The notes below the pieces were generated by a model. That model was not told where the DNA came from, ran no database searches, and saw only the letters and a program-made list of their open reading frames with translations. 64,000 bases of DNA, from assembly GCA_000002445.1 (NCBI GenBank), contig CH464491.1:2336001-2400000 (forward strand). Reading direction: 5' to 3'. The position numbers were made by a program, and so were the translations under genes. How positions within the stretch are numbered: position 1 is the first letter of the stretch; every line of letters starts with the position of its first letter. This DNA comes from Trypanosoma brucei (taxonomy: Eukaryota). This document shows, one piece after another, positions 1 to 64,000 of the stretch.

Positions 1-77
1 NNNNNNNNNNNNNNNNNNNNNNNNNNNNNNNNNNNNNNNNNNNNNNNNNNNNNNNNNNNNNNNNNNNNNNNNNNNNN
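1..77. other. Assembly gap (run of N) at the left edge of the window
   Basis: 77 consecutive N characters. They sit directly against a truncated copy of the tandem repeat unit, which suggests a collapsed or unresolved repeat array. Confidence 0.95.
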
Positions 78-78
78 C

Positions 79-762
79 GAACTTTGTTATATCTTTACCG
101 AAAAAACATATCGCTTTTTGCTTGGAGCTTCCATTGGCATTATGCAATGGCCCGATGCGTGTAATATACCGGGTGGCTCTGTCGATGATGGGACAGGTGT
201 GGGAAGGAAGTCAGTTGGTAGTGAACGTACATTCAAAATATTGCAAAGCAAAGAGGAATTACAGGAAATTGTTGATTTTATTTTTAATTCTTCGTATGAT
301 GAACTAAAGAAACATGAGCTGATGTGTAGACAGGTTTCGTTAAGAATAAGGTGGGCAACCTATCGATCCCGGCAGTATACTATGAATTTAGCCCAACATT
401 CAGATGACTCTGCAACCCTTCGCCGCGCAGTGGATGGTTTACTGTTACCGCATGCTGCAAAGTACTCAGATATGTCGTTACTGGGGATGCGTCTGTTAGA
501 CCTTATCTTTGCAAAAGACTTTCATATGAAAAAAAAGGGTGGTAACCAACTGTCTATTTCACAATTTATTCGCCCCAAGAAGCCGGGTGAGGTAACAGCA
601 ACCACCGGTATAAAAAGGGAGAGGACTACTGAACCGAAACAGGTTGTGGAAATAATAATATCATCAGATGACGAGGATGAGAATGATAGTGTTGGCTTGG
701 CATCTAGCTCCACTATACTCGTTTCAACTGGCAAAGGTACTGTGAGAGGGAAGTTACCATAA
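79..762 (+). CDS. POLK: DNA polymerase kappa (Y-family, DinB-like), partial copy: C-terminal ~228 codons only, 5' part lost in the gap
   Basis: The frame opens immediately after the N-run and is colinear with the C-terminal third of the full copies downstream (LLGASIGIMQWPDA ... QYSDDSATLRRAVDGLLLPHAAKYS ... SSDDEDENDSVGLASSS). The supplied ORF 118..762 begins at a TTG. The last codons differ from the other copies (KGTVRGKLP versus KGTVEREVTII). Confidence 0.8.
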   Translation, partial: ELCYIFTEKTYRFLLGASIGIMQWPDACNIPGGSVDDGTGVGRKSVGSERTFKILQSKEELQEIVDFIFNSSYDELKKHELMCRQVSLRIRWATYRSRQYTMNLAQHSDDSATLRRAVDGLLLPHAAKYSDMSLLGMRLLDLIFAKDFHMKKKGGNQLSISQFIRPKKPGEVTATTGIKRERTTEPKQVVEIIISSDDEDENDSVGLASSSTILVSTGKGTVRGKLP

Positions 763-1567
763 TTTAGTGAAGTGAGGACATCAGTCAATGGAAACGCTCA
801 CATTGCCCAATGGCATTCATATACAAATCACCTATACACAAGTACCCATAAACAAAACACATTATACACATGTATTGTTATACAGCTATCATATGTTTTC
901 ATTTTTTGAAGTTATACTTTATATGGTTTATTACTTACATTGTTTTTTCTTAAGCATGCTTGTGCTCATGTACAACCAGTGGAGCAACTGGCTAATAACT
1001 CCTTCATCTTTGTGCGGACACCTTGGTGTATCCTATACTTTCTTTGAGGCCTTCTAATCCAGGTACTTTTTACACACTGTGACGCTAATAAGTGTAGTTC
1101 TTTTGATTAATGTCTACTGCGTGCAGTGATGCGAAAAAGTGTGTACTTTATTTGTATGTTTATCTTCGGGTTTGATTTGTTTGGTTGCTGATGACAGTGG
1201 AAGGCCTCTGCAATTATGAAAACTCATAAGGAGGTCCACTACAATTATACTGTTGTTCCCAGATATACGGGTGTGCGCCTAAAGGGACACGTGACGTTCA
1301 AATTGGATATCCCTCCCATTGTTGACCGTATCTCACATTATTGGATATGTTGTAATCACTGACGGCTTGCTGTGAACTGCCACAGCTGTACACATGCACA
1401 CACATGTGATTCGGTTTTTCTTCTCCCAATATCCTTCCTTTCATATAATATAGGCAACCACACAATATTGGCACAACACCTGCTATCAAACTACCCTAAC
1501 CCAAGTGTCTGTTTGTTTCTTTACGTCACTGGGAGGGTTTTAACAAGAACTAACATTGAGTCTGACC

Positions 1568-3280
1568 ATGTGTGGGGGAGAAGAGAATGGTGGATTGGAT
1601 CAGGCACATGTGTCCTACAGTGGCAGTGCGAGTGAGCAAAACATTGCGGAAATGATTGTAGGCCCATCAGCTTCCATCACCATGGGTTTTCCGTTTTCCA
1701 TCGATTGCAATAAGGCAGGAATGGGAAATGTGGATAAGGAACGTGTGGAAGCTATTATACGTGATGCCAGGGAAGGATCCCCCTTTCTATTGAATGAACA
1801 ACGTTTGGCTGAGGGTCGAGAGAAGCAACTGCAAGAGCTCAAACGGAAATCATCTCTCTTCACTCAGTTGTTGGGTGGTGAACGAAACGCTGCGCAGCGG
1901 AAACAGTGGGAGCTGAAGGTTTCCAAAATGGAGCAGGAGCTTGAGGCTACGCGTCGACTGGGAACTTATATCCATTTAGACATGGACATGTTTTATGCTG
2001 CTGTTGAAATCAAGAAGCATCCGGAGTACGCCACCATTCCGCTTGCCATAGGCACCATGACGAGGCTACAAACAGCAAATTACATTGCGCGTGGACGTGG
2101 TGTCCGTCCCGGTATGCCAGGTTTCCTTGCTCTAAAAATCTGCCCAAATCTACTATTACTCCCTCCCGATGATGATTCTTACTATTTGGAATCCAATATC
2201 GTACGTCGTATTGTTGCTGAATACGACCCTAATTACATAGTTGTTGGTTTGGATGACTTTACTCTCGAAGTAAGTGCCTACATAGAGCGTTTTGAGGGAA
2301 CCAAAACAGCCGAAGATGTGGCTTCTGAACTGCGTGTGCGTGTATTTGGTGAAACAAAGTTGACAGCAAGTGCTGGTATTGGACCCACTGCAGCACTTGC
2401 CAAGATTGCCAGTAATATTAATAAGCCGAATGGACAACATGATCTTAATCTTCACACCCGAGGGGATGTGATGACATACGTCAGGGATTTGGGTCTACGT
2501 TCTGTGCCTGGTGTTGGGAAGGTTACGGAAGCTCTGTTGAAGGGACTGGGTATCACCACTCTCGGCGACATTCACGATAGGCGTGTTGAACTTTGTTACA
2601 TTTTGCACAATAATTTATTTCGCTTTTTGCTTGGAGCTTCCATTGGCATTATGCAATGGCCCGATGCAGCAACGGCAGCCAATACCGAGAATTGTGAGGG
2701 GGCTACTGGAGGGCAACGGAAGGCAATCAGTAGCGAGCGATCTTTTTATGTGTTACATAGCAAAGAGCAGTTGCATGAAATGATTTACAGTATTTTTGAA
2801 GAGGCCTATGAAGAAATGCGACAGAATGAGATGTTGTGTCGTCAGATCTCCTTGCTTGTGCGTTGGTCGTCTTATCGTTATCAACAATACACAAAAAGTT
2901 TGATACAATATTCAGATGACTCTGCAACCCTTCGCCGCGCAGTGGATGGTTTACTGTTACCGCACGCTGCAAAGTATTCAGAGATGTGTTTGTTGGGGGT
3001 ACGTTTTCTTGACCTTATCTCTGCAAAAGACTTTCATATGAAAAGAAAGGGTGGTAACCAACTGTCTATTTCACAATTTATTCGCCCCAAGAAGCCGGGT
3101 GAGGTAACAGCAACCACCGGTATAAAAAGGGAGAGGACTACTGAACCGAAACAGGTTGTGGAAATAATAATATCATCAGACGACGAGGATGAGAATGATA
3201 GTGTTGGCTTGGCATCTAGCTCCACTATACTCGTTTCAACTGACAAAGGTACTGTTGAGAGGGAAGTTACCATAATTTAG
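1568..3280 (+). CDS. POLK: DNA polymerase kappa (Y-family translesion polymerase), array copy 1
   Basis: Y-family motifs are visible: HLDMDMFYAAVE (motif I with catalytic Asp), VGLDDFTLEV (catalytic D/E), LTASAGIGPTAALAKIASNINKPNGQ (motif III/IV), and a helix-hairpin-helix region VPGVGKVTEALLKGLGI. The N-terminus resembles the pol kappa N-clasp (NKAGMGNVDKERVEAII). The first ATG of the frame is at 1568; the track start at 1556 is TTG. Confidence 0.9.
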   Translation: MCGGEENGGLDQAHVSYSGSASEQNIAEMIVGPSASITMGFPFSIDCNKAGMGNVDKERVEAIIRDAREGSPFLLNEQRLAEGREKQLQELKRKSSLFTQLLGGERNAAQRKQWELKVSKMEQELEATRRLGTYIHLDMDMFYAAVEIKKHPEYATIPLAIGTMTRLQTANYIARGRGVRPGMPGFLALKICPNLLLLPPDDDSYYLESNIVRRIVAEYDPNYIVVGLDDFTLEVSAYIERFEGTKTAEDVASELRVRVFGETKLTASAGIGPTAALAKIASNINKPNGQHDLNLHTRGDVMTYVRDLGLRSVPGVGKVTEALLKGLGITTLGDIHDRRVELCYILHNNLFRFLLGASIGIMQWPDAATAANTENCEGATGGQRKAISSERSFYVLHSKEQLHEMIYSIFEEAYEEMRQNEMLCRQISLLVRWSSYRYQQYTKSLIQYSDDSATLRRAVDGLLLPHAAKYSEMCLLGVRFLDLISAKDFHMKRKGGNQLSISQFIRPKKPGEVTATTGIKRERTTEPKQVVEIIISSDDEDENDSVGLASSSTILVSTDKGTVEREVTII

Positions 3281-4085
3281 TGAAATGAGGACATCAGTCA
3301 ATAGAAATTCCCACATTGCCCAATGGCATTCATATACAAATCACCTATACACAAGTACCCATAAACAAAACACATTATACACATGTATTGTTATACACCT
3401 ATCATATGTTTTCATTTTTTGAAGTTATACTTTATATGGTTTATTACTTACATTGTTTTTTTCTTAAGCATGCTTGTGCTCATGTACAACCAGTGGAGCA
3501 ACTGGCTAATAACTCCTTCATCTTTGTGCGGACACCTTGGTGTATCCTATACTTTCTTTGAGGCCTTCTAATCCAGGTACTTTTTACACACTGTGACGCT
3601 AATAAGTGTAGTTCTTTCTTTTGATTAATGTCTACTGCGTGCAGTGATGTGAAAAAGTCTGTACTTTATTTGTATGTTTATCTTCGGGTTTGATTTGTTT
3701 GGTTGCTGATGACAGTGGAAGGTCTCTGCAATTATGAAAACTCATAAGGAGGTCCACTATAATTATACTGTTGTTCCCAGATATACGGGTGTGCGCCTAA
3801 AGGGACAGGTGACGTTCAAATTGGATATCCCTCCCATTGTTGACCGTATCTCACATTATTGGATATGTTGTAATCACTGACGGCTTGCTGTGAACTGCCA
3901 CAGCTGTACACATGCACACACATGTGATTCGGTTTTTCTTCTCCCAATATCCTTCCTTTCATATAATATAGGCAACCACACAATATTGGCACAACACCTG
4001 CTATCAAACTACCCTAACCCAAGTGTCTGTTTGTTTCTTTACGTCACTGGGAGGGTTTTAACAAGAACTAACATTGAGTCTGACT

Positions 4086-5801
4086 ATGTGTGGGGGAGAA
4101 GAGAATGGTGGATTGGATCAGGCACATGTGTCCTACAGTGGCAGTGCGAGTGAGCAAAACATTGCGGAAATGATTGTAGACCCATCAGGTTCCCGTCAGC
4201 CCACAGCATTCCAACTCACACTCGATTGCAATAAGGCAGGAATGGGAAATGTGGATAAGGAACGTGTGGAAGCTATTATACGTGATGCCAGGGAAGGCAC
4301 ACCTTTTTTATTAAATGAACAACGTTTGGCTGAGGGTCGAGAGAAGCAACTGCAAGAGCTGAAGCGGAAATCATCTCTCTTCACTCGGTTGTTGGGTGGT
4401 GAACGAAACGCTGCGCAGCGGAAACAGTGGGAGCTGAAGGTTTCCAAAATAGAACAGGAGCTTGAGGCTACGCGTCGACTGGGAACTTATATCCATTTAG
4501 ACATGGACATGTTTTATGCTGCTGTTGAAATCAAGAAGCATCCGGAGTACGCCACCATTCCGCTTGCCATAGGCACCATGACTATGATAATAACAACAAA
4601 TTATGTTGCGCGTGGACGTGGTATTCGTCAAGGTATGCCAGGTTTCCTTGCTCTAAAAATCTGCCCAAATCTACTATTACTCCCTCCCGATGATGATTCC
4701 TACTATTTGGAATCCAATATCGTACGTCGTATTGTTGCTGAATACGACCCTAATTATATAGTTGTTGGTTTGGATGACTTTACTCTCGAAGTAAGTGCCT
4801 ACATAGAGCGTTTTGAGGGAACCAAAACAGCCGAAGATGTGGCTTCTGAACTGCGTGTGCGTGTATTTGGTGAAACAAAGTTGACAGCAAGTGCTGGTAT
4901 TGGACCCACTGCAGCACTTGCCAAGATTGCCAGTAATATTAATAAGCCGAATGGACAACATGATCTTAATCTTCACACGCGAGGGGATGTGATGACATAC
5001 GTCAGGGATTTGGGTCTACGTTCTGTGCCTGGTGTTGGGAAGGTTACGGAAGCTCTGTTGAAGGGACTGGGTATCACCACTCTCTCAGATATTTACAATA
5101 GGCGTGTTGAACTTTGTTACATTTTGCACAATAATTTATTTCGCTTTTTGCTTGGAGCTTCCATTGGCATTATGCAATGGCCCGATGCAGCAACGGCAGC
5201 CAATACCGAGAATTGTGAGGGGGCTACTGGAGAGCAACGGAAGGCAATCAGTAGCGAGCGATCCATCACTACTCCACGAACCAAAGAAGGTATGCAGGAA
5301 ATGGTTGATACCGTATTCAATGGTGCCTATGAAGAAATGCGGAAGAGTGAGATAATGTGTAGACGGATATCCCTCACAATTAGATGGGCCTCTTATCGTT
5401 ATCAACAATACACAAAAAGTTTGATACAATATTCAGATGACTCTGCAACCCTTCGCCGCGCAGTAGACGAGCTCATGTTACCGCACGCTGCAAAGTATTC
5501 AGAGATGTGTTTGTTGGGGGTACGTCTCTCGGACCTTATCTCTGCAAAAGACTTTCATATGAAAAGAAAGGGTGGTAACCAACTGTCTATTTCACAATTT
5601 ATTCGCCCCAAGAAGCCGGGTGAGGTAACAGCAACCACCGGTATAAAAAGGGAGAGGACTACTGAACCGAAACAGGTTGTGGAAATAATAATATCATCAG
5701 ATGACGAGGATGAGAATGATAGTGTTGGCTTGGCATCTAGCTCCACTATACTCGTTTCAACTGGCAAAGGTACTGTTGAGAGGGAAGTTACCATAATTTA
5801 G
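4086..5801 (+). CDS. POLK: DNA polymerase kappa, array copy 2
   Basis: Same motifs as copy 1; first ATG at 4086. It differs from copy 1 in discrete blocks (DPSGSRQPTAFQLTL, MTMIITTNYVARGRGIRQGMP, and a little-finger segment SITTPRTKEGMQEMVDTVFNGAYEEMRKSEIMCRRISLTIRWASYRY). Confidence 0.9.
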   Translation: MCGGEENGGLDQAHVSYSGSASEQNIAEMIVDPSGSRQPTAFQLTLDCNKAGMGNVDKERVEAIIRDAREGTPFLLNEQRLAEGREKQLQELKRKSSLFTRLLGGERNAAQRKQWELKVSKIEQELEATRRLGTYIHLDMDMFYAAVEIKKHPEYATIPLAIGTMTMIITTNYVARGRGIRQGMPGFLALKICPNLLLLPPDDDSYYLESNIVRRIVAEYDPNYIVVGLDDFTLEVSAYIERFEGTKTAEDVASELRVRVFGETKLTASAGIGPTAALAKIASNINKPNGQHDLNLHTRGDVMTYVRDLGLRSVPGVGKVTEALLKGLGITTLSDIYNRRVELCYILHNNLFRFLLGASIGIMQWPDAATAANTENCEGATGEQRKAISSERSITTPRTKEGMQEMVDTVFNGAYEEMRKSEIMCRRISLTIRWASYRYQQYTKSLIQYSDDSATLRRAVDELMLPHAAKYSEMCLLGVRLSDLISAKDFHMKRKGGNQLSISQFIRPKKPGEVTATTGIKRERTTEPKQVVEIIISSDDEDENDSVGLASSSTILVSTGKGTVEREVTII

Positions 5802-6606
5802 TGAAATGAGGACATCAGTCAATAGAAATTCCCACATTGCCCAATGGCATTCATATACAAATCACCTATACACAAGTACCCATAAACAAAACACATTATA
5901 CACATGTATTGTTATACACCTATCATATGTTTTCATTTTTTGAAGTTATACTTTATATGGTTTATTACTTACATTGTTTTTTTCTTAAGCATGCTTGTGC
6001 TCATGTACAACCAGTGGAGCAACTGGCTAATAACTCCTTCATCTTTGTGCGGACACCTTGGTGTATCCTATACTTTCTTTGAGGCCTTCTAATCCAGGTA
6101 CTTTTTACACACTGTGACGCTAATAAGTGTAGTTCTTTCTTTTGATTAATGTCTACTGCGTGCAGTGATGCGAAAAAGTCTGTACTTTATTTGTATGTTT
6201 ATCTTCGGGTTTGATTTGTTTGGTTGCTGATGACAGTGGAAGGTCTCTGCAATTATGAAAACTCATAAGGAGGTCCACTATAATTATACTGTTGTTCCCA
6301 GATATACGGGTGTGCGCCTAAAGGGACACGTGACGTTCAAATTGGATATCCCTCCCATTGTTGACCGTATCTCACATTATTGGATATGTTGTAATCACTG
6401 ACGGCTTGCTGTGAACTGCCACAGCTGTACACATGCACACACATGTGATTCGGTTTTTCTTCTCCCAATATCCTTCCTTTCATATAATATAGGCAACCAC
6501 ACAATATTGGCACAACACCTGCTATCAAACTACCCTAACCCAAGTGTCTGTTTGTTTCTTTACGTCACTGGGAGGGTTTTAACAAGAACTAACATTGAGT
6601 CTGACT

Positions 6607-8322
6607 ATGTGTGGGGGAGAAGAGAATGGTGGATTGGATCAGGCACATGTGTCCTACAGTGGCAGTGCGAGTGAGCAAAACATTGCGGAAATGATTGTAG
6701 ACCCATCAGGTTCCCGTCAGCCCACAGCATTCCAACTCACACTCGATTGCAATAAGGCAGGAATGGGAAATGTGGATAAGGAACGTGTGGAAGCTATTAT
6801 ACGTAATGTATCTGAGGGTTCTTCCTTTTTGATGAATGAACAACGTTTGGCTGAGGGTCGAGAGAAGCAACTGCAAGAGCTCAAACGGAAATCATCTCTC
6901 TTCACTCAGTTGTTGGGTGGTGAACGAAACGCTGCGCAGCGGAAACAGTGGGAGCTGAAGGTTTCCAAAATAGAACAGGAGCTTGAGGCTACGCGTCGAC
7001 TGGGAACTTATATCCATTTAGACATGGACATGTTTTATGCTGCTGTTGAAATCAAGAAGCATCCGGAGTACGCCGCCATTCCGCTTGCCATAGGCACCAT
7101 GACGAGGCTACAAACAGCAAATTACATTGCGCGTGGACGTGGTGTTCGATGTAGCATGCCAGGTTTCCTTGCTCTAAAAATCTGCCCGAATTTGCTCATT
7201 CTGCCTCCTGATTTCGATGCTTACAACGAGGAATCCAATACTGTGCGCCGTATTGTTGCTGAATACGACCCTAATTATATCAGCTTTGGTTTGGATGAAC
7301 TGACCCTTGAGGTAAGTGCCTACATAGAGCGTTTTGAGGGAACCAAAACAGCCGAAGATGTGGCTTCTGAACTGCGTGTGCGTGTATTTGGTGATACAAA
7401 GTTGACAGCAAGTGCTGGTATTGGACCCACTGCAGCACTTGCCAAGATTGCCAGTAATATTAATAAGCCGAATGGACAACATGATCTTAATCTTCATACC
7501 CGAGAGGATGTGATGACATACGTCAGGGATTTGGGTCTACGTTCTGTGCCTGGTGTTGGGAAGGTTACGGAAGCTCTGTTGAAGGGACTGGGTATCACCA
7601 CTCTCTCAGATATTTACAATAGGCGTGTTGAACTTTGTTACATTTTGCACAATAATTTATTTCGCTTTTTGCTTGGAGCTTCCATTGGCATTGTGCAATG
7701 GCCCGATGCAGCAACGGCAGCCAATACCGAGAATTGTGAGGGGGCTACTGGAGGGCAACGGAAGGCAATCAGTAGCGAGCGATCCATCACTACTCCACGA
7801 ACCAAAGAAGGTATGCAGGAAATGGTTGATACCGTATTCAATGGTGCCTATGAAGAAATGCGGAAGAGTGAGCTGATGTGTAGACGCATTTCGTTAAGAA
7901 TAAGGTGGGCCTCCTATCGTTATCAACAATACACAAAAAGTTTGATACAATATTCAGATGACTCTGCAACCCTTCGCCGCGCAGTGGATGGTTTACTGTT
8001 ACCGCATGCTGCAAAGTATTCAGAGATTTCACTGTTGGGGGTACGTTTTCTTGACCTTATCTTTGCAAAAGACTTTCATATGAAAAGAAAGGGTGGTAAC
8101 CAACTGTCTATTTCACAATTTATTCGCCCCAAGAAGCCGGGTGAGGTAACAGCAACCACCGGTATAAAAAGGGAGAGGACTACTGAACCGAAACAGGTTG
8201 TGGAAATAATAATATCATCAGACGACGAGGATGAGAATGATAGTGTTGGCTTGGCATCTAGCTCCACTATACTCGTTTCAACTGACAAAGGTACTGTTGA
8301 GAGGGAAGTTACCATAATTTAG
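6607..8322 (+). CDS. POLK: DNA polymerase kappa, array copy 3
   Basis: Same motifs; first ATG at 6607. It carries its own variant blocks (RNVSEGSSFLMNE; LILPPDFDAYNEESNTVRR ... NYISFGLDELTLEV). The catalytic D/E residues are retained. Confidence 0.9.
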   Translation: MCGGEENGGLDQAHVSYSGSASEQNIAEMIVDPSGSRQPTAFQLTLDCNKAGMGNVDKERVEAIIRNVSEGSSFLMNEQRLAEGREKQLQELKRKSSLFTQLLGGERNAAQRKQWELKVSKIEQELEATRRLGTYIHLDMDMFYAAVEIKKHPEYAAIPLAIGTMTRLQTANYIARGRGVRCSMPGFLALKICPNLLILPPDFDAYNEESNTVRRIVAEYDPNYISFGLDELTLEVSAYIERFEGTKTAEDVASELRVRVFGDTKLTASAGIGPTAALAKIASNINKPNGQHDLNLHTREDVMTYVRDLGLRSVPGVGKVTEALLKGLGITTLSDIYNRRVELCYILHNNLFRFLLGASIGIVQWPDAATAANTENCEGATGGQRKAISSERSITTPRTKEGMQEMVDTVFNGAYEEMRKSELMCRRISLRIRWASYRYQQYTKSLIQYSDDSATLRRAVDGLLLPHAAKYSEISLLGVRFLDLIFAKDFHMKRKGGNQLSISQFIRPKKPGEVTATTGIKRERTTEPKQVVEIIISSDDEDENDSVGLASSSTILVSTDKGTVEREVTII

Positions 8323-8744
8323 TGAAATGAGGACATCAGTCAATAGAAATTCCCACATTGCCCAATGGCATTCATATACAAATCACCTATACACAAGTAT
8401 TGTTATACAGCTATCATATGTTTTCATTTTTTGAAGTTATACTTTATATGGTTTATTACTTACATTGTTTTTTTCTTAAGCATGCTTGTGCTCATGTACA
8501 ACCAGTGGAGCAACTGGCTAATAACTCCTTCATCTTTGTGCGGACACCTTGGTGTATCCTATACTTTCTTTGAGGCCTTCTAATCCAGGTACTTTTTACA
8601 CACTGTGACGCTAATAAGTGTAGTTCTTTCTTTTGATTAATGTCTACTGCGTGCAGTGATGCGAAAAAGTCTGTACTTTATTTGTATGTTTATCTTCGGG
8701 TTTGATTTGTTTGGTTGCTGATGGCAGTGGAAGGCCTCTGCAAT

Positions 8745-8890
8745 TATGTTTGTGTTTTTGTTTCTCTGTGTTGCTGTTTTTCTATATTTTTGGAGTTTGT
8801 TTTTTTTCTTCCTGTTTTTTTGCACTTCTTTTCTTTGCTTTCCTCTTGCAACATATTTTTTTATGTAATTGTATTTTTTTTGTGTGTGTA
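8745..8890 (+). promoter_or_regulatory. Unusually long (~145 nt) polypyrimidine/T-rich tract; putative trans-splicing and polyadenylation signal region upstream of the divergent polymerase paralog
   Basis: This stretch is almost entirely T/C/G with T-runs (tgtttgtgtttttgtttctctgtgttgctgtttttctatatttttggagtttgttttttttcttcctgttttttt...). Kinetoplastid pre-mRNA processing is directed by poly-Y tracts upstream of the AG splice-acceptor. Confidence 0.55.
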
Positions 8891-8971
8891 ATGGTGGCGG
8901 ATGTTGTTTTTGTTTTAGTAGTTGAAGTTTTTGTTTGTTGTTGGATTGAGAGCGACAACGGTAGTTTGCTG

Positions 8972-10636
8972 ATGGTTTCGTTTATTTACAGCTGCGTCTC
9001 TAGTCGTCTGATGTTTGCTAGTGTGAAGAGGGCTGTTGGGCAATATTCATGTTTTCATGTGATTTGTTCCCCGCGCTTCCACAGTAACTATGTTGTGGGG
9101 GTCAACAAGGCGCCTAGTTGGATCGCGTCCCCGACAGAAAGGCGACGAAAGTTTGGTGAAGAGTGCCTTGCCGAAGGTAAAGAGCGGGATGGCGACATGG
9201 ATGTAGAGCTTGTTCCCGTGGACGTGAAAAAGCTTGCTTTGCCCCTGCACCTCACGGACTCGATCCCGCAGGATATCGTCGATAATATCGTTGCGAGAGA
9301 TAGAACACTTGTTTTCGCGCCAAACATGAAGATACTAGACCTGCACAGGCGGTTGTCCCGGATGAAGTATCGGATAAGCGTCCAGCCGCTTGGGAAGGTG
9401 CTGCACTTCCGATTCTTTCGGCTGTGTAAATTGTCCAGCGGTATGCCCGGAGATGTTACAGTGGAAACCTTCCGCAGCATCCAGCAGAAACTCTCCGAGT
9501 ACACAAGATTTTTGGTGATGGATGAACGTTGGCCACTGGAGTTGTCATTAGAAATTACCCCCATTATTGAGCATCAACGGAAGCAAATGCTTGAATGCCA
9601 AGGGGAATGCCGCGTTTCAACGGCGGAGGATGTAATGGAGTTACTTAGTAGTGTTTTTTCCGCTGAGCTCCGCGTGGGGGCGTGGTGCGGTTTGTCTTGC
9701 ACACCAGTCTTGGCGAAGATGGCGTGCGACGAGTGTCACAGGAAACACAAACTATGCCGACAGGACTATTCTCGCGGTGGGGTAGTAGGTACCGTGCGTT
9801 ACGATATTAGGTCGCACAAGGAGGCAAAGGAGTTTGTGCAGAACCTTTCGTTGGGCGATATTCCTGTTGTTGGGAAGCCACAGGCGAGGCTCCTGGAAGA
9901 TGTTTATGGCATTACCAAATGCGGCGGGATTGCGGATCAGGAGGTAAGACTGGGTTTCAGCCTGTCGCAGTCGACGATGGAGTTCTTCCTCTCTGTAGCG
10001 TATGGCACCGTTCGACTCCCTAGCGAGGCCACCACCACGCTTTTGCGCAAACCGCCGAGATGTAAGGCCGCCCATATACGGCGCGAGTCACAGTTTGGCC
10101 GTGTGGTATCAGACGAACAGTTTATCAACACCGTAATGTCCGTCTTCGACAACGTGTACACAGACCTTGTGGAACATGATTTCGTGACGGGACGGGTCAT
10201 GATCGAGACACGCCGCACACTCCCGCGCACTCATTGGGTGGTTGAAGAGAGCGAAGACATTGCGCCCCGAACGAACGACCGCGATTTGCTGCGGGAGGTA
10301 ACGATCCGCCTCGCAAGACGTTTTGCCCCACGGCGAACCGAAGAGCTGCGAGACATTTACAGCGTTGGTGTTCATTTCGGAGACGTGCGCTCGTGGTCAG
10401 AGAATGAGAGGTTGCAGAAGAAAGCTGTTGCAGTGAGCGAAGGGGGCAGCCCCACGACAGGCGGAAGGAAGGATGGCGTTATCGGTGCGGCGAACGGTGT
10501 CCCGGCGCCTACAGTGCCCAAGGGTAGCTCTTCCGCTGGGGCACGACAGCAGAAAAGAAAGAGAACGGGCACCGGTCCAAAGCCGTTGAGGAAAGGCAAG
10601 ATGGGGGCGGCATCGGGAATTCGCATCGTCACATAA
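8972..10636 (+). CDS. Divergent Y-family polymerase (pol kappa-like) paralog with a degenerate motif set and a basic Gly/Lys/Arg-rich C-terminal tail; start codon uncertain (candidates 8891, 8972, 9011)
   Basis: Colinear but weak similarity to the array copies: DMDVELVPVD versus DMDMFYAAVE; LVMDERWPLELSLEI versus VGLDDFTLEV; SCTPVLAKMACDECHRKHKLCRQ versus GIGPTAALAKIASNINKPNGQ; GDIPVVGKPQARLLEDVYGITKCGGI versus VPGVGKVTEALLKGLGITTLGDI. The track ORF 8702 starts at TTG inside the poly-Y tract, so the true start is a downstream ATG. The C-terminus GGRKDGVIGAANG...QQKRKRTGTGPKPLRKGK looks like a nuclear localisation signal. Confidence 0.6.
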   Translation: MVSFIYSCVSSRLMFASVKRAVGQYSCFHVICSPRFHSNYVVGVNKAPSWIASPTERRRKFGEECLAEGKERDGDMDVELVPVDVKKLALPLHLTDSIPQDIVDNIVARDRTLVFAPNMKILDLHRRLSRMKYRISVQPLGKVLHFRFFRLCKLSSGMPGDVTVETFRSIQQKLSEYTRFLVMDERWPLELSLEITPIIEHQRKQMLECQGECRVSTAEDVMELLSSVFSAELRVGAWCGLSCTPVLAKMACDECHRKHKLCRQDYSRGGVVGTVRYDIRSHKEAKEFVQNLSLGDIPVVGKPQARLLEDVYGITKCGGIADQEVRLGFSLSQSTMEFFLSVAYGTVRLPSEATTTLLRKPPRCKAAHIRRESQFGRVVSDEQFINTVMSVFDNVYTDLVEHDFVTGRVMIETRRTLPRTHWVVEESEDIAPRTNDRDLLREVTIRLARRFAPRRTEELRDIYSVGVHFGDVRSWSENERLQKKAVAVSEGGSPTTGGRKDGVIGAANGVPAPTVPKGSSSAGARQQKRKRTGTGPKPLRKGKMGAASGIRIVT

Positions 10637-10861
10637 GTGGTGTTGATGGTGGCCACTAATTGCAGATTCTTATTTGGTCGTGGGAGCACTGTTGCTTGCA
10701 AGTGGCCGGTGTACTGCGCGGGGGCAACACTTCAACATGCAGCCGGGCTGAACGGGGCGCGAAGGAAACAGCCGTCGAACCAGAGGTTCTACAAACCCGC
10801 GATGCGTTGATGAGCTAAACGCTTCGTCGAGCACGTACGCTACTCAAAGGCTTTGAGTATC

Positions 10862-12394
10862 ATGCAAAGGTCGCTGTACCTGCCATTCTTTTCTCATCCC
10901 TGCTCATTATTCATTTGCGTCCTTTCCAGGACTTCCTTTTCACCCATTTTCTGTATCCTCATCCTTCGCCTGCAGGTAGCGCTCAGATACCGCGGCATGT
11001 GGCGTCACAGCTGTATTCTTCATGGAATACCCCCTGCAGAGGGGCTGATGACAACCCCCGGAACGCTGCCGCCCACTTCATCCTCTCCGCGTTGTACGCA
11101 CACTTGTGTGGTTCGTGACCAACACCGCGGCCGTGACAACCGCGATTTCGCGCTTTTATCCACGTCGGCATCTCCCGGGGGTCGGCTGCTCTCCTTGCAT
11201 ATCGATAGCGAGCGGGCGGAACTGCGCCAGGCGCGGATCGCAGCTGTGAGTGATTCCCTGTTGAAAACAAGGGGGGCCGCCATGCACTTGCGTCTGACTT
11301 CCTCCCGGAGTGGTGGCGTGGCGCGCGGCGCTGGGTTTGACGCTGGCGAACAAACTCGGGGGAAAGTGCCAACGCCCCTTCAAATGACACCGTGGAGCCG
11401 CGTGGATACCACTGTTTTGGTTACAGATGACTATTGTGAACCGGTACGGCGCCTCCGGCTGTACAGTGAGCATGAGGACACCGCGGTCGTAATGGCGCCG
11501 GACGCGTTGTACCAACTGCGGTTGGATCCGCTGATAAGGGAGTGCTTCTTCGATGTGGGTTGCGCGGCTGTGAACGCAACGGCGGTGGACTGCTGGGGGC
11601 CGCATTGCGCGGTCGTCGGATTTTCTTCGGGTGATTTGTCCGTTGTTGACTGGCGTGACCCAGGTGGTGGTCCGCTGCTGCGGACCAGGCCGCCTCAGCC
11701 ACCATTTGTTGCCCTACCGAAGTGCGGACGGCGCCTTGCAACTGCTCCACTATTTACAGGTGTGATGTCGTGTTGCTCGCTGGATGATGGATTCCGAATT
11801 GTGTGCGGGTTTGGAGATTTCGCCGGAACAGTTGTGGTTGCAGACCTGCGGAAAGCCGTGACGAACTCGAGCGATAAAAGGAAGAGTGGTCGCCGTTCTT
11901 TGGGGAAGGAAGGTCAGGATGCCGTTCTTACTGGCTCCTTTTCATCACCCACCTCCTACCCAGTATGCGACATGAGGCACTGTCGTGACAGCTTTGGCAC
12001 AATTGGCATGGTAGACACAGGAGGGACGGCACTCCTAACGTCAATAGGTGCACTGGAGTCGGGCGCTCTAAAGGCCCGTCGAGCACGGTGTGGGGCGGTT
12101 GCCAATGGAACCTTCGTGAGCGAACTCAAGCGTGGTGATGATGTTCCTATTAAGCATACGCGTGCCCTGCGGTGTGACGTTTCACCAAATGGATCTTTTG
12201 TAGCGAGCACGGCTGCGGGGCCTTGGTCAGCTTCACTTACAACCCTTTGTGGTAGGAGTGTTCCTCTTGGTTTCGGCTACTCTGCGGTGGAGGGGCTTGG
12301 AGAAGAGGTGTTCACGTCGATTTCATGTATGGGATCGGTCGTGGGCGCTCAGGCAATAGATGGGAGCGTCGTCCACGCCACCATTGAACCGTAA
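10862..12394 (+). CDS. Hypothetical protein (possible beta-propeller/WD-like repeats); the N-terminal ~45 codons are probably UTR, and ATG 10997 is an alternative start
   Basis: A long ORF in the same orientation as its neighbours. Its upstream part translates a pyrimidine-rich stretch (LYLPFFSHPCSLFICVL), which is typical of UTR. No motif I can name with confidence. Confidence 0.4.
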   Translation: MQRSLYLPFFSHPCSLFICVLSRTSFSPIFCILILRLQVALRYRGMWRHSCILHGIPPAEGLMTTPGTLPPTSSSPRCTHTCVVRDQHRGRDNRDFALLSTSASPGGRLLSLHIDSERAELRQARIAAVSDSLLKTRGAAMHLRLTSSRSGGVARGAGFDAGEQTRGKVPTPLQMTPWSRVDTTVLVTDDYCEPVRRLRLYSEHEDTAVVMAPDALYQLRLDPLIRECFFDVGCAAVNATAVDCWGPHCAVVGFSSGDLSVVDWRDPGGGPLLRTRPPQPPFVALPKCGRRLATAPLFTGVMSCCSLDDGFRIVCGFGDFAGTVVVADLRKAVTNSSDKRKSGRRSLGKEGQDAVLTGSFSSPTSYPVCDMRHCRDSFGTIGMVDTGGTALLTSIGALESGALKARRARCGAVANGTFVSELKRGDDVPIKHTRALRCDVSPNGSFVASTAAGPWSASLTTLCGRSVPLGFGYSAVEGLGEEVFTSISCMGSVVGAQAIDGSVVHATIEP

Positions 12395-12915
12395 TGGGAG
12401 TTATTTGAGTGCCAGAAGATTGATCACCCGGTGGGCAGTTTTTTGTGTGTGCCTTCTCTGTGAATTACTGTGGTGCAGTTGTAAAATATTTCCACCGATG
12501 TCTCTCTTCTCACGGGCGCAATATTGAGAAACTCGGTCGGATCTTTTTTTTCCTCCCTCTTACGGGACCACAATAAAAACTGAAACCAATGAAATGGGTT
12601 GCTTCAAACCCCTGCTGTTAGTTGAATTGTTGTTCGTGCTTTATGACAACTTTTCCCCCTGTGGTGTACTGCACCGCTGATGCTACAGTTTCGCCGTCAC
12701 CCGCCGTTTGTCTTTTGACTGCCGGCTGTAGGCGGCCGTGTTGCAGTTGGCGAATAGCGCTTAAGGTAAGTTTTTCACAAACCCCCATCGCCCAGTGTTT
12801 TTCTTACAACCTGCTATCATTTGCCCTTTGTCTTCGCTTATGTGTTGCGATGCGCTTACGCACGCAAGTAGTGGGAATAGGACAGCTTAGAACATCTTTT
12901 ACTTCACGAATTTGT

Positions 12916-14496
12916 ATGGGTCGTAGGAGCAACTCTGTCTTCTTCCATCTTTGGCTGAGCTTTGCTTCCCTTTGCCTGGGAAACAGCGACAGTTCAGAGG
13001 GGTCACCCCCAGTTTCTAATGGGACATCGCCTGTAGTTTTGAGTGATCAGTCGGTAGCTAATATGGAAGCAAACGACTCTCAATGGAAGCCTATTCGCAT
13101 CGTGGTATCGGCGAAGGACCTTGATGACTCACTGAAGTATTGCGTGGTGGCCGGCGTCCCCCGGCCCGACTTTATGGGCGGGACTTTGCGCTGCAAAACT
13201 GGCGATGTATTGACGAATGAAAAACGACTAATACTTACAGAGCACGCCCTTCCCAGTGCTATCCACTTACATGCCGAGAGACTTCTTGTTGGCATGGAAA
13301 TCGACAACATCGTCGTTCCAGAGTTTGATTCACCTGCGTGTAAAAGTTTCACCGTTCCCATACATCACCGTTCTGTCGGTGTGCCGCAGGCGGATATTAT
13401 TTTGTACGTGGCTTCTGGGCCTGCGCCTCACGATGGTCCCGCTTACGCAACAACATGTGCTTCGCTTCTCTCTGGGCGTCCAATCGCAGGGGCCATAAAT
13501 TTCTCTCCTAGCGCAATCACTGAGTCGTACCTGTACATTCGGACCGTCGCCCACGAAATAGCCCACGTGCTTGGCTTCAATTTCGAAGCCATGAAGCAGC
13601 TCAACATGGTGGGTACAAAAAATATCCGAGGTAAGTCCTCTGTGAAGGTTGTAAAGACACCCAATGTAGTTAAGGTGGCACGTCAATATTACGGTTGCGG
13701 CAAGATCACTGGCATGGAACTGGAAGATAATGGGGATGACAGCGTACGTAACTCGCACTGGAAACGCCGCATTGCAAGAGACGATCTAATGACTGCCATC
13801 ATGGGGGTTAGTCACTACAGTGAGCTAACATTGGCCTTTTTCCTTGATACGGGGTTTTATAGGGTAAATTGGGAGAAAGGGGAACGTATGCGATGGGGCC
13901 ATGGGGCGGGCTGCAGTTTCATAGAGGGAAAATGCATGGAAAACAATGAAACAAACTTCCCAGACATGTTCTGTAACGACTCTGCGGAAACGCTGTCCTG
14001 CACACATGACCGACAAGCACTTGGGCGCTGCACTGTGCATTCATATGCCGTACCCATAGAGGAAAGTGTGCGATACTTCACGATGTCCTGGGTAGGAGGC
14101 AGTGACAATAATCTAATGGACTATTGCCCTGTTGTAGAACCCTATACGGATAGCTACTGCCGAGATGGTCGGCGGGAGCTGTTACCCGGTAGCCGCATAG
14201 GGGAGAGTTCACGTTGCGTTAAGGGTGAAGGACTAGTTGCCTTCACTACTCATGTTGGCGACATATGTGTGGAGATTCATTGTGGAAAGAGGAGGGGAGT
14301 TAGTATACGTTACAGTGGTGATGATAGCTGGCACGTGTGCCCAGAGGGTGGGCATGTGACGCCCGATAAAACCTTTTCAGAAGGCCGCATTGTGTGCCCT
14401 AAGTGGGAAGAAGTTTGCGACGACAATGCCATGACTCTATCATGTCTAGCTGCCGTGTTCGCCATCTTCGTCAGTGCCCTTTCTTTGGTTGTATGA
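12916..14496 (+). CDS. GP63: GP63 / leishmanolysin-family zinc metalloprotease (major surface protease)
   Basis: HExxH zinc-binding motif in leishmanolysin context (VAHEIAHVLGFN). The mature region is Cys-rich. An N-terminal signal peptide follows ATG 12916 (MGRRSNSVFFHLWLSFASLCLG). The hydrophobic C-terminal tail (LSCLAAVFAIFVSALSLVV) is consistent with a GPI-anchor signal. The track ORF 12622 starts at TTG; ATG 12850 is an alternative start. Confidence 0.8.
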   Translation: MGRRSNSVFFHLWLSFASLCLGNSDSSEGSPPVSNGTSPVVLSDQSVANMEANDSQWKPIRIVVSAKDLDDSLKYCVVAGVPRPDFMGGTLRCKTGDVLTNEKRLILTEHALPSAIHLHAERLLVGMEIDNIVVPEFDSPACKSFTVPIHHRSVGVPQADIILYVASGPAPHDGPAYATTCASLLSGRPIAGAINFSPSAITESYLYIRTVAHEIAHVLGFNFEAMKQLNMVGTKNIRGKSSVKVVKTPNVVKVARQYYGCGKITGMELEDNGDDSVRNSHWKRRIARDDLMTAIMGVSHYSELTLAFFLDTGFYRVNWEKGERMRWGHGAGCSFIEGKCMENNETNFPDMFCNDSAETLSCTHDRQALGRCTVHSYAVPIEESVRYFTMSWVGGSDNNLMDYCPVVEPYTDSYCRDGRRELLPGSRIGESSRCVKGEGLVAFTTHVGDICVEIHCGKRRGVSIRYSGDDSWHVCPEGGHVTPDKTFSEGRIVCPKWEEVCDDNAMTLSCLAAVFAIFVSALSLVV

Positions 14497-15822
14497 ATCG
14501 TGTGACGTGTGGGGATCAAATATCAACCCCGTGGCTCCCGCGTCAGTCCCAACGTAGCAAGGAGGGGACGTGTTGTTTAACAAAAAGTATTCTTTTTTTT
14601 TTTGCCTTTCTATCACCCCCTTCCGGAAGGTTACAGGGGTCTTTTAAAACCGTTTATATATTTTATTGCTCCCTATCACGTCGCTGGAAAATATGAACCG
14701 TGGAGTGGGACAAGTTTGTTTTGTTCCGCGGTACTCTCCCTTCCGGGAATGGTTGGGGTTACTGATTGCGCTTGTTGGCTGAAGGATGAGCGAGTGGTCA
14801 TTGGGAAGGGAGGAAGGAACGAAATAGAATTCGACTAATGATAAATAATTTTAAATAGTGTCCCTCTGCAACCGTCCCTTTTCCAGCTTATTCTTTCGGT
14901 TGAGCGTGTAAGGGGGGATTGTGAACGCCCTCATGGTGTTTACAGTTTTTCTCATCCCTATGTTTCGATCTTCTTTTTGGGGGGTTTACCGCTTTCGATG
15001 CGGGGACTGAGTGTGGCAATTGCTTCGTTCCACTTGGCGGTTGGGAAATCACACCAAGTGCTCATTTTTAAACTTCCCGAGTGAGGATCTCTTGTAGCTT
15101 CGATGCCCTTCACCTTTTCATGTTTTTTTTCGCCTTCCTTTAACTGTGGTGAGAAGAAACTCCCAGCATACGGACGTTTAATACAGTGCAACTAAAGGGA
15201 TGAAGAGGACGAGGATGGAGAATTGTACGGGGTGAATGATTTTTTTACAAACACAGCTGAAAGGTGAGAAAAAGAGGGAAGGTAATAAAGAAAATTGAAA
15301 ACAGAACGTGTATGTGTAGCTCTCGTGGCACACGCTTGTGGCGGGGGCCTGCGTTTTTCGCTCATATACGCGCACACTCTTTGTTCTGTATTTCTTTACT
15401 TGAATCAGCAATGTGTTTTTTTTTCTCGTTTTGGCTCTTGTCCCCCCCCCCCCCAGGAGAGGGGGGACGTTGTTGAACGTTAAGGACCGACTGCAAGTCC
15501 TCGGAAGAGTGCACGGGCTCTGTTTCCATTGAGCTTCGGTGAAAAGAATCTGTTCTCAGCAACATGGTTTCACGCGCGAGCGAGCGATGTGTATTTTAAC
15601 GGATAATTGGCCTACCGCTAACGCTCATTGCGTGATCCAAAGGTGGGCTAATGATAACTCTTTCTCCCTCACATCTGTATGCGCTTATGCAATAAATGGC
15701 AGATCTTAGACTTATGTACTTATTTGTTGTTTAAATGGCATCCCTTACACATTTTTTTCTCGTCTTGTCCATGGGAAACAAAAAAACATTCGCTAGCGAG
15801 CACAATAGGGAAGAGGCTTTGC

Positions 15823-17781
15823 ATGCGCAAGGGGGGAAATGATGCATTTAACAACAGTTCTCAGGAGGGTTTGCGAGTGGTGGGGGAGGTGGGGCGAACG
15901 ACCCCACCTTCAGCATTTGAGCATGCACGGGATCTGATATGCGGCATTCTCGCCAACTGGCCGTACCCATCCCAAGCAGTGTCTCTTCTGCTCTGCGGCC
16001 CTTCCGGAAACGGTAAAAGTTATCTTGTACGAGCTGCTGCTGAAAAGGTCCGCACACAAGATTTTCACCGCCATGTCATAGCAGTCATGCCTTCGTTGGC
16101 CCATTCTTTATCAAGGCGTCATGCGGATGGGAGTACGGCTTTTCGAAAAGATATCCGTAGGGCTATCCAGACAGCGGTTATGAACGAGGAACTGTCGCTT
16201 CCCAACAGCAGCGGCGGCTTAGGGGTCAGTGGTGGTACCGAGTTTGCTGTTCTCGTTGTTCTCGATCATATGGAATTGTTCTTATCAGCCGCCAGTGATG
16301 CTGCGACTCCTGCTCAAGGCAGTGGACCAAAATCAGGACTAGTGGTTGATGTGGCACCACTTAACCCCTCCGTGTTGTGTGATCTCTATGATGTGCTACG
16401 CGGAAGGGAGCTATTCGATCGGGGTGAGTTGACTGCTATGAATTTGAAGGTGGTCCTTTTCGTAACGCTCTTCAGTGGTTCGTACGATGACGTAGATCCC
16501 TTTGCCAGAGCAAAGCTATTCTGCTCCCACGTGTCGTTGAACACACCAACGGAGCGGGAACGCCTCACGTTCTTTACAGGACATGCTGACCTTCCCTACA
16601 CCTTGTGCACTGCTTTGGCAGCACGTACAGGCGGCATTATTTACAGAGGACTGGTCGAAATCATTGAGCATGCGAAAAGCATCTTTTGCAATGTTGTTTC
16701 CGAGGAGGGTCGCCTATTGCTTTCCAACGAGGATGCTGAATCAGCTAGAAATGATGGAAGCAGCGACTATTCAAATGCTTCAAACGCTGTAGGGTTAGCT
16801 GTAAATGTATCACTGCATGTGATCCGAGCATTCGCGGCAAGCGATTCCGCGGCTGCAAGGGACTTTCGGCGGAGTGTTGGCTACGTGGACGTTCAGCAAA
16901 CACGGTGGGACGATATCGCTGGTTTGGACAGTGCCAAATCGACGCTTAAGCGCCTCGTATTGCAGCCACTGCAGTCGAACTTGGTGTACCAGCGCTTTGG
17001 GCTTCAACCATCCACGGGGGTTCTCCTTTACGGTCCACCGGGGACGGGGAAAACGATGCTTGCGAGGGCGATAGCAACGGAACTCAATGCTTCCTTCATC
17101 TACCTCGACCTCCCCCAGCTGATCCAAGCGGAGATGGGCGAGTCCGAGCGGCGCCTTCGGGAGTTCTTCGACGCCGCGCGAGATCGAAGCCCATCCGTCA
17201 TGTTTATTGATGAACTCCAGGCAGCATTCGGCGCTCGTAGTCGAACTGCATCTGTTCACGATTCGAGACTTGTCTCGCAATTTCTTAACTTGCTCGATGC
17301 GGCACGTGAGGACAGCTCTTATTTCACCCTCTTTGTAGGTGCAACAAACGTTGTACACACGTTAGATGGTGAGCTTTTACGCGCTGGTCGGCTCGACACG
17401 ATGGTGGAGGTCCCACCCCTGGACGAGGAGGCGAGGCTTGGATTAGTACGCCGCGTGGTGTATGGAGAGTGGGTTGCCTGGGCTGCATATGCAGCAACGG
17501 AAGCCGCTGGCAACCTAAGATGTGGCATGGATGGTATGGAGGCGCTGACACGTCGGCTTGTTGACGGCACGGTAGGGTTCAGTGGGGCTCAGTTGCGTCA
17601 GACGTTGAACGTGTTCGCTCTGCAGTTTCTTCGACTCAGATGTGGTACAACTACTGGCAGCGGTAATGCGGCATCCACTATTACTCTGCAGGACACCGCC
17701 GCAGGCATGGATGCGTCTGAGTCTCACAATCGTATTGAAGAGGCACTAAGGTTTGCGCTGTCGAGCGCAGTGCGTTACTAG
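15823..17781 (+). CDS. AAA-family ATPase, type II architecture (degenerate first nucleotide-binding fold, canonical second AAA domain)
   Basis: The second domain has Walker A LLYGPPGTGKTMLARAIATE, Walker B VMFIDELQA, a second region of homology, and an arginine finger (GATNVVHTLDGELLRAGRLD). The first domain carries a degenerate P-loop LLCGPSGNGKSYLVRAA. The ATG at 15679 precedes a pyrimidine-rich stretch, so the true start is more likely 15823. Confidence 0.75.
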   Translation: MRKGGNDAFNNSSQEGLRVVGEVGRTTPPSAFEHARDLICGILANWPYPSQAVSLLLCGPSGNGKSYLVRAAAEKVRTQDFHRHVIAVMPSLAHSLSRRHADGSTAFRKDIRRAIQTAVMNEELSLPNSSGGLGVSGGTEFAVLVVLDHMELFLSAASDAATPAQGSGPKSGLVVDVAPLNPSVLCDLYDVLRGRELFDRGELTAMNLKVVLFVTLFSGSYDDVDPFARAKLFCSHVSLNTPTERERLTFFTGHADLPYTLCTALAARTGGIIYRGLVEIIEHAKSIFCNVVSEEGRLLLSNEDAESARNDGSSDYSNASNAVGLAVNVSLHVIRAFAASDSAAARDFRRSVGYVDVQQTRWDDIAGLDSAKSTLKRLVLQPLQSNLVYQRFGLQPSTGVLLYGPPGTGKTMLARAIATELNASFIYLDLPQLIQAEMGESERRLREFFDAARDRSPSVMFIDELQAAFGARSRTASVHDSRLVSQFLNLLDAAREDSSYFTLFVGATNVVHTLDGELLRAGRLDTMVEVPPLDEEARLGLVRRVVYGEWVAWAAYAATEAAGNLRCGMDGMEALTRRLVDGTVGFSGAQLRQTLNVFALQFLRLRCGTTTGSGNAASTITLQDTAAGMDASESHNRIEEALRFALSSAVRY

Positions 17782-18177
17782 TGGCATCCTCAGAGCTGTA
17801 ACGAGAGAGCTTTAATATCTTCTTTGCGATGCACGGAAATTCACCTGCGCATCGGATTGTTGAATTCGAAAGTGTTTCGAGGATACTAACTTTTTTTTTT
17901 TTGCGGTGTCTGCCGCTCTCTGCCTCTGCAGGTTGATTGAAGTGACCAGGCCATCAGCTGGCCGCGCCTTCCCACACACGCTGAAACACCACAATAACGA
18001 GTAAATACCGGAAACTGTTCATTGTATTTCATCCGTCCTTGTATAACTCTCCTTACGTTGGGGAGTTGAAATGAATTGTACCTTGTTGTCTTACCCCATT
18101 TGTCTCCAAATCAAAAGCGAAAGGGTATTGAAAAGGGCAAGAACGTAAGTCTACGCGATACATTGGAGATCACAACC

Positions 18178-18567
18178 ATGGGAAGGATAGGGGACACTCC
18201 GATGATCATCATTGGCCTTCTCGGTTTTATGGGTGTCGCAGCTGCGGCGATTGGCGCGCACTGGCTACATCCGAACCTTCCTGAGAAAGACAGACGGGCC
18301 TGGGACTACGCAGTTCAGTTCAACCTTATCCACACTGCAGCAATGATGGCTATCTTTGCCGTTTGCAAGTCAGTTCATCCGGAAGGCAGCGCCGCTAAGT
18401 GGCTCAACCGCAGTTTCGTGTTATTGTTCGCTGGAACAACGATCTTTTGCGGTACCGTCTATGCCATCTGCTTGGGAGTCCCTGGAAAACAAGTGGGTCC
18501 TCTGGCTCCTGTCGGCGCCATCACAATGATGTTGGGGTGGGTGTCTGTTGCAATTGCAGGTTTCTAA
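18178..18567 (+). CDS. TMEM256 / DUF423-family small multi-pass membrane protein
   Basis: About 130 aa with 3-4 hydrophobic helices and the family-typical pattern: IGAHWL (compare YGAHG), AVQFNLIHTAAMMA, LLFAGTTIFCGTVY, LAPVGAITMMLGWVSVAIAGF. The track ORF starts at TTG 18076; the first ATG is 18178. Confidence 0.65.
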   Translation: MGRIGDTPMIIIGLLGFMGVAAAAIGAHWLHPNLPEKDRRAWDYAVQFNLIHTAAMMAIFAVCKSVHPEGSAAKWLNRSFVLLFAGTTIFCGTVYAICLGVPGKQVGPLAPVGAITMMLGWVSVAIAGF

Positions 18568-19017
18568 GGATTAAAAAATACCAACAACGCGGATGGGGGT
18601 TAGGGGAAGTTGTATACATATATGCATGGTCAAAGGACATCGCGTAAAGATGTCCACTGCAAACCAACATAAGCGGGGGTGACCTCAAGAAATCCGTAAA
18701 ACGTTGTGCAGCAAGAATGCTGCGACATTTCCCCGCATGTTTTCTTTTTGCTTGTCTTTTTTTCCTGCTTAGTTGTTTGAATAATGAATTGCTAGCTGTA
18801 TCGCTGCAGCGCTATGTTTAAGGATGTTCCACCATCACATTGGTGAATAAGATTTTGACATCGGTGCTTCGCTGCCGTTCTCAATGCAGGTGGGTGACGG
18901 TCAGGTGCACTCTCTCTATTTCCCTCAGTTTTTTTTCCTTTGCTATCTCTGCCTCGCTGGTGGCCGCGCTGCAATAAGAAGGAACATACAAAGGGTAACA
19001 AAACCCTCGTAAGAGCA

Positions 19018-19416
19018 ATGAGCGCACAAGGGGATCCACTTCTCCAGGGAACCTATATCCAGGATGACGTGGAGGATGTTCGTTCTACTTCGAAAGCAAT
19101 TGAGCAATTTGAAGCATGTTTGGCGAGCGGCCAACCAATTCATAGCACAAAGTTCCCCAAGAGAAATCATAAGCCAGCACCAGGGACGCCGTTATATCGT
19201 GCAGCAGCAAAAGTCGGTCAAAAACTCCACGGGGGACAAGGGCTTCAACACTCCCAGCAGCAACAACAACAATTAGTTCGGCGAAGGACACTGACAAGCG
19301 CCACGCACCGACCATCCGAAAAACAGGGGCTCTCTGAGGAGGCGTTGGAACGCCTAGAAGATATTGAAGCGGTTCACCGGCTGGGAGCTGATTCTAGTGA
19401 TGACAATGACGATTGA
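19018..19416 (+). CDS. Small hypothetical protein (Gln-rich, acidic C-terminus); could be a spurious ORF
   Basis: An ORF of 132 codons from the first ATG (track start TTG 18940), in the same orientation as its neighbours, with a low-complexity QQQQQQ run. No recognisable domain. Confidence 0.3.
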   Translation: MSAQGDPLLQGTYIQDDVEDVRSTSKAIEQFEACLASGQPIHSTKFPKRNHKPAPGTPLYRAAAKVGQKLHGGQGLQHSQQQQQQLVRRRTLTSATHRPSEKQGLSEEALERLEDIEAVHRLGADSSDDNDD

Positions 19417-19968
19417 CAGAACCACGAACTTTTGCGCGGCAACGTTCCTGCAACTCTTGCCTCAAGTCGAGAGAGGAGTTGAAAAAAAGAAAGGTGTGTG
19501 ACACGTGATCTTTGGTCTTTCACGCCATGTGATGTCAGGATCACGCTACCGTGGACAGAGGGAATAGACTTGAATGGTAGAACTCAGTTTTTAGCTTTTC
19601 TCCCATTGTTCTTCGACACTTTTTTACGGCCGTCGGTAACCACTACAGTTTGAGTCGCACCTGCTGTTTCTAACATAAAGGGGAGTTTTGCCCTACTTCT
19701 CAGTGTGTGGTGTTTCAGCAAGTTGAAGAAGAAAGGGAAAGGATATCTCAGTTCTCCGGTTTGTGGGCCCTTCTAAGAATTGATGCGCTGCTGCGGTCAT
19801 TGTGCCACCACACTTCCCGCTAACTGGTGGAACGTACATCATCCCCTCTATATTCCTAAAACCCCCTTTATAACCTACTCCTTCCCTTCTTTTTATTACA
19901 TGCGTTACCTGCGGGAAAGTAACGGCCCCCGCCGGTTACCCACGTCGTAGGTCCTCCATGCAGAATAG

Positions 19969-21831
19969 ATGGAAGAGGTCAGTAACGTGGTGAAGACTTA
20001 CTACGAAGTGATTGGAAAGAAGGATGAGGACATCTTCGAGCTCTACCGTGACAACAGGCGGCTACAAAAACAACTAGATGAAACGTTAACCGGCGAAGAG
20101 GATCGTGAGGCCGAGCGGCGGATTCTAAAGTTGCTTGTTGCGGCGTTACAGACAGAACTGAAAGAAAAGCATCTGTTCATTCAGGAGCAGGAAAGGGAAA
20201 GGAATGCGCTGCAGAGTGCCCTCGTGCGGGCTCGTGAGGCGCTCAACATGAACTCCGAGTTGGATCACCCCGCCAATGACGTTGTAGATTCCCTCATCGC
20301 CCATTATATGATGTGCTACGAGTTGCAGACACAACTACGGGCACTCCTACAGGTCTCCATAAATAATTGTACAGCTGCGCGATTTATGCTAATGGAAAAT
20401 GAGGAACGGGAACGCCGTATCATCGCAGAAACCAGTGAGTTATCGTATACCACTATAGTTTCGTCGGCTCAACACACGCGGGCCGCTATTATACAACGGG
20501 ACCTGCTGCGGTTAGAATACGAGGATGTAGAGCGGGAGCACCGTCAGAAGGAGGAGCTCGTTCGGAAGCAGCACTTGGTGGAGCATCATCGACAGGAAAG
20601 GCTTTTGGAAATGTGGCAGGAGAAGGCAAACACGGCCGTTGACAGTCTCATGTTGCACCAGACTCTGACGGTTCATGAAAGGAAAGAGAAGGAGCTGTTG
20701 ATGGAGGGCGCAAGCGCTCGTCTCGATTTGATGGCGGAACAGAGTGCCGATTTACTTCGAATTTTGGCGTTTATCTTCAGGTCATTTCGGCGTTTTGATG
20801 AGCAGCTGCAGGAGGCCCACGGGAGGGCGGCTGAAGCACAAAAGAAGACTGAGAAGATGCAAATTAGTCTTTCCCAGGCGCGAGCCTGCGTCCGTGTATT
20901 GCAACACCCGGAAAGGACGGAAGTTAATACCCGTGCATTAGATAAAAGTGATTTTAGGGATAGGACGGATGAAGGCAACCCTCATCCGCTGTCACTGCTT
21001 TCGATCGATCGGCAGGGGGAATGTGCCGACCTGCATGCGTTGCGAGAGGAACACGCGGCACTCAAAACAGAATGGCAGAAGTACGTCGAGCGGGAACGTA
21101 TGATGCGACAGCAGTTGGTTTTAGCAACAAACCGCCACAGGGTGGAGAGGGACGACCTGGAGGCCAAAGCTGCAGAAGAACAACGTCGGCATGCAGTCCT
21201 CACCGTGGAGGTGAAGCGCACGAAAAAAGACATGAGGCAACGTACGAAGGAAGTGCGCCAGCTGCAGCAGCAGCTGCAAGATGTGCGAATGGAACTGGAA
21301 CGTAGTGTGGACCGTTGCCGCGATCTGGAGGGCCTTAACGATACCTTAAAAGAGAAGAATACTGTACTTCAAGACCGCGTGGAGACACAGCAAAAAGAAC
21401 ATGCCCTACGTGAAGAGCAGCTACAAGATCAAGTACGCACGAAGGAGACGTGGTGGGATGAAAAGAACCGCACGTATCAGGAGCACATCGCGTCCCTCCA
21501 GCAGCAACTCCGTGATGACAAAGACGGGTTTTTGAAGGAATTGAAAGAATGGACTGTTGTTCTTGACGATGCGCAAAGGAAGATTGCAGCAGCGGAGGGT
21601 GAGCGTGACAAGGAGAGGGCGCTGCGCTGTATGATGGAAGAACAGCACAGGGACGAGATTCGGCTGATTAAAAATGTCACGAACAACGAAAAAATGAAGT
21701 TGACGCGAGCGCTGCAAAAGAAAATTGGCAAACTCGAGATGGCTTGCAGGCGCAGCGCCGACGTCATTGCAGAACTACGTGAGGCGCTGCACCGAAGCAA
21801 AGGCGCTGCCGTAGATGATATAATGTTGTGA
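19969..21831 (+). CDS. Long coiled-coil protein (hypothetical)
   Basis: 620 aa, dominated by heptad-like E/R/K/L/Q-rich sequence (for example LQQQLQDVRMELERSVDRCRDLEGLNDTLKEKNTVLQDRVETQQKEH). ATG start, preceded by a poly-Y tract at ~19840-19900. Confidence 0.55.
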   Translation: MEEVSNVVKTYYEVIGKKDEDIFELYRDNRRLQKQLDETLTGEEDREAERRILKLLVAALQTELKEKHLFIQEQERERNALQSALVRAREALNMNSELDHPANDVVDSLIAHYMMCYELQTQLRALLQVSINNCTAARFMLMENEERERRIIAETSELSYTTIVSSAQHTRAAIIQRDLLRLEYEDVEREHRQKEELVRKQHLVEHHRQERLLEMWQEKANTAVDSLMLHQTLTVHERKEKELLMEGASARLDLMAEQSADLLRILAFIFRSFRRFDEQLQEAHGRAAEAQKKTEKMQISLSQARACVRVLQHPERTEVNTRALDKSDFRDRTDEGNPHPLSLLSIDRQGECADLHALREEHAALKTEWQKYVERERMMRQQLVLATNRHRVERDDLEAKAAEEQRRHAVLTVEVKRTKKDMRQRTKEVRQLQQQLQDVRMELERSVDRCRDLEGLNDTLKEKNTVLQDRVETQQKEHALREEQLQDQVRTKETWWDEKNRTYQEHIASLQQQLRDDKDGFLKELKEWTVVLDDAQRKIAAAEGERDKERALRCMMEEQHRDEIRLIKNVTNNEKMKLTRALQKKIGKLEMACRRSADVIAELREALHRSKGAAVDDIML

Positions 21832-22006
21832 ATGTTGTATAGCTGTCCCAAGCTACCTCTTTTTTTTCTACATATCACTGTACAGTCACATGCTACTCAA
21901 CCCACGCTGTGAAGGGCGATGGGGCCGTCCTTTGTAATGTGTTAATTGTGTATTGCCAGTTTAGCACAGTGTTTGCACATGAGTTACCTTGGACCACCAT
22001 TTTCCT

Positions 22007-22078
22007 TCTTCAATGATCTATTCCTTTTCCACTTTTTCCCCCGCTGTCTTTTCTCCCCGCTCTCCTTCTGCATTGCCT
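22007..22078 (+). promoter_or_regulatory. Polypyrimidine tract upstream of the eIF4A-family gene (putative splice-acceptor signal)
   Basis: ttttccttcttcaatgatctattccttttccactttttcccccgctgtcttttctccccgctctccttctgc, about 120 nt upstream of ATG 22200. Confidence 0.5.
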
Positions 22079-22199
22079 GACACCTGAAAATAAGTGGTAT
22101 TACCCACAGGAAGTTGACAGAGGCCTGCGGACAACAGAGCGCAGCAACTTACGAAAAAAAATAATATATAACACACTAGTCGGGCGGCGCAGGAAAGCA

Positions 22200-23405
22200 A
22201 TGACAGCAACCGCAAGGAGTGACGAGGAGGAGCGGGCGGGTCTTCATGAGGAGACGGATATGCAGGCAAATGTTCCAACCATACCCACTTTCGAAGCTAT
22301 GGGGTTAAAAAAAGATCTGCTTCACGGTATGTATGGCTACGGTTACAAGAAACCTACCGCCATCCAGAAGCGCTTCGTTGCGCCGTTCCTACAGTCGCGG
22401 GATCTGGTAGCACAGGCATCGTCAGGCTCGGGAAAGACTTCAGCATTCTGTATTTGTCTTTTGCAGGCAAGTGAACCCACATTACGTGAGACACAGGGAC
22501 TTGTTCTGAGCCCCACAAGGGAGCTGGCACTACAAACTCAGGACTTGTGCAATAACATAGGCCATTACATGGGCATCTCTGCTTATGCCGCCATTGGGGG
22601 GAAAAGCATAGAAGATGATCTCCGGCGCTTAGAGAGTGGCGTGCAGATCGTGTCTGGTACCCCCGGCCGCGTGTTTGATATGATTAAGCGCCGTCATCTG
22701 CGTGTTAATCATCTCAAAACACTTGTTTTGGATGAGGCGGACGAAATGCTTGGAAAGGGGTTTAAAGCACAGATACATGATATTTACCGTATGATTCCGC
22801 CACTTCAAGTAGTACTTGTATCTGCTACCTTGCCGGTGGATGTGCTGGATATGACTGAGAAGTTCATGACAGAACCAGTGCGCATTCTTGTGAAGCGCGA
22901 CGAGATCACTGTAGATTCCATTATGCAGTACTTCGTTTCCGTGGATGAAGAAAAGAATAAATTTGATACATTATGTGATTTGTACGATACTCTGACCATT
23001 GCTCATGCCGTGATATTCTGCAATACCCGCAAGAAAGTAGAGCAACTCGCGAAGAAAATGACCAAGGAGAAATTCACCGTTAGTTTCATGCATGGAGATA
23101 TGCCCCAGGCGGAGCGGGATGAGATTATGCGAAACTTCCGCGAGGGCAAAAGTCGTGTGTTGATTTCAACGGACTTGTGGTCACGCGGTATTGATGTCGA
23201 GCAGATATCGCTGGTACTCAACTACGACTTGCCCTTCTCCCGTGAACAGTACATCCATCGTATTGGTCGCACGGGGCGAATGGGGCGGAAGGGGCTGGCA
23301 ATTAGTTTTGTGAAGCACGATGAACTGAGGCTGTTGCGTGACATTGAGCAGTTCTACGCCACACAAATTGAAGAACTACCAGCAAACGTCGGTGAACAGT
23401 TCTAA
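22200..23405 (+). CDS. eIF4A-family DEAD-box RNA helicase (401 aa; eIF4AIII-like by my reading, paralog assignment uncertain)
   Basis: Complete DEAD-box motif set: Q-motif region TAIQKR, motif I ASSGSGKT, Ia [37 protein letters not shown]. The size and the N-terminal [28 protein letters not shown] are typical of eIF4A proteins. Confidence 0.88.
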
Positions 23406-24386
23406 CTGTGGGGGAAGCCAGGAAGTGGTCAAATAGCTTAGTGGAAGTGAGGTACTCGTGGATCGTGTGGTTCAGATACTGTGACATGGAGGATGGATGC
23501 ACGACTTTACATAAAAAACTTTTAGGGAGAAAGAAATCTGGGGGCGGACAAAGAACGGTGTCGCTTAAAGGAAATGAAAAAGGAAGAATACGTGATGAGG
23601 AGGAAAGGGGCGAAAAAGCAAATAAGCAACAGTAAAACAATAATGATTGTCGGAATTACAATCGTAGTTGGGGCATCCATACCCTGTGCGAAGGCAGAGA
23701 CTAAGCTCCCGCTCCCCTCTATCTCCTGTTGCCCTTCGCCCTCATTCAGGTGCAGCTCAAAGGCTACGGTGAAAGTGTAGCATGACTATGCTCCCTTGCT
23801 AAAGGGGTTCAACACTTGAGAGGAGGGGGCAAAGTAGTTTGTGCAAAGCATGTTGACAACCACGGCCGCAGTCTTCGATATGGTGATCTTTTACTTTTTT
23901 TTCCTGGGTTTCTCCAAGCGCATGCAGGTTAGCAAGAATCATTTAGGTTATGCGTGAACTGCCATTTTCCATCTCTCGATTTTTGGGCCAACAGCTGTCG
24001 ACAGCGGAGTGGTTACAGTGCAGACGCACATGCACGGAGTACTGTACAGTTTGCGATACGAAACTTTATGACGAGTGAATCAAAGAGCCATGAACAACTT
24101 TGACGAGGAGGAGCCACAACTCAAAAGAGGGGGGAGTATCTGGTGTTGCATTCCCCACAAAATCAAGCGGCGTGGTCTTACTCATTTGATACTACAGTTC
24201 AGGTGTCATGCGTTGGTGCTGATTTGCTGCGGTTGAGTCAAGGAACAGAAGAAGTGGTGAGGAGTGACATGCTCACTTTTCTTTGCCGTCGATTCGTATC
24301 TCTCACTGCAGGCTCCCACACTACGTCTCGCAGTGTACTTTCCTTCGTTCGAATCTCCTTTCACAGCATAGGAAGGTGCATATATC

Positions 24387-26108
24387 ATGGCGCTTTTATC
24401 ACTGGACGTGATTGTGCGACTTCGAAGTCGCCACGAAGAGGGAGGAGACTATGGATCACCAGTCACGCAAGAGAAGTTACGAGCGATTGAATTTGTTGTT
24501 AGAAACATGAAGTCAACGGCACCATGGCCTCCACCAGCTGCAAGCGATGGAAAGCCACTTGCCATGCCGAGCGAAGAAGCGTATGGAGCGTTAGCCCCAT
24601 CCGTGTTCTATTACGCACCCCTAGGTGGCCGTTTTTCAAAGGAGTTTCGGGAGGCGCTTCGGCGCGGAATAACTCGTCTGCTCACCGAATTAGTCTTACG
24701 ACAACTGGTTAACATGAGGCAGGAGAAAATTACTGGGGCCCGCTCCAGCGGCAATACATCCGGCATAGAATCGTTCGTCTCCTTCCGTGGGGGCTGCCAC
24801 AATAGGGAGGTGGCTTATGTGCACTGGTCACCTGGGTTGTTGAGCCTCCTTCTCTCCGCAGTGGATACAAGTGAGTTGCGTTTTGATGCGTCCCTACCAC
24901 TTGGTTCGACACTGGTTCCGTTCACTAGAGAAATGAAAGCGCCAACTGTGCAGCAGTCAACGGGCACGGAACTACTTGGTAGCCACGGTCTCCATGGGAG
25001 TATAAATTACAAGAGCGGTGGCAATGATCACGTTCACAAGTACGAGAACTTAGTCTGTCAATTGCACGCAGAAATGCAGAGAATGGAGGTCATCCAGCAG
25101 AGCTTACACGATGAGCGGACGGCGGACCGTCTTGCGGATTTTCTTTACCATTTCCATTTGAAACCAGCGGAGCAGATGCGAGAGGCTGGTGGTGATGCGC
25201 TGAAGCTGCAGCGGTATCGGGATGCGCTGGATTGCTACTGCAAGGCCCTATCCACTGTGCAAAAGGGATTGCTTGTCCCATACCGCCACGCCTTGCGACC
25301 CCCGCCATCACTGGAAGATCGCGTGGAGGGGACGATGGAGGAGGATATACTCGATGAAGCGACAGCATTTGCACTTGTAGCCAGCTCACCTTCCGCGAAA
25401 AGAGAGAGAACATTTTTGGCACCTGCAAACAGATACTTCAACACCCTTCTTCAACTTGATATCCTCGAGGCCACGGATGGGGAAGGCAAAGAGATCTGCG
25501 GCATGCGTAGTGATTCCTTGCTCTTCGGATGTCGTGCTGTCTTTCCGCGTGCGCGTCCTCTGTTCCATGTGTGGTACATGCTACACCGCCATGCAGTCGT
25601 AGCCGTTGCAAACGCGGCGCACACTCTTCTGTTATTGCAAGCAGCGCAAACCCCATCTTTCAATTCCGTGATGCCTGAGTCCGAGACATGCGTCACTGAA
25701 CTGTCATCTAAGGAACTAAGGCACAGACAGGCGCGAGCGGGGCGATGGTGTGGACGGGCACTAGGTATGCTTCAGTGTATCAATGTGTGGCTGGGTGATT
25801 GCTTTAAAAATCCAGCTGCAGAAGGCGCAGCCCCGACAAGAGAGTGGATATGGGTTCAATCAATGAGGTTCAAAATTTTACTTCGTCGGGCAAGGCTAAT
25901 GCAGCTTGTGGGGACGTTCGAGGAATGGAATCGTGCAGTTGAAGCAACGGATGAGCAACTACGCGTCCTCCAAGCCCAGTCAGATTTGTCATGCTGTGCC
26001 TCCGAAGTTCAAGGAATTTTAGACGATGTTCGTGAGCGTCTTGGGCAAGAGAGGTCTCTTCTGCAACGTAACCACGACAGAGGGAGTGGGTTGGTGTTGC
26101 GGTTATGA
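24387..26108 (+). CDS. Hypothetical protein, 573 aa (possible TPR-like helical repeats in the central region)
   Basis: A long ATG-initiated ORF, co-oriented with its neighbours. The segment GDALKLQRYRDALDCYCKAL resembles a TPR helix pair. No catalytic motif recognised. Confidence 0.5.
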   Translation: MALLSLDVIVRLRSRHEEGGDYGSPVTQEKLRAIEFVVRNMKSTAPWPPPAASDGKPLAMPSEEAYGALAPSVFYYAPLGGRFSKEFREALRRGITRLLTELVLRQLVNMRQEKITGARSSGNTSGIESFVSFRGGCHNREVAYVHWSPGLLSLLLSAVDTSELRFDASLPLGSTLVPFTREMKAPTVQQSTGTELLGSHGLHGSINYKSGGNDHVHKYENLVCQLHAEMQRMEVIQQSLHDERTADRLADFLYHFHLKPAEQMREAGGDALKLQRYRDALDCYCKALSTVQKGLLVPYRHALRPPPSLEDRVEGTMEEDILDEATAFALVASSPSAKRERTFLAPANRYFNTLLQLDILEATDGEGKEICGMRSDSLLFGCRAVFPRARPLFHVWYMLHRHAVVAVANAAHTLLLLQAAQTPSFNSVMPESETCVTELSSKELRHRQARAGRWCGRALGMLQCINVWLGDCFKNPAAEGAAPTREWIWVQSMRFKILLRRARLMQLVGTFEEWNRAVEATDEQLRVLQAQSDLSCCASEVQGILDDVRERLGQERSLLQRNHDRGSGLVLRL

Positions 26109-26483
26109 AAAGGCAGCCCTCAGTCGCATCATCTTTGCCGTATTTGCCTTCCCTACTCCAGAGTGTGTGCCCCCTATCGTTTCTCCCAATTCGGTTTCAA
26201 TATCTTCATTTCGTTTTCGAGAGACGCGATGGCTTTCTCTCTCCCTTGATTTCGTCTTTTGCCTGCCGCCGTAACCAACTCGGATTCGGGCGGTCGAGTG
26301 GGGGTCAGACCGAAGTATAGGCAAACCAGCCTACTGAATGCAGTAACGTAAAACGAAGGTGTTCGAGTAGACGTGGTCCACCAAGCACGCGGTGGGAAAA
26401 CAACCAAGAAGGTAGAAGGGGAGGGAAAAGGGCAGTCGTGCGTCGAACGCATACAAAAGGGCCGTAGCCTGCCTTGGTATGGC

Positions 26484-26501
26484 ACCACACACACACACAC
26501 C
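26484..26501. repeat. (CA)n microsatellite
   Basis: caccacacacacacacacacc, in the intergenic region upstream of the syntaxin gene. Confidence 0.9.
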
Positions 26502-26677
26502 AGTCGTGCAGACGTGTTCCATTACAGTGCTTGAAACCAAATGTGGTTATTCACCACTTGCTCTCCACTTACTTACTAGCACTAGATTGTCACTTCTGTC
26601 ACCCCGCTTCTCTCGTGGAGGGGGACCACACAAATATTTAGCGATAATCAAATAGTCCCTCAGTTCTGCAGCAGGCA

Positions 26678-27634
26678 ATGGACCGCTTGCTTCAGTTCCA
26701 CAGCCAATCCGGAGTGGGTTTCATGAGGGGCTCACCACCGCCAGGTTCATCCGGAGGCCTGTCACGGTTAACTGCCGTGGTGCCCGTCGCTGCACCCGGT
26801 TCGGTGGAGGCGGAAACGGTGACAACTCTAGAGACGTTCTTTGAGGTGGTTGCTACGGTGACTGAGTCTATCGACCGAGTAAATGTGTTAATGTGCGAAA
26901 TGTCTAAGAAGCACGAACAAGCCATGGACACAGTGAACGTGGCAAAGTGTGACGCGATTAGAAAGGAAGTTGGCGATTTGGATGACGAAATTAACAATAC
27001 AATCCAGAAGGCGTGTAAGGGGGTCGAGGATATGGAAAACCTAACGAAGAAACTCAAAGAAACTCCGGAGATGGAGGGACGGTTTGCGGGAGTTATTCGT
27101 TTAGAGGAGAACCAACGGCGGTTCGTGCTCCAGAAACTCTCGGAGACAATGGAAGGCCTGCAAAAGCGCCAGCTGGTGGCGGAGAAAAACTACCTCTCGC
27201 AGACGGAGCGGCGGATAAAAATTGCCTACAGCAATCCAGACGGAGGCGAGATGGACGACGAAACAGCCCACCAACTGGCCATGCAGGTGATGGAAAAGGG
27301 TGCAACAACAGCCATTTTCCAGCAGAGCAAAGAAGTTCTGGCTCAAATGCTTGAAACTAGGAGCGACATCTACCGCATTGAAATGTCTATGCGGTCCCTA
27401 AACCGAGTCTTCAGCGACCTGGCAATCCTTGTAGAGGAGCAGGGAGACCTCATGAATGTGATTATCAGAAACATTGACTCGACAAACTTGTACATGGAGA
27501 AAGCCCACAGGGAGCTACAACAGGCACGTGCTTACCAAAGGGCGAGTCGAAGCAAACTGATGTGTCTTCTGATGATTGGGGTTATAATCATTGCTCTTTT
27601 TGTTGCCGCTGGTTTGCTAGGGTCGTTATTGTAA
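26678..27634 (+). CDS. Syntaxin (Qa-SNARE) with a C-terminal transmembrane anchor
   Basis: An N-terminal helical Habc-like region, then a SNARE motif with the zero-layer Gln (IEMSMRSLNRVFSDLAILVEEQGDLMNVIIRNID), then a single C-terminal transmembrane segment (LMCLLMIGVIIIALFVAAGLLGSLL) two residues from the stop. Confidence 0.8.
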   Translation: MDRLLQFHSQSGVGFMRGSPPPGSSGGLSRLTAVVPVAAPGSVEAETVTTLETFFEVVATVTESIDRVNVLMCEMSKKHEQAMDTVNVAKCDAIRKEVGDLDDEINNTIQKACKGVEDMENLTKKLKETPEMEGRFAGVIRLEENQRRFVLQKLSETMEGLQKRQLVAEKNYLSQTERRIKIAYSNPDGGEMDDETAHQLAMQVMEKGATTAIFQQSKEVLAQMLETRSDIYRIEMSMRSLNRVFSDLAILVEEQGDLMNVIIRNIDSTNLYMEKAHRELQQARAYQRASRSKLMCLLMIGVIIIALFVAAGLLGSLL

Positions 27635-28319
27635 AGTAGCAGCAACCCACATGTACACACGAATATGTATGCACATGTGTGCATCTTCAGCCGTTGTGCG
27701 GTGATTGATTTGATTTCGTTTTGTTTTTTGCTTTTGCTCAATCATTTGCCCTCTACAGGATGCGAACACAAAGCGAGCATCCCCCAGGTGCTCAGAGGGA
27801 CTAGTACACAGTTGACAGTCCTGAGAGTAACTGTGGTTATTTTGGCACGCAGCGGCACTTAATCTACACCGTTACTCTCCTACCGACAGCGTTGTTTCCT
27901 TCCGTCTCGTTTCCATTACATCACATGCAGGCAGCTTGATGCAAAGAAGATGATCTGCACCGCCCATGCACTGGGGACGTGAGTAAGAAAATATATCGTG
28001 GGGTATGAGTAGGTACTTTTATTCCCTGCGTGGCCTTGTTTGCTTGTGAAACGGTTGTGGTGAATAAGGATCATGCCACAACGCTGTGTTATAAACGGTG
28101 TGGTGTAGTGCTAGAGCTTACCTTGCAGTGGTGGGAAAACTGTAGAGTGATTGGGGAGTGATTTATGTGCTGTCAGGTACAATAACGCCGGTCGCGGCGT
28201 CCTTGAAGCCTGAAGCAACGCCGTTCCTGTTGTTGGTACCGGCGGAAGTCGTCACCTCTCAGTTTCTCCACTTTGGTTCTTCATAATCACATCTACGTAT
28301 GCTCAAGTGCTACTAACTC

Positions 28320-29153
28320 ATGATAAATCAAACAGGCTTCGCAAGCGCCTTAGCCTCGCGCACAGCGTTGCGGCACTCCGCGTTACGCATGCTCCCGGTT
28401 CGTCGCGATTGTTTTACCCTTTTCTCCTGCCGCCGCTGCTTCAGTTTTTCGCGGGCACGAGCACCGCGTGTGAACTTAGAGGAGGTTCGCTTCGACAAAC
28501 AATCCGCACGGTACGCCGGTACGGTATTTGGAGTGCCTACCGACGCGGTGGTTTTCTACGCGAAAGTTGGAGCCGCTGTGGTCGGGGTTTTAATAGTGTT
28601 CTGTATTTTTGTCAAAGGCTACGGTATACTTGCTCGTCTCAACCTTGGTACTGTTGCGCGGTTGGGGTTCACGTCTGGGTTTCTTTCCTGTATGGTGCTG
28701 AATGCAGTTTTCATTGGAATAGCTAGACGGTTTCGCATCAGCCCAAACGCTGTGTACAATCAGTCCATCGCCATCGTCATGCAAAATGAGAAGGTCGTTC
28801 AGCATCTCGGCCCCCATCCACGAACAGGAGATTTTAAGGCGTACTGTCAAACCGGTGGCTTCCGATTGCCGCTAATCCGGCGCATTCGTAGCGGCTCGTA
28901 TGAGCTGTCAGACCTCCTTGGATTGAAGCCACAGAAGTTGCAAATGATGTTTGTTCTTCGAAACCAAGCAAATGGCGGTGAGGGTTTTGTTACATGTGAA
29001 GTGCGGCGGGAGACAACGGGCTTTCTAAGCTCAGCGAACACGTTCAGGTCACTCGCAGTGACGTTAACGGACCCGTCGCGCTCATCAGCGCGAACGATCG
29101 TATTAATTGGAAAGCCTGAGGACGTTGTGTATCGTGGGTTAATGAACCTGTAG
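28320..29153 (+). CDS. Hypothetical membrane protein (Arg-rich N-terminus looks like a mitochondrial presequence; 2 predicted transmembrane helices)
   Basis: A 277-codon ATG ORF. The N-terminus MINQTGFASALASRTALRHSALRMLPVRR is basic and amphipathic. Hydrophobic segments are AVVGVLIVFCIFV and FLSCMVLNAVFIGI. Confidence 0.4.
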   Translation: MINQTGFASALASRTALRHSALRMLPVRRDCFTLFSCRRCFSFSRARAPRVNLEEVRFDKQSARYAGTVFGVPTDAVVFYAKVGAAVVGVLIVFCIFVKGYGILARLNLGTVARLGFTSGFLSCMVLNAVFIGIARRFRISPNAVYNQSIAIVMQNEKVVQHLGPHPRTGDFKAYCQTGGFRLPLIRRIRSGSYELSDLLGLKPQKLQMMFVLRNQANGGEGFVTCEVRRETTGFLSSANTFRSLAVTLTDPSRSSARTIVLIGKPEDVVYRGLMNL

Positions 29154-29786
29154 AGGCGGGGAACAGTTCGTTTATGGTGCGTGTGACTGTGCACCGCATT
29201 CGTGTACGTTAAAGGCGGAAGCAATTTTACCGGAGGTGGGAACAGAATCTGCTGTCGAGATGAGATCATCGAACGGGAGAGAGCATCAAAAAAATGTTTG
29301 ACAACTTTATTTCCCAGCTTATGAGAAACACTTGTTTGATTATGAGGTGTGTAACGCTTTTGTTTCCACTTTGCCTGTATTTTCAATCCTGCTGTGCAAC
29401 ATTCGACGTGCACGACCGTAGAGGCACAGAGTAAGGGAGAAAGGATCTAGGGAGGGGAAGATAGGGCGCCCCCTCCCGTGCTTACATCGTGTGCGTTAAA
29501 ACCAGCCACCGAGGTGGCAAAGGACCGCCTAACGGCAATTATTACATGATTCGATTGTTACGGCGGTCACGTTTGGCATTGTCATCTTGAATGTAGTGTG
29601 TTCCATGTAGTTCCTCGTGCGCTACCGCACGGATGCAAACACACGAGTATCCGCATGGATGTGCTCTTCCCTTCATGTGTTGGCATCGCCGTGCAGCATG
29701 CACCGCATGCAGGACACTTTTTCTCTTTCACCTTTGCTTTGCCACTGATAGTTATAGACCCGTTCCCCAGTGCAGGGTCCCACTGC

Positions 29787-31124
29787 ATGATAAAACGAAG
29801 ACAACACACAGATGTGTGCTACTACTCCCATGATCGGACAGGCATGAATAGGCTTCATCCACTGCAGCTTCTGTTGGCTTACGAGGAGACTCGCTGTCCG
29901 TACGACCTGCCGGGGGAAAAGGAAAGAAGACGCCTTGTTGGTTATCCTTCATGGACGGAGGCGGCACTCACTGCCTGGTCGCGCCAATCAGTCAAATACA
30001 GCGTGGCTGGGGAGGTAGAAAAGAGATGTGAGGGGAGCAAATCACCGGTGTTGTTGATGGATGGGGGAACGGGGCAACCGGAGCCTGTGGCCAAAGGTGC
30101 AGTGAATACACCTACGAGCGGGGAAGCTGAAAAGGCAATAAGGATTACTGAAGCGCCCCTATTGGTGAGGCTGGTGGCACGCGAAGTTGTGGCGGCATCC
30201 CGCCTTATTGACGACTCGGCGACAAGTGAGGACGCAATGGGTAGCCAAGTTGATGGTGTGTTTACTTCTCATTGCAAACCGGTACGCTCAACTGAGTCTC
30301 ATGCGCTTGAAAATCGAAGTGCCAACCCTGCACGGGAGTTGCTCAGAGTGAAACAACCGGCGACACGAGACATTGGGGTTGGCAGTGACATATGTGATCC
30401 CGGTAAAGGCCCTGCTGAGGAACGGGAAAGTTCCGGTCAAACGCGGCAAAGTGCCGTAGAGGACATCATGGTGGCACAAGGGAATCAAGTGGGTGATCTT
30501 CTTTCAAACACCGTGGAACGTCTCTACGCAAAGCTACAGGGGACCGCGCTAAAGGTCGTTGCCATTGATGACCTAAATCGACAATTAACCGAGAAGTTTG
30601 AATCCTTAAAACCGAGGGACCATGTGGAGGATAAGACTGAACTCAGCATATATCTGTATTCTCTTCGTCGTCAGGTAGAAAACCTGAAAAGGGAATGGGA
30701 TGTCCATAAAACTGCGCTGGAGGCATCGGAGCAGCGGCTACGAGGAAACAAAACGGATCCTTCAGAGCGGACGGTTCGGGTGCAAATTGTGAAAGACTAC
30801 GAAACGCCCCCGGTTCCTTACAAAAAGGGACCGTTCAGGCCGCTTGTTATACCAGCAGTCGGAAAGGAAGGGGAAAAGAAGAGCTCAGCCTCATATTCAG
30901 ATAACTCTGAGTGGACCAGTGAGTCTTCAAGCTCGGTGCCCGCCTCGTCGCGCAGTGTTGTGTCGTCTTCTTCGTACACATCGACTTCCTCTCAACCAAC
31001 GCCGACGTCTTCGTCTACAGACCACTCTTCCTCGTTTTCCACACTGAATTCGTCACCTTCTCGGCGAACGTCTTCGGTTAGCTTCTCATCGGAAGAAATC
31101 GACTCTGGAAGTACTCTTAGTTAG
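29787..31124 (+). CDS. Hypothetical protein with a Ser/Thr-rich low-complexity C-terminal tail; start uncertain (ATG 29655, 29787 or 29844)
   Basis: The track ORF 29598 starts at GTG and translates a poly-Y stretch. The downstream body is acidic and coiled-coil-like. The C-terminus is SSASYSDNSEWTSESSSSVPASSRSVVSSSSYTSTSSQPTPTSSSTDHSSSFSTLNSSPS. Confidence 0.45.
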   Translation: MIKRRQHTDVCYYSHDRTGMNRLHPLQLLLAYEETRCPYDLPGEKERRRLVGYPSWTEAALTAWSRQSVKYSVAGEVEKRCEGSKSPVLLMDGGTGQPEPVAKGAVNTPTSGEAEKAIRITEAPLLVRLVAREVVAASRLIDDSATSEDAMGSQVDGVFTSHCKPVRSTESHALENRSANPARELLRVKQPATRDIGVGSDICDPGKGPAEERESSGQTRQSAVEDIMVAQGNQVGDLLSNTVERLYAKLQGTALKVVAIDDLNRQLTEKFESLKPRDHVEDKTELSIYLYSLRRQVENLKREWDVHKTALEASEQRLRGNKTDPSERTVRVQIVKDYETPPVPYKKGPFRPLVIPAVGKEGEKKSSASYSDNSEWTSESSSSVPASSRSVVSSSSYTSTSSQPTPTSSSTDHSSSFSTLNSSPSRRTSSVSFSSEEIDSGSTLS

Positions 31125-32764
31125 TTGCCATGAGATTTCCCCGCGATGGAAGCAATATAGACGTATCCGGATAGAATCAAGCATAGAACACTAGAAACAC
31201 CTCAGTTTTGTAGGTGTGCCGCTATTTCCACCGTATTTTTTTTGTTGGTTGTTTGATCATTTAGTTTGGCTAGTACAAGCTGCTACACCCTGCCGCAAAG
31301 GAATGGGGTAAGTGACATGTTCTCTCCCCACAGGTAAATTAACTGTTTCTCATTTATGTCGTTCATAATTCGTCCGTTCGTTTCCCTTTGCGATTTTCTC
31401 GGTACTTAGAAACGAAAGCAACCACACAGTAACACCAGGACGAAACCTGTCATTAATAGGCAACGGAATGTGACATTCGGTGAGGAGTTGTGTGTGTGGG
31501 GGGGACGTCTCTCGTTGGAGAACACTTGGCACGGGAGCATAAAGTTTCAATGGGTGTAGTGGAACTAACTGGTGAAGCGGTTGTTGTGACCGAAGGCGCT
31601 GGGGTGGGGCGGGGTGGCGGCGCTCTGCGAGGCGAGTGGAAGAGAAAAGAAGGAACCCTACACATTTAAGTCATGGGGGGGGTGCGTTTACCAGCGGATG
31701 CACAAAACTTTCATAGGCTTAGGACGTGCGCCTGCCTGGTTCATGTCGCACTGGAGTTATGGTCGATTTGTATGTGCGTGCAATTGGCGGCGGAAACGGG
31801 CGCCTAAACATTTACATCCCCCTTTTTTTTTTTTGAACCCTCACGATTGTTGGCTACTTAGTGCCGTTTCATTGCCATTTGTTGGGGTGACTGTAACGCA
31901 ACTAATCTTAATTCACTGCATGTCTTTTTTGTCGTCAACGCATGGAACCATTGGTTTCTGTATTGTAACAAGACGGCTGCAATTGTGTAAGGGCCTGTTT
32001 ATACCCTCTTCTAACATGTGTCAGCTTTATTGTTCATGCGCATCTTCTTAACCGTTCCCAGTGGATTGGTTTCTTTTCCGAAAACCTTTCTCATCGCTTC
32101 ACTGACGTTTGATACTATGCACATCATCTCTTTCGCACACATACATGAATTTCGTTCCGTGGGTACCCAGTGTTCAGCTAAACACGTAATCGTTCCTCTT
32201 ACCGTCACTGTGGTATCCGTTTATTTTTGGTGTTTGGAGCCCTCTCTTGCATTTTGTTGTGTGTGGGTGGCGGGTGGGATTTCTATCGCTTTTTCCCTTT
32301 GTTGTTTATTTCCCCTGAGGCTGCTTTCTCGCAAAGATATAACGTGAGGGGGGTTTGCCATCGAGTAATAAAAATAAAAGGTAGAAAAGCCGGCAAAGAG
32401 AAAAAGGCGAAAGGTAGGACACGGCTACCAGTTCATCCAAGGCTAAGTTTTCCGGGTTTCGGTTTGTTCTGATACTAAATTGGGTTGACGGCTTCGATAA
32501 ATTCCGTATCTAGAAGTCGGTGGAAAAAAAAAAAAGGAATAATTATCACCTGGCGAGTGAGTGATTTTTACTTGCTTTGTGGGACAAAGCAAAGAAAAAG
32601 GTGGAACTAATACTTGTGGAGTAATTAGAAGTGTTAGTTGAGTGAGCCACAACGATTTAGACGGGTACGTGTGCCAAGGGAAAGGGATAATAGAAGGACT
32701 GAGGGTAAAGCAATAAGAGGAAGAAAGAAGTGTTGTTTTGCTGTTGTTGTTTTTTTTTTTTACA

Positions 32765-33589
32765 ATGGCGAAAGGAAGCGATTATGATGCCGTAGCGTAC
32801 GAGCCAATGCCGAGGGAAGGGTTCGATGCTGGCGATGAGGGACCTTTGGTCGGTAACCATGATCAGGGATTTCTGTTCGATGACCAGGCGGATGGCGCCC
32901 ACAGCACTCAGCTTACCTATATTGCGCCATCAGTCAAGAAGCCGGTATATGCACTGGGTATCACACTACTTTTTCTTCTGGTTGCTGTGGTTTTAACCGT
33001 CATTCTGCAACCCACGTTTCTCTACGGCGAAACCTGCGTTACACCCTTTGGTACCATTATTGGTGTGCACAATGGCGTTTTCGCGTATAGCAACTGCCGA
33101 AGGGATCACATCTCCACCAAAAAAAATAGCATCAAAGGTGAAGGCTCCATGGAGACTGGCATGGAATGGCAGTGCTTTGAGTACGTGAAACGCTATTGGA
33201 TCATGCGTGGAGTTCCTCAGTCTGTTATTTTACCCACTGCAAGAAAGTCCAGTGAACTTTGGTCGTTCACACAAGCAACCTTTAAAAACGGCTCAAAGGT
33301 GCAACTGGAACGGCACGACAATGGGGGGCCCCAACCACTAGTTGGTGACCTTTTGGTATATCGCGAGCAACCCGCCCTGTTGCCGGTTGGTCATGTCGCC
33401 GTTATTGTGCGCGTGGGGAAGACACATGTTTGGGTGGCCGAACAGAACTGGTTTAACAAACAATGGCACCCGCCGTTCCACAACTTTTCACGCACCATCA
33501 AGATGCATCACAATGCAGAAAGCCAAACCTACGAGTTGGAGGACATGGCGGGTACAACTATCAAGGGCTGGATGCGGTACAAGACGTAG
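32765..33589 (+). CDS. CHAP-domain (Cys/His amidase/peptidase fold) protein with an N-terminal signal-anchor; type II membrane topology predicted
   Basis: Transmembrane helix ALGITLLFLLVAVVLTVIL after ~60 cytosolic residues. The C-terminal domain has a conserved Cys in EWQCFEYVKRYW and a His in PVGHVAVIVRVGKTHVWVAEQNW. That spacing and context match CHAP / glutathionylspermidine-amidase-type domains. The track start is TTG 32738; the first ATG is 32765. Confidence 0.5.
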   Translation: MAKGSDYDAVAYEPMPREGFDAGDEGPLVGNHDQGFLFDDQADGAHSTQLTYIAPSVKKPVYALGITLLFLLVAVVLTVILQPTFLYGETCVTPFGTIIGVHNGVFAYSNCRRDHISTKKNSIKGEGSMETGMEWQCFEYVKRYWIMRGVPQSVILPTARKSSELWSFTQATFKNGSKVQLERHDNGGPQPLVGDLLVYREQPALLPVGHVAVIVRVGKTHVWVAEQNWFNKQWHPPFHNFSRTIKMHHNAESQTYELEDMAGTTIKGWMRYKT

Positions 33590-34661
33590 TAGGGTAGTTA
33601 CGGGGCGTTGAAAGTGGCGCCGCGGTAGCGACATTCTCAGATAGGGCATATTTTGTGCTTTTTCCCTCCTGGTTGGACTCCTTTTATTTCCTTCTTGTTC
33701 TCCCTTACACAGCGGCAGAAATGAAGGATGTTGGAAGCAAGAATAAGTTGGAAGGGGAAAGTATGCACCCCATCTCCAACCAGCTGTATCAACTTTGCTT
33801 GAACAACCGTTCAGCTCGGCGCGAAGACGCGCTGGTGCTTCACGGTTAACTTGTCCCTTTTGTCTTCTTCGGAGGGGGGAAGGGACCCTTTTCAGTAGTG
33901 AATCCGAACAAACAACCCCGACGGGAGTAAATCCTTCTTTTTTACACCACTCCTTGCGCGTTTCCTTCTCATCTCGGTTTCGGTTGCGATCTTTTTGTCT
34001 CCTATACTGTGCGTTAAGAGTGTTTGTGGACTATTGGACCATATAGTGGGTTTGCGTCTTCCCCTCTTGCCCCATTCATGCGCATTCACGCTCTTGAATA
34101 CTTTATGGAAGCAGGAAAGGGAAAAGGTGAAATTATGACGGAACAGCGAGTGCCTGCCTGCGGGTGCACGCGCGTGGCGCCACCTCCACCACTGGATTGA
34201 GCCGCGACTTCCATCGATGGATTGCGCTACAGAGTTGATGGAAATGGAGCCATGCAGAGTACTGTAGCGTTGTGTGCCGCACCAAAATTGTGGAGCATGT
34301 CTTTGCTGCTCTACAACCTAAGTCTTGCGGAGCTTACTAGGCCCTTCCATCCATTGGCGTGTGCGTGTTGTGCTACAGTGCGTGTGGGATTGAGACAAGG
34401 TGTGCCGAATGATATGTTTTGCTTCCATTCTTTTGCTGTGCAATCGAGGAGTCATTCATGGCTGCGGACATTAACATCTGATGGTGATGGCGCTGCGATT
34501 ATTTCGGTTCCCCACATTTCGCTGATTTAATGTAAATAGTCGGCAAAGTGCACCCATCCAAATTTCTTTCACTCCAGTACCACTCTTTTTTTGTCGGTTC
34601 TTGTGCCGTTTGGTAGCATTCTTTTTTTAAAAAAAAGAGAGAAGGAAAGTGAGGGCAAGGG

Positions 34662-35711
34662 ATGACCTTACTCTCCCATGTAGTGGTTCTTTGTTCCCTC
34701 CTCTTCGTGCTGTCTGGTTGCGGGAGGGGGGTGCCTTTTTGTTACACGTATGAGCTAGACCGCAAGGTGAAACCGGTAGAAACTTGGACCGGACAAATGC
34801 TAACAATGGCGCAGCAAGCGCACGAGAGGGTGAAGGGAATGCGTCACTCAATTTCTTCCGTCGCCGCGGCTGTACACAAATACGCATGGATCGTCAAGAA
34901 CACAACAGAAGGGGATGCAATTTACGTAGACACCGCGACTCGACAACTGTCCAGAGCCTCGGATGCCCACGACCGGGTTGCAAACCTACAGAAGACAATA
35001 CAGGATCATCACAAAGAGGTGACGTACCTTTCTCGCAAGGCAATGGAAAGCTGTGACGAATGGGTTGTCACGCTGCACCGTCTCCGGAAGACGAGGGAAG
35101 AGAAGGACCGGACAGAACTGATGAAGAAACTTCAAACCCACGAGGCTGTAGCCAAAGAGAACATTGGCATCGCCAAGAAGGTGGCGTTACAGACAAAGCC
35201 ATTCGCGGAGCAGGTTGCGAGGAACGTCTCGACAGCGGAGAGTGCGCTCAGGTTCGCGCTAAATGTCTGGAAGAAGTTCACCTCCGTTCTTGGAGAGACA
35301 ATTGAGAAAAAGAAGGCTGAGGCCGAACGTAGAGCTCGCGAGGCAGCCGAACAAACGAACAGATCTGACAATGCCACTGATGAACCACAAGAGCAGACAG
35401 CAGATGCGGCAAACCGAACGGCCACCCTACCCGAAAAGGAGGGTTCGGCAGAGCAGAACGATGAGGAGGTGGAAGACGTGCAACAGATTCCAAAGATTGT
35501 TGACAGTTTGGATTTCAGGGACAATTTCAGTGAGGAGCGACCCACCACACAAGTGAGCACACCATCGTGGAGTGAGCAAGGGGATGAAACTGCGACGGAT
35601 ACCACACTTAAGACGAGGGCCCAATATTCCGAACTGGCTACACGGGGGTGCAGAGGGCTGTTCCATTTATCGGCTATTCTGTTCACCTATGCTCGCATTA
35701 CCGCTCCTTAA
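34662..35711 (+). CDS. Hypothetical secreted/surface protein with an N-terminal signal peptide and coiled-coil regions
   Basis: An ATG start followed by a hydrophobic signal sequence (MTLLSHVVVLCSLLFVLSGCG). Helical, charged repeats follow. The hydrophobic C-terminal end (GLFHLSAILFTYARITAP) is a possible GPI signal. Confidence 0.5.
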   Translation: MTLLSHVVVLCSLLFVLSGCGRGVPFCYTYELDRKVKPVETWTGQMLTMAQQAHERVKGMRHSISSVAAAVHKYAWIVKNTTEGDAIYVDTATRQLSRASDAHDRVANLQKTIQDHHKEVTYLSRKAMESCDEWVVTLHRLRKTREEKDRTELMKKLQTHEAVAKENIGIAKKVALQTKPFAEQVARNVSTAESALRFALNVWKKFTSVLGETIEKKKAEAERRAREAAEQTNRSDNATDEPQEQTADAANRTATLPEKEGSAEQNDEEVEDVQQIPKIVDSLDFRDNFSEERPTTQVSTPSWSEQGDETATDTTLKTRAQYSELATRGCRGLFHLSAILFTYARITAP

Positions 35712-36943
35712 ATAGGGATCTCCTCCAATCTATCGAACGGCTGCGTCCTTTTTCCAGAAGAGTTGTATCTGTTGATTTGCCCGTGGTGGAGATGGCAAGG
35801 GTGAGTTATATATGTAACTAGCATGTGGGGTTGTACTATCCAAAGCCCATGTAGGTAGTCAATAAATGTGTACAGTTGGTTGTCGAGGTGGGGGTGTTGC
35901 GTGCGTTGGTGAGGAGGGTGTGCTTTTTGTATGCATACAACGTATGCTTACCTCCCATCCACCACAACCACAACCTCCAACCAGTCAGAATGCTCGTTTT
36001 GTTCTTCGCTTTTCACCGTATTCGGTACTGTTGCTTCTACCCAAATTTGAACACTTTGCTTTAAGTATTATCTTTTTTCTTTGTTTGCTCCGCCACGACA
36101 AGTCAACGACTGTGCCGCGACGGCGCCTTAGTGGCGGCCCCTCCGTCGTTGCCCTTTTGCTCTGTAGAAGATATGTCGCTTTCTGCTTATTTGCTGAAAA
36201 GCAAATACGGGCGCCATTCAGCTGATCCGGCGTCACGTACTGTGTGGACGGTCACTGCTAGGTTTCCAGTCTGTTTATTTCCCTCCTTTTTTTGAGCTTA
36301 GTTGGGCACTAGTTTTCTTCCCTATGCCTGAAAATAAAAATCGTGGCGTGCCTTCGCTGGGCCACCGCGGTTTGTGGCGAGACGGGGAGAAGCCCGCGCC
36401 AAACGCAACGGGTTTCAGGAGTACATATGTCGGGGCCCACTTTAATTGTAGGTTTACGCGCCCCGCTACTAAAACATGGTGGTTAGGAAATTTTAGTAAG
36501 ATGATATACCGCTGCGGGCACCAACTTACCCGCCATTGCGGTGTCAAGGTCCAGCGCCGCCCATATCGGTGGACAACAAAACGCCAGCACCTTCGACATG
36601 TCGAGCTGGTTTCGGAGGTGCATTTACAATCACCCGACGGTGCCCCAATGAGGTGCGATGGTCACTTGAGGGGAAGGAAGAAGCGTTAGTTCGCAATTCG
36701 GCATAGCGGGGCAAACCGTATGTTTAGCCTAGTGTGCAGCGAAAAGAAAGGCGTGCGCGAATTTACAATAAACTGCTTCTCGCCGGATTTGCCTTCCGGT
36801 GCACTGCCAAGGTGCTGATCCAGAGGCGACAGGATGCAAGAGCAAAAAAAGGGGAAGGATCATACAAACATACGTAGATGCACACACGTACGCTTATGCA
36901 TTTGTTGTTTGTGAATGTGGCACCGAAGAGGGAACGAATCCCA

Positions 36944-37065
36944 GGGGGGGGGGAGGTTTTGATCGAGTTCTGTGGGGGTGAACTGCGTTAGTAAAGAGTG
37001 TGGGAAAAAACTCCCCCGCGGCAGATGCTTCCACCGCCTCCGGGACAGCCGGGACCCCCCCCCCC
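36944..37065. repeat. Homopolymer pair: G10 (36944-36953) and C11 (37055-37065) about 100 bp apart
   Basis: ccaggggggggggagg ... gggaccccccccccctt. Plus C13 at 15442-15454 and A12 at 32524-32535 elsewhere in intergenic DNA. Confidence 0.85.
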
Positions 37066-37780
37066 TTCCTTTGACAGCGAGCTAGTGATCCGCAAAAGCG
37101 AACAACAACACCCCGCTAGGATATTCGGGATCTGGCGGGGATTGAACCCCCAGGCCGCTTCGTCTCACGGGACCGTGCCGCCGGTAGTGTCTTTAGGGGC
37201 GCCAACGGGCGGAAGCGAATGTGGATGATTCGGCTGCGGTTCTACCCTTCGCATTCGTGCCATCATGCGCAATAGTATCTACGCCACCGACGCTGCAAGA
37301 ACGCGGAGGTGTTACGAGCGGTTTGTGTATGTTGCAGAGGGGGAGAAGGAGAAAGGAAAGTATCCTTTTTTGTTTCCACTGCGGTCGCACGTGTAAGGGA
37401 TTTCGTGAGGCCAAACAGCATTCACTTCAACCTCTCACACTATCACCTTCTTTCCCTCTTTAGCTTCCATATTTTGGAGAGCTGTACAACACCTCTGCAG
37501 CGATTTTTGACACATCCTGCAAAAATCTATTTCTACCACAAACTTCGTCCGGATTGAAAAAACACCAAGAGCACTCGCCTCGAGGGCGATCCCTCATGTG
37601 GCTATAGTTTTCTCCTGGGACTTTCACTTCCAATCTTAACTCATGTTGTCGTCTGCTTTGGTGTAGCTTTCGCACCTCCAAGCTTCGCGTGCACACACAC
37701 CATGGTAGATTCACCGAGCGCAGACTCCGCGGCCATAGCAACTCAACGGTACACGGAACTTCTCTGAACCGCTTATAGCC

Positions 37781-37820
37781 TATATATATACATATATATA
37801 TATATACATTTTTTTTGCAT
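37781..37820. repeat. TA-rich simple repeat ((TATA)/(TATATACA) runs followed by T8)
   Basis: tatatatatacatatatatatatatacatttttttt, inside the long gene-free region. Confidence 0.9.
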
Positions 37821-39384
37821 TAAAGTTCCCAATAGTTCCCCAAACGACCTTCCAACGCCCGCCCAGCCACTCACTCGATCACGCGTGTGTAAATTTTGAC
37901 CCTCGATTCGGTTTCCTCTCATGCCCCCTTTTGGTTGTCGCAATTCACGTATTTTCGTCACGCCGCAATCCATATATACAAACTGTCCCTTGTGGCCCGT
38001 GATCCCCATTCCGCAAATACCGAGAGTGGCTCATGGCTTTCCAACGTTACACGCTCCCCTTTTCCGCAAAAGCATGAGGACCCGTAGACGACACCACCTC
38101 GTAAAGCGACTGCAGCCTGCCGCCGGGCTCGGGTACCCTCGTCCCGGTTGCGCGGGGTTTGGTTGTTTTCGCTTTCAAACCTTCCTGGAGCAAGGGCAAA
38201 TGGGGAGCTTGGTTCAGCCTCTTTTTCGCAGCGTCGACTGTCAGCCGCGGCCCTTTCAACGCCGATTTAGCTATTGCGTGTTTTCCACCGCCTCGACCGT
38301 ATGGCCTGTTCACGCTGGCTCTCCACACCATGGCAGCTCTGTTCCCACTTCTAACTCGATCTTAACTAATACAAAACCGCTACTTTCCTCAACGACAATC
38401 GCTAATGGAGTGCTGGGGTCTCGTGCGCCAAAGCTTATCGGGGAAGGAGGCTAACCCCCACCCGTGATCACGACGCGCAGCCACCTACGCCGCCAAAAGT
38501 CGCAACGCTGTCAAATGCCTTCGCTTGGCCCTCGAAAATGAGGAATTGTGGATTGAAGTTACTGCTGCCGCAGATGCTTGGGGCGGCCGAAGCCGCCATC
38601 GGCGTTGCGCGCGGTCGCCGTTTGCACGATAGCATATGCATACGATGTACATGAACTGCAACCCGCTTCGGATGTTTTACACCCGCGGCGGCGTCGCGAA
38701 ATGGCAACGCCTAAGTATGGGGTCCCCCTGGACACTTGTGTGATCCGCCGCACCCCTTACCGAAACTGGTAAGAGGAAGGGAAGCTAGCTATTGCGAATG
38801 GGCCGCAGCGGCAGCGAGCAGCCGACCTCAGAACCAAAGGAAGTGCGCTTTAGACGGATAATCGGTGCTGTTTCTTACCGAAAGGGTGAACGGATGCGCG
38901 GTGGAGGAAGGGGGAAACTGCCAAAGAGGGCTTGTGCCACCGCAAAAACGAGTGCGTACGCGACGGGAATGGTAGACAGAGATTACGAAAGCGGGGGCAT
39001 GCCCGGCGATTGTCAAATGAGAGCGAAACACCGAGTAGCGGTGAACGGGGGCCCGTCAGCACTGACTTGTTTGCAGCCGTGACCGGTTGCCAAAATTGAG
39101 CGTTACGCAGAACATTTTTTTTTTGGAATTTTCTTCGTGCCTTCGTGGGAGTTTCCCCCAACTGGCGCGGCCATCAGCCATCACCGTAGAGCCCTGAGAT
39201 GCTATCGGTCTGGCGACTGTGGCAGAGTCTCCCTTTTTTATTCAGCCTAACACACCCTCTATAATTTTTGTTGTAGCTCCGCAGTTGAACGGAATACAGC
39301 AGATGGGGCGAGAAGCCCCCACCCCAGACTCTCCAAAAGATGTCAATTAGCAATCCTTTTGTTTTGATTTTTGTTATTCGTTTA

Positions 39385-41565
39385 TTATTCTCTCATCCTT
39401 TTTCTGTTTCTGTTGCTTGTTGACTGCATACCCCCTCTGTCTCTGAGGGTGTCTGGACTATTCCTGCGTCCGGTGCTTTTCCTGCTAGCTCCACACCCGG
39501 CAATAAGGGGGGAAGTTGCAGAAGGGAGAGTGGGTTGTATGACTGTTACCTTAGGTGAGGACTTCACCTGCGGCCGGCTCCGTTCAACCGCAATGAGAAA
39601 TTGCGCCAGCCTTTTGGAGAAGCATATATCCTGCACACACTCACCTTCTACCGCAAACCTGACACGTAACTCCTCCAAACCGGGACAGCTCATCAAGTGC
39701 AACGACGTTTCTTCGCAGTCGCCGCGTTGGCTGGTAACAGCGCGCTCTACCTTCATACCGTGCATCTTCTTTTGATGTAGGGTGAGGCCAGTTTTGCTAG
39801 CACACTGCCTTCCGCATGTCGGGCACACCAACATGGATGTGTTTGTATGCGGGGAATCAGTGGCACACAATTTTGTGCTTTTGCTGCATTTAAGCTCGAC
39901 TCCCTCACCTTTGTGGAAAGCCTTACAGTGTCGGATGAGGGAGTCCCTGCAACTGAGCACTTTTTGGCACACACCACACTGCACCTCACCTTTCCCCGGG
40001 ACGTCAACGTTTCCCTCACGGGCACGCTTACGAGGGAATTGCACCACCACCACGGTACCGTCCTCCGTCACTATGCTTTTATGTTTGAATTTCTTGTGTA
40101 GTGACAGGGAAGAACGTGTACCGAAGCTCGCCTCGCGCAGGTCACATTGAAACGGCAGCTTCCGTGTATCCTTAGGGGCTGGCACTGCTGGGGCTCTACC
40201 ATCTCCTTGCAATGAGTCTTCGTTCTCTCGCCCCCTTTTCACGCGGCAACTACCGCTGCCTATGCCATGTATTGTTCTAAGGTGGTGTAATAGTCGGCCT
40301 GGCACTGCGAATTTGGAGGCACAGATGGTACAATGAAGAACCTGTGGTCTCATTGGGACTCGTGTGCTCGATGGTAAAGGAACGATCGCCACCACTGGAG
40401 GGGGCTCCGGGGGGATGTCCACTGCAGGTGTTGCATCGCCGTATTTGATCCTCCGGAGGGCATCAGCTCGCACAAAGCCGTGTTTGTTTACCATGTGCGT
40501 TACAGCACTCGAGCGGCATTGGTATGTGGCATCACATTCCGTACATTTGGTCGGTTCGAAGGTTCTCTGAAGAGTGCGTGTCGCAACAGGTGTGGTTGTT
40601 TGTGTTTGTATTGTTGGCCCTATTGCTGCATGTTGCGGGTTGCACCATCGGAACTGTGGAGGCACACTCGGGTTGATTTTTCGCAACATCCATCCATAGT
40701 ATCTTGAAGACCCAACACGAAAGCGTGCCAGTGCCGTTTCTTCTTTCCTCGTCAGTTCTTCTTTATGTTTTGTTGGAAAGTGGTTGCCCGTGATACCAAA
40801 CCTATGAGTGTTCTCATGGACTTCTTCCGANNNNNNNNNNNNNNNNNNNNNNNNNNNNNNNNNNNNNNNNNNNNNNNNNNNNNNNNNNNNNNNNNNNNNN
40901 NNNNNNNNNNNNNNNNNNNNNNNNNNNNNNAACATGATTGGGCCAAGGACAGTTCCTTGTGGCACTCCTCGCTCAAATGTTCTGCTTCTGGAGAGCTTCT
41001 CCTTGAATCTCACTCTGCCAGTTCGGTTACTCAGAAATGATACGCACCACTTCACAATGTGGGGTGATACCTTCATTCTGTGCATTTCCCTCGCAATTTT
41101 GTCGTGGTCTACTGTATCAAATGCCTTCTCGTAGTCAACGAATACAGCACCCGTACGATATTGGTGCGTGGGACGGCAGAGGGCAGCGCGGACGTGCAGG
41201 AGTTGTTCGAGCGTTGAGCATCCGGGGCGAAAGCCTGATTGCTGCGGCGTCAGCTGGGACTCAACAGTGTCTCTAAGTCTCGCGGCAATTATGCGCTCCA
41301 TGACTTTGCAGAGACAGCTCGTGAGCGTCACAGGCCTGTAAGAATCGAGGTCCTCCGCCTTTTTTCCGGCCTTCAGGATGGGGATGATAACACCAGTCTT
41401 CCATGCAGGCGGCACGACTCCCGTTCGTAGGCTCTCATTGAATAGCCTCAGCACAACATTCAGCGCTGTTCTGCCGAGATGTTGCAGTGCCTCGTTGTAT
41501 AAGCAATCAGGTCCGGCTGCGGATCCACTCGGTAGCAGTTTGATCGATCTCCGTAGTTCAGCCAT
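39385..41565 (-). pseudogene. Retroelement ORF, C-terminal part: reverse transcriptase, RNase H-like region and C2H2 zinc fingers; interrupted by a 100-N gap
   Basis: RT motifs: AAGPDCLYNE, GVIIPILKAGKK, and a YxDD-region lost in the gap. C-terminal C2H2 fingers: CTECDATYQCRSSAVTHMVNKHG, CTICASKFAVPGRLLHHLRTIHG, CGVCQKVLSCRDSLIRHCKAFH, CPTCGRQCASKTGLTLHQKKMHG. The ORF translation contains the X run that comes from the N gap. Confidence 0.8.
40831..40930. other. Assembly gap (100 N) inside the retroelement RT region
   Basis: Exactly 100 N, a conventional placeholder size. The element as shown is ~3.9 kb, whereas full-length ingi/L1Tc is ~5 kb, so roughly 1 kb of RT sequence is probably missing here. 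Confidence 0.9.
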
Positions 41566-41643
41566 CGTGATGGGACTGAACTCACTCGCTATCGTCTTTA
41601 TGGGTGCCGGTGGGTGTGAGTCGGGGTGCCTTCTTGCGCGGGA

Positions 41644-42828
41644 CTAGTACAGTTTAATGAACCTCTCAGCTTGACGGTAGTCCGTGATGGCCGCGTTATC
41701 AACAAGTACAGCCTGTGTGGTTAGTGGTCGTGGCGCATATACCTTCTTGACAATGTGCCAACTGCAGCGGTCTGACACCGCAAGTCTGGAGCATAGCGTG
41801 CTCCATCTCTTCTTTGTGGTATGGTCCAGGATCTGCTTACGCGTGGCTACCAACTTTTCCCTTCGGTGGGAGGGTCCGCATCCAGCGATCTCTTCATCGA
41901 GTTTCGCGAGCTCAGGTGTCCAATGTGGTGGCGTTGCTCTGCAGCCACGGGGGACGGAGACCTTCGTCGCAATGCGGATGGCGGAGCTCAATTTCTGTTC
42001 CATGGTGTTGACGTTCTTCTCTCTAACAATTTTCCTGCAGAGCTCGTCAACCTTGAGACGGAAATTCCTCCAGTCAGCTTTTAGCCATGCGTACATGGGC
42101 TTTCGAAGCCGCGGGCAACTCAGTGCATCTGTGCCGTCTCCAACGATAACGTCGAAAAATATGTGATGGTGATCGCTATCGGGAGAATACAGCGATGTCC
42201 ACGTGTACACTGTGCAATTCCTTGACAGTGTCACATCAGGGGTGGACTCCCCGTGGTGGCGCGCGTACCTGGTGCACTCACCAGTGTTGCAGACCAGAAA
42301 CTGGTTGTCAATGCACCACTGTGTGAGGGTTTCACCCTTGGTATTTGGTGGGCTCGCGCGATCCCATGCCAACGCGTGTGCGTTAGCGTCTGCACCGATG
42401 AGCTGGGCACCGTCAGTCATCAGAAGCGTATCTAGGTCAGTTGCCGTGAAGGTGTGTTTTGGTGGGATGTATGCCGACGTGACAGTCAGCGCTGTTCCAC
42501 GTGCAAGGTGAATTGTTGCATGCACTTGTTCAATGCGACCAACAACGGTCATACCGGTCTCGACTGGCAGGTCCTCCCTCACTAGTATTGATACACCACC
42601 TCCTTTGCAGTTACGAGCTATTCCGTGATGTTGGTAGCCAGCAACGCTAAAGCAAGCCGCCTCTCCAGGCGTCATCCTTGTCTCGCTCAACAGACAAAAG
42701 GCGATCCGCTCATCAACAAGGGTTTTGTGGAGTGCTAATCTCTTTCCTTGAGATAGCCCGGCGCAGTTCCACTGCATCCCGCGCAACGACGGGCCGGGAT
42801 TCTCTTCCACATCACCGGACAGCAGCAT
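41644..42828 (-). pseudogene. Retroelement ORF, N-terminal part: 2A self-cleaving peptide (DVEENPGP) followed by an apurinic/apyrimidinic-type endonuclease domain; ends at an in-frame TAG
   Basis: MLLSGDVEENPGP matches the D(V/I)ExNPGP 2A consensus. The following sequence MQWNCAGLSQGKR...LLSETRM is typical of the N-terminus of LINE endonucleases. The stop TAG at 41646-41644 is in the same reading frame as the downstream RT ORF (42828-41565 = 1263 = 3 x 421). Confidence 0.8.
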
Positions 42829-44321
42829 CTTAGTGCGGGTGATACTGCTGATGGCACGCTAGCCACGTGCCCAGGGACCGACAAATGAAAAACGGTGTCA
42901 CAGCAAGACGCTGCTGATCCCTGTGCTGTATGATGCCGTAGCCGGAGCACAGCAGTGTTCCCCATGAAAGGAACGCTGCTGGCTCTTGGCTTCCCCCGAT
43001 GATACGGGGTACTGGACCCTGACACCACGTTGATGTGGCCGGCATCGCCAGGGTTCAAAACATTTTTTCCCAACCTAATGAAGGCTAGTCTTTTCGCTAG
43101 GCTCCTGCGTTGATTTGCCTTACTTTCACGGACTCTCTGTTCCGGCACCCATTGTTGTGGCAGCATGTCGCCCCTATTAGGGATTGTATTTGATGTCAAC
43201 GGGCGAACAACAGATGTAATGCCCTCGTTGGAGTCTTCAAGTGCCGTCCACTCCACCTTTCCCCTATTTACGGGGCTTAATTGCGCGTTCCTTTCAGTAA
43301 TTTGGGCCAACCAGCCCCCTTTTCTGAGGAAGTAAAAGGTTGTGGAGTTTTGAAGTACATTATCCTTTTCATATCGCGCCCCACTGCTACATTGGAGGTG
43401 ATCCAACTGTGGTAGCTGTTACGGTTCCGCACCACATTCTGAACGATCACCTCACAACGCCAGAAATAGGTAACGTTTGTGTGAAACAGCCTGTCTCCCA
43501 GTGTTGTGTGTCACATTAGGTCTTCACTGCCGGTGACCATTAAACTCTTCTCCAGTTGCCAAATTTAATATCAGCTTCTCTCACTCTCTTCCTTTGGGGC
43601 GCGCGAGTTCCGGCAGCAGGGCGACAATTCGAATCCGCTCAAAATAGCCGTGGACCTTTATTTCTCCCAGTAACTCCGACCTTCCCGTGCTCACGTTAGA
43701 GTTGTCGGGGAAAGGGAAATATGTCACAGCATGCTGTTCACTACTTTCAGGCACCATTGCAACAGTGACGCTTCCCAAATCTGTGTTTGTTCTCAGACTC
43801 GTAGCTACACCACTCCAAAACGAACGTGTGTTGACGCCCTGGTGCTTTTCTCTCTAAAATGGGCAAGCCCCGTGTGTTTGCAACCATAGGAGGTGAATGG
43901 CGCGGTTCCCATAATCTTTGCGATCACCTCCTGCGTGACGGAAAGGTCCAGCGCGCCCTCGCAGAGCATTGCCGGGAGGGTCACACGTTTCCGCCTGAGA
44001 GGTGTCCCTCCGTTTCGTTAAGCTCCGATGATGGGAGCGGGAACTGGGTTCTGCTTGGTATCCCCGCTGAGGGACAAGATAACCCCGTCAACAGAGCATA
44101 AAAGTGTGCACTTTCGCCGGCATTAGGCAGTGCTTAAAGTGGGCACCTTCCCGTGGTGCTCGACTGTTGCCGCACCTAGTTGCTCTGGTTGGCTGATGTC
44201 AGGTGCCACCGCTGTGCCAATGCTCGAAGGGGGGCCTTGTTCCTTACCTTGGAGGCCGACAGCCCCTGATACCACGATGGGACGACCGGTGTTCCCACGG
44301 TTGGTGTTGATGTTCTGCGTA

Positions 44322-44565
44322 CCCTAGCAATGCCGGCCACATCAACGTGGTGTCAGAGTCCGGTACCCCGTATCATCGGGGGAAGCCAAGAGCCAGCAGC
44401 GTTCCTTTCATGGGGAACACTGCTGTGCTCCGGCTACGGCATCAAAAAGCACAGGGATCAGCAGCGTCTTGCTGTGACACCGTTTTTCATTTGTCGGTCC
44501 CTGGGCACGTGGCAGCGTGCCATCAGCAGTATCACCCGCACTAAGATGCTGCTGTCCGGTGATGA
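44322..44565 (+). mobile_element. Truncated RIME/ingi 5'-end fragment (~245 bp) in the opposite orientation to the ingi copy (head-to-head)
   Basis: It begins with the same retroposon signature in + orientation (ccctagcaatgccggccacatcaacgtggtgtcagagtccggtaccccgtatcatcgggggaagccaagagccagcagcg). It is colinear with the ingi 5' UTR through the ATG (MLLSGD). Homology stops after ~245 bp. The next ~250 bp do not match this ingi's 3' end, so it is not a canonical complete RIME. Confidence 0.7.
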
Positions 44566-46526
44566 TGTTTCGAATGATGTATTTTTAGGGTGTCGAGGGG
44601 GAATGCTGCCAAATCATCCGTCACTGAAGGGCGAAACTGGATTTGACCGAGGGTGAGTCCACCGCCTGCTCGTCATCTATCATTGCTCAGGCAAGAAGTG
44701 AGTGCACGGTGACGAAAAAATGATAGACACAAGTTGTTTGTAGATACGTATACGTAGCATTCTACAAAGAATCCAACAATTCCACCAACGAATGTTGCCA
44801 TCACTGAATACTGTCCGTTTAAGCCCATTTTCAACGCGGTTACAATAAAGAGTCCCTCGGAGAGGCTTTTGTTGTACTAGAGAAAGGGGGGAGAACGAAA
44901 TTTAATTCGTGTAGTTGCAGCAGTGGCGGAGGTTGGTAAGGGTTTCTCGTCTCGATTTTGAACCGCTGCTGCCGTAAGTAGGGATTTCCTGACTAGCGGC
45001 AATCAGGATAGTCATTCCGGTCTTCTGGTGGAAAAACTTTATTAAGGATTATGGCGCTTTTTGCTCTTCAGGGTGCCGTCTGCTCTAAGAGCCACAAGGA
45101 AGAGGGAGAAAACGCGTGGCGGAGGAAGAGGCACGGGGTTTACGAGGCTTTGGGGAGACTTCGACCCCTAGTGAGCGGCAACGCGGTACACCCTTGGCCC
45201 TCCCCGTCCTACGTCCATCACCCACAGTGACCCGGCTCCTAGGGCGTGTCACCGCTGCCTGATAGCTCGAGTAGTGGCTGCTAAACGCTTGCGGTGCCGG
45301 GAAGTGCGGTCTTTGATGTGACGCCTGCCGGAGGCAGGGCTTTTTACACAGCTTGCCTAACGAAGGTCGTGATTTGGTGGTCGCTGTAAATCGTCGATTG
45401 ACGTGGTCGTTTTGTGGCAATTCAGTCTGCCGGGGGCGGTTGGTGCTACCGCCGCAGATGTAGGAGGTGCCCTACCTGGTGCTCTCGGTAGTGCCTTCGC
45501 TTCTCCTCAGTCGTTTTTTTTTGGACTGTGGTCCGACGGAGGAGAGATATGGGGCTCGTATGTGCCAAACCAAGGGTGGGGATTGGATCCAAACCGACTG
45601 CCAGCGCTTCACTCACGGGGAGTTGGTTGGGCTCTCCGGGGTGGTCCCGCACCACCCACATGGGAAATGAGACGAGGGAGATATGACAGCAACTTGCTCA
45701 CCTGGCGTTCACGGCGCGGTGCCCGCTGCGATCTACGTTCTTTTATTTTTTGTTGGGGAGGAGTTCAGTGTCTCGTTCCTTTCCTCAGCTGCTATGGCAA
45801 AAATTGTGGTTCGTGTGTGGAGTACCAAGGGTGCCGCAAACAACAAGCAACTGCGCTCCCGTAGCAACTGTCCGTGATTTTTGTCTTCCATCAGGGGATG
45901 TTGTGGAGTTCTCTAATACCGCGTTGTTCTGGCACAGCTTACCCGCTTGTCTTTGGCTATGTCCGGCACCACCGAGTTTCTGCTGCTTCCACTCATATCT
46001 AATACTAGTTTTGTATATTTGTTATAGAGAGGGGGGGGGCGCCGTGATGTTAAGGCATGGCATCTGCCCTCGGTTTTACGGGCCTTCATCCAAAATTTGC
46101 GCCGTTATTTCATCTGCTTTCTGAGCTAACCCGACCTAAGTGTCATTTCTATGTCTTATGAAGGTGGGTAAGCCGCGTATACACTAAACTTCTGTGGTCT
46201 GTGGAGCGCCACGTTCGTGGCGTTATATGATAAAGGCGTGGTTAAAGAATCTAAAGTTGTCAGTGCATCCCGTTGTTGGTCTGTTCTGTGCAAGTCGTGG
46301 TGAATACGATTAATTTCTGTCTGTGAAGGGTTCATTATATTTGTGCCGCTTTGATGGTTACTTTATCCTTTATGGTATTTGCATTCTGATGATAAACCCT
46401 ATTTTGTTGTTGGGAGGAATCATTAGCTTTGTGTAACGCTAAATCTGTTAGCATATAAACGATTTTTCGTTGTCTGCGGCAGATAAGGCCTCACACAAAG
46501 AAAGTGTGCAAGGTTAGTGAAATTCA

Positions 46527-47573
46527 ATGGCCTTTTCTGCACTAGCCGCTGTTTTTTTCACCGGTTTCTGTGTTCTGTTCGCCACTATATTAGCTTTTTC
46601 TCCGCGACAGACCCATGATAGGAAGAAGGTGCTGGCGCGGTTGAGAGCTAAATTCCCCTACTCTGTCAGTAAGATCGCTCACAGAGGGGGGAGTATATTG
46701 GGACCGGAAAATACTTTGTATGCTTTCCACAGGGCAGTGAAGGAGGGCGCGGCGGACATGCTGGAGTTAGATGTTCGCGAAACCATGGACTATCGTATTG
46801 TGGTTTGCCATGACGAGTGGCTGGAAAGACTTTGTGGGAGTGCGTACAAGCACGTGACTGTAAAAGACATCACGGTTGGCGACGATCCCAACACCAATCT
46901 CCCCCAACTGCAAAGGAATATACCTCTCCATTTTGTGTCTAGTGAGAAAACCATGTACTGTGCCACAGATTCCGTACCAGTGGACGGCACCACTCGCTTG
47001 TGCTTGCTGGAAGAAGTATTCGAAGCATTTCCTACTATCCCAATTCACATTGATATTAAATATGCGAGTTCAGATTTCACTGATCGGATATTCGATTTGA
47101 TTAAGAAATATGGACGCGAACCGGTTACATTCGTTGGCAGTAGCAACTGGAGGAATGAAATATATATTACAAGGCATATGAAAAGACTTTCTTCACAGAA
47201 GGACAAGTGTAAATTTCACACCTTCGCCGGTCCCATAGACTACGTGCTTGTGCACGTTGCTCACTATATTGGCGTGCTGCCGCTGATCCCCTTGAACTTT
47301 GATATTTTTTCTGTTCCCTTATTTACGAAACGAAAGAAACAAGAAATTCCATTTTTCTTGCGGCCGATAGCACAGCTTTTAAATTCCCCGTCCCTGTGGA
47401 TGCACTTGCAGCAGCGGGGTATTCTTGTTGTCGGTTGGGTGCTAAACGACGTCGATGAGTTCGAGGAGGCTTCTAGATGGCCAATAAATGGTGTAATGAC
47501 CGATGATCCAATATCATTCAACGGTTTCCTAATATCACACGACGTTTCTAATACGATGAATTTGCTGAACTGA
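46527..47573 (+). CDS. Glycerophosphodiester phosphodiesterase (GDPD/GP-PDE family)
   Basis: N-terminal transmembrane/signal segment. The GDPD signature is HRGGSILGPENTLYAFHRAVKEGAADMLELDVRETMDYRIVVCHDEWLERL, with the two catalytic His (HRG, CHD) and metal-binding E/D. Later IHIDIK and VVGWVLND (compare W.VN) are typical of the family's C-terminal TIM-barrel strands. Confidence 0.8.
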   Translation: MAFSALAAVFFTGFCVLFATILAFSPRQTHDRKKVLARLRAKFPYSVSKIAHRGGSILGPENTLYAFHRAVKEGAADMLELDVRETMDYRIVVCHDEWLERLCGSAYKHVTVKDITVGDDPNTNLPQLQRNIPLHFVSSEKTMYCATDSVPVDGTTRLCLLEEVFEAFPTIPIHIDIKYASSDFTDRIFDLIKKYGREPVTFVGSSNWRNEIYITRHMKRLSSQKDKCKFHTFAGPIDYVLVHVAHYIGVLPLIPLNFDIFSVPLFTKRKKQEIPFFLRPIAQLLNSPSLWMHLQQRGILVVGWVLNDVDEFEEASRWPINGVMTDDPISFNGFLISHDVSNTMNLLN

Positions 47574-47850
47574 AATAATGCGGAAGATGCTGTCTTTCCC
47601 TCCACCACTTAACGTGTCGTTCTGTGGGAGCACGGTTTTTTACAATTATGCCGTCTTGGAACATCATTAATTGAAGGGAAAGTACTTTCCCCTCCCGTTT
47701 TAACTTGGGAAACTATATATCTTCGTTAACAGTCAGTCTTTATATATTATTTTTCACTGAATATACTATACCACCGATTCACATTTTTTTTCCATAAAGA
47801 AGGTGTGTTACAACCGTCGTTGGATCTTTTGGAGGGTGTCAGCTAGGGTC

Positions 47851-48270
47851 ATGCGGGCACTATACCAGTTCGTTGCGGGTGCCCTTTTTTCCGCCTCTTT
47901 GTTTGTCTTTGCAGACGGACTGATAGTGGCGACGCAAAATGCTCTTCCGTATAATTTTTTGATGTGGCTGCCATCGTTGTTGATGTTTTGCGGGATGTTC
48001 GTTCTTTGCTATGTCGATGCCGGAGCAATTAGCAATCGATATGATCTAATGGGTGATGGCGATTCATCACGTGACCGTGTCTTCTTCTTTGCGTCGGTCC
48101 TGTTTATGGTTAGCGGATTTGCCGTTTCTCTTTGGAAGGCAATTGATCCCTACACCAATGCTGGTGTTCCGTGGCCCGGTGCCTCTCTCGTTATTCAAAG
48201 CGCATTACTTATTGCTTCCTTTGCGCTGTTGTTTTGGCAGAAAACACAAGATAGCAATTCATTCTTGTGA
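47851..48270 (+). CDS. Small 4-pass membrane protein, possibly TMEM50 / UPF0220 family
   Basis: 139 aa from the first ATG (track start GTG 47803). Four hydrophobic helices, with helix 1 reading FVAGALFSASLFVFADGLIVA; family assignment is by architecture. Confidence 0.4.
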   Translation: MRALYQFVAGALFSASLFVFADGLIVATQNALPYNFLMWLPSLLMFCGMFVLCYVDAGAISNRYDLMGDGDSSRDRVFFFASVLFMVSGFAVSLWKAIDPYTNAGVPWPGASLVIQSALLIASFALLFWQKTQDSNSFL

Positions 48271-48503
48271 GTGAATTTCGAAGCAATACTTGTCGTCATA
48301 TTTGTTTCAATTTCCCCCATCCACCTCATTTTCCTTGTGTTTTGTGTCAGCGCGACTTGCGGGCATGCCGTGTGGCTCGTTTTGCGGACGTTAGGACACC
48401 TTTGTCTTATGTTATGCGTTGACTGTTGCGGTCTTGACTATTATTTTATTGCTGTTTTTTTATGTGTAATATGGATTACAAGCAACGCCATAGTTACTAG
48501 CGG

Positions 48504-50402
48504 ATGTCTGGACCGGTTTCCCAGCTCAGTAATGAGCGTTTGAGGGAGTTACGTGCTGCCGTCCATTCGTTTCTTCAGGATTCTAGCGTCTACTCCAGTA
48601 TTCGTGACATTATAGATACCTATGTCACTGAAAATCCCGAGGGTTCGGTGACAGCATCATCTTCGGCTGACGTGATGAAAATTATACGTGAAAGAGGTCT
48701 AGTGCAGGAACTACTGAACAAGCTGCAGGATGAGAAGCGTGCGGACGCCAAGAACACAATAACTCCTTGTCATTTATGGAAGCTTCTTCCTGGTGAATAT
48801 TATTTGCATGTCCGGCTTGCAGGGGGTAAGGCATTTGTGGACAACCTTGACATAGCTCCCAGTGTAGCCCAAGACTATCATATGTACGTGGCCTTGCAAT
48901 TTGGACCCCATCGCTATCGATCCGTTTCTCAAGATGTTTCTGTGGATCCGCCCTTTCGTGATGAGTTTCTGATTCATCTTGACTACAAAGCATTTGGTAC
49001 ATCAGCCCTCGACTTGATTGAAATTTCCACCCCTTTCAATTTGGCTGTCATACGGGAGGACCGTTTTTTATCAACAGCGACAATGGTTGGTGAGAACGTT
49101 GTTGACTGGAGGAAAGTTTTACGAACTGGCTATCTTGGGTTAACCGTAGAATTGTGTGGTGAAAATCCAGGAATCCCCGCGGGTATTATAGAACTACAAA
49201 TAGAAATACTTCCCAATAAAGCGCCTCGTTTTACCGATGAAGAAATTGTCAGGAGAATTGAGTTGCAAAGGTCAGGAATAACATCAGCCGATCGCGAATT
49301 TCTTCTTTACGCACGACGTTGGTGGAAAGAATTCCAAGACATTCGACCGGGTCACAAACAGAGGAGAGTGAAAGTGTTTGCTTCTACTCCAAGTGGGAGA
49401 ATGGTTCCCACGGCCCACTTCGTCTCCGTTATTCGCTCCGAAAGGGGGATTGAAACCCCTTTCGACGCAGCAAGGTTTGTTTCGCTGTTTGCAGTGACAA
49501 CAGAAGAGCATCTTACTCAGGAAGTCCTTAGTGGTTCTGGGGGTAACAGCTCTGGGGCGACGTGGGTTTCCTTGCTTACTTTCCTCTCCCAGAGGCGTGG
49601 TGATGTCTGCAATCATTCTACACTCCTTTGTTCGCTTCTGTTGGGGTTCGGTCTCGACGCGTACTGTGCCGTGGGAAGCGATAGAAAGGGGAAGACGACA
49701 ATGTTTGTCGTGACGCGCAGGAGGGTTGTGGCCGGCACCTTTGAAGTCACTCTGTGGGAGCCCACCTCCGGGAGTCGCTTTTTACTAACAGAGCCTCACC
49801 CGTTTGAAACCATCGGCTGTATGTTTACTCACCGATCGTTTTATGCAAACATTCAGCAGTCCGATTTTGTAGTAACTACTTCATTCGATGTCGACAACGA
49901 GGAACTGTGGAAGCCCATGAATCCTCTGAAACTTCGCATGGTTCCCAAGTCACCCAACCCATCGCTCTTATGGGTTTCTCGTGATGTCAAAAAGCTAGAA
50001 AATGAGCTACAGGGATCACTCGTGCGGGAAATAACGAATTACCGTGATGCACGCGGAATCGTTTCGAACATCGATGAGCGACTTTCGTACGTTCTTTCCC
50101 AGGCTCTTTGTGCCTACGAAAACCACCGAAGGAGGGGCACACCAGAGGATTTGTCACTCTTCGAGTCTTGCGTGAAGGGAACCATTGGTGATGGCAAAAC
50201 CTTCAGAGGCGTTCCAGTTAACGTTACGCATTTGAACTCTCACAAGATACTTGCTGCATTCGGGGAGAGTACCTCGGGAAGAGAGATATTAGAGTTGAGT
50301 GCAGATGGCCTAACGCTTGGTATCCAAGTTAAGGTTTTCCCCTTCCCTGAAGAGGTGCTCTCAGTTTGGGTAATGCTGGCGGCAGCCTACAGGTCTCCAT
50401 GA
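48504..50402 (+). CDS. CEP76-like protein (centriolar/centrosomal protein with C2-like and transglutaminase-like regions)
   Basis: Several blocks match CEP76 as I recall it: VRLAGGKAFVDNL; LYARRWWKEFQDIRPGHKQRRVKVFASTPSG; CNHSTLLCSLLLGFGLDAYCAVG (transglutaminase-like Cys); ETIGCMFTHRSFYANIQQSD; DNEELWKPM; the C-terminal VWVMLAAAYRSP. This is from memory and is not database-verified. Confidence 0.55.
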   Translation: MSGPVSQLSNERLRELRAAVHSFLQDSSVYSSIRDIIDTYVTENPEGSVTASSSADVMKIIRERGLVQELLNKLQDEKRADAKNTITPCHLWKLLPGEYYLHVRLAGGKAFVDNLDIAPSVAQDYHMYVALQFGPHRYRSVSQDVSVDPPFRDEFLIHLDYKAFGTSALDLIEISTPFNLAVIREDRFLSTATMVGENVVDWRKVLRTGYLGLTVELCGENPGIPAGIIELQIEILPNKAPRFTDEEIVRRIELQRSGITSADREFLLYARRWWKEFQDIRPGHKQRRVKVFASTPSGRMVPTAHFVSVIRSERGIETPFDAARFVSLFAVTTEEHLTQEVLSGSGGNSSGATWVSLLTFLSQRRGDVCNHSTLLCSLLLGFGLDAYCAVGSDRKGKTTMFVVTRRRVVAGTFEVTLWEPTSGSRFLLTEPHPFETIGCMFTHRSFYANIQQSDFVVTTSFDVDNEELWKPMNPLKLRMVPKSPNPSLLWVSRDVKKLENELQGSLVREITNYRDARGIVSNIDERLSYVLSQALCAYENHRRRGTPEDLSLFESCVKGTIGDGKTFRGVPVNVTHLNSHKILAAFGESTSGREILELSADGLTLGIQVKVFPFPEEVLSVWVMLAAAYRSP

Positions 50403-50680
50403 GCCCCAAAGGTAATCCCTAGTAGGATTTTGTGAGTGCTTTCCACTAAACGGTGATGGATGGATTCCCTTTGACTGACTTAGACCCACTGCACACCACG
50501 TTCAACCGTGTGCCTGAGGATGTGTTGGGGGTGGATTGCGCCAGTTACCAGTGGTTCCATTGTTGCTCATTCATTTAGTGAATCGTCTTGATTCATCAGA
50601 TGTATCGTTTTTAGCCCTGTTTATACACTTTATTTTTAACTTTCTTTTAGTTTTCTCTAGCTAGCATACGGCACATAAGC

Positions 50681-52321
50681 ATGAGGGCCCTGCGTTGTGT
50701 TAGGAGGGGTGTTTATCGCCAGTCAGTACGACTCTGTTATTTTATGTCGCTGGAGTGTTCACTACGTCCAATCACAGGTGCCTCCGCACGATTACTGTGC
50801 CGATTTACTGCTCCGACTTGGCCCAGAAAAAATGAGGTGGAGGAAGGGGATGTGGGGACGACAGAGTCCACTTCGCAAGATGTGCGGTCAATATTTCGTA
50901 GTAACATCGAAACACACTCCGAAGTATCGCTCGAATCCTCAGCAAGTCCAGCTTTGCCACCCAAAACTGCGGCGTTGGATGTGTCTGTTCTCGACAGTAA
51001 GGGTAACGCGGTCCCAGTGAATCCTGTTAAGCTCTTTTCTGATCTCGACAATCTACCTGATTGGCTGTCGAAGGGACTCCAGTCGTCCGGATTTTCATGT
51101 ACCACCCCCATTCAAAGCTATACTATTCCAGTCCTTGACGAGGGTCACGATATGATCGGCCTGGCTCCTACAGGTTCGGGGAAAACTGTAGCCTTCGCCG
51201 TTCCCGCCCTAAAAAAGTTTCAGTGGAGTCCGAACGGTTCACCAAGGATAGTGGTTCTCGCACCAACAAGGGAGCTAGTTCAACAAACTGCGAAAGTGTT
51301 CCATCAGTTGAGTTCGGGGAAAGTTCGTGTGTGCGAAGCGTACGGTGGTGCCCCACGTGAAGCGCAGGCCCGTCGGTTGCACAATGGTTGCGATGTTCTC
51401 GTGGCGTGCCCAGGTCGGTTGAAGGACTTCTTGCAGAACGGCGACGTGATCTTTGATGAAGTGTCGTTTTTGGTCTTCGATGAGGCTGATCGTCTACTGG
51501 ACATGGGGTTCAAGGTCCAATTAGACGACATTCTGGGTTACTTTTCGAGCCACCGCCCTGCTCAAACGATGATGTGGTCCGCTACCTGGCCCCCAGTTGT
51601 GGAGCAACTGGCCCAAGAGTATCTCTCACAGAATCGCTACGTAATCCGGTCTGGAACTGCCGGAACGGGACTTCAGGTCAACGAGAATATTAAGCAGCAC
51701 ATTTTCTTTGCTGATGCCCCCGAAGAGCGCGTGAAAACACTTGTTTCTCTCATTAAGGAGGGGAAAATTGACGAGAATACCGCTAAGATGATGATATTTG
51801 TCGAGCGTCAAACTGACACAGAGAATGCAGCCTACGCGCTGGCCCGTATGTTGGGGATTCATAGCAGATGCATTGGAGTGGTGCACGGCGGGATGCAACA
51901 GCGGCAGAGGGATCATATAATGGGCATATTCAAGGAAGGACGGATTCGGATACTTGTAGCCACTGACGTGGCCTCTCGTGGACTTGACTTCCCGGATGTA
52001 ACTTGCGTTGTTAACCTCATAGCCCCCAAGAACATTGACAGCTACTGCCACCGCATTGGTCGGACCGGAAGGGCTGGTCGCACCGGTGAGTCCTTTACCT
52101 TTATTGGGCGTTCGGATGGATCTCTGGCGAAGGACTTGATAAATTACCTGGAAAAATGTGGTATGGACGTCCCTCAGCGGTTAGTGGAGTTTGCTGAAGA
52201 GCACGCCCAAGGGGAGGAGATAAAGCGTATGAAACGACCGTGGCGCGGTAGGCAGCAGCGTGAGGGGAGGAGCCAGTCGCGGGGTGGTCGTGAGCCGGCA
52301 CCTCGTGACAGTGGTTGGTAG
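50681..52321 (+). CDS. DEAD-box ATP-dependent RNA helicase with an N-terminal presequence-like region and an Arg/Gly-rich C-terminal tail
   Basis: Motif I GLAPTGSGKT, Ia [45 protein letters not shown]. The N-terminus MRALRCVRRGVYRQSVRLCYF is basic and amphipathic, which may indicate mitochondrial targeting. The C-terminus is RGRQQREGRSQSRGGREPAPRDSGW. Confidence 0.85.
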   Translation: MRALRCVRRGVYRQSVRLCYFMSLECSLRPITGASARLLCRFTAPTWPRKNEVEEGDVGTTESTSQDVRSIFRSNIETHSEVSLESSASPALPPKTAALDVSVLDSKGNAVPVNPVKLFSDLDNLPDWLSKGLQSSGFSCTTPIQSYTIPVLDEGHDMIGLAPTGSGKTVAFAVPALKKFQWSPNGSPRIVVLAPTRELVQQTAKVFHQLSSGKVRVCEAYGGAPREAQARRLHNGCDVLVACPGRLKDFLQNGDVIFDEVSFLVFDEADRLLDMGFKVQLDDILGYFSSHRPAQTMMWSATWPPVVEQLAQEYLSQNRYVIRSGTAGTGLQVNENIKQHIFFADAPEERVKTLVSLIKEGKIDENTAKMMIFVERQTDTENAAYALARMLGIHSRCIGVVHGGMQQRQRDHIMGIFKEGRIRILVATDVASRGLDFPDVTCVVNLIAPKNIDSYCHRIGRTGRAGRTGESFTFIGRSDGSLAKDLINYLEKCGMDVPQRLVEFAEEHAQGEEIKRMKRPWRGRQQREGRSQSRGGREPAPRDSGW

Positions 52322-52792
52322 TTGCTGCGCAGTTTTGTTGCTGTCAGGACTTGTGGTGACTGACATGTTTCTGTCATTTCTACTTTAGCACATTAGTTTC
52401 ACATAGTGATCCTGGCATATGATGGACCTTCTTTCCTCGTCACTGGTGCGTGAACCCCTTTTCGGTGTGAGCGTACCTTTTGTTCGTTTTTTCACGTGTG
52501 TTATTTCCTAGAGCTTCACATCTGGTGATAGGCTCACGTGGCGTTGTAGTTAAATTCTTTAAGAAACCTGCGAGAGGTATTTCTAAAATAGTACAACACG
52601 ATGGAAAAATGTTGAAATAAATCTTAAATGAAACGGCACGTTCAAATAAGGAGAAAGGAACTATCAATGACATGTTTATTCGTTAAGCACTAACTTGTCA
52701 CCGCTTTGTCCACAATGTTTTTCCATCCGAACCAATTTACCACGCGAGGAACTTAGTCAATAAATTTCTAGGCATTGGGGTTTGATTGTGTC

Positions 52793-53932
52793 ATGGCGAG
52801 GATAATTGACGTATCCGAGCTGGATTACGCAGCGCACTCCCTTACTCGTGGAGGACTAGTGGCACTTCCCACCGAGACAGTGTACGGCCTGGGTGGCAAT
52901 GCGCTCGACGAAAGGGCCGTCCAACAGATCTTTGAGGTTAAGGGGAGACCCTCCACTGACCCATTGATTTGCCATGTTCCCGATATCCAGAGAGCGGTGG
53001 GACTGTGGGATTCTAATGCTGACCCTGCAGCCCTGGAGGTAGCTAAGTGGATAGGGGATGCAATCTGGCCTGGGCCTTTGACTATCGTGTTTAGGGCGAA
53101 TTCTGTGCTACCTCCCTCGGTAACAGGGAATTCAGGGTATGTGGGCGTGCGGATACCAAATCACCCCATCGCGCTCCAGCTTCTGCAACTTGTTAACTTC
53201 CCCGTGGCTGCACCAAGCGCCAATACTTTTGGTCATGTTAGTCCTACTACAGCGGAGCATGTCCTTCGCGATTTGGGGGAAAGGTGTCCTTCGCTACTGG
53301 TCATTGACGGGGGGCACTCTAACATTGGTATCGAATCAACAGTATTGAAAGTGGCCAGTGCTACAAAGGTTGAAATTTTACGCCGTGGGAAGGTCTCGCT
53401 TGCGGATTTACAACAAGTAATATGGAAAAAGTTTGCGTGCCACATCACCGTTAGGGACACCCGGTCATGCCCAGGTACCGTCGATATGGCGATGGACGGA
53501 CCCGGTCAACTGTTGACCCACTATTCTCCCAGCGTTTTATCGGGTATGTTAACACCTAAGAGTACGAATTGCGAAGTGCATCAGAATGAACTGGACAAGG
53601 CTGTTGTAGAACTTCCCTCCACTCCCCCCTTGACAGGGGGAGTTCCGCTAAATCAAACCGTGATAATTGACTTTGGGGGGCTTTTGCAACGTTTTCAGAG
53701 GGTTTGCTTGGCATATCGTGATCTCAGCGCTGAGGGTGAGGTACAGCAGGCTTGCTTTGCTGTCTTTGAGGCGTTGCGGTGGAGTGAGACGGTTTCAGGG
53801 GCGGGTGTGGTTTTGTTTCCACTAATATCGGAGTGGCCGTGCAAAACGGGTGATGAAGAACTTTTAGCGGCCGTGGAGGATCGCCTCTTCAGGGCTGCCT
53901 CCGGTAAGATAGCTAACATTCGCTTCGGATGA
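52793..53932 (+). CDS. SUA5: Sua5/YrdC threonylcarbamoyl-AMP synthase (tRNA t6A biosynthesis), long form with a C-terminal SUA5 domain
   Basis: The YrdC signature LVALPTETVYGLGGNALDERAVQQIFEVKGRPSTDPLICHV is present. ~380 aa with a C-terminal extension. The track start is TTG 52775; the first ATG is 52793. Confidence 0.85.
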   Translation: MARIIDVSELDYAAHSLTRGGLVALPTETVYGLGGNALDERAVQQIFEVKGRPSTDPLICHVPDIQRAVGLWDSNADPAALEVAKWIGDAIWPGPLTIVFRANSVLPPSVTGNSGYVGVRIPNHPIALQLLQLVNFPVAAPSANTFGHVSPTTAEHVLRDLGERCPSLLVIDGGHSNIGIESTVLKVASATKVEILRRGKVSLADLQQVIWKKFACHITVRDTRSCPGTVDMAMDGPGQLLTHYSPSVLSGMLTPKSTNCEVHQNELDKAVVELPSTPPLTGGVPLNQTVIIDFGGLLQRFQRVCLAYRDLSAEGEVQQACFAVFEALRWSETVSGAGVVLFPLISEWPCKTGDEELLAAVEDRLFRAASGKIANIRFG

Positions 53933-54274
53933 ACAGTGCCATCATCAAATGACTGCTCTTTTCACTGCACTGTGAGACTTCGGGGGAAAATAGTGGTATT
54001 TTTTTTTTGAGCCAAAAGGAAAGGGGGGAAAGCATTAGGGCACTGCGTCTGATAGCTTTGAAGAAAAAGCAACTATAATTGTGGCAAGTAGGCATGGACG
54101 CTTGGTATAAAGATAAAACAAGTATCCTGTTTCTCCCCAAAGTCTTGCTCGTCATTTGTTAACATTCGTTTAAAAGTTCCCTTTTTTATATCTTTTCACC
54201 TCTCTTAAGCGTTTGTTGGGTCGGTGTCACTTGGTTGAAGGGAGAATAAAGACGCTCGTGACTTCCACCTCGCA

Positions 54275-54679
54275 ATGAGTTTTCACCCTCGGGATGCTTT
54301 CATCCTCCACCAAGAATACATACAACGTCTCAACGAAGGAGACGAAGTCGACACATCCGCCGAACAAAAAGTTGAACTGAACCTTCAGAGGCATGCGGAT
54401 TCCGAGTCTGCAGCGACTGTCACATTTTCTCACGAGGATCATACGCTAGGAAATCCTTTGCGTCACGTGATTATGGAAGACCCGAGTGTGACGAGTGCCG
54501 GGTACGCCATTCCGCATCCACTAGAAGCAAAAATGCAACTTCATGTTCAGTCAAGTGAGTATGCCGTCGAAACGGTAGCCAAGGGTCTGGAGCGTTTGGC
54601 CGCTATTTGCGACGAGACGTTGAAAAGTTTCAACGCTTGCGTGGAGGCCATTTCCGCAGAGGACCCTGAGGGGCACTAG
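54275..54679 (+). CDS. RPC19: RNA polymerase I/III shared subunit AC19 (RPAC2 / POLR1D-like; RpoL/Rpb11 fold)
   Basis: Rpb11/AC19 signature FSHEDHTLGNPLRHVIMEDPSVTSAGYAIPHPLE ... AVETVAKGLERLAAICDETLKSFNACVEAI. The acidic N-terminal extension and the HV/YVIM and GY.IPHP spacing resemble AC19 more than Rpb11. Confidence 0.7.
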   Translation: MSFHPRDAFILHQEYIQRLNEGDEVDTSAEQKVELNLQRHADSESAATVTFSHEDHTLGNPLRHVIMEDPSVTSAGYAIPHPLEAKMQLHVQSSEYAVETVAKGLERLAAICDETLKSFNACVEAISAEDPEGH

Positions 54680-55161
54680 ACCGATGTAGCGGTGTTGCTG
54701 CTCTGTGCTGAGGGTGATGCTTCCACCCAAGGTGTTTTCACTTTTAGCGGTAGCAGTGCTGGTGTCCGCATCATCGAAAAATATTTCCGGATTATGTCGG
54801 TGGGCTTTGTTTTTCATGCATCCGGTTATATAATATTTGGATACGCACTCGGTGTAGAAGCCCCAGTTGTGGTTTTCAAATAAATAAAGGAGTTTTGAAT
54901 TCAATATCAAGATATGTTCGCTACCGCAATGTGAGCTGGATCCTTTGAATAATCTAAAACCCCCCAGAGAAGCGGCAAACTGCACGATGCTCTACCGCCT
55001 TTTAGTGTTGAGTCGAGAAACTCGTGTGTAACCCAACAAACCTCAATTTCCTCTTCCCCATTTTTGTTCAATCTCCTTACACGTCTGCGTGATGCATCAA
55101 CGTAGCTGCCAGCGTTTTTGCGCTACTCCATATTTTGAGAGCGAGTCCGGCTGGTGAAAAG

Positions 55162-55773
55162 ATGAGTGTAACCCTTTCAGAGCCTAAGTCATCTGTCATT
55201 GTCAACGGACGTCGTCGCATAACATCAAAGTTTGTCGATGGCGGTGAGATGATTGAGGAATATGACGTCATTACTGATGACCTTCTACTTCGCAAGTACC
55301 GCTCAAGGACCACACTTGGAGGGTTTAGCGCTTGGGAAGTTGAGGTGGGAAATGAAGCCTCAACGCGTAACTTGGACAAAGAATTAGTTGTGGAGACAAG
55401 TGGCAGCCCAGAAGTGGTAAAACAGGATGCGTTGGAGTTTTATGTGTTCCGCATACGCAATCTTCCATACGCAAAGGAGGTGTTTAGTGTTGCCGTAGAG
55501 CATAGCAAACCAACCGATATGGGGGAAATTGTGGTGCGTACGAGCAACAAAAAATACTTCAAGAGGCTCTCCATACCTGATATGAACCGACGTAACCTTA
55601 AGTTGGATCCTGCTCAACTCTCCTTTGATGTACAGCACAACACGCTGATTATTCGGTACAAGAAGCCCCTAGTGGTTCTTGCCGCAGAAAGTGCGGCAAA
55701 GAAGGAACGAGCCTCGCTCCCAGCGAAACGCATCGATGATGCCGACTCTAGGACCAGTTGCAATCAGCAATAG
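55162..55773 (+). CDS. DPCD: DPCD-family protein (homolog of the deleted-in-primary-ciliary-dyskinesia protein)
   Basis: 203 aa from the first ATG, matching the usual DPCD length. The N-terminal block SVIVNGRRRITSKFVDGGEMIEEYDVITDDLLLRKYRSRTTLGGFSAWEVEVG resembles the DPCD consensus ([31 protein letters not shown]..LG....W..EVG) as I recall it. The track start is TTG 55135. Confidence 0.6.
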   Translation: MSVTLSEPKSSVIVNGRRRITSKFVDGGEMIEEYDVITDDLLLRKYRSRTTLGGFSAWEVEVGNEASTRNLDKELVVETSGSPEVVKQDALEFYVFRIRNLPYAKEVFSVAVEHSKPTDMGEIVVRTSNKKYFKRLSIPDMNRRNLKLDPAQLSFDVQHNTLIIRYKKPLVVLAAESAAKKERASLPAKRIDDADSRTSCNQQ

Positions 55774-56226
55774 GGGTGAACCAGCAGCCGATTCCGGGGT
55801 GTCGTACATGGCACTTTTCAAACTGTTGTGCGTTTGCTTCGGTGTGCGGTTGCGCATGTCTTAGATTCGCGGCTGGTCACGGAACTCCTACTTTTCCCCT
55901 CTTTGCATTCGGCATCACCAACTGGACATCCCGGAGAGTTCCTCCCTCTGCGAGGCCGGGATTTATTTTTAACATACGACGTTGTAGCGTCACCTGCCTT
56001 TGCCTTTGCATTTCTGTGCTATCTTATTCTTATGTGGGATTCGCTGCTCAGGAGGGATCTACGCCACTAGGTCATAGACAGTAAGGCGTGAGGAGCCGTA
56101 GGTAACTAGGAAACGCAGAAGTGGCAAGGTAGCATAGCGACGTTAGTTGGTAGTAGGTAAAAATTCGTTCGCATTAGTTGGGGGCGTTACGTTTGGGATA
56201 CAAGTGTGGTTTAATAACAAGGCAGA

Positions 56227-56748
56227 ATGATTCGCAAGACTCCACCACGCCTTGTACGCGACCCGGTGCCGACTGACACCAAAGCTTTTTACTCGTGGTT
56301 TAGCGGTCAGGCGTATCGGCAGGAACGTGTTATTCCCGGTGGGTACCCCGCCGTCCGCGTGTATCCGGTATATGGTAAGAGATGGTTTACGGGTCGTACT
56401 GTAATGGCGATGATTGCTGGGTTTTCGCTTTTCGGTGCTTGGCATCGACCCGAGAAGGAGCGTTACAACATGGAAATGATGATTGAGTGGTCTGAGAGGC
56501 AAGCGGCCCACCTTCCATATCAAAAAGCCGAGGTGAACCTACGCTGCCTTATTACTAGCTACAAGCGGCATCGCTACGAACAGGAAAACCTCATCGATAA
56601 AGGTTTCGTAGGTCTAACATCGGAATTCCGCAAGTTCTTCTACCACGACGATGTGTGGCGCCCCCCACTGCACGATGTTCTCATGCACCCGTACGCAAAG
56701 TATGGCGGACCGTTGTTCAGCTACAATTGGACCATAGGATACTTTTGA
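56227..56748 (+). CDS. Hypothetical small protein with one transmembrane helix (possibly a mitochondrial inner-membrane complex accessory subunit)
   Basis: A 173-codon ATG ORF. It has a single hydrophobic segment, RTVMAMIAGFSLFGAW, and conserved-looking aromatic-rich flanks. No named motif. Confidence 0.4.
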   Translation: MIRKTPPRLVRDPVPTDTKAFYSWFSGQAYRQERVIPGGYPAVRVYPVYGKRWFTGRTVMAMIAGFSLFGAWHRPEKERYNMEMMIEWSERQAAHLPYQKAEVNLRCLITSYKRHRYEQENLIDKGFVGLTSEFRKFFYHDDVWRPPLHDVLMHPYAKYGGPLFSYNWTIGYF

Positions 56749-57470
56749 GGTGGAATGCGGGGGGGGCCACCGGTTTGCATTTAATGAGCGTAGGTTATGC
56801 TTCTTCTTCGTTGATTCGATAGATTTTTCGTTATCTGGCGAGTGCGACGCCCGTGGGCGGTTTCTTCTTTTCTTTATTTTTTCGTCTTTCGCCGCGGTCG
56901 TCGCAGCATCGTGAGGGGAAGGCCGCAGAGGTTTGTGGAGGGTAGTGCAGGGCCCCCTCCTTTTTTTTCGAGTGTTACGCAATAAGCACACATAACCGCT
57001 GGGGGATGTAACGTTTTCACATAGGTGACCATATTCCTTTGAAGCGGGGGCTCTGTAGCAGGGGGCCGTGTTTTATGTCGTTCGTTTTGTGGGAGTATTG
57101 AACGAACGAACTGGAGAAGCGCATGGGTACACTACTGTATTCGGTTGTGCTGCGCCGCTTCTGGGAATTATCACTTACCTTCCTCGTTATGGTGAGAAGT
57201 GTAAGAAGTACATTTTGTGTCGCGATGCTGTTCCCACCACTCTCCTTGAGGCGCATTCCCTTTCCTTACCTTTGTTGTGTGAACAGCGTATCCACGCGTA
57301 CTTGTGCGTGTTTTAGGCGCGTGTTATTGCACGTATTTCATTTTTCAAAGGATTTTCACAACGCTGCTTTGCCGTGGGCAAAGGTGTCTGTTAAATCAAC
57401 CACAAAACTAGTGGGTGAGGTGGTGGCGCGGGAACTGCCGCTTTTTCACTTACTTTGATTCGTATCGTCG

Positions 57471-59147
57471 ATGGATGAGGACATGTGTGTTGCCGCTGCG
57501 GCCTTCCGTGGCACAGAAGAGTACGCAGCCGTTTTTGACCTTGAAGTATGGAAGGCTCAACAGCAAGCGCGCTTACGTAGCGAAATTAATGAGGAAAAGG
57601 CGCGACTCCAAAAGGCAGTCGCGGAAGAAGTGCGAAAAAAAGAAGCACAACGCATAAGCGAGTTGGATGCCCTACAACAGGAGCTTCAGCAGTTGGCTCG
57701 TCGCCTACAGGTGCGTGAGGAAGCGCTTCATAGGCGAATTTCGCAGTTTGAAGTTCGCGAGGCTGCATTTGAGGACCGCCGTGTGAAAGTTGCAGAACAG
57801 CACGAGCAGCACCTTCTTTCGTTAGAAACTCGAACTAGGCGGCAACGCGAGGAAGCGGCTACGCAGGTCGATGTGCTCAAGGCTCAGCTAGCGGAGCGCG
57901 ACCGATCAGTTGCTCTACTGGAAGAACGACTTTCTGCAGCAGAAAGTGAGTACGACAAGCTGCAGCGATATGTGTCCAGGGTATCGACTAGTGATGAGGA
58001 CACAACACGCACCGACGCTCTTGAGGAGCAGCTGTGCGCTGCCAACTCAGCGATGGCCAAACTTCAACTGCGGTTGAAGGAGCGTGATTCAGAGCTAGCG
58101 TTGGCATCCAGAGAACGTGATCAACTGAAGCGTACGTGTGAAGTGTACAAGGACCAACTGTATCAGCTTACCAAGCGTTACAACCACTTACAAGAACAGT
58201 GCTGTCGTCGGGAACGGATGAGATTGGATGAAGAACGAAGGCGTATTGATGATTCGAAGCGACGGTATGGGATTGTAGAGCCGCGGATGGGTATGGAGAC
58301 ACGAAGTCCGCGCTGCTACGATTTGCTTGGTACTTTAGTTGCCGGTGGAACATCAACGAGGCGGCCAGGTGATGCACTTGCGCATGATGATTGTACGTTA
58401 TTACTGCATGAATTAAAGAGCGACGTGGAGAAAGGAATGCAGAAATTTGGGCGTAGGGGAAAAGGTGTCACGCAAACAAAGAGGCGGCAGGACTTGGTGT
58501 TCGCGGAGGTCGTGGTCCGTCAAGATGAGGAAGAGCCTTTACATGTTGAAGGCGGTAGTGATAGAGTTTGCCCAGTCGCGCATGGGGGACCCGCGGTTCC
58601 TGATACGGAGCTAGACACAGGATACGCTGATGACTTCGCTAATACAACGATTTCCTCTTTGTCGCACCGTGAAGGTGAGAACCACGGAGTGGCCGTGTCA
58701 ACCTTTCCGGGGATGCCTATTGAGGAGGGCTTGGGACAGACGGATGTGGGCGACATTTCATCAACTTATTGCTACGCTGACATCGAGTCGTGGGGGTCTG
58801 GTGACGAAGAAACGCGCTGCAGACCAATTGAAAGGAAACTGAGAGGCGATGCCGCGGCTGACTTACCGCCGCTTGCGCCCGCACCTGCAATCAGTGACAG
58901 TTTCACCGACAGGTCTGCCGCACAACATGTGTCCCCGCCGAGGGAACCCATGGAAGGTCCGGGAGCGACCTCAATGGTGTCCACACGGGACTCGACGAGG
59001 GGAGAAATGATAGCATTCGTTGAAAAGCTACAAGAAAACAGGCGAAAACTACTCGACTCGGGTGTGTACAGGGAAGACGATAGTATTGTGAAGGAAATGA
59101 GTGATAAGATTGCTCTTTATGAAAATTTCCTGTCACAGAATTTTTAA
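57471..59147 (+). CDS. Coiled-coil protein (hypothetical), 558 aa
   Basis: The N-terminal 300 aa are a heptad-rich E/R/Q/L coiled coil (for example LQQELQQLARRLQVREEALHRRISQFEVREAAFEDRRVKVAEQHEQH). The C-terminal half is acidic and low in complexity. Confidence 0.5.
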   Translation: MDEDMCVAAAAFRGTEEYAAVFDLEVWKAQQQARLRSEINEEKARLQKAVAEEVRKKEAQRISELDALQQELQQLARRLQVREEALHRRISQFEVREAAFEDRRVKVAEQHEQHLLSLETRTRRQREEAATQVDVLKAQLAERDRSVALLEERLSAAESEYDKLQRYVSRVSTSDEDTTRTDALEEQLCAANSAMAKLQLRLKERDSELALASRERDQLKRTCEVYKDQLYQLTKRYNHLQEQCCRRERMRLDEERRRIDDSKRRYGIVEPRMGMETRSPRCYDLLGTLVAGGTSTRRPGDALAHDDCTLLLHELKSDVEKGMQKFGRRGKGVTQTKRRQDLVFAEVVVRQDEEEPLHVEGGSDRVCPVAHGGPAVPDTELDTGYADDFANTTISSLSHREGENHGVAVSTFPGMPIEEGLGQTDVGDISSTYCYADIESWGSGDEETRCRPIERKLRGDAAADLPPLAPAPAISDSFTDRSAAQHVSPPREPMEGPGATSMVSTRDSTRGEMIAFVEKLQENRRKLLDSGVYREDDSIVKEMSDKIALYENFLSQNF

Positions 59148-59514
59148 GATGCTCATACTCTTTTGCTTATTAGCTACCCTACTGTCCGTGGTGACTTGGT
59201 GCCATGGCAGCTCCCCTACCTTCCCATCTTCGCGAGTTTGTTGCAGGGAAACGGCGATCCAACTATAGATCATATTCTACCATACACACATCCGTGAGTG
59301 CGGATACGCGACGCACACGCCTTTTTGGCGTATATGTTTTTTCCCCTCCCTTTGGCAATGCTGCTTTGTGGAATGTTAGGAGACATTGAGATGGTGTTTC
59401 CACGCTGTCACCTTGATTTTCCTATATTATCCTGTTGTTTGGGTTAGTGCGGCGCTGATACTTCCATATTTTTCTCCGCAGGCATCACTTTTTGTTCCCC
59501 CATCTTAGCCTCCA

Positions 59515-60951
59515 ATGGATTTCCGCCTCCCCCTCTGCAGCGTCCTTAATTCAGAAGTGGGCCGTCGACACAAGATTCCGCACCGCACGCTTTCATTACC
59601 CAAAACTAGTCTTTTTGTTCGGTACCTTGATTCTGACGACACGCGGCTGCCTGTGCACTCGTTGTTAAATATTGTGCCGCAGCCCGCTGAAGATTATGAA
59701 ACATACACTGGTGAGGACGATTGGGAAAAGAAAGTAGATGATGCTGCAGGAGTAGTGGGGGACTGTGGTGGTATAGACGGTAATCCACCCCGTTTTGACG
59801 AGATGGTGCAGTGGGTTATCGATGCCTTAAAAGATATCGAAGGATGTGGAGGTGCCGCTTCGGACGGTGTTGTGCTCTGCGGGAGATGGGTAGTAGCAGA
59901 CGACTGCAGTTGGGTGGTGCCTTCCCGAACCCCAATACTTCACTCTCCGCGCGATGTTTTCCTCGCGATGCGCAATTCACCAAAATTTTTGCGTGATGTC
60001 CACCATCAGATACTGAGTGGGGACACGTCCTCGGCGGGAATGGGATCGACGGTAGAGTTGACACTAGCAAAAGCCGTTGGTAAAAATCCGGCAAATGACT
60101 TTCGTGTGTTTGTTCCTTATCGACTTGTCAGGGCGGAGGACACATTCCGTGTCACAATATGGGAGGGGCGTGTTTTTGCTGGCGTTTGCCAACGTTCGAC
60201 TGACGTGTGCTTCCCATCGTTAATGTCGTGGGATTTGAGAACGCATTCTGAGAACTATGATCACGTATTGCGCCATATTGAAGGAGCGAGGCTACTTGAA
60301 CGAAGCATTGAGGCTGATCCCTACCTGCGCACATTCCTTTTGCGAAAAGTGGAGGCCAATGAGGTCGAGGGTGCAGCCAGCCCTTGTTCGGTTCTCCTGC
60401 TATCCGTGGATGTGGTGTTTGAGGGTGTGTCGCTTCCCCTTTACATCGTCAGCGCCAAGGTGCGATGTTTTAAGCACGACAGGCTTCGGGACCCGCTCTG
60501 TGTTTCACCATTTATTAAGGAGGAGGACAACAACGGTTCTGAGGAAGGGGTAAACGCCGTTGGAGGTGGGGTTGATGGTGACAGGAGCGATGGCATTGAC
60601 ACGAAAGAAATGCTCGACGATTCCGTTATTTTCTTTCGACTTTTTCGCGATGTCAATAATTGGAATTTTCACGTGACGCTTTGCCTCCACCCTGACGGAG
60701 GCGAAGTTTCCGGTGACGTTGACAAAGGCGTCAATATTGTGCCCTCCCCTCAGCGAGATCGGCGCTTCTTCGTTATTGCCTCCGAGCGGAGCGACTTGGT
60801 ATTGACTAAGGAGCCGATATTGAAGCGGGGGATGCCGCTGGAGTTCCTGAGGCCGGAGCTGTTAGGAGACATTGGTGAGGGACTCCCGCAGGTATGGAAA
60901 GACCGGCTACTCCGTTGTCTATCTCTCGTACAGCGGTCACAGGAGCTTTAA
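59515..60951 (+). CDS. Hypothetical protein; weak resemblance to the CDC123/D123 ATP-grasp-like family
   Basis: A 478-codon ATG ORF. Blocks such as FRVFVPYRLVRAEDTFRVTIWEGRVFAGVCQRS and VDVVFEGVSLPLYIVSAKVRCF resemble the D123-family FRCFV...L.GISQR and FD.Y....G.VWLID segments. Similarity is low and unverified. Confidence 0.35.
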   Translation: MDFRLPLCSVLNSEVGRRHKIPHRTLSLPKTSLFVRYLDSDDTRLPVHSLLNIVPQPAEDYETYTGEDDWEKKVDDAAGVVGDCGGIDGNPPRFDEMVQWVIDALKDIEGCGGAASDGVVLCGRWVVADDCSWVVPSRTPILHSPRDVFLAMRNSPKFLRDVHHQILSGDTSSAGMGSTVELTLAKAVGKNPANDFRVFVPYRLVRAEDTFRVTIWEGRVFAGVCQRSTDVCFPSLMSWDLRTHSENYDHVLRHIEGARLLERSIEADPYLRTFLLRKVEANEVEGAASPCSVLLLSVDVVFEGVSLPLYIVSAKVRCFKHDRLRDPLCVSPFIKEEDNNGSEEGVNAVGGGVDGDRSDGIDTKEMLDDSVIFFRLFRDVNNWNFHVTLCLHPDGGEVSGDVDKGVNIVPSPQRDRRFFVIASERSDLVLTKEPILKRGMPLEFLRPELLGDIGEGLPQVWKDRLLRCLSLVQRSQEL

Positions 60952-61471
60952 GTGACAAATTGCACTGTAGTGCCTTCATGGTGGAAGTGGGCGTAGCATC
61001 CAGGTCCTTTGGCTATATGTTGCGCTGTGCTACGTTTTGTCGGGTGGTGCACTTTTAAGTAAGGCCTTCTGGCACTAATTTTATCTGTTGCTCTGCGCAA
61101 CGTCTTTCTTTTCCGATTGCCTGCTTTTCTCGTGCTACTTACCACGATTTTCGCCATTACCTCTTTTTTCTTTGCTATTTTTTTTACTTTTTACAGGACG
61201 TAGCATGGTTGTGGGCTTCCGCATTTAAATTACATCTGTTGGTCGCCTTCCCTCCGTCTCTACTGTTACCGGAAGAGGGCCTTCTGCGGGTGTTGTAACT
61301 GGAACTCCGACGTCATAGGACCTAACTTTGGGATAGCGTTGCGCTGAGGAGTTGAGGCCACTCACGAACTAGACGGGAAGTTCTAAATAAGCCGATCCAC
61401 TTTATTTATTGAGCAAGAGAAGACTTACGAGGGGAGAAGGTACTATACGTTTAAACCTATCCCTTGACGGA

Positions 61472-63136
61472 ATGTCTACGGGAAAGATAATTGGTGATCA
61501 CAGATACTTGATTGAGGGCCTTATTGCAAAGGGAACCTTTAGTAATGTACATCGCTGCGTGGACTTGACAACAGACAAGGTCTACGCGGTAAAGGTTATA
61601 AGTAAATCGGTAATTGAATCGCAGAACATGAGTGTGACCGTGGTTAGAGAGGTGAGTGCTATGGAGGCTGCACCTCCTTCGCCATATTTGGTGAGGCTCG
61701 TTGACAAACTTGTTTCGTCTCGTAACTATTATCTTGTTATGAATGTGGTGGAGGGTTGCACACTTCTAGACGTCATTGAAAAAAAATATCGACCCAGACC
61801 GCCACTGCGGTGGGTACGATCTATATTTCGACAGTTGCTAAATGGCCTCTACACACTTCATGGGGCAAATGTAGTACATCGTGACATTAAGCCGGAAAAC
61901 TTGCTGCTGAATAGGAGTTACACCCGACTTGTTATATCGGATTTCGGTTTTGCCTGCTGTGCCCCACCCGGCCGATCGCTTCACCATTCGTGCGGCACGA
62001 TGAATTACTGTGCCCCTGAGTTATTAGTACCCAAACCGGCTTACGATGGCCGAAAGGTTGACGTGTGGGCTGCGGGGGTCACACTGTATGTTATGATCTT
62101 CGGCGTTCACCCTTTTCAGGCTCGTAAAGAAGGTTGTGCGGATAGCCTTGCTGAGGTAATCACCTCCGGTGCGTACACTCTTCCGCACAGTCTTCAACCT
62201 GAACTCGAGCACCTTCTTTCAGTTATGCTCGAGCCAGACCCTGCGTTGCGATGGTCTGTCAGGAAGCTGCTGAGACATGTATGGGTGCTGGGCGGTATGG
62301 TGGGCGGAGTCACGGGCCGATCATCGTTGAGGCTCACCACACCCACCCCTGGATCCACAGGAGTAGCGAATCGAGATGCAAACACGCCGGAAGACTATGT
62401 CGTGCGTTCTCGGTTCGCCCGGGCACTGCGTGCGGATGATACTGATCCTTCAGCGAGGCAGTTTCGCTCTTGCCCCGATTTGCGCCGCGAAATGAATAAT
62501 TTCCTTGATGCCTGCGATAGTGATGGGGAGGACGCCGAGTGGGATGGTGATTTTAGCAATGGCAACAGCACTCACGATGGTTACACTAAGTTTAGTAGTT
62601 TGAACGTTAGTTTAACCGATATTGAAAGGGGGAGGCAACCTTCGGACCTAGACGGCTTCTCTGAGTCTACTGCTTTCGCAACCAATGGGAGCTACAGCTC
62701 CTTGTTTTCGGCAGACCAACTGTTATTGGACCCAGACGAAACTCCAGATACACCTAAAGGTGATTTTCTGCTTACGGTGAGGGTCATCGTCAACTTTGCA
62801 CTTTTTTGTACCACCCTGGTAATTGTGGCTGCACTTCGGTTTTTGTTTGACGTCCCTGTAAGAGACCTGCCTTTGCCTCCATTTGTCATTAGTATAATGG
62901 AGTATCTGCTGGTGCCACCGCATGAAAGGCTTGCTCAGAGTTTTGAGGTGCGTCGCATGCGTCACCGCTTTCCCTGTGCTGCGCTGAGGCGGCTGGTGGC
63001 CTCTGCGGAGCGCGCCATTCAGCGATCAAGTTGGTGTCGCCGGATTATGCCGGTTCGTGGAGTTGACGAAGGGACGGATGTGCCGCTTGGGACTGGAAGA
63101 CGTGGCATTGTGCTCCGTTGGCTGGAGAAGAACTAG
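61472..63136 (+). CDS. Serine/threonine protein kinase (CAMK/AMPK-related-like catalytic domain) with a long C-terminal extension that contains a hydrophobic transmembrane-like segment
   Basis: Gly-loop IAKGTFSNV, VAIK-like YAVKVISK, catalytic loop HRDIKPENLLL, DFGFA, APE-like GTMNYCAPE, DVWAAGVTLYVM. The C-terminal LLTVRVIVNFALFCTTLVIVAALRFLF is strongly hydrophobic. The track start is TTG 61409; the first ATG is 61472. Confidence 0.85.
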   Translation: MSTGKIIGDHRYLIEGLIAKGTFSNVHRCVDLTTDKVYAVKVISKSVIESQNMSVTVVREVSAMEAAPPSPYLVRLVDKLVSSRNYYLVMNVVEGCTLLDVIEKKYRPRPPLRWVRSIFRQLLNGLYTLHGANVVHRDIKPENLLLNRSYTRLVISDFGFACCAPPGRSLHHSCGTMNYCAPELLVPKPAYDGRKVDVWAAGVTLYVMIFGVHPFQARKEGCADSLAEVITSGAYTLPHSLQPELEHLLSVMLEPDPALRWSVRKLLRHVWVLGGMVGGVTGRSSLRLTTPTPGSTGVANRDANTPEDYVVRSRFARALRADDTDPSARQFRSCPDLRREMNNFLDACDSDGEDAEWDGDFSNGNSTHDGYTKFSSLNVSLTDIERGRQPSDLDGFSESTAFATNGSYSSLFSADQLLLDPDETPDTPKGDFLLTVRVIVNFALFCTTLVIVAALRFLFDVPVRDLPLPPFVISIMEYLLVPPHERLAQSFEVRRMRHRFPCAALRRLVASAERAIQRSSWCRRIMPVRGVDEGTDVPLGTGRRGIVLRWLEKN

Positions 63137-64000
63137 CCGGATTCCAGGTTTCCACTATACGCTTTTTTATCTTATTTGTTCTTGGGCATCGTCCAAAGGT
63201 ATAACGTCCTGGGTCTTCGCCATTTAGCCTTTTCCTTCTGATATATTTGCTATTTTGGCAATTGGAAGCCAAAACTCATTGTGTTCTGACTTGACCACAC
63301 CTTAGCCCTACGGTGAACCTGCAAAACGCAATGCAGTCTGCACGTTCGGGGTGCTTGTATGTGAATATATATCTTTCCGCTCACCGACAGCGCTTTGGGT
63401 CTGCGTGAATAATTGTGGTTCTGCACAGATGCGCTCACTCGATACGTCACTACCCTATGCATTGCCTTTTCCAGTTTCCCCCGTGCTGAAACGCTATAAT
63501 GTTTTTCCAGTTTTGTTTTTGAAAGCTTCGTGTTCCGCCCATGAATCATATATAACGCTGGCTGAGTACAGTTCTACGCGGTGGGAACGGACTCTCCTGG
63601 ATGAGGGTGACTGTGTCATTTTGAGGTGTGAGCCATGTTACGGGGTGCGTAATTAGGTGAAGAATCCGAATCAACGGGCTCCACGGTTCTTCAAAAATTT
63701 CCAGCATGCCGTGCAGCAAAGGTTATGCCTATCACTGACGGGTGCGGTGAGACGGTCTTCAGTGCCTACGGGCAGGTTGGGAAAGAGCCGCTCGTTCTGC
63801 CGGAGCAACCAGGTTCCTGGTGCGCTGTACGGCATATCTCTTTGGCTGAGGTATTGTGGTTCGTGGGAAAGGGAGAATGTCCTGTTGTGTTCTCGTACGC
63901 GGTAGCTGTTGTCGTCAATGTGGCTCCGCGAAACGCCATCTAAGGTTCGAAACTCCGGGTGCTGATTAGCAGGCAGATAGCGAAATGATGTGGGTGGGTG

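Follow-up and report, generated by a model that had tools for sequence, protein, structure and literature searches.

Mosaic DNA polymerase kappa genes at the downstream end of a Trypanosoma brucei tandem array

Layout of the array and identity of its genes

We analysed a 64,000-nucleotide stretch of Trypanosoma brucei brucei TREU927 chromosome 11 (the window), in which positions 79-8748 hold one truncated and three complete head-to-tail DNA polymerase kappa (Pol kappa) units of 2.52 kb each (Table 1). Each unit combines an intronless 1.71-kb Y-family Pol kappa gene with a 0.8-kb spacer; the unit periods are 2518, 2521 and 2521 nt, all units lie on one strand in the same orientation, and the non-coding spacers are homogenised. 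Coding sequences of the window copies are 91.6-94.0% identical to one another, and spacers 97.3-99.8%. This region is the downstream end of the chromosome 11 Pol kappa tandem array, and the N gap before it leaves the array partly unresolved in the TREU927 assembly. The initial annotation had set the array at 79-8740; the run of N at 1-78 directly precedes it, and the repeat actually ends at about 8748. An ORF further downstream (8702-10636) was considered as an array member and rejected: its identity to copy 3 is a mere 24%, and its orthologue is a separate conserved gene. Trypanosome arrays are usually co-transcribed in one polycistron, as is presumed for the Pol kappa units too. Spacer 1 carries a 29-nt repeat of 1.9 copies at 818-874, and this repeat, present in each spacer, was the sole output of the TRF scan, which shows no other repeat because its longest period was 500.

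Table 1. Features of the Pol kappa array in the window; cassette positions are those of copy 1, with counterparts in the other copies
Feature	Positions	Strand	Remarks
Assembly gap, run of N	1-78	.	cuts the array on its upstream side
Copy 0 (EAN79818, partial)	79-762	+	3' 684 nt of Pol kappa CDS
Spacer 1 (3'UTR, intergenic, 5'UTR)	763-1567	+	97.3-97.9% identity to other spacers
Copy 1 CDS (EAN79819, 570 aa)	1568-3280	+	100% identical to TREU927 XP_828931
Cassette N1	1661-1705	+	counterparts 4179-4226, 6700-6747
Cassette N2 (N-clasp)	1748-1819	+	counterparts 4269-4340, 6790-6861
Fingers cassette	2033-2140	+	counterparts 4554-4661, 7075-7182
Palm/catalytic cassette	2156-2266	+	counterparts 4677-4787, 7198-7308
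Thumb mini-cassette, GDIHD vs SDIYN	2564-2581	+	counterparts 5085-5102, 7606-7623
Little-finger cassette	2603-2914	+	counterparts 94-402 (copy 0), 5124-5435, 7645-7956
Distal little-finger cassette	2948-3025	+	counterparts 5469-5546, 7990-8067
Spacer 2	3281-4085	+	99.8% identity to spacer 3
Copy 2 CDS (EAN79820, 571 aa)	4086-5801	+	recombinant
Spacer 3	5802-6606	+	
Copy 3 CDS (EAN79821, 571 aa)	6607-8322	+	terminal copy
Terminal partial spacer	8323-8748	+	marks array end; differs from 5802-6257 by 3 mismatches and a 30-nt deletion

The identity of the genes is clear from their domains. Pfam IMS (E about 1e-37 to 1e-39), IMS_HHH and IMS_C exceed the gathering score in copies 1-3, and copy 0 carries IMS_C. 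The match to structures of human Pol kappa has E=1e-71 and includes the N-clasp region; the phmmer alignment begins at chain residue 17, in the region of the KAGM…DKE…I N-clasp motif, which is kept in all copies. The trypanosome copies share with human Pol kappa (PDB 2OH2, 5T14) the domain order including the N-clasp, the steric-gate FY motif (Y112) and both catalytic aspartates (D107 and D198), all retained in every copy. In contrast, the long palm insertion of the human enzyme is missing from the trypanosome genes, and the comparison revealed no counterpart of its C-terminal region in them. Copies 1 and 2 further differ from human Pol kappa in having Asp at the positions of E199 and F171, where copy 3 has Glu and Phe. 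In about half of the copies Asp replaces the catalytic Glu, and among 136 homologues this replacement is confined to copies of the T. brucei group (103 Glu and 8 Asp properly matched by the regex motif scan, with about 18 sequences that mis-hit the N-clasp motif left out). For copies 1 and 2 the substitution might point to a less active enzyme and not to a new specificity.

Each copy has its own combination of motifs, and the translations of ORFs 1556-3280, 4074-5801 and 6595-8322, together with that of the truncated ORF that stops at 762, contain all peptide blocks quoted in the initial annotation. Copy 0 has a little-finger cassette of ancestral-like type (IFTEKTY…RKSVGSERTF…) and a 1-nt deletion close to its 3' end, with the result that it terminates in …RGKLP instead of …EREVTII. 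Copy 1, the most derived isoform, has the N1 version GPSASIT-MGFPFSI, PPDDDSYYLE, the catalytic LDDF, GDIHD and the little-finger variant SFYVLHS…. Copy 2 joins the palm cassette of copy 1 to the fingers sequence MTMIITTNYV and a little finger like that of Tbg g1/g6, and copy 3 shows PPDFDAY and LDEL, the canonical catalytic motifs.

Cassette mosaics and recombination

The three-way alignment of the full units (2526 columns) contains 188 substitution sites, whose counts per 50 nt have a variance-to-mean ratio of 7.99 (maximum 1.84 in 5000 random placements), with 20 of 51 bins free of substitutions against 1.1 expected. The label of the odd copy out switches 38 times along the alignment, where 113.1±6.1 switches are expected (minimum 89; 20000 permutations). 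The sites are thus clustered and the label switches few, far outside chance, so the copies differ in discrete blocks and not by evenly scattered point changes, as had been proposed. In N1, for example, 18 substitutions and a 3-nt indel lie in about 42 nt. Cassette edges lie within domains, not at the borders between them, and the variants are common to different copies in incongruent combinations. Variation is not confined to the little finger but extends to the N-clasp, fingers, palm (including the catalytic Glu) and thumb.

Several details of the initial annotation needed revision. Its list of blocks was incomplete, missing those in the N-clasp (residues 62-85), thumb (334-339) and distal little finger (462-487). 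In the fingers block, which it had given as common to copies 1 and 3, …GVRCSMP in copy 3 is not identical to …GVRPGMP in copy 1. The catalytic block described as unique to copy 3 is present there, and is actually an ancestral-like version. The little-finger block does fall into three major variant classes in the window, although it spans about 100 residues (347-450 in copy 3) rather than about 45.

Recombination tests, which took in the T. b. gambiense and T. equiperdum arrays alongside the window units, gave decisive evidence. PHI was 0.204 against 0.338±0.005 in permutations, none of 1000 being as low; Hudson-Kaplan Rm, a count of minimum events, was 31-47, and 33-44% of informative site pairs were incompatible. 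The direction and timing of single conversion events cannot be read from three copies.

The mosaics recur outside the window. TREU927 chromosome 11 has 10 annotated Pol kappa copies (EAN79810-79821), those upstream of the gap entering our comparison as proteins only. The T. b. gambiense array numbers 7, and open reading frames are intact in each of the 17 full-length copies of the two genomes. Each unit of the window finds a counterpart of 97.4-98.9% identity in the array of gambiense or T. equiperdum, with the relative order kept: copy 0 matches unit 2 of both Tbg and T. equiperdum at 98.5-98.8%, copy 1 has 98.8% nucleotide identity to Tbg g3/g5, and copy 3 agrees over its whole unit with the terminal unit of T. 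equiperdum at 98.5%. For the exact combination in copy 2 the other assemblies offer no identical counterpart (best match 97.4%). Identical cassette haplotypes are common to non-adjacent copies and to three subspecies, and spacer identity is 97-99.9% even between subspecies.

That conversion mosaics occur in this array is already known, because it is array 112 of Jackson 2007, represented by Tb11.01.0080 (PMC1855330), and conversion events and breakpoints in it were described both there and by Jackson et al. 2010 (PMC2854126). In the passages on this array, Jackson 2007 (PMC1855330) lists five partial conversion tracts of 56-310 nt, including copies 8, 9 and 10. The corresponding passages of the two papers give 10 copies on TREU927 chromosome 11, PHI p<0.001, 9 LRT breakpoints, at least 10 GARD breakpoints and isoforms common to TREU927 and T. 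b. gambiense (Jackson 2007 PMC1855330; Jackson et al. 2010 PMC2854126). The proposal of segmental gene conversion within a family larger than the window is thus borne out by the 10 TREU927 copies, the incongruent cassette sharing, our PHI and Hudson-Kaplan results and the published tracts.

Age of the cassettes, selection and competing explanations

In the blocks mean pS amounts to 0.21-0.42, 6-13 times the background of 0.033 between them. Between little-finger classes pS reaches 0.51-0.63 and is saturated in places, which makes cassette ages rough only. The little-finger classes are about 50% identical in protein, equal to their identity to T. congolense, whereas identity over palm/thumb residues 235-333 is 98-100% inside T. 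brucei and 72-74% to T. congolense. The high synonymous divergence shows that the cassettes are old segments that escaped homogenisation and were shuffled in an otherwise homogenised array, not products of recent diversification. The initial annotation had favoured functional diversification of the little finger over simple dosage amplification; the per-cassette computation found pN/pS above 1 in no cassette, and pooled blocks gave 0.37-0.49 (p≤3e-4). Copy 1 and its gambiense counterpart have a pN/pS of 0.2 (p=4e-4), and the fingers cassette of copies 2 and 3 has a value of about 0.96 at few sites. The mosaics are older than the separation of T. b. brucei, T. b. gambiense and T. equiperdum. 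Given their age and the purifying selection on them, the array encodes a small, stable set of slightly different isoforms and is not a fast-changing diversity generator.

Very probably, then, the window shows the end of an array in which old cassettes were shuffled by gene conversion between homogenised copies, which we regard as the best explanation. Unequal crossing-over and gene conversion between copies would have kept the spacers and most of the coding sequence near-identical, and at least seven short segments (15-310 nt) would survive in two to six old alternative forms. Conversion over short tracts would have shifted these forms between copies, leaving each gene with a different combination. 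The same pattern could be imitated by assembly chimeras, that is, collapsed or mis-joined repeat reads stitched into copies that do not exist: the N gap adjoins the array, 2.5-kb units with identical stretches of up to 476 nt are hard for a Sanger-era assembly, and copy 2 lacks an exact counterpart in the compared assemblies. Yet units 0, 1 and 3 have 98.5-98.9% whole-unit counterparts in the same order in two independent assemblies, all copy 2 cassettes occur in other copies at 0-2 mismatches per 60 nt, and the part of Jackson 2007 that deals with this array (PMC1855330) describes voucher reads across the tracts, single reads spanning the recombinant regions of copies 8-10. As the gambiense and T. 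equiperdum assemblies contain the same mosaics, these are not chimeras but real in the genome, as first annotated, and an assembly origin is scarcely credible.

We also consider it very unlikely that the blocks are hot spots of in-situ diversification, produced by positive selection or targeted mutagenesis of DNA-contacting segments rather than by exchange of old ones. For seven gambiense copies, Poveda et al. 2020 found codeml M2>M1 and five FEL sites; the fingers block of copies 2 and 3 approaches neutrality in pN/pS, and the variable residues lie at specificity-determining positions. Against this, block pS is far above background and partly saturated, pN/pS is significantly below 1, and the haplotypes recur identically in non-adjacent copies and three subspecies in incongruent combinations. 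Site-model tests of positive selection are, moreover, prone to false positives when sequences recombine. Somewhat unlikely is a reading that keeps the same conversion mechanism and takes the cassettes for functionless relics of old paralogues, whose local divergence blocks heteroduplex formation and homogenisation, in an array that serves dosage and contains some weakened Asp-Asp copies. Cassette boundaries inside domains, the better homogenisation of spacers than of coding sequence and the restriction of the Glu-to-Asp change to the T. brucei group all agree with it. It fits less well with purifying selection on the variant cassettes, which includes the most derived copy since the subspecies split, with the intact ORFs of all full-length copies and with distinct isoforms held at the same array positions in three subspecies.

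Relation to known systems and meaning

Other T. brucei arrays (PGK, hsp70, hexose transporters, ISG65, GRESAG4) are likewise head-to-tail and polycistronic, with homogenised UTRs and chimaeric copies; in the surveys as far as they concern such arrays, chimaeric copies occur in 21 of 47 arrays (Jackson 2007, PMC1855330) and mosaics in 31 of 35 (Jackson et al. 2010, PMC2854126). The Pol kappa array differs from them in that its product is a DNA repair enzyme, not a surface or metabolic protein, and in that the retained segments hold active-site residues. A programmed diversity-generating system of the VSG-like or Ig-like kind, in which silent or pseudogene donors would supply an expressed acceptor with rapid turnover and an excess of non-synonymous change, was considered and rejected: full-length copies are intact with the same spacers, pN/pS is below 1 and the mosaics are stable across three subspecies.

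At the syntenic locus, T. cruzi and T. theileri have a pair of Pol kappa paralogues, a long and a short form, between which a conversion tract with sharp edges covers 578 nt in T. cruzi (99.8% identity) and 609 nt in T. theileri (98.5%). Rajão et al. 2009 (cited in PMC7576959) reported a mitochondrial location for the short form. The polarity in these species is opposite to that in T. brucei, as homogenisation is limited to the fingers/palm core and leaves the N-terminus and little finger fully distinct. In T. brucei the syntenic position lacks the short paralogue, and the long form is expanded instead.

The window mainly re-finds published concerted evolution with partial gene conversion. What it adds is a set of old cassettes under purifying selection, variable positions that coincide with human Pol kappa specificity residues and the replacement of Glu by Asp in about half of the copies; the comparison of cassette and background pS, the ancestral-like cassettes, the Glu-to-Asp change at the catalytic dyad and the M135/A151/F171 mapping do not appear in the passages of the two Jackson papers on this array. 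The variable sites include the counterparts of human M135 and A151, both spanned by the fingers cassette, F171 and the catalytic E199, and because they map to specificity positions, we infer that the isoforms may differ in lesion bypass. Purifying selection and conservation in three subspecies fit maintained functional differences without proving them. Quite speculatively, and with more doubt than belief, the array may be a selectively maintained translesion polymerase toolkit, in which the N-clasp, the active-site loop (M135/A151), the F171 'brake', the Glu/Asp position and the little-finger cassettes would set the lesion and substrate specificities of the isoforms, with conversion recombining the cassettes and selection keeping them. 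A catalytic variant with Asp-Asp, specific to T. brucei, could be among such isoforms. Seven to ten Pol kappa genes are an unusual feature of T. brucei, and if the isoforms differ in function, they would constitute a natural experiment on how the active site and little finger control translesion specificity, with a possible bearing on DNA damage tolerance in this parasite.

The Pol kappa array and its surroundings

The window opens on a tandem, head-to-tail array of DNA polymerase kappa genes, in which a truncated copy 0 and three full copies (1-3) encode near-identical proteins. Pfam IMS, IMS_HHH and IMS_C domains were found in the array proteins, which match solved structures of human DNA polymerase kappa (E=1e-71), N-clasp region included. 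Copy 1 is 100% identical to XP_828931, 'DNA polymerase kappa, putative', on the 5.26-Mb record of T. brucei brucei TREU927. A cluster look-up returned ten Pol kappa products on this record (EAN79810 to EAN79821), the last four of which are copy 0, in part, and copies 1-3. Because the window begins with 78 N, the array is cut by an assembly gap just upstream of copy 0. The units measure 2518, 2521 and 2521 nt.

We also observed a 1-nt deletion near the 3' end of copy 0 (~740-762), where the C-terminus …EREVTII (then stop) becomes …RGKLP (then stop); the spacer that follows begins differently, with five additional bases (TTTAG). The 456-nt array tail, the terminal partial spacer, is also present in T. 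equiperdum. Further along the window, a sign change in GC skew and two minus-strand long ORFs suggest a small block of genes in the opposite orientation, or else a strand-switch region; the remaining long ORFs are all on the plus strand.

Features of the array, its surroundings and related loci (coordinates without prefix refer to the window; L004, T. cruzi locus; L006, T. theileri locus)
Feature	Coordinates	Strand	Remarks
Assembly gap	1-78		directly upstream of copy 0
Copy 0, truncated ORF	79-762		nearest units: T. equiperdum unit 2 (98.8%), gambiense unit 2 (98.5%)
Copy 1, ORF	1556-3280	+	probable ATG 1568; LDDF 2245-2256; nearest: gambiense units 5 (98.9%) and 3 (98.8%)
Copy 2, ORF	4074-5801	+	probable ATG 4086; LDDF 4766-4777; nearest: gambiense unit 6 (97.4%)
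Copy 3, ORF	6595-8322	+	probable ATG 6607; LDEL 7287-7298; nearest: terminal T. equiperdum unit (98.5%)
29-nt unit x1.9	818-874, 3331-3387, 5852-5908		in every inter-copy spacer
Terminal partial spacer copy	8323-8748		one 30-nt deletion and 3 mismatches vs internal spacers
Divergent Y-family-like gene	8702-10636	+	conserved; immediately follows the array; start probably near 9197
GC-skew sign change	~36000-43000
Long ORFs	39385-41565, 41644-42828	-
T. cruzi long and short paralogues	L004 8001-9815, 11750-13303		one shared tract, 578 nt, 99.8% identity
T. theileri long and short paralogues	L006 8001-9830, 12074-13615		one shared tract, 609 nt, 98.5% identity
Counterparts of the divergent gene	L004 14168-15811, L006 14223-15920		~50% identity to 8702-10636

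Mosaic differences among the copies

As the initial annotation had claimed, the copies differ in discrete blocks. In a three-way alignment of full units 1-3 (2526 columns), the 188 substitution sites, accompanied by a few indels, are strongly clustered: counts per 50 nt have a variance/mean of 7.99, compared with a maximum of 1.84 across 5000 random placements, and 20 of the 51 bins are empty where 1.1 would be expected. The label of the odd copy out also persists in long runs, with 38 switches against 113±6 expected (minimum 89; 20000 permutations). All the peptide blocks quoted in that annotation were located in the window ORFs. The fingers block ascribed to both copies 1 and 3 is present, but copy 3 differs from copy 1 at two residues, and the little-finger block, put at ~45 residues, proved to be a variable region of ~100. 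Three blocks extend the original list, namely N-clasp (62-85), thumb (334-339) and distal little finger (462-487).

The proposed origin of these blocks, segmental gene conversion within a larger family, is borne out by comparison with the complete seven-copy array of T. b. gambiense DAL972 (L003 and L001) and seven T. equiperdum units (L002), the first of them partial. Across 12 full coding sequences, the pairwise homoplasy index was 0.204 compared with 0.338±0.005 after permutation (as low in 0/1000), 33-44% of informative site pairs were incompatible, and the Hudson-Kaplan minimum was 31-47 recombination events. When cassettes were classified in 19 copies (ten TREU927 proteins, seven gambiense copies and two T. 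equiperdum copies), 13 segments showed two to seven variants each, combined incongruently; copy 2, for example, shares its palm cassette with copy 1 and its little finger with gambiense copies 1 and 6. An assembly artefact is an unlikely source of such mosaics, since the close counterparts of each window unit keep the same relative order along the gambiense and T. equiperdum arrays, and Jackson 2007 (PMC1855330, Table S2) lists single voucher reads spanning the recombinant tracts of copies 8-10. The mosaics are kept across three subspecies, and we hold conversion to be very probably the explanation of the array.

Conversion in this array has been described before. Jackson 2007 (PMC1855330) covers it as array number 112, with 10 copies, and reports in Table S2 five conversion tracts of 56-310 nt in copies 3-6 and 8-10, with p-values down to 1e-21 by GENECONV and SiScan. 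Jackson et al. 2010 (PMC2854126) give 10 copies vs 7 in T. b. gambiense with four shared isoforms (Table 2), PHI p<0.001, and breakpoints numbering 9 by LRT and at least 10 by GARD, and conclude generally that arrays of this kind contain sequence mosaics. Recognising the mosaics here is thus a valid rediscovery of something already in print.

In the T. equiperdum annotation (L002 1706-14130), several array units are called as fragments of 126, 251 and 370 aa, and no gene is called in the unit at L002 11714-14130, from which ~115-214 nt of spacer are missing. Either indel errors in the assembly or genuine pseudogenisation could account for these irregularities.

Cassette age, selection and active-site positions

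By Nei-Gojobori counts, the mean synonymous difference is 0.21-0.42 within blocks vs 0.033 between them, and reaches 0.51-0.63 between little-finger classes, where some pairs are saturated. Non-coding spacers are 97-99.9% identical, between subspecies too, whereas coding identity is 84-99.9%. Little-finger classes share ~50% protein identity with one another, no higher than the 43-54% they show to the T. congolense orthologue, whereas palm/thumb residues 235-333 are 98-100% identical inside T. brucei and 72-74% identical to T. congolense. Since the cassettes diverge far more than the gene remainder and the spacers, in both DNA and protein, they are, judged by divergence, old segments within a background homogenised by concerted evolution rather than recent local bursts.

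Selection on the cassettes, as gauged by pN/pS, is purifying. Pooled over blocks, the ratio is 0.37-0.49 (p≤3e-4); the palm/catalytic block by itself gives 0.29 and the little finger 0.45-0.56, and a value close to 1 is seen just in the small fingers block for copy 2 vs copy 3 (0.96, not significant). Copy 1, the most derived, has a pN/pS of 0.2 against its gambiense counterpart (p=4e-4), indicating constraint since the subspecies split. The Pol kappa expansion was remarked on by Poveda et al. 2020 (PMC7576959), who reported positively selected sites by codeml and FEL, tests that take no account of recombination.

When aligned with T. congolense, T. cruzi, T. theileri, Leishmania and mouse sequences, the cassettes fall into ancestral-like and derived versions. 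Ancestral-like versions occur in copy 0, EAN79812, EAN79815, gambiense copy 2 and T. equiperdum unit 5 (for example, the little finger IFTEKTY…RKSVGSERTF), and the ancestral-like fingers motif GSVSMLST is found in EAN79814 and EAN79815; derived versions predominate in copies 1-3. The catalytic block described as unique to copy 3 does exist, but it is the version nearest all outgroups. Against human Pol kappa, to which the alignment is gap-free with an offset of 32 residues, copies 1, 2 and 3 carry Arg, Met and Arg at M135; Gly, Gly and Ser at A151; Asp, Asp and Phe at F171; and Asp, Asp and Glu at catalytic E199. The active-site loop 127-141, M135, A151 and F171 are described as lesion-selectivity determinants in mammalian Pol kappa (review, PMC6695781). 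Of the 136 homologues retrieved, 8 have Asp at the E199 position, all of them T. brucei-group array copies, and the 103 other properly matched sequences have Glu; Asp is carried by 5/9 TREU927 products and 3/7 gambiense copies. These substitutions are sequence-based leads for functional difference or reduced activity; the stronger reading, that the isoforms would be functionally specialised, we consider rather doubtful.

We infer that unequal crossing-over and conversion would homogenise the units, while short-tract conversion would carry cassettes between copies, all of which are probably co-transcribed. Cassettes may persist through selection keeping distinct isoforms, or because divergence hinders heteroduplex formation.

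Pol kappa paralogues in other trypanosomes

Three genes occupy the syntenic locus in T. cruzi and likewise in T. theileri: two Pol kappa paralogues, one long and one short, and after them a divergent Y-family-like gene. In T. brucei, the divergent gene comes immediately after the expanded long-form array, and a counterpart of the short paralogue is absent at the syntenic position (window 79-10636; gambiense L001 and L003). The short paralogue is reported to be mitochondrial in T. cruzi (Rajão et al. 2009, as cited in PMC7576959). The divergent gene of T. brucei shares 24% identity with copy 3 and has a weak IMS match (24 bits). As it carries LELSLE in place of the polymerases' LDELTLE and lacks the DMDxFYAAVE motif, it may encode a catalytically inactive pseudo-polymerase.

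By blastn, the long paralogue aligns with the short one in just one tract with sharp borders, covering the fingers/palm core, both in T. cruzi and in T. theileri. These pairs represent segmental gene conversion of opposite polarity, T. brucei showing the reverse pattern. Given such bounded tracts in two further species, segmental conversion between Pol kappa paralogues recurs in this lineage.

What the first reader, a model, noticed from the sequence alone, without database searches (positions are those of the whole stretch)
8745..10636. Highly diverged polymerase-kappa-like paralog immediately downstream of the array, with degenerate catalytic motifs and a lysine/glycine-rich tail
The gene after the last array unit is colinear with pol kappa through the palm, thumb and HhH regions. 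It keeps DMD and DE dyads in the expected positions. It has lost the conserved KPNGQ/SAGIG motif-III context and much of the N-clasp, and it gains a ~100-residue basic tail (QQKRKRTGTGPKPLRKGK). That makes it a candidate non-catalytic or neofunctionalised Y-family member, for example a regulatory/decoy polymerase or a DNA-binding scaffold, born from the array. It is preceded by an exceptionally long (~145 nt) poly-T/C tract, and its true start codon is ambiguous (8891, 8972 or 9011).
Basis: partly seen in the sequence, partly recalled or inferred. Interest (0 to 1): 0.55.

Follow-up and report, generated by a model that had tools for sequence, protein, structure and literature searches.

The report
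Dead, fingerless polymerase-kappa paralog on kDNA
The gene after the Trypanosoma brucei polymerase-kappa array (Tb927.11.8700) encodes an ancient, conserved copy of pol kappa that has lost its fingers domain and two of its three catalytic residues, yet is imported into the mitochondrion and sits on the kinetoplast DNA, so it is most likely a non-catalytic DNA- or partner-binding factor with no published function.

Summary

It is Tb927.11.8700 (Q384F9) of T. brucei TREU927.

The 'DMD' (aa 75-77) lies in the disordered linker before the fold. The 'DE' (184-185) lies 5 residues off the aligned motif III position and is not conserved in orthologues. Alignment and model show:
- pol kappa beta-1 'YIHLDMD' is replaced by 'VLHFRFF';
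- the ~56-residue fingers domain is deleted;
- motif III 'LDE' has become 'PLE'.
Only one carboxylate (E190) survives, so polymerase activity is very unlikely.

The gene was not born from the T. brucei array. The order polK-polK-paralog recurs in T. cruzi, Leptomonas and a third, unnamed trypanosomatid lineage.

Published screens place the protein in the mitochondrial importome and among the 19 TrypTag 'kinetoplast' proteins. I found no functional study.

Best reading: a kDNA-associated pseudo-polymerase acting as a non-catalytic binder or adaptor, analogous to bacterial ImuB. Start codon 8972 is best supported. This is a new variant of a known kind, of moderate interest.

The parts
8323..8748 (+). 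3' flank of the last pol kappa array unit (still repeat sequence); array homology ends at about 8748
   Evidence: blastn of 8323-10900 against the window: 8373-8748 matches the inter-unit spacers at 97-98% and 8323-8399 at 93-100%
8745..8890 (+). T-rich polypyrimidine tract (64% T, 75% Y; core 8798-8847 is 90% Y); the presumed trans-splicing signal of the downstream gene
   Evidence: only 0.02% of 146-nt windows in the 64 kb are as pyrimidine-rich. Its function is inferred from the general rule of trypanosome trans-splicing, not tested.
8917..8927 (+). Cluster of the first AG dinucleotides after the pyrimidine core (8917, 8920, 8926); candidate spliced-leader acceptor sites
   Evidence: one search lists no AG between 8795 and 8916. 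Using these sites would exclude ATG 8891 from the mRNA. Inferred; no RNA data.
8972..10636 (+). Best-supported CDS of Tb927.11.8700 (554 aa plus stop). TREU927 annotates from 8891 (581 aa, 65.26 kDa); T. equiperdum from 9011.
   Evidence: The orthologue N-termini align from M8972, with a conserved 'SC' motif upstream of M9011. The 65.26 kDa mass and the neighbour's 49.18 kDa / Cx9C positions match Peikert 2017 tables exactly.
8972..9202 (+). aa 1-77: presequence-like N-terminus (no D/E in the first 55 aa) plus a disordered linker that contains the look-alike 'DMD' (9194-9202)
   Evidence: first acidic residue at 56; same pattern in most orthologues; pLDDT<50 for 1-77; ATOM40-dependent import
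9203..9397 (+). aa 78-142: conserved N-terminal segment ('PVDxKKLxLPLH...') and two long helices; probable N-clasp remnant. L92 and H93 are conserved across the family (H93 invariant).
   Evidence: This segment alone gives only a weak hhalign score, E=0.003.
9398..9841 (+). aa 143-290: palm remnant. Beta-1 'VLHFRFF' replaces 'YIHLDMD'. The 'GAWCG...PVLAKMAC' block replaces 'SAGIG...ALAKIASNINKPNGQ'.
   Evidence: Pfam IMS positions 66-148 on aa 161-253; hhalign; AF2 strands and helices
9422..9460 (+). aa 151-163: short loop at the site where pol kappa carries its ~56-aa fingers domain (i.e. the fingers deletion)
   Evidence: hhalign gap opposite pol kappa about 145-200. AF2 shows beta 143-150 followed directly by helix 164-175. 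In other genera the site holds only variable low-complexity inserts.
9521..9553 (+). aa 184-194 'DERWPLELSLE': motif III remnant. Pol kappa 'GLDELTLEV' aligns to 'WPLELSLEI', so the catalytic Asp becomes L189 while the Glu is kept as E190 (20 of 21 family members).
9842..10012 (+). aa 291-347: thumb with a helix-hairpin-helix remnant ('IPVVGKPQARLL')
   Evidence: IMS_HHH matches 9 of 11 Trypanosoma orthologues at E<=0.01 but is sub-threshold in T. brucei. The PDB profile hit to human pol kappa covers this region.
10067..10387 (+). aa 366-472: little-finger (PAD) domain with beta-alpha-beta-beta-alpha-beta topology
10397..10633 (+). aa 476-554: C-terminal helix followed by a disordered basic Gly/Lys/Pro-rich tail (net +12, pI 11.7) ending in the hydrophobic 'GIRIVT'

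Best explanation
Window 8972-10636 encodes Tb927.11.8700, a pseudo-polymerase derived from DNA polymerase kappa by an ancient tandem duplication, at or before the trypanosomatid ancestor.

What it keeps: the N-terminal helices, the palm scaffold, the thumb and the little finger.
What it has lost: the fingers domain and two of the three metal-binding carboxylates. It therefore cannot bind an incoming dNTP or catalyse nucleotidyl transfer.

How it is made and where it goes:
- It is expressed from the polycistron, using the T-rich tract at 8745-8890 as its trans-splicing signal (inferred).
- It is translated most likely from ATG 8972 (inferred).
- It is imported into the mitochondrion through ATOM40 by an N-terminal presequence (import shown by others; presequence inferred).
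- It accumulates on the kinetoplast DNA disc (shown by TrypTag tagging).

Proposed function (inferred): a non-catalytic kDNA-associated factor. It would hold DNA and/or partner proteins through the leftover Y-family scaffold, the conserved N-terminal 'LPLH' segment and the basic tail. This would be an adaptor or occupancy role comparable to the catalytically dead Y-family protein ImuB of bacteria.
For: HOMOLOGY TO POL KAPPA
- Pfam IMS E=2.4e-5, and all 11 Trypanosoma orthologues hit IMS.
- BLASTP against the neighbouring pol kappa, E=2e-11.
- hhalign family against kinetoplastid pol kappa: probability 99.9%, E=7.9e-31 local and 1.6e-42 global.
- The profile search of 1.84 billion representatives returns only family members and canonical pol kappas.
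- The PDB profile search hits only pol kappa and Pol IV.

LOSS OF CATALYSIS
- Beta-1 'HLDMD' has become 'HFRFF'.
- There is a 56-aa gap in place of the fingers.
- 'LDE' has become 'PLE'.
- AF2 gives beta 143-150 followed directly by helix 164-175.
- The same holds in all 21 family members aligned.

SELECTION AND AGE
- The family is monophyletic in 100 of 100 bootstraps.
- Synteny is conserved in T. cruzi, Leptomonas and a third lineage.
- Full-length ORFs are present in more than 20 species.

EXPRESSION AND LOCATION
- 8 peptides were detected, with a 4-fold loss on ATOM40 RNAi (log2 -1.96, p=0.0008). The protein is listed as a new mitochondrial candidate (PMC5436138 Suppl. Data 1 and 6).
- It was detected again in PMC11349236.
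- It is one of 19 'kinetoplast' proteins in TrypTag (PMC9981465, sheet FigureS8F).
- The N-termini of most orthologues lack acidic residues for 30-68 aa.
Against: - No direct evidence of DNA binding exists. In Trypanosoma the thumb is acidic (pI 4.5-5) and the little finger is near neutral, unlike in pol kappa. The HhH glycines are lost outside Trypanosoma. The kDNA association could therefore be indirect, or run through the tail only.
- The alignment around beta-1 and the deletion borders has low posterior confidence.
- I could not inspect model coordinates. The spatial position of D184, E185 and E190 is therefore untested.
- Localisation rests on a single high-throughput tagging entry.
- Abundance did not change on Pam16/Pam18 RNAi, which perturbs kDNA replication.
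- No phenotype data were found.
Confidence: 0.7

Rival explanations
1. It is still an enzyme. Either it is a polymerase or nucleotidyl-transferase with a rebuilt active site (for example D84, D184/E185 and E190 in T. brucei), or it becomes active in complex with another subunit that supplies the missing elements.
For: E190 (the catalytic Glu position) and K249 (the conserved Y-family Lys of 'LAK') are conserved across the family: E190 in 20 of 21 members, K249 in all. D84 and D184 are invariant within Trypanosoma. Some databases name orthologues 'DNA-directed DNA polymerase'.
Against: D84, D184 and E185 are not conserved outside Trypanosoma. The whole fingers domain, which holds the templating base and the dNTP, is absent in every member. 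The steric-gate / motif I segment is gone. Only IMS profile positions 66-148 match.
Confidence: 0.05
2. It has a non-DNA role at the kinetoplast. The scaffold would have been recruited as a protein-protein or RNA-binding module of mitochondrial transcription or RNA processing, or of another nucleoid-associated machine. This has happened to many pseudo-enzymes in trypanosome mitochondria.
For: The canonical DNA-binding surfaces look degraded: acidic thumb, near-neutral little finger, lost HhH glycines. The most conserved family-specific element is the N-terminal 'LPLH' segment, not a DNA-contact motif. mtTF1, another protein in the same TrypTag 'kinetoplast' list, turned out to be a transcription factor.
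Against: The protein is absent from every solved trypanosome mitochondrial complex in the PDB; the sequence search found no hit. It is not among the enriched proteins listed in Tables 1 and 2 of the mtRNAP pull-down paper. The basic tail and the Y-family origin fit nucleic-acid binding equally well.
Confidence: 0.2
3. It is a decaying relic of tandem duplication with no function of its own, and the ORF is annotation noise.
For: It evolves faster than pol kappa (mean p-distance 0.69 within the family against 0.60 within kinetoplastid pol kappas). The start codon is annotated inconsistently. T. vivax and T. conorhini models are truncated or altered at the C-terminus.
Against: Uninterrupted ORFs of 525-900 aa are kept in syntenic position across trypanosomatid genera. 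There are 10 invariant and 12 nearly invariant columns across the family. Peptides have been detected in two studies. The protein has a specific sub-organellar localisation.
Confidence: 0.03

Closest known systems
DNA polymerase kappa / DinB subfamily of Y-family polymerases (human POLK; T. cruzi mitochondrial Pol kappa; the adjacent Tb927.11 pol kappa array)
   Same: It shares ancestry and fold: palm scaffold, thumb with HhH, little finger and probably the N-clasp helices. It is the best sequence, profile and structure match. It is adjacent in the genome. T. cruzi Pol kappa is also at the kinetoplast (Rajao 2009, as cited in PMC10719067).
   Different: There is no fingers domain. Motif I (DMDxFY) and the Asp of motif III are lost. 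KPNGQ is lost. The thumb is acidic. It has a family-specific 'LPLH' N-terminal motif, an 'AK.AC' cysteine signature and a basic Gly/Lys tail.
ImuB (bacterial catalytically dead Y-family homologue of the ImuA'-ImuB-DnaE2 mutasome); comparison from my own knowledge, not tested here
   Same: It is a Y-family scaffold that has lost its catalytic carboxylates but is retained under selection. It carries a disordered C-terminal extension used for interactions. The presumed role is an adaptor or hub next to active polymerases.
   Different: No specific sequence relationship to ImuB was found; every hit is of the pol kappa / DinB type. ImuB is, as far as I know, not described as lacking the fingers domain. 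ImuB works through the beta-clamp, and no mitochondrial clamp partner is known in trypanosomes. This is an independent eukaryotic, organellar origin.
Other catalytically dead polymerase paralogues in euglenozoan mitochondria (e.g. the Diplonema mt-DNAP X/beta lacking catalytic residues, PMC12699882)
   Same: A mitochondrial DNA-polymerase paralogue without conserved catalytic residues, taken by those authors to have a role other than DNA synthesis.
   Different: It belongs to a different polymerase family (X, not Y) and a different lineage. No domain deletion is reported.
Basic-tailed kDNA proteins (KAPs; the Pro/Ala/Lys-rich domain of Pol beta-PAK); comparison from my own knowledge
   Same: A Lys/Gly/Pro/Ala-rich disordered basic segment on a protein that localises throughout the kDNA disc.
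   Different: The tail here is C-terminal, short (about 65 aa) and poorly conserved in sequence. No homology was tested or claimed.

Membership tests
Y-family DNA polymerase superfamily (Pfam IMS / impB-mucB-samB) | Significant match to the IMS palm profile | tested here: met
   PF00817 scores 24.7 bits against a cut-off of 23.2, E=2.4e-5, but only profile positions 66-148. It matches 11 of 11 Trypanosoma orthologues, best E=1.3e-12.
Y-family DNA polymerase superfamily (Pfam IMS / impB-mucB-samB) | Three catalytic carboxylates (motif I Asp; motif III Asp-Glu) | tested here: not met
   hhalign gives HLDMD to HFRFF and LDE to PLE. Only E190 is retained, and this holds across the 21 family members.
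Y-family DNA polymerase superfamily (Pfam IMS / impB-mucB-samB) | Fingers domain between palm beta-1 and the following palm helix | tested here: not met
   There is a 56-aa alignment gap. AF2 shows a 13-residue loop between beta 143-150 and helix 164-175. No IMS profile positions 1-65 match.
Y-family DNA polymerase superfamily (Pfam IMS / impB-mucB-samB) | Thumb with helix-hairpin-helix | tested here: inconclusive
   IMS_HHH scores 15 bits against a cut-off of 24.4 in T. brucei. It matches 9 of 11 orthologues at E<=0.01. The hairpin Gly is lost outside Trypanosoma. The fold is predicted with pLDDT around 90.
Y-family DNA polymerase superfamily (Pfam IMS / impB-mucB-samB) | Little-finger / PAD domain | tested here: met
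Y-family DNA polymerase superfamily (Pfam IMS / impB-mucB-samB) | Template-directed DNA synthesis / lesion bypass activity | not testable with these tools
   This needs purified protein and primer-extension assays. Absence of activity is predicted from the sequence.
Pol kappa / DinB subfamily | Closest relatives are pol kappa / DinB rather than eta, iota or Rev1 | tested here: met
   All non-family hits carry DMDxF[YF] and/or KP[ND]G. The PDB profile search hits only pol kappa and Pol IV. The best fold matches are pol kappa. The family is sister to the kinetoplastid pol kappa clade in 68 of 100 bootstraps.
Pol kappa / DinB subfamily | KPNGQ motif after the 'LAK' helix | tested here: not met
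   It is replaced by a variable insert after 'AKMACDE'.
Pol kappa / DinB subfamily | N-clasp helices preceding the palm | tested here: inconclusive
   Helices 100-137 align to pol kappa 86-128 with posterior values up to 8 in the full-profile alignment. The segment alone gives E=0.003 and probability 10%.
ImuB-like catalytically inactive Y-family adaptors (functional analogy only) | Loss of catalytic residues with retention under selection | tested here: met
ImuB-like catalytically inactive Y-family adaptors (functional analogy only) | Specific homology to ImuB, clamp-binding motif, interaction with a partner polymerase | not tested
   No ImuB sequences appeared among the hits. A direct comparison was not run. 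Partner interactions need experiments.
Kinetoplast (kDNA)-associated mitochondrial proteins of T. brucei | Import into the mitochondrion and co-localisation with kDNA | tested here: met
   This comes from the literature, not from computation. ImportOmics gives log2 -1.96, p=0.0008 (PMC5436138). TrypTag gives the 'kinetoplast' class (PMC9981465). Gene identity is verified by exact mass and Cx9C-position matches.

The most novel reading that the evidence does not exclude
The protein is a 'decoy polymerase' for kDNA. It would be a fingerless, dead pol kappa that still clamps primer-template junctions or the nicks and gaps that mark newly replicated minicircles. By holding these structures it would keep them unrepaired, or hand them to Pol beta-PAK, ligase or pol kappa only once network replication is complete. 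This would be a eukaryotic, organellar counterpart of bacterial ImuB and a missing regulator of the long-known delayed gap-closure step of kDNA replication.
Probability: 0.12. Interest if true: 0.8.

Novelty: new variant of a known kind. Interest (0 to 1): 0.5.

Why it matters
kDNA replication and repair use an unusually large set of polymerases, and the network is a validated vulnerability of trypanosomatid parasites. This protein is conserved across trypanosomatids, located on kDNA and absent from any functional study I could find. It is a Y-family polymerase turned into a pseudo-enzyme by deletion of a whole domain.

If it binds DNA ends, gaps or partner polymerases, it would be a new regulatory layer of kDNA maintenance. 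It would also be the first eukaryotic analogue I am aware of for the bacterial dead-polymerase adaptor ImuB.

In practical terms, the result corrects database names ('DNA-directed DNA polymerase' in T. rangeli and T. conorhini). It also argues for ATG 8972 rather than the TREU927 start at 8891.

Tried and rejected
SEARCHES THAT FOUND NOTHING
- The sequence search of the PDB with the single protein found nothing relevant. The protein is therefore not a chain in any solved trypanosome mitochondrial complex.
- Literature searches by guessed gene IDs, old ID, UniProt ID, 'impB' and 'kappa-like' found no main-text mention.
- The HyperLOPIT supplements (PMC10361982) and the TAC paper supplements had no entry. 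The mtTF1 paper holds no supplements.
- 'DNA polymerase kappa' was absent from the (truncated) ImportOmics tables. I therefore could not tell whether T. brucei imports a catalytic pol kappa.

- The word-indexed homologue search with the family alignment and with P0025 returned only close relatives or unnamed assemblies. The exhaustive representative search was what revealed the non-Trypanosoma members.
- The afdb50 fold library was unavailable.
- A first NJ tree failed on saturated Kimura distances, after a time-out. It was redone with Poisson distances.

IDEAS CONSIDERED AND REJECTED
- The weak Pfam CCCH zinc-finger hit at aa 246-267 (E=0.025) was rejected. The Cys/His pattern 'CDECHRKHKLC' is not conserved even in T. 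grayi or T. cruzi.
- An SIM or clamp-binding reading of the hydrophobic C-terminus was considered. The motif is enriched but not universal, so it is left as an observation.
- A second copy of the gene inside the window was sought and not found.
Full report
WHAT THE WINDOW IS

The window is Trypanosoma brucei brucei TREU927 chromosome 11. It starts in an assembly gap (1-77 are N) inside the tandem array of DNA polymerase kappa genes. The array ORFs are a partial one at 118-762, then 1556-3280, 4074-5801 and 6595-8322. The units are about 2.52 kb long and 92-95% identical.

The ORF under study runs to 10636. Translated from ATG 8891 it has a mass of 65.26 kDa. The next ORF, translated from ATG 10997, has a mass of 49.18 kDa with Cx9C motifs at 189-199 and 260-270. 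These values are exactly those tabulated for Tb927.11.8700 (old ID Tb11.12.0004, UniProt Q384F9) and Tb927.11.8710 in Peikert et al. 2017. That table is followed by GP63, Tb927.11.8720. The DEAD-box ORF at 22200-23405 fits eIF4AIII, Tb927.11.8770. The 581-aa TREU927 protein is in the database as P0065.

CHECKING THE OBSERVATION

Homology to pol kappa is real and far beyond chance:
- BLASTP against the neighbouring pol kappa gives 24% identity over 254 aa, E=2e-11.
- Pfam IMS just passes its gathering threshold (24.7 against 23.2 bits, E=2.4e-5), but only for profile positions 66-148 of 148.
- All 11 Trypanosoma orthologues hit IMS, and 9 hit IMS_HHH.
- A profile of 21 family members against a profile of 20 pol kappas, mostly kinetoplastid, gives probability 99.9% and E=7.9e-31 over target residues 96-476.
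- An AlphaFold2 model built on the orthologue alignment is confident over residues ~80-490, apart from the 354-369 thumb-little finger linker. It is disordered at 1-77, 354-369 and 490-554.

The tract at 8745-8890 is among the most T-rich 146-nt stretches of the 64 kb; the maximum starts one base upstream, at 8744 (64% T, 75% pyrimidine). It begins where array-repeat homology stops, at about 8748.

The two 'retained dyads' are look-alikes.

DMD. This is residues 75-77 in the 554-aa numbering (nt 9194-9202). It lies in the low-confidence linker before the fold begins. It is not conserved: orthologues have DINMKL, ALDVEL and DPSIKL. In the profile alignment the pol kappa strand 'TYIHLDMDMF' faces 'KVLHFRFFRL'.

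Fingers. The next ~56 pol kappa residues form the whole fingers domain, including the steric-gate 'FYAAVE' and 'NYxARxxGVRxxMPG'. They face a gap. This agrees with three other results:
- the model, where strand 143-150 is followed after 13 residues by the palm helix 164-175;
- the missing first 65 positions of the Pfam match;
- the other genera, which at this site carry nothing or variable low-complexity inserts.

DE. Pol kappa motif III 'GLDELTLEV' aligns with high confidence to 'WPLELSLEI'. The Asp has become L189 (N, G or R elsewhere), and only the Glu (E190) is kept. E185 is N, D or K in T. congolense, T. grayi, T. cruzi and T. conorhini. D184 has no counterpart outside Trypanosoma.

The protein has therefore lost two of three catalytic carboxylates and the dNTP/template-binding domain. 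The alignment confidence at the deletion borders is low, and I could not read model coordinates. The exact geometry is therefore inferred, not shown.

ORIGIN

An exhaustive HMM search of 1.84 billion representatives found only 41 proteins at E<=1e-3. They fall into two classes:
- family members, which lack DMDxFY and KPNGQ and carry 'P[VA]LAKxAC[DE]';
- canonical pol kappas.

Named family members come from Trypanosoma spp., Phytomonas, Leptomonas, Lotmaria, Porcisia and Angomonas. The family is monophyletic (100 of 100 NJ bootstraps) and sister to the kinetoplastid pol kappa clade (68 of 100). It sits on a long branch.

Gene order is conserved:
- T. cruzi: HAD hydrolase, polK-604, polK-514, paralog.
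- Leptomonas: polK-667, polK-651, paralog, unknown, AAA, syntaxin.
- An unnamed amastin-bearing trypanosomatid: HAD, amastins, polK, polK, paralog, unknown, AAA.

The paralog is therefore an ancient tandem duplicate of pol kappa. The T. brucei array is a later expansion next to it, not its source.

START CODON

Public annotations use all three ATGs.
- Orthologue N-termini align from M8972, including a conserved 'SC' four residues in. This is upstream of M9011.
- The 27 extra residues from 8891 (MVADVVFVLVVEVFVCCW...) are translated from T/G-rich sequence continuous with the tract.
- There is no AG between 8795 and 8916. The first AGs after the pyrimidine core are at 8917, 8920 and 8926. A spliced-leader acceptor there would leave 8972 as the first ATG.

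This is inference from the usual trypanosome rule. No RNA data were available.

WHAT THE PROTEIN DOES IN THE CELL

The first 55 residues contain no acidic residue and are rich in R, S and hydrophobic residues. The same holds for most orthologues. This is typical of a mitochondrial presequence.

Experimental data agree:
- In ImportOmics the protein was identified with 8 peptides in gradient-purified mitochondria.
- Its level fell four-fold on ATOM40 RNAi (log2 -1.96, n=4, p=0.0008), and also fell in whole cells (log2 -1.24).
- It did not respond to PEX14 RNAi.
- It is listed among the 'new mitochondrial candidate proteins' (PMC5436138 Supplementary Data 1, 3, 6 and 10).
- It was detected again in a later mitochondrial proteomics study.
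- In the genome-wide tagging map it is one of only 19 proteins classed 'kinetoplast'. This class is separate from the 58 antipodal-site and 20 TAC proteins (PMC9981465 source data, sheet FigureS8F). The same list contains mtTF1, since validated as a kDNA-bound factor.

I found no main-text mention of this gene in 8 million papers.

MECHANISM

Shown:
- Y-family descent;
- loss of catalytic residues and of the fingers;
- conservation;
- translation;
- ATOM40-dependent import;
- kDNA localisation.

Inferred: the protein acts non-catalytically on kDNA. How it binds is open. In Trypanosoma the thumb is acidic (pI 4.5-5) and the little finger is near neutral. In pol kappa both are basic. The N-terminal helices (pI about 10) and the C-terminal tail (net +12) carry the positive charge. 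In the other genera the little finger is basic, but the HhH glycines are gone.

Family-wide conserved residues (invariant or nearly so) are few: L92, H93, G141, E190, G240, A248, K249, C252, P298, E352, G376, R377 and R455. They include a family-specific 'LH' motif in the N-terminal segment.

My preferred model is a DNA-associated adaptor or occupancy factor, functionally like bacterial ImuB (my knowledge, not tested). A purely protein- or RNA-directed nucleoid role is the main rival. Residual enzymatic activity and 'dead relic' are both unlikely.

NOVELTY

The IMS homology is already visible in database names ('UmuC domain', 'impB/mucB/samB family', and even 'DNA-directed DNA polymerase'). 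The localisation is in public screens. What I did not find anywhere in the searchable literature is:
- recognition that this is a fingerless, carboxylate-depleted pseudo-polymerase;
- its conservation with synteny across trypanosomatids;
- the link between that anatomy and kDNA residence.

It is a new variant of a known kind (an inactive Y-family paralogue), of moderate interest. Interest would be high if the gap-holding 'decoy polymerase' role were demonstrated.

Noticed in passing
window 1556-3280 and 4074-5801 versus 6595-8322: The array pol kappa copies are not identical (89-91% at protein level). Two of them carry 'VVGLDDFTLEV' instead of 'SFGLDELTLEV' at motif III, so the catalytic Glu is Asp. 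They also differ in the fingers ('TRLQTANYIARGRGVRPG' against 'TMIITTNYVARGRGIRQG'). The array therefore encodes a set of variant enzymes rather than simple dosage copies.
   Followed up: partly
window 1-762: Positions 1-77 are N (assembly gap). The partial pol kappa copy that follows (78-762) is much more diverged (72% identity to the first full copy over the aligned region; 66% to the last copy in the little finger). It ends '...GKGTVRGKLP*' because of a frameshift relative to the usual '...EREVTII*', which is still readable in another frame.
   Followed up: partly
outside the window (TREU927 EAN79811.1 / Q384H0 = P0064): TREU927 also annotates a 234-aa N-terminal fragment of the same protein. 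It is identical to aa 1-231 of the 581-aa model and then reads 'AML'. Its accession falls just before the pol kappa genes (EAN79814 is a pol kappa). The array therefore seems to be flanked on both sides by this gene or a piece of it. This may be a footprint of the duplication unit or an assembly artefact at the gap. No second copy exists inside the window.
   Followed up: partly
C-termini of Tb927.11.8700 (nt 10616-10633), of the array pol kappas (e.g. nt 8305-8319) and of homologues: Many family members end in a short hydrophobic run ('GIRIVT', 'RGITVVM', 'VIEVVVV', 'DDVFLV'). Many kinetoplastid pol kappas do the same ('EVTII', 'DEVIVLS', 'RVIFCI', 'DIIVID'). At least 3 of the last 6 residues are V/I/L/M/F in 71% of the family and 55% of the pol kappas. 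The mean is 2.2 of 6 in 23 background ORFs. This may be a shared C-terminal docking motif. The array pol kappa also has an internal SIM-like 'VVEIIISSDDEDEND'.
   Followed up: partly
window 10997-12394 (+): The next gene, Tb927.11.8710 (49.18 kDa), has twin Cx9C motifs. Peikert et al. list it as a motif-predicted MIA-pathway substrate. A gene of unknown function (no Pfam hit; homology not checked) occupies the same position after the paralog in Leptomonas and the unnamed trypanosomatid.
   Followed up: no
window about 36000-44000: GC skew turns negative, and the only long minus-strand ORFs of the window (39385-41565, 41644-42828, 42735-43406) lie here. This suggests a short opposite-strand transcription unit or strand-switch region inside an otherwise plus-strand polycistron.
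   Followed up: no
window 818-874, 3331-3387, 5852-5908: Each array spacer contains a 29-bp motif repeated 1.9 times (CATAAACAAAACACCTATACACAAGTACC). A single related copy lies after the last unit at about 8373-8400.
   Followed up: no
orthologues P0007, P0008 (T. conorhini, T. rangeli): Database names such as 'DNA-directed DNA polymerase' for these orthologues are probably over-annotation, because the family lacks the fingers and two catalytic carboxylates. The T. congolense model (644 aa) has an unsupported N-terminal extension. The T. vivax model (401 aa) is truncated and frameshifted after the thumb.
   Followed up: partly
T. cruzi L001 3696-9054; Leptomonas L003 3293-8623: Kinetoplastid pol kappa paralogues come in two flavours. 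One has an acidic N-terminus and an acidic tail: Tb array copies and Tc 604 aa. The other has a presequence-like N-terminus and a basic tail: Tc 514 aa and Lp 651 aa. Lp 667 aa is mixed, with an acidic tail but a presequence-like N-terminus. All copies visible in this T. brucei window are of the acidic type. Whether T. brucei keeps a mitochondrial catalytic pol kappa is not clear from this window.
   Followed up: partly

Follow-up and report, generated by a model that had tools for sequence, protein, structure and literature searches.

Trypanothione metabolism is parasite-specific and constitutes a validated drug-target area, and its known enzymes are, to our knowledge, all cytosolic. The described proteins closest to the one considered here include the amidase domains of the bifunctional enzymes GspSA of Escherichia coli and TryS of Leishmania major, and glutathionylspermidine (Gsp) amidase domains retain activity in isolation, as exemplified by the E. 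coli domain (PMC6272389). An inactive, ER-lumenal relative of the Gsp amidases, ERGAD, has already been described (PMC10903960), and the product of the present gene was listed in 2012 among five Trypanosoma brucei members of the MEROPS family C51, its family being noted then as uncharacterized amidase-only proteins (PMC3516576). This family, annotated as “D-alanyl-glycyl endopeptidase-like,” occurs across trypanosomatids; transcripts of one Leishmania member, which is glycosylated, rank among the most abundant that the parasite produces in human lesions, and a Trypanosoma cruzi member has already served as an in silico drug target.

The gene analyzed here lies in a 64,000-nucleotide stretch of T. 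brucei contig CH464491.1 (hereafter, the window) and is real but already catalogued. A preliminary description, made from the sequence alone, presented its product as an unusual membrane-anchored CHAP-domain protein in a eukaryote and thereby overstated its novelty, given that the gene is annotated, that the family is trypanosomatid-wide, and that both the 2012 list of C51 members and the account of ERGAD were already published.

Gene, domain, and catalytic residues

The gene and its immediate upstream sequence comprise the following features:

32765..33589, + strand: complete open reading frame (ORF) of 274 codons plus stop, from ATG to stop
32750..32761, + strand: T12 polypyrimidine run directly 5′ of the annotated ATG

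The translation is identical to the T. brucei brucei TREU927 entry XP_828946.1 (EAN79834.1, Q384E7), confirming a eukaryotic source, and the annotation name and chromosome indicate that the gene is probably Tb11.12.0016. Databases name the product “glutathionylspermidine synthetase, putative,” which is wrong, because the synthetase domain is absent from the protein, and which is misleading in practice, the name having been repeated in transcriptome papers. A tblastn search of the protein against the 64-kb window returned the self-match alone and no paralogue; the genes that flank it encode proteins of 508 and 349 aa. When the literature was searched by accession number, gene identifier, and the two annotation strings, no study of the function or localization of the protein or its family emerged, nor was a published enzyme assay found for any stand-alone family member.

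The start codon of the ORF is uncertain. The first AG past the T12 run falls within the ORF, at 32773-32774, and Trypanosoma brucei gambiense has the same arrangement of T12, ATG, and AG as brucei. If this AG were the trans-splice acceptor, translation would start from Met15 (32807) and not from Met1 (32765), leaving the cytosolic tail 14 residues shorter and the transmembrane segment and domain unaffected. A search of Logan contigs for a spliced-leader junction found none, and these contigs look genomic.

The remainder of the protein is dominated by a single domain, within which the catalytic residues are located as follows:

33035..33586, + strand: Gsp/trypanothione-amidase-type CHAP domain, residues 91 to 274, predicted to be lumenal or extracellular
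33173..33175, + strand: catalytic nucleophile Cys137, in EWQCFEYVKRYW, equivalent to E. coli GspA Cys59 and L. major TryS (LmTryS) Cys59
33392..33394, + strand: catalytic His210, in GHVAVIVRVG, equivalent to LmTryS His130
33440..33448, + strand: Glu226-Gln-Asn228, the third triad residue and the oxyanion-hole Asn (Asp146 and Asn148 in LmTryS)

That the protein carries a stand-alone CHAP-like domain, as initially proposed, is borne out by profile searches: Pfam CHAP (PF05257) matches residues 131 to 228 at 43.0 bits (gathering cutoff of 26, E = 6.4e-11), spans profile positions 4 to 81 of 81, and is the sole domain in the 274 residues, with the GSP_synth/ATP-grasp synthetase domain (PF03738) not being detected. 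The homology covers a whole amidase domain, in that residues 93 to 270 align to residues 10 to 189 of E. coli GspSA in a PDB sequence search (and also to L. major TryS), and the NCBIfam model PRK10507 is matched over these same positions, 10 to 189 of 619, at 56.8 bits against a cutoff of 882. An AF2 model of the domain, built from a 101-sequence alignment and having a pLDDT of 95.2 (it replaces an earlier 4-sequence model with a pLDDT of 58), reaches TM scores of 0.80 to 0.85 with 20 Gsp/TryS amidase chains in Foldseek (e.g., 3A2Y and 2VOB), whereas endolysin CHAP domains reach ~0.40. The domain also has the PFG...AYSN hairpin at its N terminus, a feature specific to Gsp amidases, as well as the C-terminal GW strand. 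Judged from this model, the domain is of the glutathionylspermidine/trypanothione amidase subtype and not of the peptidoglycan-endolysin subtype.

The cysteine and histidine singled out in the preliminary description are both encoded in the ORF, and the residues of the anticipated Cys/His/polar triad are present as Cys137, His210, and Glu226, with Asn228 at the oxyanion position. In the model, Cys137 lies at the N terminus of helix alpha-1 (residues 137 to 148), His210 begins a strand, and Glu226 comes after the next strand. Cys137 and His210 are each conserved in 142 of 143 family domains, and all four positions are conserved in 141 to 142 of the 143. What this study shows directly is the protein's architecture, the subtype of its fold, and that the catalytic residues are present.

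Other aspects of the domain are less typical. Helix alpha-1, beside the nucleophile, reads QCFEYVKRYW against a consensus of QCVEYARRYW, and retention of the family consensus falls under the family's 5th percentile; therefore, specificity may differ. The residues of the proposed LmTryS spermidine cleft (Asp38, His39, Thr123, and Asn126) are not conserved in a MAFFT alignment, which places R113, D114, Q202, and L205 at these positions and in which the polyamine-cleft columns are variable across the family, although in a pairwise HMMER alignment it is D114-H115 that falls opposite D38-H39, the alignment of this loop being ambiguous.

Membrane anchor and topology

Preceding and within the ectodomain are features that bear on the location of the protein:

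32765..32944, + strand: acidic N-terminal tail, residues 1 to 60, predicted from sequence to be cytosolic
32945..33010, + strand: single transmembrane signal-anchor, residues 61 to 82, VYALGITLLFLLVAVVLTVILQ, by Kyte-Doolittle hydropathy
33035..33037, + strand: Cys91, first half of a candidate structural disulfide, from its co-variation with Cys111
33095..33097, + strand: Cys111, proposed partner of Cys91 in this structural disulfide, from the same co-variation
33287..33295, + strand: N175-G-S sequon, whose loop is the one that bears the experimentally glycosylated NAT in L. major LmjF.33.2850
33482..33490, + strand: N240-F-S, the second N-glycosylation sequon of the ectodomain

With respect to the first of these sequons, the loop that holds the LmjF.33.2850 glycopeptide corresponds to the N175GS loop of the window protein.

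The N-terminal signal-anchor was correctly recognized at the outset and consists of a single transmembrane segment at residues 61 to 82, where the Kyte-Doolittle 19-mer average peaks at 3.0 in what is the sole strongly hydrophobic segment of the protein and where the first AF2 model (from the 4-sequence alignment) predicts a helix at residues 60 to 81. We consider the segment a signal-anchor and not a cleavable signal peptide because it begins too far from the N terminus. The tail that precedes it has a net charge of ~−7, is not conserved among family members, and has a pLDDT below 50 in that same first model.

Three kinds of family evidence support the lumenal or extracellular placement that had been predicted for the catalytic domain. 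(i) At bacterial genome loci, 24 of 25 of the encoded proteins are short and stand-alone, and nearly all have a signal peptide or lipobox. (ii) Cys91 and Cys111 co-vary, with both present in 90 sequences, neither in 11, and a single one in 10 (Fisher p = 3e-8); E. coli GspA, LmTryS, and both bifunctional representatives lack the complete pair (P0120 keeps the first Cys only). (iii) LmjF.33.2850 of L. major carries the N-glycan Hex6HexNAc2 on the peptide GAADIW...NAT...LLK, which is inside its CHAP domain.

Trypanosomatid family and bacterial relatives

In neighbor-joining analysis, 22 trypanosomatid sequences that include the window protein form a clade with 98% bootstrap support (500 replicates) that contains neither bacterial nor bifunctional sequences, such that sequence comparisons provide solid support for the monophyly of the transmembrane-anchored trypanosomatid family. 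In a tree of 143 domains, an internal transmembrane segment is present in 21 of the 26 sequences that group with the window protein. The window protein itself is a divergent member seen only in the T. brucei group: it occupies a long branch outside the other Trypanosoma and Leishmaniinae clades, its identity to its closest relatives is 40 to 47%, and no sampled member diverges more than this chromosome 11 copy. The closest named homologues are from Trypanosoma melophagium, and a synteny comparison with that species found unrelated flanking genes and established no positional orthologue.

A horizontal origin of the gene was also raised in the preliminary description. The monophyly of the trypanosomatid proteins stands, but the backbone of the 143-domain tree, which would have to distinguish horizontal acquisition from bacteria from a TryS domain duplication, has bootstraps of ≤31%. 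Both identity and HMM scores (the latter biased by a profile that included one bacterial stand-alone sequence) are higher against stand-alone proteins of bacteria than against the bifunctional enzymes, and this higher similarity would point to an origin separate from that of TryS. The closest relatives outside the trypanosomatids are periplasmic proteins or lipoproteins of Gammaproteobacteria. In Thiothrix-type genomes, the bacterial gene resides in a hisC-tyrA-aroA-cmk cluster, two other arrangements being PALP-CHAP-PALP (two loci) and proximity to a CN_hydrolase gene (one locus), and the bacterial neighborhoods have no consistent tie to glutathione, polyamines, or the cell wall.

Proposed function and comparison with known systems

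We think it probable that the gene encodes a type II single-pass membrane protein with a catalytically competent, lumenal Cys-His-Glu amidase belonging to the Gsp/trypanothione-amidase branch, and we infer its activity, substrate, and final compartment as follows. The signal-anchor would put the C-terminal domain in the ER lumen (N terminus in, C terminus out), where the domain would probably be stapled by a Cys91-Cys111 disulfide and N-glycosylated. The protein would then leave for its final location, whether in a secretory or endocytic compartment or at the surface. Cys137, activated by a His210 that is oriented by Glu226 and helped by the oxyanion hole at Asn228, would attack an amide bond, giving an acyl-thioester, which would then be hydrolyzed by water. 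The most likely substrates would belong to the C-terminal amides of the glutathione type (glutathionylspermidine, trypanothione, or conjugates of these) or to comparable small peptide amides found outside the cytosol. The preliminary description had suggested, as alternatives, a compartmentalized thiol-polyamine conjugate amidase and a peptidase of bacterial origin; the fold would favor the Gsp-amidase type over a peptidoglycan hydrolase. Because trypanothione is a cytosolic metabolite, an extracytosolic amidase would presumably need a substrate that is exported or exogenous.

A broader proposal, which we offer tentatively and regard as doubtful, is that the protein, together with its entire family, constitutes an ecto- or lumenal trypanothione/glutathionylspermidine(-conjugate) amidase that performs the first extracytosolic step of breakdown or salvage and that was recruited from a periplasmic bacterial lineage distinct from the TryS amidase. 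Its substrates might be trypanothione adducts that derive from drugs, metals, or oxidants and are exported by MRPA-type transporters, or glutathionylspermidine taken up from the environment, and the spermidine and glutathione moieties would be set free for re-uptake. Gamma-glutamyl transpeptidase, a type II ectoenzyme of glutathione-conjugate catabolism, would offer a parallel. Should the protein be active outside the cytosol, it would represent either an undescribed extracytosolic branch of thiol-polyamine turnover, which would bear on polyamine salvage and on what becomes of drug-trypanothione conjugates, or a substrate class new to this fold.

Other explanations fit the data less well. It is unlikely that the gene is a noncatalytic or decaying lineage-specific paralogue, i.e., an ERGAD-like pseudoenzyme or binding protein or a gene drifting to loss. 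Its confinement to the T. brucei group, its long branch outside the other clades, and its low consensus retention would suit such a paralogue, as would the existence of inactive relatives (ERGAD and one T. melophagium copy whose nucleophile is lost through a Cys-to-Ser change) and the 4 nonsynonymous and 0 synonymous differences between brucei and gambiense. These substitutions, however, are too few for dN/dS, and a 4/0 count has a neutral probability of ~0.37, making it uninformative, without statistical power, and no evidence of purifying selection. Moreover, despite 40 to 47% identity, the protein keeps all four catalytic residues and 19 of the 22 positions with conservation of 90% or more (the 3 misses are conservative), brucei, gambiense, and equiperdum all have an intact ORF, and the gene is transcribed and stage-regulated, its mRNA being ~2-fold up in bloodstream forms in two studies.

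We likewise give little credence to a peptidoglycan hydrolase or bacterial cell-wall peptidase that would act on bacteria, or fragments thereof, that the parasite meets. Such an activity is implied by the family annotation; most CHAP domains are peptidoglycan amidases or endopeptidases (Bateman and Rawlings, 2003); the gammaproteobacterial periplasmic proteins and lipoproteins that are nearest outside the trypanosomatids adjoin peptidoglycan; and there is a very weak NCBIfam match to PcsB (E = 0.14). Set against these points are the fold comparison, which favors Gsp/TryS amidases (TM of 0.80 to 0.85) over endolysin CHAP domains (~0.40), the Gsp-amidase-specific hairpin, bacterial neighbors that have no cell-wall gene association, and a Pfam search that detected no cell-wall-binding module (SH3b or LysM). 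In addition, the mRNA is higher in bloodstream forms, whose environment is bacteria-free.

A reverse topology, in which a membrane-tethered amidase faces the cytosol and acts on cytosolic trypanothione or glutathionylspermidine, is very improbable. The known substrates of the fold are cytosolic, and the net charge of the tail could, by itself, favor translocation of the N terminus, but KK58-59 directly precedes the transmembrane segment and a Glu follows it, and an N-terminal domain of 60 residues in front of a signal-anchor is normally cytosolic. Further, the homologous L. major domain is N-glycosylated, the bacterial homologues are exported, and the Cys91/Cys111 co-variation is limited to non-cytosolic members. 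Finally, identity as a glutathionylspermidine synthetase, supported solely by the GenBank and UniProt name, is already refuted by domain content, since the 274-residue protein has CHAP only, its PRK10507 match is restricted to the amidase portion at a score far below cutoff, and Pfam found both domains in the genuine bifunctional enzymes P0120 and P0149 that served as positive controls.

As a probable membrane-anchored and lumenal amidase, the protein can be placed among the known systems as follows. The endolysin domains LysK CHAPK (4CSH) and LysGH15 (4OLK) belong to the same superfamily and have the same core Cys-His arrangement, but they show 12 to 15% identity (TM ~0.40) and are without two elements of the Gsp-amidase subtype, its N-terminal hairpin and its C-terminal barrel extension. 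The amidase of E. coli GspSA has the same ~180-residue fold (TM of 0.81 to 0.84), aligns end to end (E = 1.4e-10), and shares the Cys-His-Glu triad, the oxyanion Asn, and the motifs PFG, WQC(V/F)E(F/Y), GHVA, and AEQN. Identity, however, is ~27 to 29%, and, unlike this cytosolic enzyme, the window protein is not fused to an ATP-grasp synthetase, is membrane anchored and predicted to be extracytoplasmic, and has the extra Cys91/Cys111 pair. TryS of L. major, from the same organism group, is similarly close in fold (TM of 0.83 to 0.85 and rmsd of 1.8 to 2.1 Å for the best chains), with an equivalent nucleophile, His, and oxyanion Asn; it differs in that its third triad residue is Asp in place of Glu, in possessing a synthetase domain and an autoinhibitory C-terminal tail, and in falling outside the clade of the window protein (98% bootstrap).

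The bacterial stand-alone CHAP proteins (from Thiothrix, Lamprobacter, Silvanigrellales, Legionellales-like, and other MAGs) have the same domain and Cys pair, are without a synthetase, and are extracytoplasmic by virtue of a signal peptide or lipobox, in line with the location predicted for the window protein. Their identity to it, 32 to 38%, exceeds that of the bifunctional enzymes, but theirs is a cleavable signal or lipid anchor and not a type II transmembrane anchor. ERGAD, too, consists of one Gsp-amidase-like domain that is located in the kinetoplastid secretory pathway, although it is soluble, with a signal peptide and KDEL-like tail, and has lost the nucleophilic Cys, whereas the window protein is anchored by an internal transmembrane segment (residues 61 to 82), ends in MRYKT, and keeps Cys137. 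The window protein itself is a member of the trypanosomatid C51 family (T. brucei chromosome 2 Q586Y1, LmjF.33.2850, and T. cruzi TcCLB.508771.10): the tail-transmembrane-domain architecture, the GW(M/V)RY ending (KGWMRYKT in the window protein), and the catalytic residues are held in common, and the chromosome 11 copy is set apart from the other members by its different, and incorrect, product name.

Gene identity and chromosomal setting

The open reading frame under study encodes a protein that matches, at every residue, T. brucei brucei TREU927 XP_828946.1 (EAN79834.1; UniProt Q384E7) from chromosome 11, so the window comes from a trypanosome, as the preliminary description had held. The translation of the frame contains both motifs quoted in that description, EWQCFEYVKRYW (with Cys137) and GHVAVIVRVG (with His210). 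T. b. gambiense and T. equiperdum carry alleles with 99% identity; their database entries, like that of TREU927, bear the name "glutathionylspermidine synthetase, putative".

Open reading frames of the window
118-762: 214 aa, close to the window edge
1556-3280, 4074-5801, 6595-8322: tandem Y-family polymerase frames of ~575 aa each (Pfam scan of the middle one)
8702-10636: 644 aa, weak partial IMS match
12622-14496: leishmanolysin/GP63 (Peptidase_M8)
26678-27634: syntaxin/SNARE
32765-33589, +: CHAP frame, ATG to stop, 274 aa (translated from the window sequence)
46527-47573: glycerophosphodiester phosphodiesterase

The neighboring genes are consistent with an ordinary core region with + strand transcription; they comprise a Y-family polymerase array and genes for leishmanolysin, an AAA ATPase, DEAD-box helicases, syntaxin, CEP76, Sua5, and a kinase. 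Leishmanolysin, syntaxin, and the phosphodiesterase are secretory or surface-related genes of the same array, but because trypanosome gene arrays are not operons, no functional link with the CHAP gene is implied. The Y-family (IMS/Pol kappa-like) DNA polymerase genes occupy positions 118 to 10636, and the outer two ~575-aa frames are assumed, from their equal length and spacing, to be copies of the middle one. An ingi-type non-LTR retrotransposon (LINE; endonuclease, reverse transcriptase, and C2H2 zinc finger) lies antisense within the otherwise + strand array, at 39385 to 43406 on the minus strand, and looks like a degenerate copy, since its coding region is broken into three frames.

A run of 12 T residues (32750 to 32761) lies directly upstream of the annotated start codon (32765); the next AG, at 32773, falls within the frame. 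If trans-splicing occurs at this AG, Met15 (32807) would be the first residue of the protein, and the mRNA would open with a three-codon, out-of-frame upstream reading frame, ATGATGCCGTAG, at 32784. Another polypyrimidine tract with an AG is present at 32289 to 32318; T. b. gambiense has the same upstream layout with a longer T run.

Domain subtype and catalytic residues

CHAP (PF05257) is the single Pfam family in the protein, with a significant score (43.0 bits; cutoff of 26), in agreement with the earlier assignment. The top NCBIfam match is the model for bifunctional glutathionylspermidine (Gsp) amidase/synthase, which is covered only at positions 10 to 189 of 619 and scores 56.8 bits (equivalog cutoff, 882), indicating an amidase domain without the synthetase. 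Sequence searches of the PDB returned solely E. coli GspSA (residues 10 to 189; E = 1.4e-10) and the L. major trypanothione synthetase-amidase, LmTryS (E = 3e-10), with the motifs PFG, WQC(F/V)E(Y/F), GHVA, and (V/I)A(E/D)QN shared in the alignments.

An AlphaFold2 model of residues 85 to 274, built from an alignment of 101 sequences, has a mean pLDDT of 95.2 and a pTM of 0.91. When it was compared with the PDB using Foldseek, the best 20 matches were all Gsp or trypanothione amidase domains (TM scores of 0.80 to 0.85; rmsd as low as 1.8 to 2.1 Å), whereas peptidoglycan-type CHAP endolysin domains (LysK and LysGH15) reached a TM score of only ~0.40. The domain thus belongs to the Gsp/TryS amidase subtype, as opposed to a generic cell wall CHAP. 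The database product name is wrong.

The catalytic triad of LmTryS (Cys59, His130, and Asp146) and its oxyanion position, Asn148 (Fyfe et al., PMC2427367), correspond in a family alignment of 143 domains to Cys137, His210, Glu226, and Asn228, which are conserved in 142, 142, 141 (plus two with Asp), and 142 domains, respectively. In the model, helix alpha-1 begins at Cys137 and a beta-strand at His210, an arrangement common to all CHAP and papain-like enzymes. All residues of the predicted Cys/His/polar triad are present, at aligned positions.

The chromosome 11 copy retains 19 of the 22 family positions with at least 90% conservation, and the three exceptions are conservative (V138F, R142K, and A162S). 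Its overall consensus retention is below the family's 5th percentile, with changes concentrated on helix alpha-1, beside the nucleophile. The brucei and gambiense alleles differ by four nonsynonymous and no synonymous changes, none in the catalytic motifs, a split that has a neutral probability of ~0.37 and no statistical power. Two transcriptome studies report ~2-fold-higher bloodstream-form mRNA for Tb11.12.0016, "glutathionylspermidine synthetase" (PMC2771046 and PMC2837033), which, from its product name and chromosome, appears to be this gene. The L. braziliensis family member LbrM.33.3110 ranks 7th in abundance among parasite transcripts from biopsies of human cutaneous lesions (PMC5025153), a strikingly high level for an uncharacterized enzyme.

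Membrane topology and location of the domain

The protein has a single hydrophobic segment (residues ~61 to 82; Kyte-Doolittle maximum of 3.0), preceded by KK58-59 and followed by Glu. Because the segment sits 60 residues from the N terminus, it would act as a signal-anchor in type II orientation, as originally proposed. The accompanying claim, that the catalytic domain is lumenal or extracellular, draws support from three independent lines of evidence in the family. First, nearly all of 25 bacterial and archaeal genome loci with relatives encode an N-terminal signal peptide or lipoprotein lipobox (24 as short stand-alone proteins of ~200 to 290 aa, one as a 645-aa protein), and metagenomic representatives show the same pattern. 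Second, Cys91 and Cys111, on either side of the first beta-hairpin, occur together in 90 domains, singly in 10, and not at all in 11 (Fisher P = 3e-8, kinship ignored); the full pair is missing from cytosolic EcGspA (the E. coli enzyme), LmTryS, and both bifunctional representatives, one of which retains the first Cys only. This co-variation is as expected of a candidate structural disulfide, which the two residues probably form. Third, the L. major member LmjF.33.2850 was identified in an N-glycoproteome (PMC9769760), and its glycopeptide GAADIWDSLTHVTFLDNATTAPLLK, carrying Hex6HexNAc2, maps inside the CHAP domain, in the loop that holds the N175-G-S sequon of the chromosome 11 protein. An extracytoplasmic catalytic domain is, thus, well supported for the family, and we infer the same for the window protein.

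Family relationships, substrate, and published counterparts

Searched exhaustively with HMMER, a set of 1.84 billion representatives yielded 1578 matches at E <= 1e-3, 114 of them at E <= 1e-30. Trypanosomatid members are found in T. cruzi, T. vivax, T. conorhini, T. theileri, T. grayi, T. rangeli, Leishmania, Novymonas, Porcisia, and Strigomonas, and two are T. brucei paralogues on chromosome 2; almost all share the tail-TM-domain layout and a GW(M/V)RY ending.

Domain identity to the chromosome 11 protein
Other trypanosomatid members: 38-47%
Trypanosomatid members outside T. brucei: 40-47%
Two chromosome 2 paralogues: 38%
Bacterial stand-alone proteins: 32-38%
Bifunctional amidase domains: 28-32%

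In a neighbor-joining tree of 32 sequences, the trypanosomatid proteins form one clade (98% bootstrap), within which all other Trypanosoma proteins group at 82% and Leishmaniinae plus Strigomonas at 67%. The chromosome 11 protein falls outside both groups, and the T. melophagium genes lie among neighbors unlike those in the window, with no synteny; the chromosome 11 gene is thus a divergent paralogue, so far seen in the T. brucei group only. The family may have arisen from bacteria separately from TryS; no backbone node of the tree is supported above 31%.

Two tandem T. melophagium CHAP genes (JAJSEB010000032.1, locus at 10001 to 14604) have identical C-terminal catalytic halves and unrelated N-terminal tail and TM regions, and the T. 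brucei chromosome 2 paralogues (P0011 and P0216) also have identical C-terminal halves, a pattern suggestive of gene conversion of the catalytic domain beside divergent membrane stalks. A third T. melophagium gene, CHAP-like, follows the tandem pair; it has the nucleophile motif KWKSVEY (Cys to Ser) and is likely a pseudoenzyme.

The substrate assignment is the weakest part of this work. Fold and machinery match those of an enzyme cutting the Gly-spermidine amide of Gsp or trypanothione, and Gsp amidase domains retain activity in isolation (PMC6272389). Asp38, His39, Thr123, and Asn126, the proposed polyamine-holding residues of LmTryS (PMC2427367), are not kept in the window protein or across the family, in a loop that HMMER and MAFFT align differently. 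As a general mechanism, we rather favor a Cys-His-Glu amidase that is active outside the cytosol on a small amide of glutathione type or similar; genuine specificity for Gsp or trypanothione (or a conjugate) seems unlikely.

Bacterial gene neighborhoods gave no consistent substrate clue. In two gammaproteobacterial MAGs (Aeromonadales and Enterobacterales; L027, 3673 to 6637, and L021, 112 to 2854), PALP (PLP-dependent) enzymes flank a stand-alone amidase on both sides in an operon-like arrangement, and P0121, a metagenomic protein of 624 aa, fuses PALP to CHAP; the bacterial amidase may be linked to Cys/Ser-type amino acid chemistry. In Thiothrix and relatives (L007, L009, L019, L022, L023, and similar loci; ~2700 to 7000), the amidase in its lipoprotein form lies inside a conserved hisC-tyrA-[amidase]-aroA-cmk housekeeping cluster. 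The bacterial sequence nearest the window protein (P0028; 38 to 41% identity) is encoded 9 bp after the end of a CN_hydrolase gene (L002, 7153 to 8702; JGI metagenome contig Ga0136261_1000073), on a contig whose TLC ATP/ADP translocase and NttA suggest a Legionellales-like intracellular bacterium.

The original observation and its structural interpretation are correct, and the gene is already annotated and cataloged, so its novelty is low. Our literature search found no enzymology or localization for any TM-anchored member; the role of an active trypanothione-amidase-like enzyme outside the cytosol is a moderately interesting question. Apparent additions to published work, all computational, are the specific assignment of the fold to the Gsp-amidase subtype, the converging evidence for an extracytoplasmic, probably disulfide-bonded catalytic domain, and the recognition of the chromosome 11 copy as a divergent paralogue restricted to the T. 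brucei group. CHAP proteins were noted in L. major by Besteiro et al. 2007 (PMC2244715), and Mashiyama et al. 2012 (PMC3516576) listed five T. brucei members of MEROPS family C51, namely, TryS and four uncharacterized amidase-only proteins whose active-site residues align; a T. cruzi C51 protein is an in silico drug target in a 2025 paper. ERGAD (2024, PMC10903960) is a Gsp-amidase-domain paralogue that resides in the ER; it is defined by a signal peptide plus KDEL-like tail and by the loss of the nucleophile, and the window protein shows neither of these two features.

Follow-up and report, generated by a model that had tools for sequence, protein, structure and literature searches.

The locus analyzed here raises the question of whether a retroposon inserted antisense in a trypanosome gene cluster, with a single TAG codon visible between its endonuclease and reverse transcriptase (RT) parts, still functions by reading through this stop. 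We found it to be an ordinary, already catalogued and broken ingi copy of the T. brucei reference genome. The window (the whole stretch of 64,000 nt that was analyzed) belongs to chromosome 11 of T. b. brucei TREU927; its GDPD protein, encoded at 46527–47570, is exactly EAN79837.1/XP_828949.1 of that strain, with versions in T. b. gambiense DAL972 and T. equiperdum that differ, and the neighbouring proteins are EAN79835 and EAN79839. Every other window ORF of 250 aa or more (22 of 22) lies on the plus strand, and the element, at 39115–43053 on the minus strand, is antisense to this gene cluster, in agreement with the original prediction of an antisense ingi/L1Tc-type retroelement with a 2A peptide. 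The sequence features listed in that prediction were all found at the coordinates given there.

The feature is very probably a defective copy of an autonomous 5.25-kb non-LTR retroposon, Tbingi, which belongs to the ingi4 subclade within the ingi/L1Tc clade. Of this copy 3,839 nt are visible, a 100-N placeholder stands for the rest, and the inferred full length is ≈5,259 nt. We compared it with a paralog (L001), with sequences of DAL972 (L002 and L010) and T. equiperdum IVM-t1 (L003), and with T. equiperdum OVI contigs. It was 96.2–96.8% identical at the nucleotide level to the complete ingi copies (5,247–5,255 nt) in L001, L002 and L003. With a majority consensus built from four copies, one of which was the window copy itself, the identity was 98.75%. 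For the RT part, identity reached 96% with an ingi RT from T. b. equiperdum and 42–49% with ingi proteins of T. congolense, T. vivax and T. grayi. The consensus, of 5,252 nt, carried a single ORF from position 9 to 4979 encoding 1,657 aa, which equals the published length of the ingi protein (PMC3447711), with 2A at aa 66–85 (NPGP at aa 82–85) and Pfam matches to AP endonuclease (APE, 90–295), RT (563–804), RNase H (1019–1156) and zf-C2H2 (1403–1426).

At the 5′ end the window copy starts with CCCTGGCGATGCC..., the first base being 43053 on the minus strand. This is the beginning of the 79-nt trypanosomatid retroposon signature (Pr77; 42975–43053, minus strand; PMC2323293, PMC4748587), which was identical at 74–77 of 79 positions to four other T. 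brucei-group ingi 5′ ends, contains the ORF start ATG (43045–43043), has the Pr77 downstream promoter element CGTG at +25 to +28 and resembles the L1Tc Pr77 primer at 12 of 15 positions as compared by eye. The opposite end consists of a 3′ untranslated part (39115–39384, minus strand) with an A10 tail at 39124–39115, and both the signature and the poly(A) end were hence as predicted. Active ribozymes have been reported for ingi-clade LINEs of T. brucei (PMC4035085); searching 38500–45500 against Rfam at E ≤ 1 gave no match to an HDV-like ribozyme, in a database that may lack an L1Tc-type model. Three domain regions are visible, all on the minus strand, in one frame and in the order APE, N-terminal RT and zinc fingers. 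The APE domain is found at 42160–42777 (PF03372 at aa 18–220 and PF14529 at aa 115–223 of a 394-aa ORF; Exo_endo_phos_2, Pfam E = 8.8e-13), the N-terminal part of RT at 40931–41358 (RVT_1, Pfam E = 1.5e-28, profile positions 5–129 of 205) and the C-terminal region with C2H2 zinc fingers (zf-C2H2_4, Pfam) at 39385–40830, terminating in TAATAA (39387–39382).

The RT domain is cut at profile position 129 by the 100-N assembly gap at 40831–40930. Both orthologs and the paralog gave 1,419–1,421 nt as the length hidden there, and not the approximately 1 kb that had been estimated, with the hidden sequence covering RNase H completely and the other half of RT with its FADD. Continuity of the frame across such a placeholder is in itself meaningless, and it happens to be correct here because 1,420 and 100 both leave a remainder of 1 when divided by 3. 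The lesions described below are those of the visible sequence, this 1.42 kb being unreadable.

Turning to the stop codon, the endonuclease and RT/zinc-finger parts do share a frame with an offset of 1263 nt, as had been noted. An ORF of 394 aa starts with MLLSGDVEENPGP at ATG 42828 and ends with TAG at 41646–41644, a second ORF runs from 41565 to 39385 in the same frame (421 codons away), and this TAG, codon 467 of the canonical ORF, is the sole stop between them. The corresponding codon is TCG (Ser) in the T. b. gambiense DAL972 ortholog, the T. equiperdum IVM-t1 ortholog and the L001 paralog, so that the TAG is a private C-to-A nonsense change. That this is a functional or near-functional ingi in which programmed readthrough bypasses the stop could be argued from the shared frame of the visible APE and RT parts, with the TAG alone between them, and from the close agreement of the visible sequence with the consensus. 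We regard this as extremely improbable, however, since the three other copies have TCG here, the four-copy consensus ORF is unbroken throughout, neither conservation nor a readthrough context downstream of the TAG was found, an additional T parts the leader from 2A in the sequence as assembled, and the functional ingi has been published with a single continuous ORF of 1,657 aa (PMC3447711). As judged from the aligned copies, the stop codon is a private point mutation and no recoding signal, and the proposed dependence on readthrough finds no support.

The additional T is a second lesion, and the description of a single frame broken by the TAG and the gap was accordingly right with regard to both of these interruptions but incomplete. 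It lies at 42861 (gtggcTagcg; minus strand), where it creates a TAG at 42861–42859 and puts leader and 2A out of register by +1, leaving a truncated leader ORF of 71 aa (MPATSTWCQGPVPRIIGG..., 42830–43045, minus strand) that in intact copies continues in frame into 2A. This T is missing in the orthologs of DAL972 and IVM-t1 and in the paralog, and a solo 5′ fragment of ingi within the window lacks it as well; in DAL972 it is instead the solo fragment that carries it. Leader and 2A are in frame in the solo fragment of the window (ORF 44330–44656) and in a T. grayi Tbingi protein (P0006). The ORF was thus misread as starting with an N-terminal 2A at MLLSGDVEENPGP, this apparent start being an artefact of the leader broken by the +1 T, and the consensus ORF starts at the ATG of position 9. 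The 2A-like coding tract, SSITRTKMLLSGDVEENPG/P at 42790–42849 (minus strand), does have the C-terminal motif D(V/I)ExNPGP, in the form GDVEENPGP at 42816–42790. A 2A peptide also requires at least about 18 in-frame upstream residues, and as assembled only 12 residues, counting from the first ATG, stand before the final Pro, because the TAG at 42861–42859 severs the leader with its ATG at position 9; the required tract would be present if the flipped unit described below were put back. The ingi 2A was active in recoding assays, and 2A is published to lie 40–80 aa from the N-terminus (PMC3708506), with which its place in the consensus agrees. A third change in the window copy is an in-frame insertion of 6 nt.

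The same site is occupied by ingi in T. b. gambiense DAL972 and in two T. equiperdum assemblies (IVM-t1, and the OVI contigs with the element ends), so the insertion is old and predates the subspecies split. This result speaks against a strain-specific polymorphism and gives no support to recent inactivation; the DAL972 ortholog itself has four frameshifting insertions. In DAL972 and IVM-t1 the target-site duplication directly adjoins both element ends, with an 11/12 match. The sequences adjoining 39114 and 43054, where duplications flanking the window copy were to be looked for, are not the target-site duplication; its true 12-bp copies, both ATGTTCTGCGTA and matching at 12 of 12 positions, lie at 39104–39115 (3′ copy, minus strand, its first A shared with the A10 tail) and, displaced, at 44310–44321 (5′ copy, plus strand). 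The length agrees with the 12 bp reported for ingi, for which the ingi4 endonuclease target signature is AxxxxxxxTxxxGTxGGxTxxx^xTxTxxTxxxxx (PMC3820030). Upstream of the displaced copy, GTTGG-TGTTG (44300–44309) fits this signature in part: its GTTGG core stands in the expected register and the duplication has T at its positions 2, 4 and 7, with only 7 of the 10 specified positions matching in total.

The displacement is explained by a flipped unit of 1.76 kb, composed of the first 190–243 nt of the element, a host spacer of 1,268 bp (43054–44321) and the inverted solo ingi/RIME 5′ fragment of 243 bp (44322–44564, plus strand; 97.1% identical to element positions 1–244). The orientation of this unit is opposite to that in the two contiguous assemblies of other strains, DAL972 and IVM-t1. 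The spacer aligned to L002, L003 and L010 in reverse only, arm markers at positions 5, 8 and 190 moved with it, and because the unit is flipped the 5′ duplication copy now stands 1.27 kb off, beside the solo fragment. The latter stops within the 2A codons. Its own target motif, at 43054–43074 on the minus strand, reads GTTGG, then GAAAA, then the 11-mer AATGTTTTGAA, which recurs at 9 of 11 positions as GATGTTTCGAA at 44564–44574. We considered the solo fragment as a RIME and rejected this assignment; only the 5′ part is present, with neither 3′ half nor A-tail, and no similarity to the ingi 3′ end was found downstream of 44322–44564.

The interior of the element is also a mosaic in comparison with its orthologs. 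It is equidistant from the orthologs (96.4–96.7% identity) and the paralog (96.5%), while the adjacent non-coding flanks reach 98.4–99.3% and a comparison between the two orthologs gives 98.7%. Private substitutions of the window copy number 41, a further 63 are common to the copies of DAL972 and IVM-t1, and the differences between the window copy and the orthologs are clustered in tracts. Because of this equidistance, parts of the interior, including the TAG, might have a source other than the original insertion, or misplaced reads might have contributed them.

How the flip and the mosaic arose can be read in two ways. The one we somewhat favour is that both are real, homologous recombination in the TREU927 lineage having joined the inverted 243-bp 5′ ends anew and inverted the spacer, and patches of the interior having been overwritten from other ingi copies by ectopic gene conversion. 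Two contiguous and independent assemblies, one capillary (DAL972) and one long-read (IVM-t1), agree on the opposite arrangement, in which the duplication lies at both element ends; this argues for a real flip, as does the perfect duplication kept on the displaced side; the clustering of differences in tracts is what gene conversion would give, and recombination of ingi and RIME, with rearrangements as the outcome, has been reported (PMC2854126). It does require that the crossover fell within the final 53 of the arm's 243 nt, a chance of about one in five if crossovers were uniform. The less probable, though still considerable, alternative is that the flip, the mosaic and perhaps also the TAG and the +1 T are assembly artefacts of a high-copy repeat, the true locus being like that of DAL972. 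The unclosed gap inside the same element points in that direction, every site that tells the arms apart changes orientation along with the spacer, as for a block placed backwards between inverted repeats, the equidistant interior with its clustered differences fits as well, and the DAL972 paper calls such repeat regions hard to resolve (PMC2854126).

Against an artefact stands the fact that every junction interval (target-site duplication, 243-nt arm and unique flank) is shorter than 300 nt. Such an interval would reportedly have fitted within one capillary read of the 2005 TREU927 genome project. The junctions moreover contain no Ns, and with 41 private substitutions the window copy is no collapsed consensus. 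Counting against a real flip, look-ups of junction-spanning ORFs returned nothing from independent TREU927 data. Recombination between the inverted 5′ ends is more likely than an assembly error as the origin of the flip. The full scenario, in which these ends recombined in the TREU927 lineage, flipped the 1.27-kb spacer within a core polycistron and gave the full-length element the broken leader that the solo fragment had carried, with patches of gene conversion from other ingi copies in the interior, has in our view about even chances. If true, the locus would be a small and datable case of dispersed ingi copies exchanging sequence and reshuffling their flanks, and the histories of individual copies could not be read reliably from target-site duplications.

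The element would have been inserted through target-primed reverse transcription. In intact copies, translation would begin at the signature ATG, ribosome skipping at NPG/P would free an 84-aa leader-2A, and the downstream APE-RT-RNase H-zinc finger protein would mobilize ingi and RIME. The window copy should be incapable of such mobilization and is probably a passenger, which polycistronic transcription may copy antisense and thereby feed into the pool of ingi double-stranded RNA and siRNA; its mosaic interior would reflect either ectopic gene conversion or chimeric assembly. The ingi family has reportedly been described since 1987 and its 2A peptide is said to have been known since 2006. The 12-bp duplication, target preference and siRNAs are likewise published and the TREU927 retroposons are catalogued, and the biological import of the copy is little. 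Its practical value is in curation, where the canonical ORF start and the TCG elsewhere mark the TAG as a simple nonsense mutation and the gap stands for 1.42 kb. A small inversion between inverted ingi ends sets the reference apart from T. b. gambiense and T. equiperdum, a difference that calls for care in dating, small-RNA mapping and transcription studies at this locus.

Compared with known systems, the window copy is like Tbingi at its 5′ end, with the 79-nt signature, the position-9 ATG and the leader-2A, and at its 3′ end, with the A-tail; it also has the 12-bp target-site duplication with the GTxGG core and a nucleotide identity of 96–99% to other copies. Its visible domains fit the APE-RT-RNase H-C2H2 order, RNase H and the catalytic half of RT lying in the gap, and its length would be about 5.25 kb. 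It is unlike intact Tbingi in the +1 T of the leader, the TCG-to-TAG change at codon 467, the 6-nt insertion, the unassembled central 1.42 kb and, in this assembly, the 5′ duplication copy displaced by the 1.76-kb flip. The solo fragment is comparable to the 5′ half of TbRIME, a 0.5-kb non-autonomous element of two joined ingi ends, and has the GTTGG motif at nearly the right register, but is directly followed by the 9/11 repeat of its own upstream flank. L1Tc of T. cruzi and Tcoingi, L1Tco and Tvingi are alike in single-ORF architecture, 5′ Pr77 with its CGTG element, 2A at 40–80 aa from the N-terminus and 12-bp duplication, whereas their published target signatures differ from that of Tbingi (PMC3820030) and the T. 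congolense and T. vivax elements have only 42–44% protein identity to the window copy. Picornavirus-type 2A peptides, such as that of FMDV, finally, have the same D(V/I)ExNPG/P motif, required upstream tract and ribosome skipping mechanism; the ingi 2A differs in dividing a short leader peptide from a retroposon enzymatic polyprotein, and in the window copy the tract preceding it and the start codon lie in different frames.

The minus-strand Tbingi retroposon opened with CCCTGGCGATGCC at 43053 and ended in A10 at 39124–39115. A 394-aa APE ORF, starting with MLLSGDVEENPGP, ran from an ATG at 42828 to a TAG at 41646–41644, and a second ORF on the same strand extended from 41565 to 39385, being placed 1,263 nt (421 codons) downstream of the first in the same frame. 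Translation of the whole element showed no stop between the two ORFs apart from the TAG, and an assembly gap of 100 N occupied 40831–40930. With Pfam we found an AP-endonuclease domain (PF14529, 8.8e-13; PF03372, 8.2e-07), a C2H2 zinc finger and a reverse transcriptase match (1.5e-28) that the gap cuts off at position 129 of the 205-position profile. The RT segment was 96% identical to a T. b. equiperdum ingi reverse transcriptase and 42–49% identical to ingi proteins of T. congolense, T. vivax and T. grayi, and a complete 5,255-nt ingi paralog in L001 aligned with both visible halves at ~96%. These analyses confirmed the original prediction, at the same positions, as regards ends, ORFs, TAG, gap, domains and antisense placement among plus-strand genes. 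An Rfam scan of 38500–45500 gave no match at E ≤ 1 to an HDV-like ribozyme or any other RNA family. The copy also carried a private 6-nt in-frame insertion at ~40590–40610 (minus strand), inside an ACAAAC-type repeat, reading IQTQTTTPVA in place of IQTAPPVA in the protein P0005.

The window copy was aligned with its orthologs in T. b. gambiense DAL972 and T. equiperdum IVM-t1 and with the L001 paralog, giving a majority consensus of 5,252 nt. This consensus held a single ORF that began at position 9, with an ATG lying within the 79-nt signature, ended at position 4979 and encoded 1,657 aa, exactly the published size of a potentially functional ingi protein (PMC3447711), with Pfam domains for APE (aa 90–295), RT (563–804), RNase H (1019–1156) and zinc finger (1403–1426). 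The NPGP motif constituted residues 82–85 and the Met of MLLSGD was residue 73, in agreement with the published location of the ingi and L1Tc 2A at 40–80 aa from the N-terminus, where it needs an appropriate upstream tract to be active (PMC3708506). The suggested N-terminal 2A was thus a misreading, since the ORF starts at ATG(9); the 2A only appears N-terminal in the window copy because an extra T at 42861 (gtggcTagcg), between leader and 2A, introduced a TAG and a frameshift and so broke the leader.

Comparison of the TAG at 41646–41644 with other copies, as proposed together with the original prediction, gave TCG in all three (both orthologs and the L001 paralog). Judged from these alignments, it is a C-to-A nonsense mutation private to this copy, at codon 467; programmed readthrough here has no support, and with TCG in all compared copies the idea that the element depends on readthrough was wrong. 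The 100 N, believed to hide about 1 kb, corresponded to 1,420 nt in L001, 1,421 nt in DAL972 and 1,419 nt in IVM-t1, and by alignment the hidden part comprises the catalytic half of the RT (FADD) and the whole RNase H. The earlier statement that both parts share one frame held for the two ORFs, 421 codons apart; the visible halves on either side of the gap would also share a frame, provided that the hidden part contains no net frameshift, since 1,420 and 100 each equal 1 modulo 3.

Rather than being absent from sister strains, as had been considered, the insertion also occupied this site in DAL972 (L002/L010) and IVM-t1 (L003), and the T. equiperdum OVI contigs L004 and L009 contained its ends; it therefore took place before these T. 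brucei lineages diverged. Of the four frameshifting insertions in the DAL972 ortholog, one (+2 at consensus position 4722) was common to IVM-t1. The IVM-t1 copy further showed, at consensus positions 2001–3692, five 1-nt deletions and one 2-nt deletion, all six frameshifting and none of them in DAL972; they resemble indel errors of long-read sequencing more than genuine lesions, and this assembly should therefore not be used to judge whether the copy is coding-competent.

The interior of the window copy shared 96.4–96.7% identity with the two orthologs and 96.5% with the L001 paralog, with the orthologs being 98.7% identical to each other and the adjacent non-coding flanks of TREU927 being 98.4–99.3% identical to those of the other strains. 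The interior hence diverged from the orthologs 2–3 times as much as adjacent non-coding DNA. The differences were clustered, for example at N-removed element positions 1344–1620 and 2192–2742, with 63 sites common to both orthologs and absent in the window copy, while 41 sites, including the A of the TAG, were private to the latter. This pattern of substitutions suggests a mosaic, arising by chimeric assembly or by ectopic gene conversion in either lineage; a collapsed consensus of many copies is ruled out by the 41 private substitutions.

Target-site duplications had been expected to flank 39114 and 43054, but the direct flanks there shared only bases of the target consensus (ATGTT.TG). Instead, the 12 nt past the tail, ATGTTCTGCGTA at 39104–39115, recurred 12/12 at 44310–44321, where they abut the 5′ end, at 44322, of a solo ingi/RIME 5′ fragment (44322–44564, plus strand, 243 nt, 97.1% identical to element positions 1–244). 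In the contiguous assemblies of DAL972 and IVM-t1, a host-DNA spacer of 1,268 bp (43054–44321) was oppositely oriented and the 12-mer directly bordered both ends of the full ingi (11/12). All markers distinguishing the two inverted arms (positions 5 and 8, and a +1 T at position 190) moved with the spacer, and therefore the whole unit 42810–44564 was flipped; on these markers, the final 53 nt of the arms are the only place left for any crossover. Either the reference is mis-oriented here or the inverted arms recombined and truly inverted the unit, and we lean towards the latter. Each junction interval is shorter than 300 nt and both the TREU927 and DAL972 assemblies were built from capillary reads, which favors a real inversion. 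It is also favored by the DAL972 paper, which states that recombination of ingi and RIME gives rise to rearrangements (PMC2854126). Exact-protein look-ups of two ORFs spanning the junctions, like those of the 394-aa APE ORF and the GDPD protein, yielded no record with a contig.

The solo fragment lies head-to-head with the full ingi, has its own GTTGG target core and lacks both the 3′ half and an A-tail; an 11-nt repeat, AATGTTTTGAA / GATGTTTCGAA, flanks it with 9/11 matches (flanks 43054–43074 and 44564–44574). Such a 3′-truncated insertion is odd for target-primed reverse transcription and might, speculatively, have come from internal priming on GAUG at element positions 240–243. Twin priming was rejected as its source, with 1.27 kb of host DNA between the parts and a GTTGG motif at each. 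The OVI contig L009 (CZPT02001628.1) had 47 N in place of the solo fragment and at 4690–4800 departed from the spacer, at window 44244/44245, into unrelated minus-strand genes; this join sits at a short shared motif, GGAACAAGGCCCC, and is so probably chimeric.

The 22 remaining ORFs of ≥250 aa in the window were all on the plus strand, as were the flanking genes called in the orthologous loci (syntaxin/SNARE, CHAP-domain protein, GDPD, UPF0220, CEP76, DEAD helicase, Sua5, RNA polymerase subunit, DPCD, GRIM-19 and D123). The GDPD protein of 46527–47570 was exactly EAN79837.1/XP_828949.1 of T. b. brucei TREU927, differing from the DAL972 and T. equiperdum proteins in the same cluster, and neighboring proteins likewise carried TREU927 accessions, which places the window on chromosome 11 of TREU927. 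A scan of the window for tRNA as a transcription boundary found none. The two host genes flanking the element are 10.8 kb apart (35712–46526, GC 50–53%), with ~6.6 kb left after subtraction of the ingi and the solo fragment, and the published mean T. brucei intergenic size is 721 bp; this interval looks like a local retroposon landing zone within the gene cluster. A degenerate match to positions 27–77 of the 79-nt signature at 36539–36590 (plus strand) scored 46 (shuffle mean 18.4, maximum 33), was followed by an A-rich stretch near 36840 and may be a SIDER/DIRE-type relic, 2.5 kb past the ingi 3′ end; a TbSIDER2-like doubling of the signature in tandem, at 36430–36600, was discarded, with its second half alone being significant. 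Further away, within window 1–14496, an N run (1–77) precedes a tandem array of three 574–575-aa ORFs with Y-family DNA polymerase (IMS) domains, a divergent IMS-like ORF, a 513-aa ORF without Pfam match and a leishmanolysin (GP63-type) gene at 12622–14496.

By analogy with its family, an intact ingi would be transcribed from or through Pr77, the 79-nt signature region, translated from ATG(9) with release of leader–2A at NPG/P, and inserted by target-primed reverse transcription at GTxGG-type sites, yielding a 12-bp duplication. The window copy cannot produce ingi protein. Since the copy runs antisense to the polycistron around it, RNA reading through it would be antisense to ingi, and within the precursor RNA the two inverted 243-nt arms could pair in a fold-back. 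In published work, ingi-family siRNAs made up 52% of Argonaute-bound small RNAs, from both strands, and H3.V was enriched at ingi loci (PMC3447711, PMC4721609). With only 38 retroposons within TREU927 directional gene clusters (PMC2323293), the position of this one is unusual, though it has been catalogued before. For curation, the small flip and the mosaic interior are details of minor weight. The window ingi is an already known member of an established family, in a reference genome, with the 12-bp duplication that is a hallmark of the ingi clade and a site that fits the published ingi4 target (PMC3820030) in part, at 7 of 10 specified positions: GTTGG core, five nucleotides and nick, with T at duplication positions 2, 4 and 7.
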